Source: Torpedo marmorata
Taxonomy: Eukaryota
NCBI GenBank assembly: GCA_977017645.1
Contig: OZ360222.1
Location: 81,530,001-81,594,000 of the forward strand
Length of the DNA stretch: 64,000 nucleotides
Direction: 5' to 3'
Positions 1 to 64,000 of this stretch are shown one piece after another (within the stretch, counting starts at the first letter, position 1; every line of letters starts with the position of its first letter). A program made the position numbers and the translations under genes. Below the pieces are notes generated by a model, which saw only the letters and a program-made list of their open reading frames with translations, made no database searches and had not been told where the DNA came from.

Positions 1-3000
1 ATATTTTTTTGGAAGCCAACCTCTTAGATTATTTCATTTGGAGTTTGAATGGGAAGGGTGAGAGAGAAGGGGCGTATACTGCACCCATCATATTTTGAAC
101 CTGATTTTGTAGTTGTTGTAATCACTATCTATTTACCAGATTATAAAAGTCAATTAAATTCTGAATGTATCTTGGTGACAGGTAGACAGAAGGTTCTCCG
201 ATTCATCCTTATTACTTACATTTATGTAGATTGTCGCTTCTGGTTCATGAACCCATGATAAACAGAGGCTGAGCAGCATTGCAAATAAAAGCTCAAAATT
301 GCATTTGTATTGATTCCCTGTTAATCTTAAGAGATTTTCTCTCCTGTTAATATCAATATTTTCATTTTTCAAGGCAAGTGGCTAGTATATTTCTCAATGA
401 TGCAGACTTAATTCACTCATAATCTGCTGTTTTTATATTGATAATTTCCAAAGAAAAAAATGTTTAATGAAAGACTAAAACTTTGAGAATAATGATCTCC
501 TCCTACTCTTAAATAGACAAAGCAATGCAGTTGACTATGTTTTATAAATGCACTCATTTCTGAGTTTGGATATTCAAAATGCACATTCTGTCTTGAGGTT
601 AATGATGGATTTTTTTCTCTGGCATTTTTACTGTACTTTAAAAAAAACAGCAATTTTTGTGATGATTTTGTCTTGTCAAATTCAAAATCATCTGAGCCAA
701 TCCTCAAATAATTTTGATTTAGATCCATATTAGTTACCATAAATACTTTACTCTTCAGTTCTGCTTTTGATATTCAAATTCAAATAAAGCAACTGAAAAC
801 ATAAGATTGAATTTCAATTGTCAAAGTTATTATATCCAGAAATATGGCTGTTATTAATTGTTATTTTATAATCTACTATTTTACTATTTAAAATATTACT
901 GTTTAATAATTTTGATTTTAGGAAATGTTCAAATATAAAAATATTGCTGTAGGCATGCCATCTTTAACTGAAGTGCAAAATATCACAAATCTTATAACTT
1001 CAACGCCAGGTATATGTTTACATTCTTTGGCTTTCAACAGCAATATTTATACATAGAAACATGCTGCATACTTGCAGTGACTTATGAAGGCACTCAGAAA
1101 GTATTAACTGGTTTGTGAAAGTGAAGCATCCATATCACTGTCTAAAATATTCATCTCAGCCCACAAGCTCTTTTAACATCTAATTTAGGCTATATTTGGG
1201 TGTTGCTAAAGTGTAGAGATAAGATTAATCATTCACAAGCAAGTGACAGCCATGGCTAAGACCTCCAGTTCTGCATTCCTAGTGTCAAAATGTTGTCACA
1301 AGTCACAAATGGAATGTAGTGATCTTTCAATGGTAGTCTTAACTTAGGCTCTGGTTAAACCCAATGTATGACAGTTTGAAACTAATACTCCCAATTACCT
1401 CTGCAAAAAATAAGAAGGCAATAACTCTTGCCTTGTATTGGTCTAATGGCAACTGCAATGCAGAAAGAATTTTCTCCTAAGATATTTACCTTCACCTACA
1501 TATTTGGTTTACCACCACGAAAGCAAAGATAATACTCTTGATTTTTTAATGAGAATTGCATAGAGACCTATTTCACTTTTGTTATTTGTTATTATATGCC
1601 TTTTTACTTAGAATTAACTGTAACATAGTCCACATAGTTTCTCAAGTAACCTTTTAAGTGGTCAGGCTTACTAAGTGTAACAATGAGAACGCTGAAAAAG
1701 AGACAAATGGGTCACGGGTTAACATGATATTAATGACTGCAATTCAGTTAAATAGGCTGTCCCAAAAAATATACTTCATTACTTAATACAGCAGTTTGTT
1801 AGAACAGCGAGTCTTCCTTCCTCCTAAAGTATTAACAACTGCGAATGCCTGTGTTGCACTCTTGACATCAGCCCTACTGTAAGTCTCGTGGCATACTCAC
1901 CAGGGATGAGTGGTAGTTGTTGGCATAGCAAACTGTGTTTATGACCTCTTAGCACTCTAGACAGCTGTTAAGACCCTGCCTTTAATAGGCAAGGTTAGCA
2001 GGGTGCAGGTCTTTTCTCAGTGCATTGACCAGGGCCCCTACTGCATTAAGGGGAGAACAAAGACTGATGACAGCTCCTGATGTCTGGGTATTTCAAAAGC
2101 TCGCTCAAAAGTTCATCATGATAGACTGGATTAGTGCACATTACAGTGCCATTTGCCAAATATGGCTGTGGTATCCTCCTGGCCTTACTATGCAAGTTAC
2201 ATGATCCATTTTACGTGAAATGCACGTTGCACCTGGGAAGAACAGTTTTTTTCCTGAACAGTTGTTTTATCTGGCTTCATAAATCCAGCTATTAGAATTT
2301 AAATCCCAACATTTCTATTTCTTTTGTATCTGCACACTACGTTTACTGCATGGGTAAAATTACCGAAATCAAAATCCCACAAGGAAAAATTGAAAAGGTA
2401 AAGTTAAGGGAAAAAACTGCTTTTAATAAGGTTAAAGTGCTTTAAATCTATTTCAGAATGTTTTCAAGATGACAGCTGTTAATGAAAATTGAGACCCTCC
2501 CACTCGAATTACTGGTGATTAGAAATTTCAGCAAGATGAGTACTATACTGATACACAATAATTTATTAAATGCCATTTCACTGAGCTTGATCAAAGTATC
2601 AACATTATTAAATAGTTGTGAGCCCACATTAGCATTTTGTACCAATTTAGCACTCTGCATTTAAAACATGTGGTATTGGGGAATTCTGCAAGTCTTCCTA
2701 TTTTCAAACTAAGAAGAAGAAAAAAAGATGTAACTGAGGGTCACAAATTATTTTCAGGTTTGACAGATTGTAGCCTTGCTTTACAAGAGCAGTAACATCT
2801 CATTTGTCACAGTTTGATCAGTAAGTGCGTGAATGCAAGCGGAAGGCTTTCCATCTCAGCACCAATTTAATAGTTCTGAGGCTGTCACTGGGCTAGAGCC
2901 ACCTGCCCAAGAATTGCAACACTGATCTGTTTTAATTTAATCGGCCGTCAATCGGAATGAAATCATAAATCGTCTCCTTTGATTCCTCTGGCAGTGTAGT

Positions 3001-5556
3001 TTTTTCAGTCATATTGCTGTGTTAGAAAATGCATTTTTTGAAGGCCTATATAACTCTTATTTAAATCCCAAAGAAGTCAAACCTTGTGGCCAAACCATGG
3101 GGATTCTCACAATGTTAGAGTTATTGTTATTTTGTGACAAAATGATGGACGTTGTATCTGGCATAGTTTCTGGCAATTGCATGGAATCTCTTGAAAATGG
3201 TGAGATGCAAGTGAATCACACAGATTATTTTATTGGACTAGTGGAATAAACAGCTCTTGTGTGTGAAAGAGACAGCAGTCTGAATTGGAAAATTTGAAGA
3301 ATAAAATAAACTGTGGCACTTGGGAGTGCTGCACTTGCAAACTTGGTCACCATAGCAGATAAGATAAATTCCCCCCTCCCCCATGATGAAAATAACAAAT
3401 GACAGCACATGCCCTGAAGGAGGCTTCTGTCTCTTTAAGTGAGTTTACTAAATGCATTTCAGTTTTGAGAGTAAATGGAGTTAGTCTATTGTACATGTTT
3501 AATTCCCTATTAGTCCCCAGTGTTTACTGCTGTGGCCAAGCTGGGGCACCTGTAAATTGGGTTAAATACAACACATTGTCTAAACATATCACAGTTACAA
3601 TCATTCACCTCGAATGGTGATAAGAAACCTCTTGTATTATTGAATCTACAATGGGGAGGCTCTGCAGGCACAGAGATAACAGCTAGTTATTTCTCCTTAA
3701 GTAGAAAGAAAAACAGTGGCTTGAGCTTGCTGTTATGACTGTGACATTAATTATAACCCACTGAATTGTTTTATGCTGCTGGAGTGGTTTTGAGATTAAG
3801 CTCGCCCTCCAAGCTCCTGTGCATATGGCTCTGATTAAAAATATTTGTCATTCAAGAAAACTTTCATTTTCAAGTGGAGATGATGTATTTATTTTTCTCT
3901 GTGTAATCTTGCAGTTTTAATTAGTGGCGTGCCAAAAAAACAGATTGGAATTATTTCAGTCTAGCAATTAAAATGAAATGCTAAGTGAAAGCTATTTCAG
4001 GTCCCCTATAGGGATTTAATGTTAACAATGTGTACTTTTTCTTTGGTGAATCCTTGATAAGCAGGAGGGCTAGACAGCTTTCATTATCATCAGAAGCACT
4101 TCATGGTCATTCTTTAGTGTTTGAAAGGAATATTTGTTCTTTGTAAATGGTCGATTTTTTCAGGCTTTTGAAATATAATTTACAATTTTTAATTTGATTC
4201 AATTTGATTAAATCATTAATTAGCTTAGAGTTAATTTTCTGGAAAATAAACTAAGCAGGAAGGGTTAGCTTTATTAAGTTTACTTTGAGGGAGGTATAAG
4301 TGTCAGAAACTGCGCTGACACAAACACAGGCAGACATGTTATTAAACTTGGTGACTACTAAATATAGCATATTCTGTCATTGCCTCGGCAGTCACCCATC
4401 CTAGAACGACATCAGATGGTGTCATTGTGGTGATGTATAGTGGATAAGGTTATTGGGTGGCATCACAATAGTAGATTCCACTTTCAAAACTTTTCTTTCA
4501 TTATTAGGAATAAAAGTTAGATCTCTAATGAGCTATGATTGTGCAAGATTTGGTTGCTATCTTTTAACCCAACAGGAATAGGTTAGTTTGCAGGTGTGTA
4601 TCAAAAAGTAATTTTGTTACATTAGTGTATTATCAGCACCCTGTAATGCCAAAATATGCGCGATCAGAAATAAGAATGTCTGATTGACTCAAGCTTCCTA
4701 CACAACTGCAGATGTTGTAGCCAATTTTAAAACATTCCTTCTCTTGGTTGTGCATAGGCTAATTCTTCAAATGATTACAACACACTGTATTGGATTATAC
4801 TGTCAATATTTCTATCTGCACAGACTGTTAGCTGAAACGATCACCTCACAAACAGTCATGCCTCCTTAATTCTGAAATCAGACTGCTGCCACAGTATCAG
4901 ATCAGTAGCAACTGTTTTGATTTTGGGAAACGAGCATATATGGAGATCTGCTTGACTGGAACTGCCGTTCCTCTACTGAGGAAAGAGCTCTGGGCATGTT
5001 TTGCACCTTTGTTGAAGTTATATAGTCAACACACATTGCTATTTTTTTAATGCATAGTTTTTTTTAATTGTAATTACCGGTACATCTGTTGTATGCCAGC
5101 ATTAAAAAATAACTGCTCACATCCTGCCATTTAATAAGAACTGCAACATCTAGTACAGACAAGGAAAGAAATATTGACTACTGTGGGTTTTTTTTCCCTG
5201 AAATGCTGTGCAAGTAATGAAAAGAAGCATTTTGAATCAATGTTGAGTTCATAAAGCATCATATTGGAAGATTAACATTCTAAAGGCTATTTCTATGTTA
5301 ATTCTGAAAGTGCTATTTAAACAGAAGAGTGACAGCAGAATAAGCTTTGGATAATCATTTTGTACAGCTCTTTATCCAATTCACTTTAGCTCTAATAGTG
5401 TCCGTGTCCACAGCCACATAAAATGTATACAGTCTCCTATTTCTCAACTAACCTCTCCCCAAAATATAAAGTTACATAGAAGTTGGGATGATGTTTACAT
5501 ATTAAGCATTGTACCATTTATTTACCTTTTTTAGAGTGTAGAACATCGAATAGTTA

Positions 5557-5817
5557 GGGATGCACGGTTAGCATAACGGTTAGCACAACGCTATTACAGA
5601 GCAAGCAAGCTGGGTTGGAATCCGGCACTGTCTGTAAGGAGTTTGAATGTTCTCCCCATGTTTGCGAAGGTTTCCTCTGGGTACTCTGGTTTTCTCCCAT
5701 GTTCCAAAGATGTACAGGGTTAGTTGGTTAATTGGTGTATTTGGGCAGTGCGGGCTCATGGCCGGAAGGGCCTGTTACCATGCTGTGTCTCTAAATTTAG
5801 TTTTAAATTTAATTTAA
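5557..5817 (+). mobile_element. V-SINE (HE1-like tRNA-derived SINE)
   Basis: tRNA-like head with A/B boxes, V-domain core (gtaaggagtttgaatgttctcccc...ggttttctccca), CR1-like tail and AT-rich end. Confidence 0.85.
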
Positions 5818-6028
5818 GTGCAGCACAGGAACAGGCCTTTCTGCCCATAATGTCTGCACCTCACATGATGCCAAGATTAAATTAAAATAATGCTGCTTGT
5901 ACATGATACATATCCCTTTATTCCCTTCATGTGTCTATCTAGAAGCCTCTTAAACATTACTATTGCACCTGCTTCTACCACTACACTTGGCAGCACATTC
6001 CTGGCTCTTTCCACTCTCTGTGTTTTAA

Positions 6029-8301
6029 GAACAAGTCATGAAATTTGGTGTTTTGTGGCAGCATCATAGTGCAATTAACATTCATATTATAACCATCTTA
6101 CGACATTACTATAAAAAATTATAAATAATAGTGCACGAAAAGTAAGGCAGTGACTTTGGTTCATTGATTATTCAGGAATCTGATGGCAGCGGGGAAGAAG
6201 CTGTCCTTGTGCCGTTGAGTGCTCGTCTTTAGGCTCCTGTACCTTTTTCCCGATGGTAGCAGAGTGAAGAGGGCATGGCCTGGGTGGTGGGGGTCTTTGA
6301 GGATAGAGGCTGCTTTTTTAAGACACCACTTCATGTAGATGTCCTCGATGGAGTGAAGTTTTGGTGCCTGTGACGTCACAGGCCGAGTTAATAGCCCTCT
6401 GGAGTTTACTCTTGTCCTGAGAGTTGGCGCCTCCATACCAGGCAGTGATGCAACCAGCTAGAATGCTCTCCACGGTACACCTGTAGAAGTTTACCAGAGT
6501 CTTCGGTGACATACCGAATCTCCTCAGACACCTCACAAAGTATAGCCGCTGACGAACCTTCTTTGTGATTACATCAATGTGGAGGCTCCAGGACAGATCC
6601 TCGGAGATGTTGACACCCAGGAATTTGAAGTTCTTGACCCTCTCCACTACTGAGCCCTCGATGAGGACTGGGCCGTGTTCCTCTGTCTTCCTCCTGAAGT
6701 CCACAATCATCTCCTTGGTTTTGCTGACGTTGAGCTCAAGGTTGTTGTCATTACACCATTCAACGAGCTGAGCTATCTCCCTCCTGTACGCTTCCTCATT
6801 GCCGTTTGTGATTCTGCCGACAACTGTGGTGTCATCGGCAAACTTGTAGATGGCATTGGAATTGTGCCTGGCCACACAGTCATGGGTGTATAACGAGTAG
6901 AGCAGTGGACTAAACACGCATCCTTGGGGTGCGCCTGCATTGATAATCAGTGAGGAGGAGACGTTGTTTCAAATTCGCACTGACTGTGGTCTTCCGATGA
7001 GAAAGTCAAGGATCCAGTTGCAGAGGGGGGTACAGAGGCCTAGAGTTTGTAGCTTCTTGACCAGCACTGAGGGAATAATGGTGTTGAAGGCCGAGCTGTA
7101 GTCGATGAAGCGCAGCCGTATGTATGAATTGCTGTTTTCAAGGTGATCCAGAGCTGAGTGGAGAGCCAGCGATATTGCATCTGCTGTGGAGCGATTGTGA
7201 CGATAGGCGAATTGCAGTGGGTCCATATCTTTGCTTAGGTACATGTTAATTCTGGCCATGACCAGCCTCTCAAAGCATTTCATCACAGTAGAAGTTAGTG
7301 CTACTGGGCGGTAGTCGTTGAGGCAGCCCACACAACTCTTCTTGGGTACTGGGATGATTTATGCCCTTTTGAAGCAGGTGGGAATCTCTGACTGCCGCAA
7401 TGAGAGGTTGAAAATGTCCGTGAACACTCCGGCTAGTTGGTTTGCGCAGATTTTCAGTACCCTGCCAGGTACGCCGTCAGGGCCTGACGCCTTGCGAGGG
7501 TTCACCCTATTGAATGATGTTCTGACGTCGCACTCAGAGACAGATATCACAAGGTCCTCAGCCTTTTCAGGGATTCTAGTAGGCACTGTTTGGTTCTTCT
7601 TCTCAAAGCGGGCATAGAAGGTGTTCAGCTCATCGGGTAGTGAAGCATCACAGCTGTCTATAGTGTTCGCCCTCGCTTTGTAGGCTGTAATGGCCTGCAC
7701 TCCCTGCCATAGCTGGTGTGTATCTGTCTCTGTCTTTACCTTCCTCCGGATTTGCCACTTTACTTCAGAGGTGGCCTTCCGCAGGTCGTGCCTGGACTTC
7801 TTGTAAAGATCCCAATCCCCGGCCTTAAAAGCTCTTGTTCTCGCCCTCAGCAGGTTGCGAATTCTTTGATTCATCCAGGGCTTCTGGTTGGGGAACACCC
7901 GGTATTTGCGCGTGGGCACACACTCATCCACGCAGGTCTTGCTGAAGTCGGTGACACCTGTTGCATATTCATTCAGATCTATGGATGAGTGCTTGAATAT
8001 GTTCCAGTCCACCGATTCAAAGCAGTCCTGCAGACGTTCCTCCGCCCCCCTCGACCATACTTGCGCCGTCCTCACCACTGGTGCTGTGGTCTTCAGTCTC
8101 TGCTTGTACGCCGGGAGTAGAAGTACAGCCAGGTGATCAGACTTGCCGAAGTGCGGTCGCGGTATGGCTCGGTATGCGTTCTTCACGGTGGTGTAGCAGT
8201 GGTCGAGTGTGTTGATTCCCCTGGTCTCGCTTGTGATGTGTTGGTGGTAGTTTGTCAGTGACTTCTTCAGATTGACCTGATTGAAGTCTCCCACAATGAT
8301 C
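6029..8301 (-). mobile_element. Rex1/Babar LINE, 5'-truncated (APE C-terminus + RT), frameshifted
   Basis: ORFs contain the APE motifs GDFN, TLDH and SDH, then [35 protein letters not shown] and YKFADDTT. The 3' UTR matches the copies at 13 kb and 41 kb. Confidence 0.93.
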
Positions 8302-9633
8302 CCTCTGCACATCAATGCTTTTCATAGTCCTGCCATTAATTGTATATTTTCCCCTTACATTTGGCCTCCTGAAGTTCAACATCTCACACTCATGTAACTA
8401 CTCTATTGTCTACCGTATCCTTTGATGGCCCTCTGCACCATCCACAACTCCACCAATCTTTGTGTGATCTGCAATTTTACGAGCCCACCCACCTACCTTT
8501 TTGTCCAAGTCTTTTACATACCTCACAACCAACAGGGCTCCCAACACCGATCCCTGCTGAACACCACTGTTCATGGACCTTTAGCCAGCGTAATACCCTT
8601 CCACCACTACCCTCTGTCTCCAATGGACTCCAATTCCAAATCTAGACTATCAATTCACCATGGACCTCATACATCTTTACCTTCTGGATTAACATACCTT
8701 ATTAAAAGCCTTATTAAATAAAGTCCATGGAGACAACATCCACTGCCCTACCCTCATCAACCTCCTGAAAGAACTCAATCAAATTTGTAAATTATGGCCT
8801 GTCCCACACAAAGCCATGTGGCTGACCTTAATCTGACCACACCTTTCCAAATGTACATTCATCCTATCCCTAAGTATTCTCTCCAATAACTTCCTTACTA
8901 CTGATGTGAGGCTCACCAGTCTATAATTTCCTTTGGTTAGAATTATTGGAAATATAGATTTTACATTTGTAGCAGTAGAATCTAAGTTTTATGGAATGAT
9001 AAATAGCCCATGAGTACATTTCTGTTCATTGCTTCCCAGTCATACATTAATAGGACAGCCTTGATGTAACAAAATTAGTAATTATTGATTTGGGAAGACA
9101 TATTGAGAATAATGGCCTCAACAATCCGGTAGTGTAGTGATAAGAGTTTAGAGGTTACAGGTTAGAGTCCAAGGGCCACCTGACACTTGAATTTTCCAGC
9201 CTTGACTGATACATTTTGTCAGTGTCTGTCAAAGCCACTTGAAACAAAGCTTCACAGAGTCTTGAAAGAGAGGCAAAATTGTAAGCATGTTTCTGCTGAA
9301 TTCTGCTGAGGGATGAGCTTCACTGATTTTGCTGAGGCTAAATGTAGAATTAAGGTGTGGTGAGGTTTCATAGTTAGATTCCATTGTATGTACAGGAGAT
9401 TGAAGAGCTTGTATGAAAGTGTAGTCAGCAAGAACTCAGACATAAACACAACATGTTAAAAGTCTCACCTTGACGGCATGGCATAAAAAGGAGAGCTTTG
9501 CAGGCATAAATGCACGCAGAGATGAGAATTTTTTAAGCATGTTTTACAGATATCTGTGACATTGCAGCAGTGGATGGTTTGATGAAACCAGCTGACTTCT
9601 GCATCTGTGAATGCACATGCCTTTGCTCTAGAA

Positions 9634-9991
9634 CAGTGGTTTTCAAACTGCCCCCCTAAACTCACATTTCACCTTAAGCAATCCCTATGCCATAAGTGCT
9701 CTGTGATTAGTAAGGGATCGCTTAAGGTGGTATGTGAGTGGAAAGAAAAAGGTTTGAAAACCACTGTTTTAATTGTACCTAATTGACTCGTTATGTGCAC
9801 GGTTTCATAACTCCAAATGAAATGGGCCAATGACAATTTTTCTCAAGCAAAATATTTCAGTAACAATTGGGTCTAGAGCAGTGGTTCTCAACCTTCCCTT
9901 CCCACTCACATACCACCTTAAGCAATCCCTTACTAATCACAGAGCACTTAAGGTGGAATGTGAGTTTAGGGGGGCAGTTTGAAAACCACTG
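9634..9991. mobile_element. Non-autonomous hAT (Charlie-type) element made of two inverted MITE units
   Basis: TIR CAGTGGTTTTCAAAC...GTTTGAAAACCACTG; 8-bp TSD ctctagaa/ctcgagaa. Confidence 0.9.
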
Positions 9992-10034
9992 CTCGAGAAG
10001 ATCTGTTGGTCAGTTCACACAAAAAAATACAATA

Positions 10035-10253
10035 CAGTAAAACCCCTGGTATCTGGCACCTATGGGGATTGGTAGATGCCGGATAAGTGAATTTTCCGGT
10101 TGCTTGAGGTTGTGTGTGGCGTGATTGGTGAACTAACAGCGAGGCGCAACAATTTTAAACTTCTGTATTTTTTACCTATTTAGTTTCCACAATTTTTTTG
10201 CTGGTGGCTTGAGGCTGCCGGTTGCTTGCATTCTGGAAACAGGGGTTTTACTC
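10035..10253. mobile_element. Tc1/mariner-pogo (Tigger-like) MITE
   Basis: TA|CAGTAAAACCCCTG ... CAGGGGTTTTACTC|TA: 14-bp TIR with one mismatch and a TA TSD. Confidence 0.8.
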
Positions 10254-11670
10254 TACAAACAAATAAATGATCACATTTTCCTGATAAATTACACTTAAAC
10301 TTAATAAGCAGAGATGATGGAAGGGAAAAGAAAACATATTCTTGACTGAAACGTCACTCTGCCTCCATTCAATCAACCCAATGCAAGGAATATCAAAGAG
10401 AGTACAATATGGTGACACTATTTGCAGCATATTTAACACCATTAACCAGGGAAGAATTTCAAGGCATCGGAATTTGATTTAAGTGAGATTTTTAACGGGC
10501 TTTAATCTGGTAAAACTATAATTAGTGAAAATCCTCCCTGCAGTCAAATTTTCCGAGACTTGATGTTTCTTGGTGTGAGAAAAGATGATTAACTAACTCT
10601 ATTTATTAATTGATTGCAAGTTAATTGACTAATGATTATCCACTTGATTAAAGGTTTGACTGTCATGTTTGTTTATTGTATTGGTATTCATTGTGTTTCA
10701 CAATTAATCAGTGTTATATTGAAATAATTGCACTCTTCATTAGTATTAATTGAACCGCATTGTATGTGTTGAAACTTATTTACCCTTACTCTGCTGCATA
10801 CAAACAATATGAGACACCTGTTCTGAGGGTTAACTATAAAGGGCGCAACAAATTAAAGAAAAGCTGTAGCCAAAATTCACCTCGAGGACTAGCTGCTCAG
10901 CACAATATAATCAGAGCTTAAAGTTAATGATTTCTGTCTCCTCAGAACTGGTCATCTTCATATTTTAAGTACAAAGAAAAAGCAATATTAGTTGACTATT
11001 TGAATCATCTTATGAAATGATGAGTTCAACTCATTTTCATCATGAATTTGACTTTTGTGACTTTAATTCATACTTGAAACTGAAGCTAAAAGGCAAGAAT
11101 TATTTTCAGGTGTGGTCTTCTTCTGCATAACCTGTGAGAGCTCTCAGGTATTCTGAGCTATGAATTCATTGCCAAACGGGAATTCAAAAGAGAGCAGTAC
11201 TATGAGCAAATTTCCCCAGATGTCTGTGGTGAAGATGCTCATCATGGTGCCATCCAGAAGTTGACAAAGGACTGCTCTATTTTATTACTTTCCAAACCTA
11301 AAAATATCCTATTTCGACGTGTATTGTATAGGCCATACAAATATACTGCACAGTTCATCCATTCTACCTGACAATTGCAAATCAAGTCCAGCAACCTTTC
11401 AATATCCATTGATGGTAGAGTCCACCCAGGGACACAGGAATTTGCACAGGATTTTAAAGAACAGTTCACCACTTCCTTGTGCTGAAAGCATATGCATTTA
11501 CAGGCAAGTTTCAAAACTGATTCAAGGGAATATTGCAATTTATCCCTTTTCCTTCTATCAGATTCCTTTTTTTCTCATTTGTTTTTAGAAAGTGTGTCAC
11601 AGGTGGGGTCAGTATATATTACTCCTTCCGAGTTGTTCTTAGAACATTTTAAACAGCTGAATGACTCGTT

Positions 11671-13208
11671 ATCTCTGAGGGCGACGTCAGAACATCATTC
11701 AAGAGGGTGAACCGTCGCAAGGCGTCAGGCCCTGACGGCGTACCTGGCAGGGTATTGAAAATCTGCGCCAACCAACTAGCCGGAGTGTTCACGGACATTT
11801 TCAACCTCTCATTGCGGCAGTCAGAGGTTCCCACATGCTTCAAAAGGGCATCAATCATCCCGGTGCCCAAAAAGAGTAGTGTGAGCTGCCTCAACGACTA
11901 CCGCCCAGTAGCACTAACTTCTACTGTGATGAAATGCTTTGAGAGGCTGGTCATGGCCAGAATTGACACATACCTAAGCAAAGATCTGGACCCACTGCAA
12001 TTTGCCTATCGCCACAATCGCTCCACAGCAGATGCAATATCGCTGGCTCTCCACTCAGCTCTGGACCACCTCGAAAACAGCAATTCATAGATACGGTTGC
12101 TCTTCATCGACTACAGCTCGGCCTTCAACACCATTATTCCCTCAGTGCTGGTCAAGAAGCTACAAACTCTAGGCCTCTGTACCCCCCTCTGCAACTGGAT
12201 CCTTGACTTTCTCATCAGAAGACCACAGTCAGTACGAATTTGAAACAACGTCTCCTCCTCACTGATTATCAACACAGGCGCACCCCAAGGATGCGTGCTT
12301 AGTCCACTGCTCTACTCGTTATACACTCATGTCTGTGTGGCCAGGCACAATTCCAATGCCATATACAAGTTTGCCGATGACACCACAGTTGTCGGCAGAA
12401 TCACAAACGGCAATGAGGAAGCGTACAGGAGGGAGATAGATCAGCTCGTTGAATGGTGTAATGGCAACAACCTTGAGCTCAACGTCAGCAAAACCAAGGA
12501 GATGATTGTGGACTTCAGGAGGAAGTCAGGGGAACATGACCCAGTCCTCATCGAGGGCTCAGTAGTGGAGAGGGTCAAGAACTTCAAATTCCTGGGTGTC
12601 AACATCTCCGAGGATCTGTCCTGGAGCATCCACGTGGATGCAATCACAAAGAAGGCTCGTCAGCAGCTATACTTTGTGAGGTGTTTGCGGAGATTCGGTA
12701 TGTCACTGAAGACTGGTAAACTTCTACAGGTGTACCGTGGAGAGCATTCTGGCGGGTTGCATCACTGCCTGGTATGGAGGCGCCAACTCACAGGACAAGA
12801 GTAAACTCCAGAAGGTTGTTAACTCGGCCTGTGACATCACAGGCACCAAACTTCACTCCATCGAGGAAATCTACATGAGGCGGTGTCTTAAAAAAGCAGC
12901 CTCTATCCTCAAGGACCCCCACCACCCTGGCCATGCCCTCTTCACTCTGCTTCCATCGGGAAAAAGTTACAGGAGCCTAAAGACGAGCACTCAACGGCAC
13001 AAGGACAGCTTCTTCCCCGCTGCCATCAGATTCCTGAATAATCAATGAACCAAAGACACTACCTTACTTTTCGTGCACTATTGTTTATAATTTTTTATAG
13101 TAATGTCGTTAGATGGTTAATATAAATGTTAATTGCACTATGATGCTGCCGCAAAACACCGAATTTCATGACTTGTTCATGACAATATATTCTGATTCTG
13201 ATTCTGAT
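11671..13208 (+). mobile_element. Rex1/Babar LINE, 5'-truncated (RT with stops and a frameshift)
   Basis: ORFs at 11707, 12295 and 12737 carry the Rex1 RT motifs. Ends in a (TTCTGA)n tail. Confidence 0.93.
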
Positions 13209-13504
13209 ATCACGTCAGAGGTCAGTTTATAGACAACCAGGATGGTATGCAGTTGGAGTCACATAACACACAGCAGTTCAGCATGTTAGTGAACCGTTTG
13301 TATTTTTAAATGCCTATTGCTTTCGATGGATGCCGCGTGATCTGCTTAGTTCCTCCAGCACTTTTGTGGACTTTTAAATTATATTCCTATACCTTCATGT
13401 TTACTTTTTACTCCCATTTTTTTTTAAAAGAGTTTCTTCAGTTCTTTTTTCATTTTTTATACTTTTGATTTTCTGCCCATTGCCCCACACCTTTAACATC
13501 GGCA

Positions 13505-13670
13505 NNNNNNNNNNNNNNNNNNNNNNNNNNNNNNNNNNNNNNNNNNNNNNNNNNNNNNNNNNNNNNNNNNNNNNNNNNNNNNNNNNNNNNNNNNNNNNNN
13601 NNNNNNNNNNNNNNNNNNNNNNNNNNNNNNNNNNNNNNNNNNNNNNNNNNNNNNNNNNNNNNNNNNNNNN
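13505..13670. other. Assembly gap (N run)
   Basis: 166 N. Confidence 1.
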
Positions 13671-14461
13671 GCTGGTTAACAGCTTGATCATTACGTCTCT
13701 GTGGTAAGCTATAGCTGTCAGTTGCTCACTTACTTTCTAACCAAGGAATGATATATTCACAAGTGTCAATAAAAAATAAGATTTTATAAAAGAGTTTTCT
13801 CTTGATCTAATCAGTATCATAAAATATATAACTCTTGTTACCTTTTAGTGCATTAGCCAAACAATTATCGGTACTCTTTTGCAGCATTGACATTTGATTG
13901 CTTCAGAAACTTTCTGTTTCACCTGTCACTGCTAATAATTTCTAAATGGAACAGTATCTTGTTTGAGTAATAGTTGAAACATTACAATAAATATTTATTG
14001 TCCTTTTTAACTATTTTTAGAGAATATTAGATGCATAATTGGCATCAATACCAGTTTTCACAAATAGGCAGTTTCTTTGAAGCAAGTACTGTGTTGTGAG
14101 TACCCCTACTTCCTGATGCTGCCTTCAGAATGGGAAACATTTGTTTTTTACTTACACACACACACAAATTAAGTTGTAGAATGAATTACGCTGCTCTTGA
14201 AGTTGGCATTGTTATTTGGAAACAGAATTTGACACTAAGATTATAGAAATTACAGGAGCAGAAGTCTTTATCAGCCTGGGCACAATATATCATGTAAACA
14301 GGGTTAGAGTAAGGACAGGTGACATGTACCCAATGGACTGAAGGTGAAGTATATGCAAAATCACTTTAAAATTGAACAGAAAATGGGGTTTAAGATGGTC
14401 TTTAACCTGAGGGAACCATTTGGCAGAATTTAATTCCTGTTAGAACACTGTCTTGTAACAT

Positions 14462-14660
14462 GGAGACAAAAGAGACTGAAGATGCTGAGATCTGGAGAGC
14501 AAAAGTCAACCTGCTGGAGGAACACATCAGGTTGTGCACATCTTAGCATCGACATTCCAATGGAGGGTCTCACCCCAAAATGTTATCTGTTCCTCACCAC
14601 CACCCCCCACCCCCAAAAGAGGCTGCTCAACCTCCCCTGAGTTCCTCCAGTAGTTTGGTT
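14462..14660. mobile_element. Short non-autonomous Penelope-derived element with inverted arms
   Basis: ctgctggaggaacac...ctgagttcctccagtag inverted arms around a decayed gggtctcacccc-aaaa motif. The arms match the 3' region of the Penelope at 53.2-54.1 kb. Confidence 0.6.
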
Positions 14661-15469
14661 ATTTTACTCCTTTTAATACTTTTAATATATTAGATTACAA
14701 AAACACAGAATCACAACTGTAGCCTACAAATTTTACCATGGTTGTTCTTTTCATAAATAAAGCCAACCGTTTTAACCAAAATCTTATTTTATGTTCATAA
14801 TTTTGCCCCTTGAATTTCATTACTCCAAAATTACTTCTTGAATTCGGAAATGTGGATAAAATTACTTTTTATTTTTCACATAGAAAAAATTCATTTTCTT
14901 TTGGATAATGCTGAAACAGGTTGTGCATCACCTTTTTGTTTAACTGGTGCCATATTGAATCTATGGCAGTGCAAGAGCCTTTAATACCATGTACTGTTGG
15001 TGCTTCATGCTTTACACCAATTTCAATATAACTATTGTCAGTGTGGCATCCAACTTGAATGCAATTTTTTAAAAAGCTTGACAGTAAAAGGGACGAGTTT
15101 TCCCTTCACGACTAACTGAAAAGTGAGTGGAGGACTCAGCAATATAATATATGCTAAGTGATCCTTCCTGGATGCATGCTGCTCTGACACCCTCAGCTTC
15201 AGTGAGCAATATAAATCTGAGCAATGCAAATCTGACTCCCTGTTGAGACTCCAATGATGATACACTGGAAAGTTCAAAGGAAAAGTAGTTTCAAGCAACA
15301 TAACAATGGTCTTTGTGAAATGTATACTCAAAAATATTTGAATTTGAGACAGCAGTTGGATTGAAATAAATACTAAAGGCCTAGCAATTTGACAATACAG
15401 TAACAGAATAAATGATGAGCTCACAAAAGTTGTGTTATGTGATGGTAACCAATTTTCAAGGTTCCTTTA

Positions 15470-16229
15470 TTCAAGATTAAAGATTTCTTTATTGTCATGT
15501 AATAGTACAGAACATGTAATATTACACAAATTTGCCTTCTACCTGCCGTAAGGCAGACAAAGAGTTGCTATTAGCGTTGCCCGGAGCCCCTTAGAGTACA
15601 AGAGAAAGAAAAGCAATAGCGAGTCCCTTAAGAGTCCGTGGATTTTCAGCCAGTGCTCCTGCAGTCTCTGCAGCTGCACAGACTCCTGTTCGATCCATCG
15701 GCAACCTGAGTTCCGGATCCAAACCTCCTATACAATCAGGAAGCCTTCAGCGCCCGAGGCCCTTCAGGAGCCCTTCTTGCTCTCAGCACCCTCTCGAATC
15801 CCAGCTCTGATACCTGGTTCCCATGAACCCATGTGGGTCCCTAAGCCACTGAGCCCCTCGCTGGTCTGCCGCCGTGGTCCTGTAGGGTCGACTCCGCTGC
15901 TTCTCATTCTCAACGGGGAGTGTTCTTGCTGTTTCTGGTGCCCGGCGCTGCTCCCCGGAGTCTGCAACCTCTCGTGGCCACTGCCGAGCACAGGTGTTGC
16001 CATCTTGGGCACAGACCCGTGGTTGCAGAATTTTAGTTTAAAAACACCATCGGCTCCCCTAATGGACCATTTAATGCCTAGATGGAGCTGCCGGCATTAC
16101 GTCCAGGCAGTTGAACCCTTCGGAGCATAACCGTGTCTCTGCTCTCTGCACTCTCAGGTCCACATTAGTGGCAGTGCTGCCGTTACAGCAACTCCGGCAG
16201 CGCCGCTATTTTTATCGTCCGCCATGTTT
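15470..16229 (-). mobile_element. GC-rich non-coding retroelement with Rex1-type tail (divergent copy)
   Basis: Its reverse complement is collinear with the elements at 22716 and 56359 (ggagccgatggtg, caagatggc, gaccacggcggc, atgacaataaa + tail). Confidence 0.75.
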
Positions 16230-19200
16230 GTTAGAAATTTAACACCAATCCTTAATTATATATGGATTTCTTCTTATGAGAATTTTCTGGAGCTCTTTTT
16301 CTGGTGTCCAGCTTACTCAATAGACACCAATAGTGGTGCAGCCTGCAACATTTGTTTCTGGTGAAGCTTAGCACCACATTGAGTTTAATATTGATTGCTG
16401 CTATTCATTCAGCTTTTTTGCAATGCTGTAGATTCAAACTAAACACAAGTTAAATGGTCAAAATATTGTTCCTGCAGTCTTAATTCGAATACAGTTCAAC
16501 TCATTGTAAAACAAATCTGAAATAGATTAACTTGAACTGGGATCTTAGTCACTGCACTTTCAGTTCCCCTTCAGAACTTACTAGAATGGTAGAAGTCTTA
16601 CACAAGGGATGTGGATGAATGTTAATCAGATGAAATAGGTGAAAAAAAATAGATGCAAGATGATTGATAGAGAGGTGCCACCACAAATCTCCTCTGCCCA
16701 GGTGTTGTAGGGTCAAATCCCAAACTAACACTCGCAATAGGATATTCTTCCTAAAGGTTGTTGTCATTCACAGCTTTAATCTCTGAAAACCATAGGTGCG
16801 AACAAAGGTGTCTGCACTGTTCTCGAAGTCAAGTTCACTCTCACTCCCAGAAATCTTCAAAATTCTTGCATGAAATTCCATTGCAGAAGTCAAAGGCAGT
16901 TCAAACTTCATAGGGGATACTGTGATTTTTGGTCAACGTGGCTTTGGGATTCACATCTGGAATTAACGAATTGCAGGCCTCTCAAAGGCAGACACTCGTA
17001 TTGGGCACTCACAGCCTTACGGACACCTCAGTGGCAACACTTTGCAAGGTATCTATACAGGGAAACTGCAAACTATCCATCAGAAGCCTGTGCAAATTTC
17101 TTTATTCCCAGTGGGACTCTACTACCACACCCACAACTTCATCATTCATTCCTTGGAAAAACAGCTTTTTTTGATGCTGAAGTTGAGGATAACTTAAATG
17201 GTCAGAAACATTTCTGTAACAGTCATAAGTGGAGTAGAGTTGAACTCGCTGAAAAAACAAGTATGAAATAGATTGACCAAAACTAGAATCATTCCTTTCT
17301 TTTCAATTTTATTTATTGATTTTTAAAACAAATAATACAGAGGCAGTCAGTGCAAAAGAAATCATTCCTTAACAAGTAGCTGGAACAATGTCCCTAGTAT
17401 TGTGGAGTGACCTTTTTCGGATCTCTTCCTGAGATGGAAGCAATGAGGAAAGATGTTGTCAACATGGGAAAATTGACCACAAGCACTCACTGTTTCTCGA
17501 GCCAAGCAACGTTGCGCAGAGGAATTTGGTGGGACTGTTCTGGAACTGGTTCCCACAAATTACACAATGATCTTAAGCTTTTGAAAACAGTGTTGGGGAG
17601 ATTGCTACCATTATCTTAATATCAGAGAAACAGTGCAAGTGAAGTTCAAGCCCAATTTTTTTAATTTAAGCTAAGGATAGTCTAAAATTATAGGCTTCCA
17701 ATCCCTACCCTGTAGAAAAAGCATGGACATATTGTGCAAAGTACATTTTGCAGTCAAAGTCTATTTTCTCGGTGATTGCAGGAGACTTCTCAGCCTGTCG
17801 TGGCATCAAACTGATATTCTGTGAAATTAGAATGCAATATTTAAAATCTATAGTTTGAATCAAGTATAAGAGAACAATACAATTTTTGTAGCCTTTGCTT
17901 GCAACAGTGTGAGAGACAATGATAAGACTCAGATACTTTATTCTCCAAAGTAAATTGATGGTTTTATTATCGAGTATTCTAGTTCAACACAGCACACATT
18001 TTAACCTGAAATGTATGATCATAAACTTCATCCCGTATGTACTGCTGTGAGGGAATGTTTTGCTCTCTCTGCCACAATAGACAAAATAAGAGGAGGTATT
18101 TTTTTTCTTGATGAGGGATAATTCATAGAATTGTTCTAATTATTGGCTATACTTGAATGTTCTTCAAACATCCTTGATACCATACTAAATATTTAAAAAA
18201 TACGAGAAAAAAGAAAGTAACAAATGTGTATATTATTTGTTGGGAAATCAAACAGACTGTATTTGTAGACAGACTCAAGTTGGCCACAACCCTCCAAGAA
18301 TTCATGAGAGGTGAACTGGATAGAATCATCATTTTATAAGGTGGGATGGGGCTGACATCTGGTAGTTCCAATGCCTCAGCAGCTAAGCCCCAGGTTACAG
18401 AGGCAAGCTGTTTCTACTATCCATAGATTTTCTCCCAAAGGGAGATGATGACTCTCTAGGGAGGGGAAATGAATAAATGGAGAGAGGGAAGATGCTGGAT
18501 TTGCTAAATTGTTTCATTTGAATAATGTGAAAATTAAAAATGAAAACACTTGTTTAGTGCTCCATTGTTCCACGTACAAAAAAAATAGACAAAGTTGAGC
18601 TCATTAGTTGAGCACAAAGCAGAAATCTGGCCGTGCTTGTTGATTATAAATTGTATTTGATGCCTTGCAGGATTCCATGTGACCTATGAAATTGAAAAGA
18701 AGCCTGTATCAATTTTACTGTCATCTGTGTGCCTCCTGTAAAATGGATCATATAAAATATAAACCAGATGTGTTTTTGCACTCTACAGTATCAGATTATA
18801 AGAGCTATCTGAGAGCATTTAATCAAAGATGTTAAAAAAACTGTCTTCTAATACTTATTTGTATGTGAATCTTCCCATTGATTTGACCTTTTTTTTAATG
18901 ATATTTCACTGATGAAGAGCCAAGATCTACTGTATTAAAGTTGGTAATCAAAAGAACAATTATTTGTACACAAATATTCAGAACGTCATGTCACAAAACC
19001 CAGAAAGAAATTATTTAAAAGGGTATCTTTTATAATTATACAAAATGATTCTAACAGAACTATAGATCACTACAGCACAGAAACAGGCCTTTTGGCCCAT
19101 CTAGTCCATGCCCAACTATTTATTCTGCCTAGTTCTATCGACCTGCACCTAGACCATACCCCTCCATACCCCTCCCATCCATGTACCTATCCAATCTTCC

Positions 19201-19416
19201 CATAAATGTCAAAATCAAACCCACATCCACCACCTCTGCTGGTAGCTCATTCCACACTTTCACCACGCTCTGAGTGAAGTTCCCCCAATATCCCCCTTAA
19301 ACATTTCACCTTTCACCCTTAACCCATGTACTCTAGTTCTTGCCCCACTCAACCTTAGTGGAAACAGCTTGTTTGCATTTACCCTATAATTAGGGTAAAT
19401 ATTACCCTATAATACC

Positions 19417-19487
19417 CTATGATGCTGCCGCAAAACACCGAATTTCATGACTTGTTCATGACAATAAATTCTGATTCTGATTCTGAT
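19417..19487 (+). mobile_element. ~70-bp Rex1 3'-end insertion
   Basis: ctatgatgctgccgcaaaacaccgaatttcatgacttgttcatgacaataaattctgattctgattctga, essentially the same as the 3' ends at 13140-13208 and 41776-41844. Confidence 0.9.
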
Positions 19488-20063
19488 TTCCACTGATAAT
19501 TTGATATACCTCTATCAAATCTTTCCTCGCTCTCCGATGCTCCACGGAATAGTCCTAACCAATTCAACCTTTCTCTGTAACTCAGTTCCTCAAGTCCCAG
19601 GTGCATCCTTTTAAATCTCTGCACTCTTTCAATCTTATTGATATCTTTCCTGTAGGTAGGTGACCAAAACTGCACACAGCACTCCAAATGTGGCCTCACC
19701 AATGTCATGTACAATTTCAACATAACATCCCACATCCTGCACTTAATACTTTGCTTTATGGAGTCCAATGTGCCAAAAGATTTCTTTATGACCAAATCTA
19801 CCTGTGAGGCCACTTTCAAGGAATTGTGTATCAGTATTGACAGATCCCTCTGCTCTGCTGCACTCCGCAGTTCCCTAACATTTACCGTGCAAGTCCTATG
19901 CTAGTTCATCCTCCCAAAGTGCAACACCTCACACTTGTTCGTATTAAATTGCATCTGCCAATTTTCAGCTAATTTTTCCAGCTGGTCCAGATCCCTCTGC
20001 AAGCTTTGAGAGCCTTCCTCGCTGTCCACTATACTCCTAATCCTAGTGTCATCTGAAAAGTTA

Positions 20064-21245
20064 GGGTGGCACAGTTGGCATAGCGGTTAGTGCAATGCCT
20101 TTACAGCGCCAGCGATCGGGATCGGGGTTTGAATCCCGTGCTGTCTGTAAGGAGTTTGTACGTTCTCCCCTTGTCTGCGTGGGTTTTCCCTGGGGGCTCC
20201 GGTTTCCTCCCACCGTTCGAAACGTACCGGGGTGTAGGTTAATTGGGTGTAAATTGGGCGGCACAGACTCGTGGGCCGACGTGGCCTGTTACCGTTGTAA
20301 GGGATGCGTTAAAGTTGATATTAATATTTAAAGTTAAGTTATAGTATTATATATCTTAATAAAGTTAGTTGTGGGCTGGGTCAGGGTCAAACACAGGTCA
20401 CAGCACATTTACAGGAAAAAAACATAATCTTGGAACAGAGATGAGGTCAGATGTTTTTGTGGATGTAAGTGATTTTGAAGAAAGGCATGAGGTAATGCTT
20501 CTGAAAATGAAACTACAATGTTCACGTCACATGATGTCAGAAATATATAATGAAAGAAATCAGACATTTTGAAACAGACTGAACCAGACTGGAGAAACTC
20601 TGACACTTTGGAAAGACAAAGATTTGAAGCAGTTTAAGAAACTTTGACGTTCTGGAAAGACAGAATTATTTGAGCAGTGATCTCTGAATGGATAGAGGTA
20701 CTGTCTCTGTATTATCCTTACCATAGGAGATACCATATAAGAGGCTTTTAAAATATGTAAGACCACTTCTGACTGCCTCTTTAAAAAAGAGGACAGTCTT
20801 GTATGTTACTTTCAATTAAGAAAGAAATCATCGTGGAAAACAGACTCCGGAACTCTTAGGCAAGATAAGAGGGAGTTTGGTTAAATCACTCATATGAAGA
20901 AAACATCTCTGAAAGGCAACTCATCAAAAGACTCGTGAGTTTAAAACAAGAAGTTGGAAACTGGACTTTAAAAGTGACTTTTCAGATTTAAGTTTAAACT
21001 GAAATAGTTTGGACACACACACATTTACATTTGCGCATAATGGGGTTTAAGTTAGAGTTAAGTTTAGAGATAAGTAAGATATGTTATGTTATTAATAGTT
21101 TAAATAAAAATATTCTTTTTATTTACCATTGTTTGGTAAATTTTCCATTGCTGTTCATTTGTTAGTACTAGCAAGGTTTGTTAGTTCGTAACACCGTGCT
21201 GTATGTCTAAATTTAAATTTAGTTAAAAATTTAAATTTAAAATTT
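20064..21245 (+). mobile_element. V-SINE split by a solo LTR (20064-20295 + 21194-21245)
   Basis: Full head and V-domain. The tail ...ggcctgttaccgt|gctgtatgtctaaattt is interrupted at ccgt. Confidence 0.9.
20296..21193 (+). mobile_element. Solo LTR (898 bp), probably Gypsy/Ty3 or ERV
   Basis: TGTAA...TAACA termini, a perfect 4-bp TSD ccgt (20292-20295 / 21194-21197), and AATAAA at 21103-21108. Confidence 0.88.
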
Positions 21246-21280
21246 AACCACATTATCATTCAGATCGTTGATGTCGATGA

Positions 21281-22495
21281 ACATGTGTCATGAAATTTGT
21301 TGTTTTGCGCCAGCAGTATTGTGCAGAACAAGGTGCAAAATTACTATAAAATTACAATTACAGTAGTGCAAAAATGAGAAAAAGTGAGGTAGTGTCCATA
21401 GTTAATTGTCTGTTCAGAAATCTGATGGCGGAGGGGAAGAAGCTGTTTTTGTAACTATTTCTTTAGTCATACAGCATGGTAAAAGGCCATTTCGGCCCAC
21501 GAGCCCGTGCCGCCCAAATACACCCAATTAACCTTTACGTTTCAAACAGTGGGAGGAAAGCGGAGCCCCCGGGGAAAACCCACGCGGACACGGGGAGAAT
21601 GTACAAACTCCTTATAGACAGCACTGGATACAAACCCCGGTCCCAATCGCTTGTGCTGTAACGGCATTGCGCTAACCGCTACGCCAACCGTTGAGTATGC
21701 AGCTTCAGGCTCCTGTACTTTCTCCATGATGGTAGCAGTGAGAAAAGGGCATGGCCTAGATGGTGAGGGTCCTTGAAGATAGATGCTGCTTTCTTGAGGC
21801 ACCGGCTCTTGAAGATGTCATTAATGGAATGAAGACTGATGCCCATGATGGTGCTAGTTGAGTTTACAACCCTCTGTAGCCCATTCCTTTCCTGTGCATT
21901 GGCCCTCCATACCAGACAGTGATGCAACCAGTCAGAATGCTCTCCACCATGCACCTTTAGAAATTTGCAAGAATCTTTGGAGACGTACCAAATCTTCTCA
22001 AACTCCTAACAAAATATAGCCGCTGGCGTGCCTTCTTCATAATTGCATCAACACGATGGCCCCAGGATAGATCTTCAGAGATGTTGACACCCAAATATCT
22101 GAGGTTTCTTATCCTCTCCACTTCTGACCCCTCGATGAGGAGAGGTTTGTGTTCTCCCAGATTCCTCTTCCTGGTCCATAATCAATTCCTTTGTTTTACT
22201 GTTGTTGTCTGCAAGGTTGTTGTTGTGATGTCACTCAACTAGCTGATCTATCTCACTCCTGTACGCTTCCTCATTGCTATCTGTGATTTGGCCAACAACA
22301 GTGGTGTCATCAGCAAATTTGTAGATGGCATTTGAATTCTGCCTAGCCACACGGTCAAGGGTGTAGGGAGAGTAGAGCAGTGGGCAAAGCATGCATCCTT
22401 GAGGTGCGCCTGTGATGATTGTAAGTAAGGGGGTGTTGTTACCAAACTGTAACTGTGGTCTCCCGATGAGGAAGTCAAGGATCCAGTTTCAGAGC
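21281..22495 (-). mobile_element. Older, diverged Rex1 LINE, interrupted by a V-SINE
   Basis: ORF 21679-21954 reads CLKKAASIFKDPHHLGHALFSLLPS. Nucleotide similarity to the other Rex1 copies, with many substitutions. Confidence 0.85.
21457..21691 (-). mobile_element. V-SINE
   Basis: Reverse complement of the 20064 copy. Confidence 0.88.
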
Positions 22496-22715
22496 GAGCT
22501 TTGGACATAGCTTGGAACCCATCCTACCCAACATGCAAACAGTGACCAACCTCATTCATTCTCTTATGACCCATGAGCAAGCCAATTGTGATGGTAGCTA
22601 ATGTTTTTGTTTCAATTGCAACTTGAGCAGCATACAAATGTAGCAATGAAGCTGAGAACCCTTTCACAAAACATATGAGCCCAAGAAATCGATGTAGGAG
22701 TTGGCTATTCAATCA

Positions 22716-23549
22716 CTGTAGCGGCAGCGCTGCCGCTGGTGCGGACCCGCGGGGAGCGTGGGAGCGGAGATACAGCGCTCCCGCAGGGTCCAGCCGCCCA
22801 GTCGACTGCCATCGGTTCCGCACGGGCTTTGAACGGCCCGTTAAAGGAGCCGACGGTGGTTTTATTTAAGATCCCGCGACCGCGAGGTCTGCGCCCAAGA
22901 TGGCTGCGCCTTTTAACCGGCAGCAGCCATGAGGGGCTGCAGATTCTGGGGAAGTAGAGGACTGGAGCAGGGCACCAGAGGACGGGAAGATCATCCCCCC
23001 GTCTGAGAAGGAGAAGCGGAGGAGACGACCCACGGGATCACGGGATGGTGACCACGGCGGCGGACCGGTGAGGGGCTCTGAGGCTGAAGGACCAGTGCAT
23101 GCGACGGGCTGCTGGCGACTCGAGGCGAGGAACCCGCGGAGGCTGTGGGCTGCTGGAGGATGCTGTCGGGGGACTCACGCCGGGCTGCGTACTGCTGGAG
23201 GCTGGCTCGAACTGGCTGGAGGAGTACTAGGTATCGGAACCGGGATGCGAGGTGGTGCCGATGGCGACCTGACCGTGTCGGAGGTTCGGATCTGGAGCTC
23301 GGGTTGCCGATCGTTTGGACTGGACTCTTTGTGGCTGCGGAAGCGCTGGAGGCGAATCTATGGACACTCGGTGACTCTGGGGGGACTCTCTTTTGCTTCT
23401 CTTTCTCTGACTGTAAGGAATGTTAGAGGCACTTAGGCAATTTCTGCCGGTGGCGAATCTGTCTGCCTTGCAGCAGGCAAAAAGAAATTTCATGGAATAT
23501 AACACTGTCTTATTACTATGACAATAAATTGAATCTTGAATCTTGAATC
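22716..23549 (+). mobile_element. GC-rich non-coding retroelement with Rex1-type (TTGAATC)n tail
   Basis: Near-identical to 56359-57152. Ends atgacaataaattgaatcttgaatcttgaatc, is flanked by aatca on both sides, and sits inside a decayed CR1-like tail. Confidence 0.85.
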
Positions 23550-24524
23550 ATGTCTGCTTTATCATTCAAGATCATGACTGATCTTTTTCCTCAGTGTCAC
23601 CTTCCTGCACTGAACAAACATCCTTTGATTTCCTTCACATATAAACCCCTTCAAGCCTCCATTACCTTGTTAAAATTTGCCCAGTTCTTTAGGCCTTTGC
23701 TAACTCTTCCAGTCATGCTGCATTGCAAGACAAATGCTTAGTAATGAACACACCAGAGCAACTGGTTTTTGCAAAGCCTTGAGGTCAGCAAACTATGTCT
23801 CCAGCAACATTCCCTGTAGATAAGTGCAAATTGCAAAAGTGCTGAGCACTTGTAGAATTGCAGCAATGGCAAGAAGAAAATTGCATTCACATCGTTGATG
23901 ATTCTTTTAAATAGCACTGATGGGGTGGGTTATGATGCTGCTGATTGTATGTTGAGGGATGCCTGTTTAAGAGGCTGTTAGCTGGAGCATTGACCTCTAC
24001 AATGAGTGCTGGCATCAGATTTGTATGGCATAATGATTAATGTGACGATATGCCTATTCTGCACACTTCCAATGCTCTGAACAATGTGTTATTCAGCACA
24101 ACTTGTGCCAAATATATGCCCACATGTTGCAACTGTCATTTTGGGCTGTCATGGGTCCTGAAAACTAGGCATTACTTAATCCAGTTTTACCCCCTTTGAC
24201 TTTGAGGATTATTAGAATTTTTTTGCATGCAATATGGCAAGTCAGATCTAGTCCAGGATTTCACATACTTCTCCTGACATATTTGCATTACTCAGTGGAT
24301 TCTAGCTCCATTTTAACAAGATTTGACAATAAAAGTCAGTACCTATAATAGAATATTAAAGATCTGATAATCTCTCCCAATAGGAAGTATCTTTTACCAG
24401 GTTTTTAATAACACGCTCTGATCAGTAATTATGCTAATTGAATACTTTACTGCTGTGCGGCAGTTAACATTTTCAGCAGAGCATTTGAACTACTAAAATA
24501 TTTTAGCTGACCTAAATTATATCC

Positions 24525-24590
24525 TTTATTTATTTATCTATTTATTTATTTATTTATCTATTTATTTATCTATCTATTTATTTATTTATT
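24525..24590. repeat. (TTTA)n/(TCTA)n compound microsatellite
   Basis: Read directly from the sequence. Confidence 0.95.
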
Positions 24591-25953
24591 TTTAATTAAA
24601 ATGTTGCAGAAGTATAACAAGATCCTAATTTATAAAGGTGGACATAATAGATGACATATGGACAGAAAATATATTGAACTGTTTCTAATAACTAATAATA
24701 TGCCATTTTATCCTCATGATGATGGTCTTCTTAACCTTTAAAAGTAAAAGTTTTTGATCTATTGCAGTTAATTTCACCTTTTGAAAGGTGTTGGTCATAA
24801 CATGATCAGGTAGGTGGAACAATAGAAGTAACATTTTGTTGGGTAGTTTGTTTTTGGGAATTTAATCAGGGAGACGTACAAGATGATACCTGATGTTGAA
24901 AGTTGCATGAGTGTAAAAAAGTAAAAAAAGGATTGAAAGAGGTGGGAACACACTGTTGTAAACTACATGTCTGTGCTTCAACTTCACTGAAAGTGGGAAT
25001 GAGCTAACCCTTGTGAGTGGCATCCTGCAGCACATGCCATTATCTGTGCTCTGCAGCTTTTTTTGGTGTCTGATTTATTATTAGGACCTGTTTATGCCAA
25101 CAGTCATACACATAATTAACCATTCGAAAGCAGCTCATAGTCATTTGTCCTGTTTCTAATCCAAAGTGAAATAGTAAACCAGTGTGTAGATAAAAAGGAG
25201 GTAACTGAAAAACAAGGCAAAAGCAAAACAATGGCAATACAGTATTGGCAAATATGTAAGGCCTTCATACAATGTTGTTCATTCCAATACCTCTTACAAT
25301 AAAGAACACTCTCATATTAGTCCATTTGATTCTTCACCAGTACAGCCAACATAGTAACCTATGTTTAAGACCTCAGTAAGTGAGTTATATTGTACTGCAT
25401 TGATAAATACTAACCATTTGGCCTTATCAGAAAGAATCCTCACAATTAAGCAGAAGACAAACTTTTAAGAAGAGGAATGGAGAAAAAGAGGTATCCCTTT
25501 CACTAAGGGCAGAAAGTTAACCATTACTTTAAAATATACAGTATGTGTTAGTAGTAAATCTAGGTGAGAGCATTCAAAGCATTAAATCACCTCTTTAGTC
25601 TGGTAGATTTAACATTATTCAAATGATCATCAGTCCACTTAAGTTGTGCATAGGCAACTCCAGTAATAACCATCATAGGTTTCAGAGGGTTATTTACTGA
25701 CTAGAGCTATAGTTTGATGATGTTACATAGGCTGACAGATCTACAGCAATTCTGATGCTTTAGGGAAAGAATCGGACAAGGTCCGGGAGCCTGCATATAG
25801 CTGGAGTACTAGTGATCTAATCTCATCCTGAATAAAAATGTATTAATCATTCAAATATGAAACTCCACACTGATAAAGATACATTGTATAGGATAAAATA
25901 TCACTTGGTGATGGCCTTAAAATCCTCAAAATTCGATTTGAAAATTATTTATA

Positions 25954-27410
25954 GATGTCACGCCACTTTTTAAGAAGTGATGTAGGCAGAAGACTGGGAA
26001 CTATCGGCCAATTAGCTTAACGTCTGTAGTTGGGAAAATGCTTGAAGCTGTCATTAAGGATGAAATAATGAGACATTTAGAACGAAGGGGTTCAATCAGG
26101 CAGACGCAGCATTGGTTTAGGAAGGGCAGATCTTGTTTGACAAACTTGTTAGAGTTCTTTGAGGACATAATGGGTGTGGTAGATAGAGGGGAACAGGTTG
26201 ATGTTGTATATTTTGATTTGCAGAAAGCGTTTGATAAGGTGCCGCACAAGAGACTTATCAGTAAGTTACAGGTGAATGGAGTCCAGGGAAGTATATTGGC
26301 ATGGATTGAGGATTGGTTGTCTGACAGGAGGCAGAGAGTCGGGATAAATGGGTGTTTTCTGATTGGCAGACAGTGGTAAGTGGGGTGCCGCAGGGGTCGG
26401 TGCTGGGCCCACAACTGTTCATCATTTACATTGATGATTTGGAGGAGTGGACAAAATGCGGTGTAGCCAAGTTTGCAGATGATACTAAATTGAGTGAAAG
26501 AGCAAATTGTACTGAGGATGTGGAGAGGCTGCAGAGGGATTATAGTTATGGTAAGTTAGGTGAGTGGGCAAAGGTCTGGCAGATGGAGTACAATGTTAGT
26601 AAGTGTGAGGTTATCCACTTTGGCAAGAAAAATAAAAGAGCAGAGTATTATTTATATGGTGAAAAACTGCAGCATGCTGTTGTGCAGAAGGACTTGGGAG
26701 TGCTTGTGCACGAATCGCAAAAAATTGGGTTGCAGGTGCAGCAGGTTATTAAGAAGGCAAATGGAATATTGGCCTTCATCGCTAGAGGAATTGAATTCAG
26801 GAGCAAGGAGGTAATGTTGCAACTGTACAAGGTACTGGTGAGACCGCACCTGGAGTACTGTGTGCAGTTCTGGTCTCCATATTTGAGGAAGGATGTACTG
26901 GCCTTGGAGGCAGTCCAGAGGAGGTTTGCTAGGTTGATCCCTGAGATGAAGGGGTTGACTTATGATGAAAGATTAAATCGTATGGGATTATACTCGCTCG
27001 AGTTCAGAAGAATGAGAGGAGATGTTATAGAAACATATAGAATTATGAAGGGGATGGATAGGATAGAGGTAGGAAGGTTTTTTTCACTGGCGGGTGAGAC
27101 CAAAACTAGGGGACACAGCCTCAAGATTCGGGGGAGCAGATTTAGGACAGAGATGAGTAAAAACAGTTTTTCCCAGAGAGTGGTGAATTTGTGGAATTCT
27201 CTACCCAGGGAAACGGTTGAGGCTGCTTCATTGAACATATTTAAGGTTCAGTTGGATAGATTTTTACATAAAAAAAGGAATTAGGGGATATGGGGAAAGG
27301 GCAGGTAGGTGGAGTGAGGTCATTGATCAGATCAGCCATTATCTTATTGAATGGCGAAGCAGGCTCGATGGGCCGGTTGGCCTACTCCTGTTCCTACTTT
27401 CTTATGTTCT
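25954..27410 (+). mobile_element. CR1 LINE, 5'-truncated (RT + 3' UTR)
   Basis: ORFs contain NYRPISLTS, GRSCLTNLLEFF, DLQKAFDKVPH, SGVPQGSVLGP, KFADDTKL and LVRPHLEYCVQFWSP. CR1 3' end gggccggttggcctactcctgttcct...ttatgttct. Confidence 0.95.
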
Positions 27411-28207
27411 CAATATTTACCAATTTGCATGATGTTTTTTCAAACCAAATGCCTCTTTATATGAATAAAGTGAAGTTGTTCTCAATGTCAATATCCCACC
27501 ATCCAACAGTTTCAAATATTATTTTAAAACAATTTTTTCCTTTCTGGCATTTCTAAGTCGCCCTATAAATCTGTGGCGTCCACCTCTAATGAGAGCAACG
27601 GGCACTGCCACCACCTGCAAATTGCCCTCCAAATTACACACTTTCCTGACACTGGAGTTAGTTTCATTGTTGCAGGACCTGAACTCTGGAGCTCTCTATG
27701 AAAACAAGTTCACCATGAAGATACAAACATTGTGGCTCTTTGTAAAATTGACTAATCACCACCTTAGACATCAGACATTAGAAGAGATTTGGCCATTCAG
27801 CCCTTTGCGTCTGCTCTGCCATTCAAATCATGGCTGATGTATTTTTCCTTTCAACCCCATTCTCCTACTTTCTCCCCATAATATTTGATGCCCTTTCTAA
27901 TCAAGAACCTATCAACCTCCGCTTTAAATATACCCAATGACTTGGCCTTCACAGCCGTCTGTGGCAACGGATTCTATAGATTCACCATGCTCAGACTGAA
28001 GAAACCTCCTCATCTCTGTTCTAAAGGGACGTCCTTTTATTCTGAAGCTGTACCCTCTGGTCCTAGACACTCCGACGAATGGAAATATCTTCTCCACATC
28101 CACTCTATCCAGCCCTTTCAATATTCGGGATGTTTCAATGAGATCCCCCCACATCCTTCTAAACTCCAGCAAGTGCAGGTCCAGAGCCATCAAACACTAC
28201 TCATATA

Positions 28208-28467
28208 TTTTTTTTAAATTTAGACATACAGCACGGTAACAGGCCATTTCGGCCCACGAGTCCATGCCGCTCAATTTTACACCCAATTAACCTACAACAC
28301 CCGGTACATTTCAAATGGTGGGAGGAAACCGAAGCCCCAGGGGAAAACCCACGCAGACAAGGGGAGAACATATAAACACCTTACAGACAGCGCGGGATTC
28401 AAACCCCAGTCCCGATCGCTGGCGCTGTAAAGGCGTTGCGCTAACCGTTACGCCAACCGTACCACCC
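28208..28467 (-). mobile_element. V-SINE
   Basis: Full-length reverse copy with an (aaattt)-type tail. Confidence 0.9.
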
Positions 28468-28664
28468 ACTCTACAGCCCCTTTAACACTGGCAACCCACT
28501 AAATAAGCGAGTAAGTGACCCGTGTTGCAATACCGGGTGAGCCGTTCACACTGGACCATGAATTCCCTGGTTCATGTTTTAAATCGTGGATCTAAGGGGG
28601 GCCCATCTTCCAGTGGTGATGTCCCGAGTGACGTATTACGTGCTCGCAGGGCAGCAAAATCGTA

Positions 28665-28825
28665 GCGGGAATAAAGCACATACACGCACAATTTATGAAA
28701 GAGCATGGGGAAAAACACGCACAATTTCATAAGACATACGAGCACAATATATAAAAGAGCGTGGGAAAAAACCCGCACAATTTAATAAGACATACGCGCG
28801 CAATGTATAAAAGACCGTGGGAAAA
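28665..28825. repeat. ~58-bp imperfect tandem repeat (about 2.5-3 units) inside the Harbinger element
   Basis: Recurring gcacaattt..taagacatacg..cacaat.tataaaagagc.tggg. Confidence 0.8.
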
Positions 28826-28985
28826 TCTACTGCAGTGGGCTTCAGACTGTTCAAACTTAGGACAAACCCACAGACCAGCTTGTCATTATTCCCTAAACAA
28901 TAGAGTATCACAACTATTTACATAGCATTTACATTGTATGAGGTATTGTAAGTAATCTTGAGATGATTTAAAGCACAGGTATGCG

Positions 28986-29080
28986 CTGACAGCTCCACCG
29001 GCCGTCCTGTGACAGCTCCACCAGCTGCCCTGTGACAGCTCCACCGGCCGCGTGCTGACAGCCCTGCCGGTCGCCCTGTG
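28986..29080. repeat. ~23-bp tandem repeat (about 4 units) inside the Harbinger element
   Basis: tgacagctccaccggccgtcctg-like units. Confidence 0.8.
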
Positions 29081-29734
29081 AAATATAACTACACTGATAT
29101 TAAAACTACCAGACTGACGCACGCACACAGGCACTAACATCACTAATTATACCAGGTTGAGCGGGTTGCCCATTCACATTGGAGCCGAGTCAATTCAGCG
29201 GCAGTGTGAAAGGGGCTTATGTTAACCCTCTAATCCCTGGGATCATTCTCTTGAACCTCCTCTGAACTCTCTCCATCGCCAGCGCATCCTTCCTTACATA
29301 TAGGGCCAAAAGCTGCTCAGAATACTCCAAATATGGTCTGTCCAACGCCTTGTAAAGAGTCAGCATTACATCTTTGCCTTCTCAATGGCACTTAAGAATC
29401 AGAAATAAATGTCCATATCCCACAAATTAAAGAAAATGACACAACCGCATAAGTGTCCATTATGATGGAAGATGTAAGTACTTATTGGATTGAGTTTCTC
29501 TGTAAGTATCTGTGCCTGCTTAATGTAGTGAATAATGTATCCAAAAAAAAGGCTCCGCATCTTAATGGGAAACTGTATTCTGAATTTGGAATATCAGTGA
29601 GAAGATGGGAGCCATATGAACTTTCAGTGTTGGTCTGAGAACCATTACTGGAGTAAGAGAAAAAGAAGAGAAAAATTCCCAGCAGCATCTCCCCTGGCAT
29701 TATCAGTTTCCATGCCATCTACCCCTTCCCTCCT

Positions 29735-30066
29735 CTAGAGGACCTAACAGGGTAGATGCAAGGATGATGGGGTGAATGGATCCAGGGGAGTCATGGTCTC
29801 AATCTCAGGGGGCATCCATTCAGGACTGAGATGAATAGGAATTTATACACCCAAAGAGTAATTCATTTTTGGAATTATCTATCCAAGATGATTATGGAGG
29901 CTCAGATGTTGTATATTCAATGTATAGCTTGATAGATAATTGGATATTAAAGTAATTCAATAATATGGGATTAGTAATGAAGAAAAAAAATCAGTCATTA
30001 TGTTACTGTATGGTGAAGCGGGCAAAAGTGGCCAAATGGCCTACTCCTGCTTTTATTTCTATGCTT
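29735..30066 (+). mobile_element. Decayed CR1 3' end
   Basis: aggactgagatgaataggaattt...ggccaaatggcctactcctgc matches the CR1 at 27140-27410. Confidence 0.7.
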
Positions 30067-31847
30067 TTCTGATGGGCAGCATGATTTCAATGAGTGTGCA
30101 GGCAGATTTGACTCCTCACTGGTGACATGTTGTTGAGGTTGTTTTGTTGATGCTTTTCTATTTCTAGGTCTGCACAACACTGTAGAAACCAAAAATTTAG
30201 AATGCTGAATTAATCATAAAATAAGCCCTGGATGACTAGTATTGTAACTTTTAGCTCACGGGAATAGAACTTTAGATTCCAATCCAGTTTCATAATTTAT
30301 ATTACAAAACTTCATTGAGCCTCTTTGTCAGTATTATTGGGCCAGGCTGATGAATAGTGTAATTTTTAACTGCACTTCACCTTTTCAGTTTTAAAATGGC
30401 TTTGAGAGTTTTCATTAGTAACCCAACTTGTGATCACAGCAAATGAAATCATCAATGTGGCTCTATTGAACGTGGCACCTGATGTAGTGAACTCTGTCCA
30501 GGAAATTCACTCAGCACTGCTCTTGAGCACCAGACCTTAGTCTTACAGTATGTCCTCTTTGCCTTCAGATCATGAGGTGCACTTTATGACAATGACAGCA
30601 TATCAGCAATGTAATGCAGGATCAGTATTATGGAGCACTGAAGAAGTAGAACTAAACAGATCACGATGGAACATGTTGGTGTTTTCTCACTTTATTGCTT
30701 TACTTTCTTTAAAGCTTGCGTGTAACAGTCTTGGCACAAGCACTATCTTGTGTATTAACCTACTTGCTTGGTAATTGTCTTTTGTTTTCAGCTTAGTAAA
30801 TGACTGTCTTTCCCTTGTGCCTTTCCCAATTGATATAAGTGTGCAGAGACAAAAATAATCAGGTTATTAATGTGCACAGCTTTGTGATGCCTTCCTTTTG
30901 CTCCAAGCCTCTTCCAGGATAACAAAAGATTTGTTCATGTTGCATTCGGGCACATTTCCACCACACCGATTCGCCAGTCTATGAGGTCTCATTCGGGTTA
31001 ATGCAACAGCAGTCAGGCGTCTGTGATGAAGCTGTATTGCTGTTCCTGCCAAAGTAATTTCTGAGCAAAAATAAAAGGTTCAAGGCTTGTCAGCATTAGC
31101 AGCTAGATAGCTGCTTAGACCTAATGAGAAATTGGACATTGCTAGACTCTGAGCTATCTTGCCAGAGTCATTTTTCCTGCTTGCCTTTTGTCGAAACGAC
31201 AGAAAGAGATGTTGTTCAATTAAAACCTCTGACCTGTTGTGGGCTCTTGGAGGCAGCCCGTTTCATGCTGGTGATGTGAGTGATTGGCAAAATTTAGACA
31301 GTTTGGAACCATGCAGCATTTTTCTCTATTACTGTTATATTCAAAGCAACAAAAAAAAATTGACACTTCCTGTTAGCTGGATTCCGTGGTGATGCACATT
31401 CCCAGGAGAACTTTGATATAATTAAATTAGGTTTCTTTTGATGTCAATAAATTAAAAGGATAGATTGTCCTTAAGGCAGTGATCCCTCTTGGATTTACTA
31501 TAACTACGAGTGCATGTTTCTCTTTTAACAGTTGGAGTGCTACAAATAATATTGACTTAAAATTACATTGCCATAAATATACATTTATATTGTCTTGTAT
31601 TTTAGTACAAAAGTTAGTATTTTATTGGAAAATAATTGAAGATTGGCAAGAATTTGCTCACATATTTTGAGCATTTGTTTAAAAATTAATTTAAAATGGA
31701 TAAGGTAATGCACATGACGTTGGTTCCTCCTGGTAACAGCAGAAATACTTTAACCATTTCTTTTTCTTTTCTGATATTTTAGCTGTATAATATGTCAACA
31801 TTTGGGTTAAAGTGTGACCATTAGAAACTCTTTCCTTCATCTTTACT

Positions 31848-31977
31848 AGGGGCTCAGGCCTGAAACGTCAGTTATGTATATTTGCCTCCTATGGATGCTG
31901 CAGGACCTGCTGAGTTCCTTCAGCATTTTTGTGTATTTACTACAATCACAGCGTCTGCAGACTTTCTTGTTTCACTC
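31848..31977 (+). mobile_element. Penelope terminal-repeat fragment
   Basis: gggctcaggcctgaaacgtcag...gctgagttccttcagcatt matches 53976-54060. Confidence 0.75.
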
Positions 31978-32469
31978 CACTTTCTTTCACGTCAATGTGC
32001 TTTCATGTTTTGATAAGGAATATCCATCCTGCGTTTTATTGTTATGTTAATCTGTAGCTATGTTCATCCCTTAATAAAATGGAAAACATCACTGAAAATT
32101 TTGTTTAAATCAATGGATTTCTCATAGATGGGGAAGGAATATGCAGAGACATTACCATGTGTAATATTTTGTCATTAAAATGTTTTGTTGAATTTGTTTC
32201 ATGTATGCTGGCAATACATTGATCATGATGCCCCTTAATACTCTCACAATTTTAGATTTGTTTCATCTTTATTGCAGAGATACAGATGCACAAGTAGTTA
32301 TTGAATATTGTCATTAATTGTGCTATTAAATCATATATAAATTGTGGACCAATACCACAGTCTTTGAATAAAAATAATGCAGTATTAATTCAAGCTGTCT
32401 ATCAAGATGAGCCAATAGCTTTAACAACAACAATTTGTATTTTAAAATGCCATTTTCCTTCTTTTTCAG

Positions 32470-32580
32470 GTGTGCGCTTAGATAGGGTGCGTGGTGGACG
32501 GCAGAAGTATAAGCGCAGGATAGATGCAGAGAACAGCCCTTACTTGAACCCTCAATTGGTCCAACCTGCCAAAAAGCCAT
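32470..32580 (+). CDS. ESRRG: ESRRG coding exon (DBD C-terminal extension/hinge), 111 bp
   Basis: Acceptor ctttttcAG and donor GTaagg. Translates (G)[36 protein letters not shown], the ERR-gamma T/A-box and hinge; phase 1 at both ends. Confidence 0.97.
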
Positions 32581-34851
32581 GTAAGGACAAATAATTAATT
32601 TATATTGTATTGTATAGGAGGCTATAAACATATAAAGCTTCAGCATGTTAATTTTCAAACCAGCAAAACAATAGCATGTCTTATCTATTTCAGTGTATTC
32701 ACCCAGCACACACAACCAGTTAAAGAGTTTGCAAACAGATTGAAGTGATGATAGTGCAGAACTAATCCAGTCTCCATTTTATAAATCACCAGTTTGTTTT
32801 TCATCAGTGGTAGCACAATGTACTTTATGAAAAGTGATGTAGTCATGTGGAAGTATTTTGAATTGTCCATATTTTTTTTGCAGTCCAATTAAACAATGCA
32901 TTTCACAGCAGTAATGTTTAAACAGCATTTTTTTAATTACATTTTGAATAGCAAAAAATGTTTTATTTTGTGGTTTTGTTAAGTTCTAAGTCCCTCAGAT
33001 ATATTCATTATGTTTTTATTTGTATCCCTTGACTGTGATCTAAAATTGGGATTTTTCAACAATGTTGAACATTAAACACATCTGCATTGTGTTATTTATT
33101 GAGCCCTGAAGCTGGTCATCATGCTAACCTCATACTAGAATGAAGATTACTGATCTGCATAAGCTGCATATTGCCTTTTTTTAAATCTTTCACCTTTTAT
33201 GATGAGACTTTGCCACCGAGAGAGTAAATGTTACATTTTAGGTGTTGTTCCCTCCCTTTTCTTTTCTTGATTGTTGCAAAAGGTGGTATAAAGTATGGTA
33301 GAAAATTATTAATGTTGCATCATCATTTAAATTGAAAATTTTAATATTTCTTTCAGATTGGCTATATTTTTTATTGCTCAATACTTTAAAATTGCACCCC
33401 TTGTCTGGGTCCTTATATTTATTTTAGCCATGAGAAATATCCAATAATTTCAATGCATGAACTTGTGTTGCTTTTGAGCATAGGTCATGCGCAGCCAATG
33501 GTCAAGACTGGAACTGTTTGTATTTTCCAACATATTCTTTCTATTAAATAATAAATAATTAAGTATAGCTGAAAGCAATTCATGGAATTTCAGATGTTAA
33601 TCGGACCAAAGCTCACACTTTGACAAGGAAGAGCAATATAATATGGTGCGTAATATACCATATTGATGAAACATTGCTCTCACATTTACAGTTCTGTAAG
33701 TCACATTATGTTAGGATTTTGAAATGAAGTCATGCCTAACAAAGTTCAGACTTTTATATAATATCCAAATAACACAATATATTTAGTTCTTTCAATATTA
33801 TACTGACATCATACTTGTTTATTTTTTGATATCTTCAAATAAACCATTAGTTTGCATCTCATATTAAAATTGAATGAAATTAATCCTTTTAAAAATTAAA
33901 AAAGCAAATATATATCATTCGTTTATGCCCCAGCTTTCACAACTCCTGCCTGAAATACAGTAGTGTAATTTTGTGAACCCTGGAGGAAACAATACTAAGT
34001 TAATAAAAGTGAAATATAAAACGTTCACCATTTACTTTGCTAGAGGTGATGCTGTCTTAAATTCCTTCGATTTTATATATCGAACATTTTCAGAGGGACT
34101 AGGAACAGAAATTGAAGTTTTTTTTGAACATATGCACTTCACAATATTTCTTGACAAATTTTAACGAGTGCAGATATGGGCTGGTTCACATCTTAGTATG
34201 ATTTCCCAAGCCACAGTGATATTTTAAAAATCTGGGACCATTTGTAACTTCTGTTTGTCTTTTATATTACTTGACTGAATAGCTCAACTGGTTATATTGA
34301 GCAGGGTGCTACACATCAGAGATACATCCATATTTAATTTGGTGTGCTTGACTATTTGAGACACACCAACAGTATTTTCTTCCCCTTTAAAATTGCTGTG
34401 TTACATCCATTTGTTTTCTTTGTTTTAAATTTATCTTTTCTTTCTACAGTACCTTTAAATTTCAATAGGATTCCAGTGTTTTGTGTATCATATATTTGGA
34501 TAGTCTTAACACTTGACAGTCATTATTTGTTATCTAAAATTATGCTTTTCAGTTAATAAGCAATCTTTAAAAAAAAAACATTTATAAAATACATGGTCAT
34601 TTTTAAAGTTGTGTTAGGAAGTGCAGTTGTGTCTTGATGTAGTCTAAGAGATTTTCTGGCTCCTGATTGATTATTTGTGCATTACAAAGCTGTTCTGATG
34701 AAAATTGGGTTGTATTGATTCTAATTAAGGCAACATTAAATAAGATTTATCAAGAGATACCGCTTGCAGCTACTCAATTCCCTGAGTGATGAGGCTGTCT
34801 AAACTGATGCAAACGTTTCTTGCTTTCTCTTGCCTGGGCTTTCTATTCTAG

Positions 34852-35013
34852 TCAACAAGATTGTCTCGCACTTGCTTGTGGCTGAGCCAGAGAAGATCTA
34901 TGCCATGCCTGATCCCACCGTTCCTGACAGTGACATCAAAGCCCTTACTACACTGTGTGATCTGGCAGACCGAGAGCTGGTAGTCATTATTGGATGGGCG
35001 AAGCATATTCCAG
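34852..35013 (+). CDS. ESRRG: ESRRG coding exon (LBD helices 1-3), 162 bp
   Basis: Acceptor ttctattctAG and donor GTaaaa. Translates (F)[53 protein letters not shown](G). [16 protein letters not shown] is diagnostic of ERR-gamma rather than ERR-beta or alpha. In frame with the preceding exon. Confidence 0.97.
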
Positions 35014-36459
35014 GTAAAAATAAAATAAAAAAATAGGCATACACATTGCAGAAAATGTTACTAAGATAAATAAATATGTCTTTGTTTGAGGCTGAACATT
35101 CGACCAACAAGAAATGACAATTACTTTATTAGCAGCTCTTTCCCCCATGAAAAGCCATCAGCTTTCACTTTTATTTCATGACTGAAATAATGGATTAATG
35201 CACATGTGATTTTATTAAGATTTATGTTGGTTCTTTGTAAAGAAGCAAGGTTTGAAGATTGATTAACACTTTGTGAATCACAGCAATATTCTGCATCAAA
35301 AATTGGAGATCTCTTCTGACAAAATCCCCAGCTGTGTCCCTGCAGAACTTGCATGTGATCATGCTCTCTGGGGAGCTATCAGCTGGATTACCCTTTCCCC
35401 TTGCCTGGATGAACGGCTGCTCTTGCCCAGTGACTCACCATAGACCTGGGTTTTAAGATGACCTGAACCATAAGTAAAGCTCTGTGCCTGAGCTAGTGGT
35501 GTGACTGTCAAATTAAATGACAGTGCACCTTCATCTTCAGTGTCTTATTCTTCCTGGTTTGAAAAGGAAAATACATAAGATGAGAAGGGAAAGTAATGAG
35601 TGCATGCTTAACCCTCTGCAATTTGTTTCTCAGAAGAGGTTTTGGGATGTGGGGAAATGAGATGTGAGAAGGAGGATTTGGAAAACCATGCAACTTACTT
35701 CTGTGGGGTCAGTGGTGCTCTAGGCAAACACTCTCATCTGTAGTCATGGATGTAGCCACATAAATCCTCTTGTTGGGTTATTGTTTCTGGGACTAATTGT
35801 GTGTCACTTTATCCTGCAGGAAAAAGGGAAGTGTGACAGTAAGAGCTGCATATTTTGTTGATTGATATGATTGAATAGCTGGGAATGTTTGCAGCCAATT
35901 GGATGTGGATGTGCATACTGCTAAGTATGTGTGGTTAATACATGATTGTTAGGTCCCGGTCCTGATAGATGGAGATCACCAGTAGAGCGATGGTGTTACA
36001 TGGCATATTGTGCACTGGCCAAGGCTCGTAGTGCATTTGATGGAACATGAATTGAAGAACAGTGACCAATATCATAATGTGTGAGGTCACTGAATGTTTT
36101 GCTTCTCAGTAGACCTTAGAACTTCCCTCCTTGCATTCACCTCCAAAACTATCTTCTCCCACTGCCTTTTTTCGTGCATCTGGATGACCTGCTGATAGAG
36201 ATTAACCTTTGTCCTCTTCATATCTTTCACCAAAATCTCCAGTGAACCACAACATATTTGAACATGTACTCTGCCAAGTTACTCCTTCACCTGTAGAAAT
36301 GTGTAAAGCATGCAGAATGACATTCACTACCAAGTGCAGCCAAGGTCCCCCTCCTTTGAAGAGGTTCAGGCAGAATTTTATCAGCTTTGCAAGGCATGAG
36401 CCAGGACTGATCATTTATAAATCTGGGGTCAATGGTGATGCAACCAAAGAATGATTGGC

Positions 36460-36626
36460 AAAAATAAACAATCTGCTGGAGGAACTCAGCTTGTCAATCA
36501 GCATCAGGGTTTCGACCCGAACTGTTGACCATTCTTTTTCTCCCACTGCTGCTGCTTGATTCACTGAGTTTCTCCAGCAAATCTTTTTTTTCTCCAGATT
36601 CCAGCATCTGCAACCTCTTGTGTATC
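36460..36626. mobile_element. Short non-autonomous Penelope-derived element with inverted arms
   Basis: ctgctggaggaactcag...agggtttcgacccgaac...ctgagtttctccagca. Confidence 0.65.
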
Positions 36627-38599
36627 CATAGTATGATTAGCATTGTGTCCGTGCTAAAATCATTTTAAATGAGCGGGCATCTTAAATTTTCATGGGCACC
36701 CTGTACTTGGATAAAACTTGGGGGCTAATTGCATTTCATGATCCCACTGTCAGTTTCTACCACAATGAAATTTAGCCCCTAAAGTTCTTACTTGAAGTTA
36801 TCCGATAAACAAGGAGTGGATTTATATTACATTTAATATAATCTTGGTTGTTGATTGGTACTTTACTGTATGTCAACTTTAGCCAATGAGTACATAGGTT
36901 TGAGAAGTTAATTCATTGCATAAACATTAAATATTTAGTCATGCCTTGCATTTTTTTGCATCTCTAGTGAAGAGAATTTAGAAATTTGATCCTGAGCTTT
37001 CCAATAATCTCAGCTTTTTATTATGGTGAAAAAAACCTTGACTTTAAAACTAATTTAGGCCTGAGGTTTGTAATATTCAACCTCTAACATCCTTCTTAAA
37101 AGGGAAGTGGAGATAATGGTTGGGCAAAATTAGTCAGTCAATTTAGCGTTTATCTCGATAACAGCTACCTTCTTTCTTAGATGAAGTATGAATAAGAGCA
37201 AGGAGCACTGTTAAACTTACAGCTGAAAAAGACAGTTTAATTTCTTCATTTGTCTCTAAGAAGAGACAAATTTGTGAGCCACGTAGCCTCTGATGAAACA
37301 TTATTTCATGTTGATTGTGAATTAAGAAATAGGGTTTCGATAAAATCTTCTGATGTGGAGAAATCGACCAAAGACATTGCTTTCATTAATTCTGTATCGC
37401 AAAGCATTTAACTCAGCTGTGTCCACAACAGAAGCAAATATTTAAAGAAAATATAAAATGACTTTATCAGCAAATAGAATTAGGCTACCCATGCTAATAA
37501 AGCAGCTGAACAGAAAGCGGGGCATTATGAAATTTGAACAGTCCTTATCTGACAAAGAGCACAATTAAATTAGACTGCACTTGACTTCAGTTATTTTAAC
37601 TTAAAGTGGAATGAGTGGGTACAAGAGACAGAGGCTGTGCCCTAACAGTCCTTTACTATGACAGGGCCCCCACCATTACCATCCTTTTATGTTCTCTGAA
37701 ATTGCCCATGCTTTCTATTCTGGATCGTATCTGTCTGTCTTTTTTTCACTCTCTTTCAATTTTGTATGTGCTTGGATAAGCACGTGCTAACAGAATATGA
37801 TTGAGCTGTAAAATGGAATCCTGTCAGCTTTAATCTCTTTTATGTAGATACTGTGGTACTTCCACACTCTGCTTCATCCAGTCTATTGTGAGACAGAATG
37901 GACTGGGGAGTAATGCAGGCTGAATCAAATATTGCAGCTAGGTGTCACACATACGATAAAAAGATTATCAATACAGCAGTCAGACGTATTGTTAGACTTT
38001 GTGTTGGATTAGAATATTCCACGTTAACAAAATGATGGAGGTGCTTATTCAGTCATTGCTAGCAGCACACACTGTTCTTCATCCCAATATTATAGGATTT
38101 AGTATCACTTCTTTTTCCCTTGTATTAACTTCTTTCAACACAATGAAAATGCAAGAAAACCTCTCACAACTCTAGTATTTAGAGCTTTTATGTTCTCAGA
38201 GTTCTTCCATAGAATCGCCTTAACATTCTTGGAAGTTTTCTACCAGGCTCATTGCATTCACTGTTAAAGAAAACAAAATTCAACCACAGGAAAGGAAAAC
38301 ACTTTTGTTTCACCTGTCATTTGTGAGTTGGATGCTGGATTTCAAGTTAGGATGCAATGCACTAAATTCTGCCTCTTCCCTCAGTTGAAAGCTGGTGTAT
38401 TCTCTGAGTCTGTAGATCGTTTTCTGTAACAACAATTAAGTGATTTGTGTATCACTTTTGGCACCCAGTCCAAATGGGACAGCGAATGAACAGTTTGCAT
38501 TGAGCATGCTTCACACATGTCCACCATGACCTGTTAGATCCAGTCTATGATATTTAAATAGGCCACTAGGAATTGCTCATATAAGGTTGCAAAATATTT

Positions 38600-39256
38600 C
38601 ACTAAGTGCTAATGACATGAAATTTGGTGGCTTTGTGGGTAGCAAGGGAGATTGCCGTAGGGTCAAGCAGAATATCAATCAGATGGAAAGTTGGGCAGAA
38701 TGTCGGCAGATGGAATTTAATCCTGACAGGTGTAAGATGATACATTTTGGGGAGTCAAATATGGTAAATCTTCATTTGCCGAGGAATGCTGATGAAGAGA
38801 GGGTATTTAGGGTTCAGATCCATAGTTACATATTAATTTGAAAAAAAAAAAGAAGAATTATGCGTGTGAATTAGGGAAAAATTAGATTGTTGTGGAGAAG
38901 GTTTCCATAGATCAGCACAACATCGTGGGCTGAAGGGCCTGTACTGTGCTGTAATGTTCTATGTTCCCTGAAAGTGGCAGCACACATGAATAGGGTGGTG
39001 AAGAAGCACATGGCTGTTTGCCTTCATAGCTTGGGGCATAGACTATAAAAGTTGGGATGTTATGTTACAGCTTTACTAAATACTGATAAGAGGAGATGGT
39101 GCAGTCAGATACAATGATTGTGTTTAGAAAGGCAATTAAATAGGGTGGGCATAGAAGGATGCAGAATTAATACAGGCAAATCATTTGGGTAGATGCACAA
39201 AAAAGTCGGCATGGAAGTGGTGGACCAAGTCTCTGTGCTGATCAACTCTATGACTA
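38600..39256 (+). mobile_element. Decayed CR1 fragments (with a second CR1 tail nested at ~38900-38966)
   Basis: ORF 38587 reads ANDMKFGG...WAECRQMEFNPDRCKMIHFG; tail gggctgaagggcctgtactgtgctgtaatgttctatgttc. Confidence 0.7.
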
Positions 39257-39502
39257 TGATACTATAAACTTCTGTAGAGCCAGAAGGATTATCTTAGGTT
39301 CAGACAATTACTGCAAGTTATGCATCAGAGCCTGCCAGGGCCTTACCAGCATGCTTCATTGGGATGCCTTATTGATGTCCCTGGGTTTGCTAGTTAATCC
39401 AAATGAATCCAAGACCTAGTTCCAATTGGATGTCAAAATGGCATCTTCAGGCATGTGTTCAGATTGTACGAGATGAATTTCTGCTCCTTACAGGTACTGA
39501 GT

Positions 39503-39761
39503 ACATACATAGACATAGACATACAGCACGATAACAGGGCATTTCGGCCCACGAGTCCGTGCCACCCAATTTACACCCAATTAACCTACACCCCCGGTAC
39601 GTTTTGAACGGTGGGAGGAAACCGAAGTCCCCGGGGAAAACCCACGCAGACACGGGAAGAACATACAAACTCCTTACAGACAGCGCGGGATTTGAATCCC
39701 GGTCCCGATCGCTGGCGCTGTAAAAGCGTTGCGCTAACCGCTACGCCAACCGTGCTGCCCC
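39503..39761 (-). mobile_element. V-SINE
   Basis: Full-length reverse copy with an (atgtct)n tail. Confidence 0.9.
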
Positions 39762-40475
39762 ATCGCATTCGACTGTTATGCATGTAAATGGATTAAGTTG
39801 AATTACCCCAAACCAATATATATGACAAATAACTTGAAATTTTATTTTTTAGTTGGAGGATAAATAGTGTCTGGGGCTTAAAAAAAGAAGCTTTCCCATA
39901 GTACATTGGAAAATTGAATGGAAATATGATAAAGTTAAATTGTGTGTCTTTTGTCTCTATTTAATATTTTTGTTTAAATTGTGATTACATATGATGTCAT
40001 CACAAGAGCTGGATTTGAGACATTGTTGAGCCCATAAAGGAATTCATTTATCACTGCTTCATAAAGCATTTTACCCTGGGTACTTCAGTTATCATACAAT
40101 TTTAATTTTACATTTTTAATTTGCTTCATTTGTACTGCCAAATGCAATCATTCTTCCTTACCAGTTTGTCCCCAATGATAACTGCGCACAAAGTTTGAGT
40201 AGGACTTTTCAAAAATTGTGGAAGGATGTTATCAGTACTTTTTATTTGAAAATCTGTCTGAAAAGCAATATTTCCACCTTTAAAAAGTCATAATAATCAG
40301 ATGCTAGAAGGCATATTGGCCAAGAAATTGGATCTATTACTTCCTATTTTCATGCATAAATCATACATAGAAGTGATTTGGCTCAACTAAAATCATGCTA
40401 GCAATCATTCACACGTGAAATCATATCCATTCAGAAATTGGCCATTGCATCTTCAAATATTCACACGGAGTGGAT

Positions 40476-41844
40476 AAAAGGGCATCAATCATTCCGGTAC
40501 CCAAGAAGAGTAGTGTGGACTGCCTCAACGACTACCGCCCAGTAGCACTAACTTCTACTGTGATGAAATGCTTTGAGAGGCTGGTCATGGCCAGAATTAA
40601 CACATACCTAATCAACGATCTGGACCCACTGCAATTCGCCTATCGTCACAATCGCTCCACAGCAGATGCAATATCGCTGGCTCTCTACTCAGCTCTGGAT
40701 CACCTCGAAAACAGCAATTCATACATATGGCTGCTCTTCATCGACTACAGCTCGGCCTTCAATACCATTATTCCCTCAGTGCAGGTCAAGAAGCTACAAA
40801 CTCTAGGAGTCTGTACCCCCCTCTGCAACTGGATCCTTGACTTTCTCATCGGAAGACCACAGTCAGTACGAATTGGAAACAACGTCTCCTCCTCACTGAT
40901 TATCAACACAGGCGCACCCCAAGGATGCGTGCTTAGTCCACTGCTCTACTCGTTATACACTCATGACTGTGTGGCCAGGCACAATTCCAATGTCATCTAC
41001 AAATTTGCCGATGACACCACAGTTGTCGGCAGAATCACAAACGGCAATGAGGAAGCGTACAGGAGGGAGATAGATCAGCTTGTTGAATGGTGTAACGACA
41101 ACAACCTTGAGCTCAACGTCAGCAAAACCAAGGAGATGATTGTGGGCTTTAGGAGGAAGTCAGAGGCACACGACCCAGTCCTTATCGAGGGCTCAGTAGT
41201 GGAGAGGGTCAAGAACTTCAAATTCCTGGGTGTCAACATCTCCGAGGATCTGTCCTGGAGCCTCCACGTTGATGCAATCACAAAGAAGGCTCGTCAGCGG
41301 CTATACTTTGTGATGTGTCTGGGGAGGTTCGGTATGTTACCGAAGACTCTCGTAAACTTCTACAGGTGTACCGTGGAGAGCATTCTGGCTGGTTGTATCA
41401 CTGCCTGGTATGGAGGCGCCAACTCTCAGGACAAGAGTAAACTCCAGAGGGTTGTTAACTCGGCCTGTGACATCACAGGCACCAAACCTCACTCCATCAA
41501 GGACATCTACATGAGGCGGTGTCTTAAAGAAGCAGCCTCTATCCTCAAAGTCCCCCACCACCCAAGTCATGCCCTCTTCACTCTGCTACCATCGGGGAAA
41601 AGGTACAGGAGCCTAAAGACAAGCACTCAATGGCACAAGGACAGCTTCTTCCCCGCTGCCATCAGATTCCTGAATAATCAATGAACCAGACACTGCCTTA
41701 CTTTTCGTGCATTATTATTTATAATTTTTTATAGTAATGTCGTAAGATGGTTATAATATGAATGTTAATTGCACTGTGATGCTGCCGCAAAACACCGAAT
41801 TTCATGACTTGTTCATGACAATAAATTCTGATTCTGATTCTGAT
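40476..41844 (+). mobile_element. Rex1/Babar LINE, 5'-truncated, RT frame uninterrupted (~400 aa)
   Basis: ORF 40470-41684 has all the RT motifs ([16 protein letters not shown]); (TTCTGA)n tail. Confidence 0.95.
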
Positions 41845-42243
41845 CTCCAATATGATGTCAAGACTCTGATGTCTTGCACTCTGCTTCTGCCAGCCTGAGT
41901 TTTAAGTACTCAAGATATTTGTTACTTTACTGATGATTATAAATGTAGAAATTAGGATCAGGGGTAGGTCTTTCATCATTCAATAATGATTATGTTTAAA
42001 CATCCTCTTCCGTATCCTGTGTCCTCTCCAAACCCCTTGATTCCTTAATTTAAGTAATACATCTATCTCCTTATTGAGTATATATAATGACGGGGTCCAC
42101 TGCCTTCTACAGTAAATAATTATACCACTGATTGTAGCCTTCCTATACTGTACAGATCAGTTATATTCTGTTAGAACTACATTATTGATCATGCTTCACT
42201 CCACATTTTCAATATTTTCTCCTGCAAGTACTTTTTCATTTCT

Positions 42244-42512
42244 AAATTTTTAAAAAAATTTATATTTTAGACATACCGCATGGTAAACAGGCCATTTCGG
42301 CTCACAAGCCCGTGCTGCCCAATTACACCCAATTGACCTACAACCCCCAGAACGGTTTGGACGGTGGGAGGAAACCGGAGCACCCGAAGGAAACCCATGC
42401 AGACACGGGGAGAGCATACAAACTCCTTACAGACAGCGCGGGATTTTACCCCAGTCCTGATCGCTGGCGCTGTAACAGCATTGCGTTAACTGCTACGCTA
42501 ACTGTGCCACCC
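42244..42512 (-). mobile_element. V-SINE
   Basis: Full-length reverse copy. Confidence 0.88.
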
Positions 42513-42807
42513 AATTTTATTTTCTCAGTAAGGAAAAAGGGTGGAACAATTAATGAGGATGCTAAACAAAACCAGGACCTATCCGATGAAATTACATGTT
42601 CTACAGGATTAATGGAGAAATTTGCTCAAATTTATGCTTGCTGTTGCTCATGAACCCTAATAGGCAGTGAAACTTTAAAAACGGATCACCAGTGGACTTT
42701 GTCATTGCACATTTGTCTATGCACCAACCACAGTCGTTACTGGAGCTGATGTTAGATGCCAGCAGTGCAAAACCAAAGCAGTACTGAGCATTAGTTAATT
42801 AAGATAA

Positions 42808-43611
42808 CATTGGACAACAAAGCCTTTGCTTCCTGAACACTTCTGGGTGTGTTTTCTGTATTTTCAACTGCTGATCATGAAAATCACCTTTTTCCTATCA
42901 CATTTTCCTATTACATACTGTTTTTTAGATATAATCTATTTTTGTGATTTCCTGTCATATTTTAAGTCTACTAGTATATTGCCCACAAAGCAAGCTGTTT
43001 TGGTCAGTCCAAGTGCAGTTACTATGCAAATGTTGTCTTAGGCCTGGGCATGCTTAGTCAGGATAGATGCAGACAGACTATAAAAGCAGCTCACATATGC
43101 AGATGCTGTGCAATTACATTGAGTTGGATTGAACACATGTTGATGCATATGTTCTTCAGGCAATAGCATAGTGAGTGTACTTAACAATAGCATTTATTGT
43201 CTTCAGGAAGATTCAATACGGCAGAAATGTCTCGACAATGTCGCAACAACTGCGAACATTCTGTTACATTTGTGGCGAGTATACGCTTAAGGCTCAAAGA
43301 AACAGCATGCTTCCTACACTTACTAAGAAAGCCTGTGAGCTCTAATTCAGTTGTAAAATTGGTGACCAAGACAAACCCTGGGCTCCTCACATTTGTTGTG
43401 CAACATGTGCAGCCAACCTGAGAGCTTGGCTCAGAGTTACATTATGCGATTAAACATGCTAAATTCAATAAAAGTTAATTTAATGTTTCTTCAACTTCCT
43501 ACGTGATACAGCAAATCTGAAATTATCTTTGTGTTTAGCTTGAAGTTGTCTATCATAGTCCCCAATTTTTTTTCAGGATGCAAACCTTTTGAAAAAAATT
43601 ATTGTCCAGTG
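42808..43611 (+). mobile_element. Chapaev3-type (CMC superfamily) deletion derivative retaining the transposase N-terminus
   Basis: TAA|CATTGGACAA...TTGTCCAGTG|TAA. Frameshifted peptide MSRQCRNN..FCYICGEYTLKAQR...KIGDQDKPWAPHICCATCAANLRAWL from 43228. Confidence 0.8.
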
Positions 43612-43977
43612 TAATCAGAGCACTGCAGCTTCTTATTCACAGTAGAATTGAGGCATAAAATATATATTATAATATTTACTCTTTCATCTAGTTTCATCAA
43701 ATGCCAAACTTTTTGAAGCATTGTTACAGAGTGGTAACTGCAGAAGCAGTTGCCACATCACAGTGGTTGCTTCTAAGGATTACAGTTCCTGAAAACCTGT
43801 TTTCATCTCTGCCATCCATGCCAATAGTCCTATGATTTTTCCTTCCTCGGGAAGAGAAATGTGCTCTGCCTTTCTTTCAGATATTCATTGCATTCTCACA
43901 GTAAATAGGAAGAATGGTTCAATTGAATTAATATTTTGGTACATTAAATCTGAAATCTCAGTGTTGTGTATTTACTG

Positions 43978-44128
43978 TTTTTTAAATTAAATTTTTTAAA
44001 TTTTAAATTAAATTTTAAATTTTAAATTTTTAAAATTTAGACATACAGCACGGTAACAGGCCATTTCAGGCCATGAGTCCGTGCCGCCCAATTTACACCC
44101 AATTAACCTACACCCCCGGTACGTTTTG
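43978..44128 (-). mobile_element. V-SINE 3' fragment with a long (AAATTT)n tail
   Basis: tagacatacagcacggtaacaggccatttc...cccccggtacgttttga. Confidence 0.85.
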
Positions 44129-45288
44129 ATTTCCTCTCACTTCTTACTATGAAATTTAAGAGTTGTGTTTTACTGTAACTTTTCACTGAAGTTTTTCTTC
44201 TGCTTTGCAGCTATTTTTTATTATTCAGTTTCAGCTAAACTCGAGAATTAAAAATAATCACTGCCTTTACCCAAATAAAAGTTAGAAATTTATAAGTGTC
44301 TCAGATATTTATATATGCACGTATACATAAAGTCAAAGAGTTAAATAAATTTTCTGAATCAAGGAAATAGCTGTGCTGTGGAAGACTGTTATGCCAGAAG
44401 TTCGTCACATAAATTCTTGTTGGCATTGGGTCATGTTTTTAGAACTGTCAGAAATCCAAGTTCCTTTACCTTTCTTTCCCAAATTACAAGGGAAGTTAAA
44501 GGAGCTTGGATTTCTGACCGTGTTAAATTACATTGAATAAAAATGTAATATTGTCTCTTAACCTGAACAAATAAGCTTCCACAATTTTTTTATATCTATG
44601 TTCTCTTCACTTGAAAGCATTGTTTTTCAGATGTTTTTCCAGAATGTCAAAGTCAATTTAATGCGTTTCACTATGCTGAATAAATCAGAACCGAAATCCT
44701 TGCTAAAAGTGAAAATTTGATTTGCTAAAAGGAGCTTAGGGCAACTATTAATCAATACATCCAGAGTGTCAGTGCTGAAGCCCTGATGGACAGTGATGCA
44801 TTTGGAGATTGGTTGAAGCAGATGGAGGCTTGCTGGAGAGGGTTGTGGCTGCTGGGGTGTTCCTGGTAGTCACATTCAATTCCACAGAGAGCTTGTCATC
44901 ACCTGAGCTGAAACAAACCTTTCTAAATCAGCTGCTCATCAATTTAAGCAGCTCAATCTCTTTAGCAAGTGTTCTAAATATTGCTACTCTGTTTATTATA
45001 CTGAATTCTCACTTGTTCCATTCACTCAAAGTGCACTTATTCTCACTGCCTACTTTCCTCTCTTCCTCAACAACTTTGCCCTTTATTATGCCAGCAGGAA
45101 GTTCAACTTGACTCTGAACTGTCTGATTTTTGACAATCAGACAATGTATAAAAATAAACATTGCAGAAGTAACATAGTGACTGAGAAGCTATCAACAACA
45201 GGTCATTTTCTTCAAAAACTAATTTAATAGTGCGGTATTGCCACCACACAGAGACTTGAAGAGAAAGAGCAAGTTTGCTTTTCATTTA

Positions 45289-45617
45289 TGACTTTTACAC
45301 AGCCGCTGCGTAACGGGAAATTCTCGCAAATTTCCCGCAACGCTGGCTGTGTAAGAAGGTCGTGACGGAAATTAGTAACTAATTTCCATCCCGACATTTT
45401 TCCTGCAGCAGCCCTAGACATTTTTGCGGACTGCCTGCAGTCTAAACTGAACTGCAGGCGGTCCGCAACAATGGGCTAATGAATACGATGTCGACCCTCC
45501 GAAATCACTGCAACGCAGGAAGTTAGTGTAAACGTCCTTCCTGTGTGAACGGCCACTCCGGAGGGTAAGTATGCAAATTGATGACGGGAAATTCTTGGTA
45601 CTTATGTCTAAAAGCCA
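45289..45617. mobile_element. Harbinger-like MITE with internal hairpins
   Basis: TTA|TGACTTTTACACA...TGTCTAAAAGCCA|TAA (11/13 TIR, TWA flanks); CpG-rich relative to its surroundings. Confidence 0.65.
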
Positions 45618-48600
45618 TAATTGGGTCACAAAAAAATGACAGGATACCTTTTTACAGACCACCAGAATCTCTGTGCACAGTTATAATTTCTTCTGCCCAT
45701 TTTCTCCCCAAACGCTCCATTGTTATTCCATGTTCCACAGCTGCTTTTGCCTGCAGAATTGTTCATTGATTTATTTCTTTTAATTCCCCTCCCCCTCTTC
45801 ACTGTTCTGCCGACTTAAAAAATCCTTCTCTGCAAATAAACATAAAACTTTAAATTGTTACAATTCACAACAACTGTCATCAGATAAATTTTTCCCAGCA
45901 AGTTCTTTGTTTTTCAAATCTGTGAAACCTGTGCAGGAAACTGTAAAATTAACCATTCAAATAATGCCACCATTAACTGTATAATGAGGAAGCAAACAAT
46001 TCTCGTTTAAAATGTAATGCTCAGTAAACTGGTAACAGCAGGTTGTTTTCTATTATAACATTTATAATCAACTTAGTCCCAGTCTTGTGAACAAGGCTTT
46101 TGGATCTTGGAGTTTTTGAATAGGGAAAGGAGGTCATTAAAATGATGAAATAACTCATTGCCTCAATGTGCAAGGTATGCTCATCGTGCAGAAGCATGCG
46201 GGTTTGTTCATTCTCCCAAGCAGGGAATTCCTCTTCTCAGAAGGAAGGTTGCAAGTTAAATGCCAAGTTCATTTTCAAAGGGAACAAGGGAAAACCACAG
46301 CTCACGTTTTGACCATGTTCATTTCAGGAGAGCAGAGGGGCTAGGGGTTAATTCATACCTGTGAGTTCAAGTACATGACCTGGTTACCTAAACAGCATAA
46401 GTGTTAATACCCGTGTATTTTTAAAACACGGCTTTTCATTGCTAAGGTGGATCTGCACCTGCTTAACCTTCATGAAAAGGATTAATTACCAGCACAGAAC
46501 AATGTTAAAATGAGTCAGCACATTTCTGGCAAGGTTGACCTGGCTGGAGAGAGCCTGGTAAATGAGGATAGCAGGGTGTTAATAGCAGGCTTGGCTTTAC
46601 TATTAGACGGAGTCAGCAGTTTTAAACCTACTATAATTCCCCTGTAAGAACCAGATCATTTGCAAAGTTCGAATAGTCCAGGCCATTTTCTAGCTGCTCC
46701 TTCAAATGACAACATGAAAATTAATTGAAGCTGACATATCCAGCTACCAATTCCATTGGATATTACGAGTTACACAAATATAGAGATGTACTTTTGGTAT
46801 TTGTGTATTTAGTGGGGTAAGAGAGGTTCAAATATTTTTAAAATAAAAATATTATGATCCAAAGTATCTTAAACTATTAGTAGCAATTAATTTGTTAGTT
46901 CTATATACATATAATCTCCTTATAGCACATTTACTGGGAGCAAAGTATTTCTATAGTGAATACAATGGCAAAACGCCATTATTTCCATTATTTCTAATAA
47001 TAAATGTGACAGATTATGAAACATAAGTTTAAGTTTATTTCATTGATTTTAACTTAATCTTAAAACTTAAACATGTTGAATAATTTGACATGTATTATTA
47101 AAATGTTGGGCTTTTGCCACTTTATTCACTATGGAAATGCTTTGCTCCTGGTGAATGTGATGTGCATGAAGAACTAACAAATTTGTTGCTACAAATGGTT
47201 CAATATTTCCAGATTGGCTCATTGAGTAAGAGAGAACACATTTGTCAGTATGACTTGAGTACAATATCTAGGCAAATGCTTCATCCTGTACTGAGAAAGA
47301 GCTACATTGTTGGATGTGCCATCTTCTTTGATTACCAATGTGCCTGATCAGCCAGGTGTAAATGAACCAATGGCATTTTTCACTGAAGTGCAGCAGTTTT
47401 CTCACACAGGCCAATACAATATTTCTTGCCCATCAACACCAAAACAGATTACGCATAGTTGTATATTGGCATTTGTGCACTCCCAGCAATAATTTACTGA
47501 TATCCTTGAAAAGGATACTCTGTTTGTAATAAGAGTCCCTTTCTATTCAGTTTCCCTTCAACTCGCGTAGTCTTTCCACAGCTACGTTGCCCCAGGATCC
47601 CGGATGCATGTTGCTGGTTGTATCACAAAGCTAACCTCTACAATGATGTGCATCTAATCTGACTCTATTTGACTCAGTGCTGCTGGATCCTAGTCTAAAG
47701 AAATCAAACCCTTAAATAAGGAGAATTTAATAAATTAATAAAAATACATAATTCAAATACAAACGGAACACCAAATGCTTCTGTTTGAGTGCTGACACAA
47801 ATTCTGGATATCCCAAAGGGATTTGCAGGTAATTAAAAACTTTTGTCTTTTGAATTGTTTCTGTTCTTTGTACTGTTATGATACAAGAAATGTGCCACCT
47901 AAATATACATGAACTCTTAAATATCTATGGGATAACAGCCAAAGAAGTCTATTATAGTGAAGTTGGAGATGTGATAAATATTGACCAACATAGTAGGAAG
48001 AAATGTTCAACATATTACTCAAAAAACAGTGCTGTAGGTCATGCACATCCAGCTGAGCTAAAGGGAAGGGGTCTCATTTTAATGCATTGTCCAGAAGACC
48101 CCACCTCTTACAGTGCATATATTGCACTACTTTCATAAATGTTGTACTTTGCATGTTATTTTTATAGGCTTCCAATAGACATGGCATATTTTAATGACAG
48201 GAGTTTCAGGATACACAATAATGTTAAAAGATTTTTTTCTCTGTTGATAAATGGGAGGGCAATGCAGTTAAACCCTGCAAGAAGCTAACATTACAGCATT
48301 AAAAACTGTACTGCTTAGTCTAACAGTTAATTTTAATTAAACAGTCTTGAGTACTACAAAATGAATTATTTTCTATTTATACAGTACTTTAAAAAAGTTA
48401 TCTCAAGGCATGCAATTATTATTTTTTATAGAAAATATCAATATGGACTTTAGCAGATGCAACTAATGATATACTGCCCCTTTCACACATTCAATGTTGC
48501 TTTCAGACAAGAGTGTCTTATTTATAAAAACACAGCGCTGAAATTTGTGCAGCCTAGCTAGTGATGGTGGCCTTTTATAAATGGTAACAAACACAGCTGG

Positions 48601-48945
48601 CTTTACAGTATATTGCCAAGTTAGTTAGAATCTGGCGGTTGAAAAAGTAATTTTCATTAGAGGAGCATTTTGTCTGCATAACGGCAAGAAATGCTTTCCT
48701 GAGGCTGCTTAGTCAGGGATATCAGCCTGTTGGCAGGGAGTGATTGCCAGACGAAAATCAAGGTATTATTGCACATTTTTCCCTCTTATTAGTTTGATTA
48801 CATTTGCAAATCAAATCAATCCATCAGTCGTGATCAGCTGTGTTCAGAATTCAAGGAATGGTAATCTTCTTCTAATAAGATGCAAATGTGTCACATCGGT
48901 AAGTAACCAATAAATCATTGGTGTGTCATTGGCAATCATTAAATA

Positions 48946-49077
48946 NNNNNNNNNNNNNNNNNNNNNNNNNNNNNNNNNNNNNNNNNNNNNNNNNNNNNNN
49001 NNNNNNNNNNNNNNNNNNNNNNNNNNNNNNNNNNNNNNNNNNNNNNNNNNNNNNNNNNNNNNNNNNNNNNNNNNNNN
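48946..49077. other. Assembly gap (N run)
   Basis: 132 N. Confidence 1.
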
Positions 49078-49987
49078 AACTTGGCTGTCATCACAGTACA
49101 TTATTCCTCACAGTTCATGCAAAGTTCACAGACTAGCATGAAATGGCAATTTCTTTCCCCAATAACTGTTCAAATGGGCCATCCTTTCCATCAGAGAGCA
49201 AGCAGGCTGGGCTGGCAGGCCTTGGAAATGGAATTGGATACGAGCTGTCTGAGTCCACTAAAGGAAATAGGAGCAATGCATCAGACTAAGCAGAGATTCC
49301 TGGATGAGGGCAATGAGGAACTGGCATTTCTGTCAAGAGCCCATCGACTTTGTGAAATTAAGGTTTGATAAGCAATGCTATTCTGTCCTACCCAATTTGT
49401 AAATAATTAATTATCAGTAATTATATAACAAAACTTTTGGAACAGACCTCATGTAAAATGTACATTTATAAACCAGGGTTTCATTGTAATGTTGTTGAGT
49501 GCCACTGATAAACCAAAATCTTCCACAGCAGCCAATTACCCAGTATGGGGCAGCAGACACAGGGCTAAAAATTTGTTCACACAATTGCAAACATGTTCTG
49601 ATGCTGAAAATCAGATTAAAATATAGCAGAACTATTTTATGTACATTTCTGGGTGCCATAGCACCTTCTGAAAATTCAACAACATTTTCAGCAAGTTTTT
49701 TATTCTTTCCAATTTATATTACAACAAAAATCTCCCACAAATGCATCATTTGTAGTGAAAGTCATTTAATTTAAGAAATAACATGTTTTAGTCATCATAG
49801 AACAACCAGCTTTGACTAACTGTATTTCCCCTGAGGTAGTGATATTTATAGGGCTTTCACCAGAAGCAGTGGCAGGTGTCCATGGCCCCATGCTCAAAGA
49901 ACATGCCGCCTGTGGGCACAGTTCTTCAACAACCTGTTCATATCCCTCTGATACCCTGAGAGCATTCTCCCAAAACCTTTCCCATTA

Positions 49988-50600
49988 CACTGGACAACAA
50001 TTTTTCAAAAGGTTTGCTTCCTGAAAAAACATTAGGGATTATGATAGACAACGTCAAGCTGAACACAAAGATAATTTCAGATTTGCTGTATCACGTAGGA
50101 AGTTGGAGAAACATTAAATTAACTTTTATTGAATTTAGCATGTTTAATCACATAATGATGCTGATACATTGTGTTCGTTCAACTAACCTAAAAATGTTTT
50201 GCCACTGATTTTCATTTGTGCTCAGCATCTGATACCTCTCGTGTCAGTGTCCAACAATAGTCAGCAAGCATTGATGGATTCCAGTTGCCCTGATACGCTT
50301 TTCCATGGTCGCAATGTCCTGGTGAAACCTTTCACCATGTTTGTCACTGACTGCACCAAGGTCAGCAGGGAAGAAGTCCAAGTGTGAATGCAGAAAATGA
50401 ATTTTTCAATGACATGTTGCACTTCATGGTTTTGTATGCTTGAAGTAGACTTAAGATATGACAGGAAATCACAAAAATAGGTTATATCTAAAAAACAGTA
50501 CGTGATAGAAAACTTTTAAGGTGATTTTCGTGATCAGCAGCTCAAAATCCATAAAATACACCCAAAAGTGTTCAGGAAGCAAAATCTTCATTGTCCAGTG
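49988..50600 (-). mobile_element. Chapaev3-type deletion derivative retaining the transposase C-terminus
   Basis: TTA|CACTGGACAA...TTGTCCAGTG|TTA. Both ends match 42808-43611 in reverse. The minus strand encodes a frameshifted CNMSLK-IHFLHSHLDFFPADLGAVSDKHGERFHQDIATMEK..QGNWNPSMLADYCWTL. Confidence 0.85.
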
Positions 50601-53186
50601 TTATTGCAGCATCCCTTCATTCAACTGACAACTTCCCTGTAGCTGAAAGAGTGTTTTGTATGTAGTAGAGTGTTATTTAAGCACTGGCTGCAAACATTGA
50701 GCCTGTCATGTTGCATTGTAACAGTTGCCAAAACCTGTTAAGCATCAATAGGTCTGAAACCAGCAATGTAGCTTTCAGCTCAAAAACTCAGCAATGCTAT
50801 TCTCTTGTTTCCATTCATGCAATTTTCAAAACAGTATTATGATGACCTATGATGAAAAACAGGCACAGAGCAATTTCTGTACAAGTTTTTCATCGGATGA
50901 CACAAACAGGATATTCATATTTTGGAATTAATATTATTTGAGCAAAGGTGGAGAGAATAATTCCATCATGAGTGACCTTTTAGAAAGGGCTATTACTGTA
51001 TTAGATGGTCCAAAATATCCAATTTTCCAGTATATATGCCATGCATAACGTAGAAATATTAGGTATTTCATTTGTTGCTTTCTTACCCATCTTATTGTTG
51101 ATTTCTTTCCCTGGGGTGGAGGAATGCGTTAATACAACAATCACATTTCCCTGACTGCTATAAAACATCATTTCAAGACATTTTTTCACAAAGTTTTACT
51201 CTAATAGAAACCTTTTTTCATTCACCTTCTTTTTCTGTTAGTTATGATACTAGCAAAAGTAAAATGAAGCACCTTTAATTTGAACACATAGATTTTATCG
51301 TTGTTAGCTTTCAAGAGTCCAAATTTTTAGGCTCGGCAGGGCCTATTTGGCGCACATTTAAATAAAGGGGGAAAAATAGGAACAAAACATATTTGGTTGT
51401 CCCTCTCCCTTCTACCTGTGTTAGCTTGTGTGAAAAGGATAGCCATTTCTCAATACTTTTGTAACTGTCACACACTTGGGGTCTGCAAAGTTCTTTTAAA
51501 AAATTGCTGAATTAGCTGAAAGGAGCTATAGACCTCAAGAACAAATCTGCTGGGGACTGTTGAGGGAAGAAGAAAGAGTAAAACATGACACACAACAGAA
51601 CAGCTAACAGATATCTGGAGAGGGTTGCCCTAATGCACAGCTGCTGCCTCCTTAGCTCATCCTCTCCTTTTGTCAATCCAAGGCATTGTGGTTGCATTTG
51701 TGCAGGGATTTATAGTTTATCTTTATCTATTGCTTCATCTGTAGGTAGCTATTATAGATGCCTCGACTGGTTATTGTTTGGGGGTGATAGATCTGTCTGT
51801 ACTTCATCAAAGAAACTGGAGTAGCTAAAAGCCATTGGGTGAAGCTTATGATGAAATACGAGCCATCAGCTTCAGTAATGGCTGTAAAATTTCATAATTA
51901 CATGTCCTTTATTACATTGCATAATGATCCTGAAGCAGTGTGAAACAATTAATTAAGATTTTGAACCATGGCTTTTTTGAAATTAAAAGGTACTCAGTCT
52001 GTGAAATGGGGAAGTGGCTTTCCTTTAAAGCATGAAGGAGACGTGTTCAGGGAATGTGATGTATTGAGCCTAGATTTGTAAGATGCACTGAACTAAGGAA
52101 AATTCCTCTCAAGCAATCATAAATGAAGTATTTTGCACAAAATGTAGTGTCATAGCATCCTAGATTAGACTTGTCACAACTGCCATTTTCCATAGCTATT
52201 TGCCTCATTCAGTGTTTTAGGTGTAGCTGATAAGAAATTGAGTGACTTGTAAAGTGCAGACATTTTTTTTTAAAGAAACAACTCTTGTTTAACATTTCTT
52301 TGCAAAGGCTTTATCAGTTTCAAAAATATAATGCTCAAAGAATCCATCAAAATATTTGATTTTTTGTGTATTCGCGCTGAATAAATTGTGTACAATAGAA
52401 ACCAACAGATTCACAATAAAGAACTTAGATGGAGAAAAAGTTTATTTTGCTATTGTTATTTTATATTCTATCTATACCATTACTGCTGGCAGACTTCTAG
52501 TACTATTTTAGTACACAACTGCAAAACATTTCAATGTGTGTTTAAGGATTGGATGAATAAAACATCATCGTGTTTTAAAGAGTAGTATTTGAAGAACAGT
52601 ATTTAAAGTAATAATTGTCAAGATAAGAGGTAATTGAAAGTGAACAAATAAAGATTGTCACTCAATTGGTTGGCATGTAGGCTTGATTTACTATGGTGGA
52701 GGATTGAATTTGTTTTGTGTGTTTGTTCATTGTCTTTTTACTAAAGTAGTCCAATAAATCCTAAAACTGGCTTTCGACAATGAAAAACAAATGATCAGGT
52801 TGGATAAATTTAGATTAGGATCTTGAATAAATGATTAACTTTGCTCACTGTGTGGCTGGACAAAATTTGAAATGGATATCTATTTGATTAAAAGAACATC
52901 TAAAGGATTACAAAATTAGGGTAAAATTTAGGATGTGCAGTAAACACATATTATAGTACCTTGTGTGTCTGTTCTACTTCCAAAATTTAGTTAAATTAAC
53001 TATAGTAGAACCAATTTCCTGGAATGAGTACACCATGCATATGCTATGTTTAGTGAAGGTCAAATGTTTTCCTTATAGCAAGGATTATGTCACAGTTATC
53101 CAGCACATGCTAGTATTTCACAGAGCCACAGACAGTGGTCATTCAGCCAAAGACCTTTGCAGTTTGCGGAGCAGACTCGATGGGCC

Positions 53187-54070
53187 CACCTACCACCCCA
53201 CCAGCCTCCACATCCAACACATCCTCCTCTGCCATTTCCGCCACCTACTACGTGATCCCACCACTAGACACATATTCCCCTCTCCTCCCCTCTCCGCCTT
53301 CCGCAGGGACAGCTCCCTCCGTGACTCCCTTGTCCACTCCTCCCTCCCCACCAATCGTCCCCTTTGGACCTACCCCTATGACCGTAGGAGATGCTCCACT
53401 TGCGCCCACGCCTCCTCCCTCAGCACCATTCGGGGCCCCAATCAGTCCTTCCAAGTGAAGCAACATTTCACTTGTGAATCTGCAGGGGTTATCTACTGCA
53501 TCTGGTGCTCCTGCTGTGGTCTTTGCATCAGAGAGACTGGACGCAGGCTGGGAGATCACTTTCTTGAGCACCTCGGCTCTGTCCGCCGCAATAGCGTGGA
53601 TCTCCCAGTGGCCACCCATTTCAATTCTCCATCCCATTCCCTTGCCGACATGTCTTTCCATGGTCTCATGTACTGCCAGACGGAGACCACCCATAAATTG
53701 GAGGAACAACACCTCATCTTCCGACTGGGCACCCTCCAACCGGATGGCATAATATCGACTTCTCTGGTTTTCGTTAAACCCTCTCCCCCCACCCCCTGTG
53801 TCCCCGTCGTCTCTCCATTCCCTGTCTCCTTTCGCACAGATATGATAAATTCTACCTAGTCCCTTATCACAACCAATTAACACCTTTTGTTGGTCTGGAT
53901 TCCTCACCCATTGTTTGAATTCTGAGACTTTCTGATATATCCTGCTTCTGCCTTTTCTGATTTTTCATTGAAGAAGGGCTCAGGCCCGAAACGTCAGCAA
54001 TATATCTTTGTCTCCTATAGATGCTGAATAGACCAGCTGAGTTCCTCCAGCATTTCGGTGTTTTTACTAC
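53187..54070 (+). mobile_element. Penelope-like retroelement 3' part (GIY-YIG endonuclease + terminal repeat)
   Basis: ORF reads FTCESAGVIYCIWCSCCGLCIRETGRRL..HFLEH...PVATHFN...KLEEQHLIFRLGTLQPDGI, the PLE GIY-YIG signature. Inserted in a CR1 tail (gactcgatgggcc | ctacttctgctcct). Confidence 0.9.
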
Positions 54071-54167
54071 TTCTGCTCCTATATATCTTGTTCTACACCC
54101 CTGCTCTTTTCCCATTTTCCTTTCCAAGTAGAAATCCAAAATGTAATTTAGATTGAAATCATGCTGA

Positions 54168-54408
54168 AATATAACCATATAACCATATAACATTTACAGC
54201 ACAGAAACAGGCCAGTTTGGCCCTTCGAGTCCATGCCAAACACATTCAACCACCTAGTCCCACTGACCAGCACCTGGCCCATAACCCTCCACACCTCTCT
54301 CGTCCATATACCTATCCAACTTTTCCTTAAACATTAAAATTGAACCTGCATCTACCACTTCGGCCGGAAGCTCATTCCACCCTCCCACCACCCTCTGAGT
54401 GAAGAAAT
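54168..54408 (-). mobile_element. CR1 3' end with an 8-bp (ATAACCAT)-type tail
   Basis: ataaccatataaccatataac..tacagcacagaaacaggcc; collinear with 19070-19280. Confidence 0.8.
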
Positions 54409-56358
54409 ATCTTTGAGTCATTCCAACAATTTAACTGACAGTATCCAAATATTAGACTATTAATAAAGAATCACACTTGGGTGAAGTACTATAGAGGTAT
54501 TTATTATTCACCTTTTAAAAGCTCAGAACATGACAACAAAATATTTTTATTTGATAATGCTATAATATAGAAACTGCACTTAGTATTAATAATTTTTTTA
54601 TTATATTCTTTAATATTTGCATCTGATTTTTAAGTATACTTGTGAAAGAAACAAAAGCAAGTAGAGAAGAATATTTTTTTCCTCAGTTTCATAAAATAAA
54701 TCCTATAATTAAGTCAGGTTGCACCATCAAAATGAATGTGTCTCTGTTTATGATTAAATGGTCTTAACTAGTACTTATTTTAAGAGAACGCTCAGCAGTG
54801 TATTGCTATAAAAGCATTGTACATAGTAAGCTCACGGAAATGATGAGGATGGATTCACCATCTACTAAATAGCTTGCAGCAGGGGCAGAAGGGAAAAAAA
54901 AATCACACAGTTTGAGGTAACGAGCTAGAACATTTCACTAGTGCAGAGTTATCTGATTCCATTAAAGTCATTACTGGCAGAGTGCACAGGTGCCTCCCCC
55001 TCCCCCTTCCCTCAGCTATTGCTCACATATTGCTGTGTGGATGCTGTGTGGATAATGGTGTCATTCTTACAAAAATCCGGGTGTCGTTGCCTCTGATCAC
55101 TTGTCATTCCTTAATGGAAACAAAATAGTCCTCCCAGTAAGAAACCCAATGTCATTTCACTACCCCATGCTGTCCTAGCAATAGTCAAATGACAGAGTGA
55201 TTCTCAGTAGGAGTAATTAAAATGTAAATATTGATATTTTATTATTTGAAATTACTTTCCAGTGCAGCATTTAATGTTGCTCCATCTGTGCAGCTCTGTT
55301 TAGTGGTCACTTAAGTGCAGCTCTGGGACATGAAGCAGCAGTTCAATCCTGTCATGTCAAAATGCTTGTTCCTGCTTAATTTTGATATCTAATTAAGTGG
55401 AAAAGTACAGTCCAAACTGTAATCCAGGCATCTTAAACAGCTGCTTGGGTATATTTAGAATTAATCTTGGCTATGAATTGTCTTAATGTATGCAATTAAG
55501 AGTCTGCGCATTCCTAATTAGGTGTATTAGAATCATGCAGCTTCCCATCCTGGTATAGACTTTGGGATGTCTGCCTCAAGAGTAAATGATAATGCTACTA
55601 AATGGATTGTGATAAACATGGCAGTGTTAATGTATTTTTTTCATTCTGCATTGCCGCTGCATAGAGTTTCATTCCTTGTTTCAGTGAGATGAAAGCAGTC
55701 TCTGATAAAAGCTGAAACAACTTCAGTCTGCTCAATGGCACCAGTCTACATTTCAATATGCCTCTGTTACACAAACTCAAGGGGATTAGGCGCTAAAATT
55801 CTTTAATTTTTACCCTATTTACAGTCTTTTAGCAACCTTATATTGATTGAATGTTGAAACTCTATTTGCATGGAGGCATAAAAACTCCCATTTTGTCAAA
55901 TGTGCATGGTGCACTTTTTTGCTAAATGTTCAAATATTCTTTGATTGAGTTCAAGCAAATATTTTCAAATCTATGTGCATTTAGAATTCAGGCAAATGCC
56001 TGCTCATGGACTTATGCAGTTATAGCATGTTATGTGATTCAGTTGCAGTTTTGCTTTTCAACAAGTATTGGAAAACTTATCTGCTCTCATCTGTTGTATA
56101 TTGACATATTTTTGACAAGTAGGTAGCTTTTCAGATATATTTTAGCTATACATTATTAAATAATTTAACAATATTACTGTAGCTATATTATTTCATGTAG
56201 CTTAATTACGACTGCCTTTCTTGGCTAGATAATAAAAAAATGTTTTTAAAGATTCAAAATTCCTTTATTGTCATGTAATCATACAGAACGTGTAATATTA
56301 CATGAAATTATTACATGTAATAATATAATAATAATAGTAATTACATGGAATATTACAT

Positions 56359-57152
56359 GAGCGTGGGAGCGGAGCGGAGATACAGCGCTCCCGCGGGGTC
56401 CAACCACCCAGTCGACTGCCGTCGGTTCCGCACGAGCTTTGAACGACCCGTTGAGGGAGCCGACGGTGGTTTTATTTACGATCCCGCGACCACGGGGTCT
56501 GCGCACAAGATGGCAGCACCTTTTAACCGGCAGCAGCCACGAGGTGCTGCAGACTCCAGGGAAGCGGAGGACTGGAGCAGGGCACCAGAGGATGGGAAGA
56601 TCACTCCCCCGTCTGAGAAGGAGAAGCAGAGGAGGTGACCCATGGGACGGTGACCACGGCGGCGGACCAGTGAGGGGCTCTGAGGCTGAAGGACCAGTGC
56701 ATGCGGCGGGCTGCTGGCGACTCGAGGCGAGGAACCTGCAGAGGCTGTGGGCTGCTGGAGACTGCTGTCGGGGGACTCACGCCGGGCTGCGTACTGCTGG
56801 AGGCTGGCTCGAACTGGCTGGAGGAGTACCAGGTATCGGAACCGGGATGCGAGGGGGTGCCGAGGGCGCCCTGACCGTGTCGGCAGTCTGGATCTGGAGC
56901 TCGGGTTGCCGATGGTTTGGACTGGACTCTGTGTGGCTGCGGAGGCTGCGGAAGCGCTGGAGGTGAATCTACAGACACTCGGTGACTCTGGGGGGACTCT
57001 CTTTTGCTTCTCTTTCTCTGACTGTAAGGAATGTTAGAGGCGCTTAGGCAATTTCTGCCGGTGGCGAATCTGTCTGCCTTGCAGCAGGCAAAAAGAAATT
57101 TCATGGAATATGACACTGTCTTATTACTATGACAATAAATTGAATCTTGAAT
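56359..57152 (+). mobile_element. GC-rich non-coding retroelement with Rex1-type tail, inserted in an antisense relative (56248-56309 + 57151-57180)
   Basis: Near-identical to 22755-23549. The flanks match the 3' end of the 15470 copy and join up when the insert is removed. Confidence 0.85.
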
Positions 57153-59461
57153 TGCGTTCTGCCTGCCATAAGACAGACATAAATTTTTCATTCTCTTTCT
57201 GAGGTATAAAATCTCAGGTAGCTTAGTGAGTTAAACATTTTCCAGTGCTCCATTTGAATAAAGGGCTGGGGTAAAGGTTATGGTTAAAATAAACTGTTAT
57301 CTTTATAATGCACAAATATGCCTGAAATTATATTCCTTGCATATTTGATCTCCACAGTTTATTCGAATATAGAATTGTGTTTAGTGCAAAGCCACTTTGT
57401 CCTAATATGACTGCATCATGACAATATTAAAGATATTTTTGTTTTCTGTGAGAAATGAAAGCCAGTAACTAACACAGCTATAATAAAGTCCATCAAAATT
57501 GATGAATGAAATTCACAATGGAAATGTCACCTCTCCTGTGGGGGAACTATCAGCTCACTTCTGAGACAAAGATATTGCAAAGGGAACTTCCAAAATATTA
57601 CCTGCTTCACTAATGAATTTTAGAGTGACACAAGCTGCATGAAAATGTGTGCTGGGCAAGTGGAAGTATTTTGTCTAATTTTCATAATGACCATGTCATA
57701 AACAAAACGTACATTGGTCTGTTTAGGCTTATTTTCATCATAACAACAGTTTGCAAATCATTTTTCAAATAAGATGGCGCTCATTTGAAATGGTGTTTTT
57801 TGGTATATTTTTCATCAGTTTAACATTGGGAAGATCAATCACTTACTAATTTTGATCACGAAGGTATGCTGTCTGAACTTAGGTTTCTTGCACAGTTGCA
57901 TAATTGTCCACCAGAAGGTGTACAAGAGCAATATCAGTCCATTGCTGTTTCATTTGGCTCAGGTCATATTGTACTGACGTCATGCGTTGGATCGCAGGGA
58001 AAAGTTGTGCTTCATACTGTTAATTTTGCACTTTAGCTGCTGTATTGCAGAGAAAATAGCCGCACCTAGATTTGTTTTTTGAAAAAAAATTACAATAGGG
58101 CCAAAACATGTTAATGTAGGCAAAAGAAAATGCATGGCAGCACAACTATGTTTTAGTGGGGCAAATAACTGGGGATTCCAAATAAGGTTCAAGAATTTCA
58201 GCATTATCTCAGTCAAGATTCTTCTCTACCACAGTAAAATAAAAAGAGGCCACACTTTATAGATAGAACATAGGTCAAGAGTTTGTTTTTAACTCTAGAT
58301 TCCAATATCTGCATGCTCTTGTTTATCCATAGGTCAGATGTTTTACAGCTTTCCTGAAACTTACTGGCCAAAACATGCCACCTACTGTCATGAATTTTAA
58401 TGTATTTTACATGTCCCAGCAAACATGAAACAAAAAAAACCAGCTGGCCTGCTAATAAATCAATAAAAATAGTTAGTTCCATATATGAAGATTAAATGTA
58501 TCCATTCTACCTCAAAGCTAAATTACGGCAATGGTTTACTTCTGAAAAATAAAACAGTTGTTTTCATTTTATCCATATAAATGTCTATTTCAGAGTCACT
58601 GGATGATATTTATTTGCCCTTCACACACACAAGATGTTTAGACTCTTTCAGATGACTGAAGTGCATCACTTCACCTATCCAAAAGTGCTAGACAAGCGCC
58701 ACTGGCATTAGCATCACTGCTGAGGCCTGCAGCAGAACTGGGGAGACTTTGGAGTTTCCGCACACGTAAATGTCAATACAGTGCCTTCTCCATCATCAGC
58801 ACTAAATTCACTTTGATGCCTCTTTTCTTCTCTTTATTGATCCCTTCATGAGAACGTAGATTTGTATCTGTTAATTAATGCATCCTGAAACAGCGTTTGT
58901 ATTAATCAGTCAGATAAGAAAAATTGGATGCCTGCACCCGCATGACAACCGTAAAAGTGCTGCCCTGATAAAATCATTTATAGGCCTCAATAAAAAAAGT
59001 TCCTCCCTCCACTCAATAAACTAATCATCCTGCTTTTAATTATTAGGCAGAAGATGTGTGTAGATTGGGAATGTGTAAATCTAATTATTTACCAACAGCA
59101 GTGGCAAGGGTTGTGAAAAAAAGCCTCATCATTGGAACGTGCTGCAGGCCACACATACAGACAGTCGAGTAATTCTATGAGCATGTCTGCTGTGGGAGTC
59201 TAACAAAAGATAAACTCTTTTCCCATTAAATTAAGTGTGAACGAATATTTTTGTAAGTGGGCTAAGTGTTGTTAAAAATCATTTCTGAGGCAATATTCTG
59301 CAATTTGATAAAAGGGTGGGGGGGGGGGAGGTCTCGGCTGAGCAATCTAACAAAGAGAGCTTTTGCTATTGTCCAACATGATAACAAAGTGCAAATGATT
59401 TTGGGGATCATAATGTCTGATTGACCATTGAGTAATATACCCACATTCCACTTACATCTTG

Positions 59462-59666
59462 TGTCGTGGTCGCGTACTTACCTTCGTTGGGAGCGGTGCT
59501 GGCCGCCGCTGATGATGTAAACTGTAGTAAATCAGTGTTGTTACAAGTGGTGACCCCGTGAGTTCACAGTTCCAATCAGTCGCCTCCTTGCATGGCTCAG
59601 AGGCTGAGGGGGGGGCTGTCGTGGTCACGTACTTACCTTCGTTGGGAGCGGTGCTGGCCGCCGCTG
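59462..59666 (+). mobile_element. Miniature LTR retrotransposon (TRIM-like); 3' LTR truncated
   Basis: 84-bp TGT...ACA LTR, PBS TGGTGACCCCG, ~70-bp internal region, PPT GAGGGGGGGG, and a second LTR copy 49/50 identical. Confidence 0.8.
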
Positions 59667-59845
59667 CCCAAATACCCCTATTAACCTACAACCCCCATAC
59701 ATTTTGAAAGGTGGGAGGAAACTAGAGGAAACCCATGCAGACACGGGGAGAATGTACAAACTCCTTACAGACAGCACCGGATTCGAACCTGGGTCACTGG
59801 CGCTGTAATGTTGTTGCACTAACTGCTACTCTAACCATGTCACCC
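59664..59845 (-). mobile_element. V-SINE lacking its 3' tail
   Basis: Reverse head and V-domain; abuts the truncated LTR. Confidence 0.85.
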
Positions 59846-61879
59846 TCTAGTATAGAAAGAAGAGGCTGTGAGGTTTTCACACATTGCACTGGGGTTTGGA
59901 GGAGAGGGAGTCATAGAGGAGGAAGTAGAAATTTCTTGAAGGAATCCTCCAGATACACTCTTGAACAGTGAACACAGTTGGGCCTTAAAGTCAATACTAG
60001 GAGGTCTCACCTGCACAATTGGTTGCTGTGCCTCAAGAGGTTAAGTGACCTCATAGTCAAGGTCAGTCAGAGCATCTTTGGATGCCATAATTTACTAACT
60101 GCACAATTAATCTCAGACATTGCTCAGTACGTCACATCTTTAATACTCACTTATCTTGGTGGTTAATTAAATATTATGTGGAATATGACTTGCTTTAAAG
60201 TTGATATATCTGGGTTGTTTATTTTGTGATGGTTTGGCATTGTAACGGAGACTGAAACAGTCATTGCTGAGGTCAATGAATGTTGAATATCATTGAATGT
60301 GGTTGAGAATACTGGTAGTTCACTTGGAAGAGCTCCTCATGGATAGCGCAAGAGAAAGTGCTTATCTGGATTCGCTCTGTTCTTCCTCTTCTGCCTCTTC
60401 TTCCTACTCAGGGATCTGTTCAATCCTTTTTATTAGAAGGAAGTACTGTCCCAATGTGATGACAAGATTCTGTAGCATACAACAAATTCCCATGATCTGT
60501 ATTACACTTTGCCAATTCTTACTGGGCTGCTCCAAAGTGGTGCAAGAAGCAGAAGTAACATCTAATCACAACAAATGTCAGATTTTGAGCAACAGCACTT
60601 CCTCCATTGTATTTCTTTCTGTAAATATATGCGTGGATTACACATGGGAGTCATCTGTGTCATCTGGAAATAGTATTGTCCATTCGCCACAACTGAGTTA
60701 TCTGTGATGGCTTAACTGAAACTAGCACAGCAGTCTGATGTAAGAATGGCAGTGCTGTCCTTTTGAAGACATATCAGCTGGATTCTGAAGGAGTAGAGTT
60801 CCTTATGTTTCCAATATAGACCAGAGTTTGTGACTGATATGTATGCAATCAAAGCTGAATACAGTTTCTGCTTGATATTTTCTGACAGGAGAGAATGAGA
60901 AGTAATCAGTTCTCCACTCTTACACTAATGAAGATGACACATGCTATGATTCTGAAAATACCTTCAGTTCCAGTCAAGAATGGGCTAAACCATAAAGTTC
61001 ACTCCCATGTCAACCTTGACAGCCACTGCCTTAGCAGTCATTGCCTTGTTCTAAGTTTTCAAGAGCACATATAGTAGGTGCCAGATTTCAATAATGACAA
61101 CCTTTTTGGAAAGCACATGTCTAGACCCCATTTCTTACTTAAACTGTCTCCCTAAACACAATGGATAGATATGGCACCCTTTCTTCCTTCTCTTCTTCCT
61201 CCCTTTTGTATTCTGTAAACCTTCAATGCAATCTTCCAGTTACACTGGATTACTATCGGAAGGCCTACTAATATATCCATGCCTGGGAACAACTGTTTTC
61301 TGCAGAAGCCATGATGTGTGCAAAAAGTCCTTCGGTACCTAATACTCCATGAACGGCGGAGATTTAAGGCTTGAAGCAACCATAGAAAGCATCAAATCTT
61401 TGCAGAATCACAGCAACAGTCTGAAGAAATTGACCTGTAATTACTTAATGATCCCCTTAAAATCCACTGCTGAATGTTACATGCGGCTGATGGTCACATC
61501 TAGCATGCTCATTTAAGAAAAAACACTAGCTCAAATGTTGCGCCCCAAAGTACTATCCCTGGCATTAAATTATCATGATGCTGATTTATGTCATGGTGTA
61601 CCTTTACCGCATACTTTCATCCGGCATTCAGTCTATGCACTGATGCCACTATGAATTTGACACCACGTGTGATTCACCCCTCTGATGCCATTTTGCATGT
61701 TTAAAGACACTCATAATACTCAAATAAATCATTCTAATGCTGTGACTTCTGTGCCGTTTATATTAAAACTTAGCGCTCTGTATCTTTCGAAAATAATATA
61801 TAAAAAGAGATGTACAGGCCTGTTCAATATTGTTATTATTGAGGATGATTTTGCTGTTGGCACATTTCTTATGAAGATA

Positions 61880-62260
61880 AAATATTGCAGATGCTAGAAA
61901 TATGAAAAAAATATTGAATTTTTTGGAAATATTCAGCAGGTGAGGTCACATGTGCAGAGGGGGAGATAGAATTAATAGGAGACAAATGCTGGAATTTGAA
62001 GCTCAACACAATCTGCTGGAGGAACTTTTGATGAAGGGCTCCCGTCCAAATCAACAACCATTCTTTTCTCCCACTTTATTATCTCCCATCTTCCACTCTT
62101 TCATTAACCATTGCTTTTGTATTCCCTTCCTCTTCATCTTTTCTCTGCATCTTGTATCCTGGATGTCTACAGCTACTCTCTGTACTGGTGAAAGGCCATT
62201 GACTTTAAATATCAACTCTTTTTCTCTCTCTCTTCACAGATTCTGTCTAACTTGCCAACT
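61880..62260. mobile_element. Decayed Penelope-derived fragments
   Basis: tgcagatgctagaaat, atctgctggaggaact and tgatgaagggctcccgtccaaa motifs shared with the other Penelope-derived copies. Confidence 0.5.
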
Positions 62261-62315
62261 GTAATTTGTTGGATGTCCTTTTACCCATGTCTTTCAACTG
62301 TGTGTGACCATAAAT

Positions 62316-62410
62316 ACACACATACACACACTCAAGCACAGGTACATTCACGCGCACACACACACACACACGCACGCACGCGCACGCACACATGCACGCA
62401 TACGCACATA
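62316..62410. repeat. (CA)n/(CACG)n compound microsatellite
   Basis: Read directly from the sequence. Confidence 0.9.
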
Positions 62411-63740
62411 AACTCACACTGGTTTGGTTCATCCCCTTTGATGGTTTTATTAAGTGTCTTTACTTGACTCTGCTAACTGGCATTCCATGGCATGTCACTA
62501 CCAGGACAGAAAAACACCTCAGAAGCTGTAAACCATTCTCCTCCTGTTAACAAGATTGTAGATCTTAGCAGTGAGGAGATAATAAATTAGTACTGTAGTT
62601 GGTATAAACAATAGCCTGAAAGACATATAATGAGCTGTTTGCCATTAGTGGTCTAGTTAGACAGGGATGAAGCAAACTGATTCATGTAGCGAAGCCTTCA
62701 CTGTGACAGCCTTGCCTGAACAGATGTTTTCAAAATTTGCCCTCCCTTGATGAACTAGTGACGGATATGCTTTTCTTTTACCACAGCTGTGGATACCTCT
62801 GCCTCAACAATAGTAAAAGCAACATCACTTGCATATTTAATGCTGTGCAATAGAAACATAATTCAGTGGAAGCAAATCTACAGGAAAGAATAAATGTAAA
62901 CTACAATTTCATTTACATGTAACCTCTGAATGTTGGACATTTGATACATCCTGCAAAACAACCATGCCTTGTGTTCATTGCAGTCCTTATGTATTACTCA
63001 TCTAAATTCTTGACAAGTTTTTTTTGAATGGTTAGAATAGGATCTCCTATGATATTACCACATTCATGCTTATTCCAAAAGATGTTCATGAACCATAAGT
63101 TGCAAATTACAACAGGGTAAATAAGAAGAACTTCTGCCAAAAGAAATCCATCCACTTTGTTATTATGGGTCAGGTCAGTGCAGCATTGACCTCAGCCTTG
63201 TTCTGTCCATATTGCTATTTATGTGATAACAATTCATCAGAGCTATAAAATTGGGCAATATATATACAGTATATATACTGTATGTGCATATAAGATTTCA
63301 AAATATTAATGTGGCATTAAAATACATTAATACTATAATATAACAAAAATAAATTTGAGATGTATGTTCTGTTGCAGAATAAGAGGGTAGAGAGACCGTT
63401 TCCTACCAGCCAAATCAGGATTTACAACATTTAAATAAGAAATGGCAGTCCCTGTTCATTTAATTTCTCTCTCCAAACACAGGCCCATTATTTTCTTTGA
63501 TTACCTCTGTCTTTTACCCCCCCCCCCCAAAAAGAAATCTCATGTAATTGAACGAGTTATTTCTCTGGTGGTTATCCTGTGTGCATTGGCTTGATTCAGG
63601 GTTTTATTTGATGGATAACAAAAATGGTTCTAACAGTGAATTAAAGTAATCTGCTTCCACCCTTGCTATATTCAACCCTGCTTTGTGACACTGCCGTGTC
63701 CCCAGTTTATAACACTGCCATGTCCCCCTTTTCTTTCCAG

Positions 63741-64000
63741 GCTTCTCCACGTTATCTCTGGCTGATCAGATGAGCCTCCTCCAGAGTGCCTGGATGGAAA
63801 TTCTGATCTTGGGGATTGTGTACAGGTCACTCTCTTTTGAGGATGAGCTAGTATATGCTGAAGACTACATCATGGATGAAGACCAGTCAAAGCTAGCTGG
63901 ACTTCTTGATCTGAATAATGCCATATTGCAGCTGGTAAAAAAGTACAAGAGCATGAAGCTGGAGAAGGAAGAATTTGTCACCCTCAAAGCTATAGCGCTT
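63741..64000 (+). CDS. ESRRG: ESRRG coding exon (LBD core), cut off by the window end
   Basis: Acceptor ttttctttccAG. Translates (G)[86 protein letters not shown]; in frame with the exon ending at 35013. Not in the ORF track because no stop falls inside the window. Confidence 0.97.

Follow-up and report, generated by a model that had tools for sequence, protein, structure and literature searches.

A TRIM-like locus in an ESRRG intron of Torpedo marmorata is probably a twice-deleted member of an old CsRN1-type Gypsy retrotransposon family

We analysed a 64,000-nucleotide stretch of the Torpedo marmorata genome (contig OZ360222.1, positions 81,530,001 to 81,594,000), here called the window. Two exons on the + strand encode consecutive stretches of the solved ligand-binding domain of ESRRG (estrogen-related receptor gamma): the upstream exon (34860..35009) matches residues 5-54 of PDB 2ewp_A (phmmer E 2.6e-29), and the downstream exon (63740..63997), which has an AG acceptor immediately 5′ of it, matches residues 56-141 of the same chain (E 1.8e-48). 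The element considered here (59462-59666) sits in the sense (+) orientation in the ~28.7-kb intron between those exons, which bears out the intronic placement given in an earlier note on this DNA. We take 32470-32590 (+), recognised by motif, to be a further ESRRG exon.

From left to right, the locus consists of an 84-bp repeat, the dinucleotide AG, a primer binding site (PBS), a stretch of 47 nt, a purine tract, a single C and then the second repeat. The first repeat is the 5′ LTR (59462..59545, +); it has TGT...ACA ends and retains the outer parts of the ~350-bp LTR of a repeat family, ~55 nt at the start and ~30 nt at the end; on a natural LTR of 349 bp these correspond to positions 1-54 and 320-349. 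The PBS, TGGTGACCCCG (59548..59558, +), is complementary over 11 nt to the mature 3′ end of tRNA-Trp(CCA); this match, made with two tRNA-Trp genes of the same genome that were located by ARAGORN, substantiates the proposed tRNA-Trp primer site. The interior contains the joint of a large deletion (59566..59573, +), a remnant of the 3′ end of a longer interior (59574..59605, +) and the polypurine tract GAGGGGGGGG (59606..59615, +), a G run; the length of this run is highly variable across the family, too much so to serve as a lineage marker, and we rejected it as such. The second repeat, the 3′ LTR (59617..59666, +), is cut off after 50 nt and is 49/50 identical to the 5′ LTR, the single mismatch being a CpG-type G>A at position 11. 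A putative left copy of the expected 4-bp target site duplication (TSD), CTTG, lies at 59458..59461 (+), its partner having gone with the 3′ end. Thus far the letters and positions of the repeats, the 2-nt spacer, the PBS and the purine run are those given in the earlier note; its interior of ~70 bp holds for the whole interior (71 bp) and not for the shorter stretch from PBS to purine tract. In all, 205 bp of the element are present, and the longest open frame in its interior is 23 aa. Each part matches a repeat family of hundreds of copies (reversed-pattern controls gave 0), so the anatomy is far beyond chance. The 3′ LTR ends before the joint of the LTR deletion (nt 56-61), so it was not necessarily ever 84 bp long, and the size of ~240 bp assigned earlier is an extrapolation.

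In the 84-bp LTR, AATAAA, CCAAT, TATA, box A and box B are all absent. The AGTAAA that had been read as a poly(A) variant is a private change (A at this position in 5/113 LTR ends); the real AATAAA of the family lies in the deleted part. The consensus splice-donor-like motif AAG|GTAAGT noticed earlier on the minus strand is present in both repeats (59476..59484 and 59631-59639) and is a standard part of the family LTR; because the element is sense in the intron, the motifs are antisense to the ESRRG transcript, and their relevance as splice donors is unsupported.

The 3′ LTR abuts a tRNA-headed SINE on the minus strand (59667..59845), presumably a V-SINE, that lacks its last ~50 nt and its tail; a few bases are shared at the junction. 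Nineteen other copies of this SINE, in the window and at other loci, continue ~50 nt plus tail beyond the break point; a deletion therefore joined the LTR to the SINE, as the earlier note had supposed. Two further possibilities were rejected: the element did not insert into the SINE, as the left flank contains no continuation of it, and the SINE did not insert into the LTR by normal target-primed reverse transcription, as the tail is missing and not the head. At one other locus (L097) a family LTR has inserted inside another copy of this SINE, close to the point at which the SINE beside the window element breaks off.

The family to which the LTR belongs is abundant in the 6.2-Gb source genome: its 5′ end, searched as an LTR-end/PBS pattern, occurs at 798 places (control 0). 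A BLAST search of the genome gave 3426 candidates, of which the best 40 were scored, and 30 loci were examined; at these the normal LTR is ~350 bp. The normal interior of the family is ~4.1 kb. We examined 58 copies, a non-random sample that is biased to short copies (11/58 were retrieved with the element's own ends as queries); 30 have both ends within the sequence examined, and 28 have no recognisable 3′ end. The interiors of the 30 span 71 to 4139 bp, and the longest open frame among the 30 measured interiors is 371 aa. With stops read as X, the longest copies contain DUF7041, RVT_1, RT_RNaseH and Integrase_H2C2 domains as well as YIDD, TDAS and GPF motifs; the CHCC Gag motif (CX2HX9CX3C) is found in four of the nine longest, the region being deleted in the other five. 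The RT-RNase H-integrase order is the Gypsy order and is accompanied by the GPF motif and a 4-bp TSD, so that the Gypsy partner with the same LTR ends that the earlier note anticipated exists in these long copies. The TSD is exact at 4 bp in 12/21 complete copies and has at most one mismatch in 18/21; an exact 5-bp TSD occurs in 1/21. Three loci that had been picked for other reasons (L040, L123 and L127) have a tRNA-templated primer site of at least 18 nt, which is direct evidence of priming by tRNA-Trp. Divergence between the two LTRs of a copy runs from 5.1 to 15.5%, apart from one outlier of 29% (median 8.0%, n=21); judged by this divergence the parent family is old, and the youth proposed earlier does not hold for it.

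The marks of the CsRN1 clade, as given in the parts of PMC2582038 and PMC11117352 that describe them, are the tRNA-Trp site TGGTGA(G/C)CCCG, a CHCC Gag, a 4-bp TSD, TGT...ACA ends and GPF; members (CsRn1, PwRn1, AgCR and fish CsRN1 families) have a total length of ~4.3-4.8 kb, and CsRN1 Gypsy families are known from fish (PMC11117352). The parent family has the same primer site, Gag type, TSD length, LTR ends, GPF motif and overall length, and on these diagnostic motifs, rather than on an RT tree of reference elements, we class it as a CsRN1-type Gypsy; the window copy, in contrast, has no coding sequence left and a quarter of its LTR. A successful subfamily, with about one-third of the sampled 5′ ends (L076, L083, L108, L063 and others), has an LTR of ~239 bp, with LTR positions ~29-138 deleted and CCAAT and AATAAA kept.

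The LTR of the window element has lost ~265 bp between two hexamers, a short direct repeat of GTAAGC type at LTR positions 56 and 321, with the joint at 59517..59522 (+). The deletion took out CCAAT (position 181) and AATAAA (position 256), which long LTRs keep in 27/31 and 29/31 cases, respectively. In two genome-wide searches this joint was found in eight LTRs at five loci: four copies with interiors of 71 (window), 320, 552 and 2162 bp, including a complete 488-bp copy on C56, and one solo LTR on C42. All four loci other than the window have 4-bp TSDs. One of them (L094, G000:C22:144.108-144.111 Mb) combines 84-bp LTRs with remnants of RNase H and integrase (rve). A marker base is present in 6/8 short LTR ends as opposed to 4/92 long ones, so four of the five short-LTR loci had one source; the window element is the one without it, and in L094 it is present in the 3′ LTR and absent from the 5′ LTR. 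The three other copies have the same deletion in both LTRs, inside a 4-bp TSD, so the short LTR probably passed through reverse transcription and integration; other shortened LTR forms in the family (~239 bp and, more rarely, 131 and ~205 bp long) likewise occur in both LTRs of a copy. When these three copies were tested as a clade, their interiors had three weak columns in common, two of them in a gappy stretch.

The interior underwent a deletion of its own. Nucleotides 1-28 of the window interior correspond to 1-28 of a 4139-bp interior and nucleotides 21-70 to 4064-4113, that is, ~4.07 kb was lost between near-repeats (ACAGT-CC, which long copies have at either end) located 21 nt from the start and 50 nt from the end. 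Three differently built searches found this joint at two loci, the window element and a copy on C42 that has 351-bp LTRs, 430 bp apart, with 7.4% LTR divergence. When the 30 interiors were mapped on the longest, the deletions were seen to keep both ends, and every copy had its own joints, except for the window element and the C42 copy, which share theirs; the family amounts to a swarm of deletion forms of all sizes.

The combination of an 84-bp LTR with a 71-bp interior is single-copy in the assembly, with no second copy among the best 40 of the 3426 BLAST candidates; pattern searches overlook copies with indels or with more than 2-3 changes in the pattern. This bears on the proposal of the earlier note that the locus belongs to a young, amplified family of ~240-bp TRIMs. 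The TRIM-like anatomy is perfect at this locus, the LTRs are 49/50 identical and the family includes an autonomous-type partner that shares the LTR ends, as such a proposal would have it; however, the structure occurs once, which is the outcome that the note had itself named as decisive against its proposal, and the window copy has decayed from the family as much as the others have. We regard the proposal as very improbable: as far as this assembly goes it is refuted, barring a large number of copies that are missing from the assembly or strongly diverged. The part of the claim that stands is that this is a non-autonomous piece of an LTR retrotransposon with cis signals only.

By the TRIM definition in PMC4717578, a TRIM is shorter than 1,500 bp and encodes no retrotransposon protein, and the same is true of the window element; a TRIM has two LTRs with a PBS and a PPT between them, and so does the window element, with a 3′ LTR of 50 nt. 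The copy criterion of that definition excludes it, the 84+71 structure being single-copy and incomplete; if the criterion is read loosely, the C56 copy and the C42 solo LTR would pass, but with a different interior.

Evidence for the way in which the family makes its deletions comes from copies of its primer. We examined 26 (L130-L155) of 42 genome matches to the 3′ end of tRNA-Trp; two are tRNA genes, and the remaining 24, a number that is not a rate because the search pattern selects read-through cases, are 3′ pieces of mature tRNA-Trp attached to repeat ends (23 of the matches end in CCA and one in TCA). Most of the pieces halt just 3′ of the anticodon. In L134, L135, L138, L147 and L152, and also in L123, the piece follows the LTR of the window family; the remaining pieces sit next to repeat ends that recur and that presumably belong to other LTR families. 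They resemble plus-strand strong-stop DNA that was extended past the usual 18-nt stop and then integrated, the 18-nt strong-stop rule being that stated in PMC8599865; aberrant insertions driven by primer ends have been described in yeast (PMC11042837), and our literature search found no paper on genomic fossils of primer read-through. The over-long tRNA-Trp copy is joined directly to deep interior (L123 and L138) or to inverted interior (L134 and L147), so these rearrangements date to reverse transcription. Inverted interior pieces lie beside a tRNA-templated primer site in L134, L147 and L127. The family leader (L108, L135 and L152) can pair with tRNA-Trp twice, at the 11-nt PBS and, ~15 nt farther downstream, at a short match opposite the anticodon-stem side of the tRNA. 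It is at this second match that the long tRNA copy of L135 and L152 gives way to the normal leader again; the deletion in the window element (59548-59573) removed the match.

The LTR pair of the window differs at 1/50 positions, and the 23 other pairs differ at 2-25, none being as close (median 7 after two indel-shifted rows were dropped; one further row is unanchored). Both window LTRs carry CpG decays at positions 6, 27 and 39, each of which is found in 16-21/81 LTR starts; the joint chance of the three being shared is ~0.012. Measured against the family, the window copy is as worn as the others, with 4 CpG changes among its first 59 nt, and its LTR end carries private non-CpG changes. Seventeen LTR starts lie within two mismatches of the window's: two are its own, 14 belong to long LTRs and one to an LTR of unassigned length. 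Among the 15 others we found no donor with the window's three CpG decays, no short LTR and no private end changes of the window type. The closeness of the pair may reflect conversion, late re-copying from a decayed template, or chance together with the eye of the reader who picked the locus. A simple old insertion does not predict the 1/50 pair or the shared CpG decays; these observations count against the explanation that we favor (below), as do the two occurrences of the interior joint and the common source that the short LTRs had at least once.

One account that takes up this evidence is that the locus is a TRIM caught at birth, that is, a Gypsy derivative of ~240 bp, with neither promoter nor poly(A) signal in its LTRs, that would have been transcribed (e.g., by read-through from a host gene), reverse transcribed late from a decayed template and integrated long after the main burst of the family. 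The late re-copying would have reset the LTRs to near identity, and the C42 copy would be a relative that recombined with a long LTR. This would accommodate a pair closer than all 23 others with its three shared decays, the identical interior joint in the C42 copy, and the passage of short LTRs through reverse transcription and integration (4-bp TSDs). However, the donor was not found among the 15 near LTR starts, two of the three shared decays are absent from the C42 copy, the marker of the other short-LTR loci is absent from the window element, recurrence of the interior joint is to be expected at a near-repeat, and a close pair is what a reader's eye would select; we therefore consider the account unlikely. 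If it were true, the template would have been a decayed one, probably a host read-through transcript, and the element would stand at the smallest end of a family-wide swarm of reverse-transcription deletions whose fossils include ~40-nt copies of the tRNA-Trp primer fused to the deletion joint.

A different timing is a real possibility, although we would give it less than an even chance: a longer copy would have inserted, microhomology-mediated repair would later have removed its interior from the chromosome, and the LTRs, by then 155 bp apart, would have been homogenised by gene conversion or unequal exchange. This concerns the interior deletion and the LTR identity alone and is compatible with a CsRN1-type Gypsy origin. 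The locus did undergo at least one later deletion, joints at short repeats suit repair as well as template jumps, and conversion accounts for the shared CpG decays with no need of a missing donor. However, the C42 copy, with the same short interior, retains its LTR divergence of 7.4%, so closeness alone is no homogeniser (although its repeats are farther apart, at 430 bp), and the tRNA-joined deletions show that the family makes deletions during reverse transcription.

We conclude that the locus is very probably a dead-end copy, shortened by two deletions, from an old family of CsRN1-type Gypsy LTR retrotransposons. The parent is an element with ~350-bp LTRs, a ~4.1-kb gag-pol interior, tRNA-Trp priming and 4-bp TSDs. 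The LTR deletion between the two short direct repeats would have passed through reverse transcription; a premature first-strand jump between the hexamers would give two equally short LTRs from a normal RNA. The interior between the near-repeats was lost, somewhat more probably because reverse transcriptase jumped template than through repair of the inserted copy. The family integrase, acting in trans, would have placed the element in its sense position in the ESRRG intron, and a later deletion over a few shared bases would have carried off the remainder of the 3′ LTR together with the TSD and the SINE tail. As far as our searches reach, the window element never amplified. It is most likely inert, because it has no promoter, no poly(A) signal and half a 3′ LTR.

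TRIMs and SMARTs of plants, ants and bivalves are described in the relevant part of PMC4717578 as arising by internal deletion of a long element. Like the window element, they have two short terminal repeats around a PBS and a PPT and no coding sequence (PMC4717578); unlike them, the window element is not multi-copy, is incomplete, has no TSD pair and has an LTR without promoter or poly(A) signals. The earlier note had placed TRIMs mostly in plants and a few invertebrates; vertebrate TRIMs had already been described as Helenus in coelacanth, sturgeon, paddlefish and zebrafish (PMC10886601). As far as the part of that paper on these elements goes, Helenus (LTR-11_DR, LTR1_LCh and LTR2_Lch) resembles the window family in being vertebrate and Gypsy-dependent and in having a 4-bp TSD; in contrast, the vertebrate Helenus primers are His, Leu or Lys (Trp in the window family), LTR-11_DR has thousands of copies (one in the window case), and the Helenus LTR has a tRNA-derived Pol III promoter that the window LTR lacks (PMC10886601). 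A tRNA- or 5S-derived Pol III promoter of the Helenus, TRIMp3 or Cassandra type was rejected for the window element: there is no Rfam match at E<=1 in 59000-60400, ARAGORN finds no tRNA gene at the locus, the 84-bp LTR has no box A or B, and two long family LTRs have no box B. In the literature outside subscription journals, Repbase and Dfam, we found no description of the window family or of a shark or ray TRIM.

Internally deleted copies of LTR retrotransposons are routine, and the window locus matters little as it stands. It illustrates how internal deletion, the route proposed in PMC4717578, gives rise to TRIM-like structures that mostly fail to spread; it also cautions against taking TRIM anatomy in a single window for a TRIM family. 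The primer read-through fossils of the family may interest specialists in reverse transcription more than the window element does.

The window also contains two similar copies of a GC-rich repeat (22705-23436 and 56279-57230) with open frames overlapping on both strands, and five long open frames at 6318-8321 (−), 11665-13048 (+), 40419-41684 (+), 25981-27284 (+) and 52957-53859 (+); we take the latter five to resemble reverse transcriptases of non-LTR retrotransposons and a GIY-YIG/Penelope-like piece.
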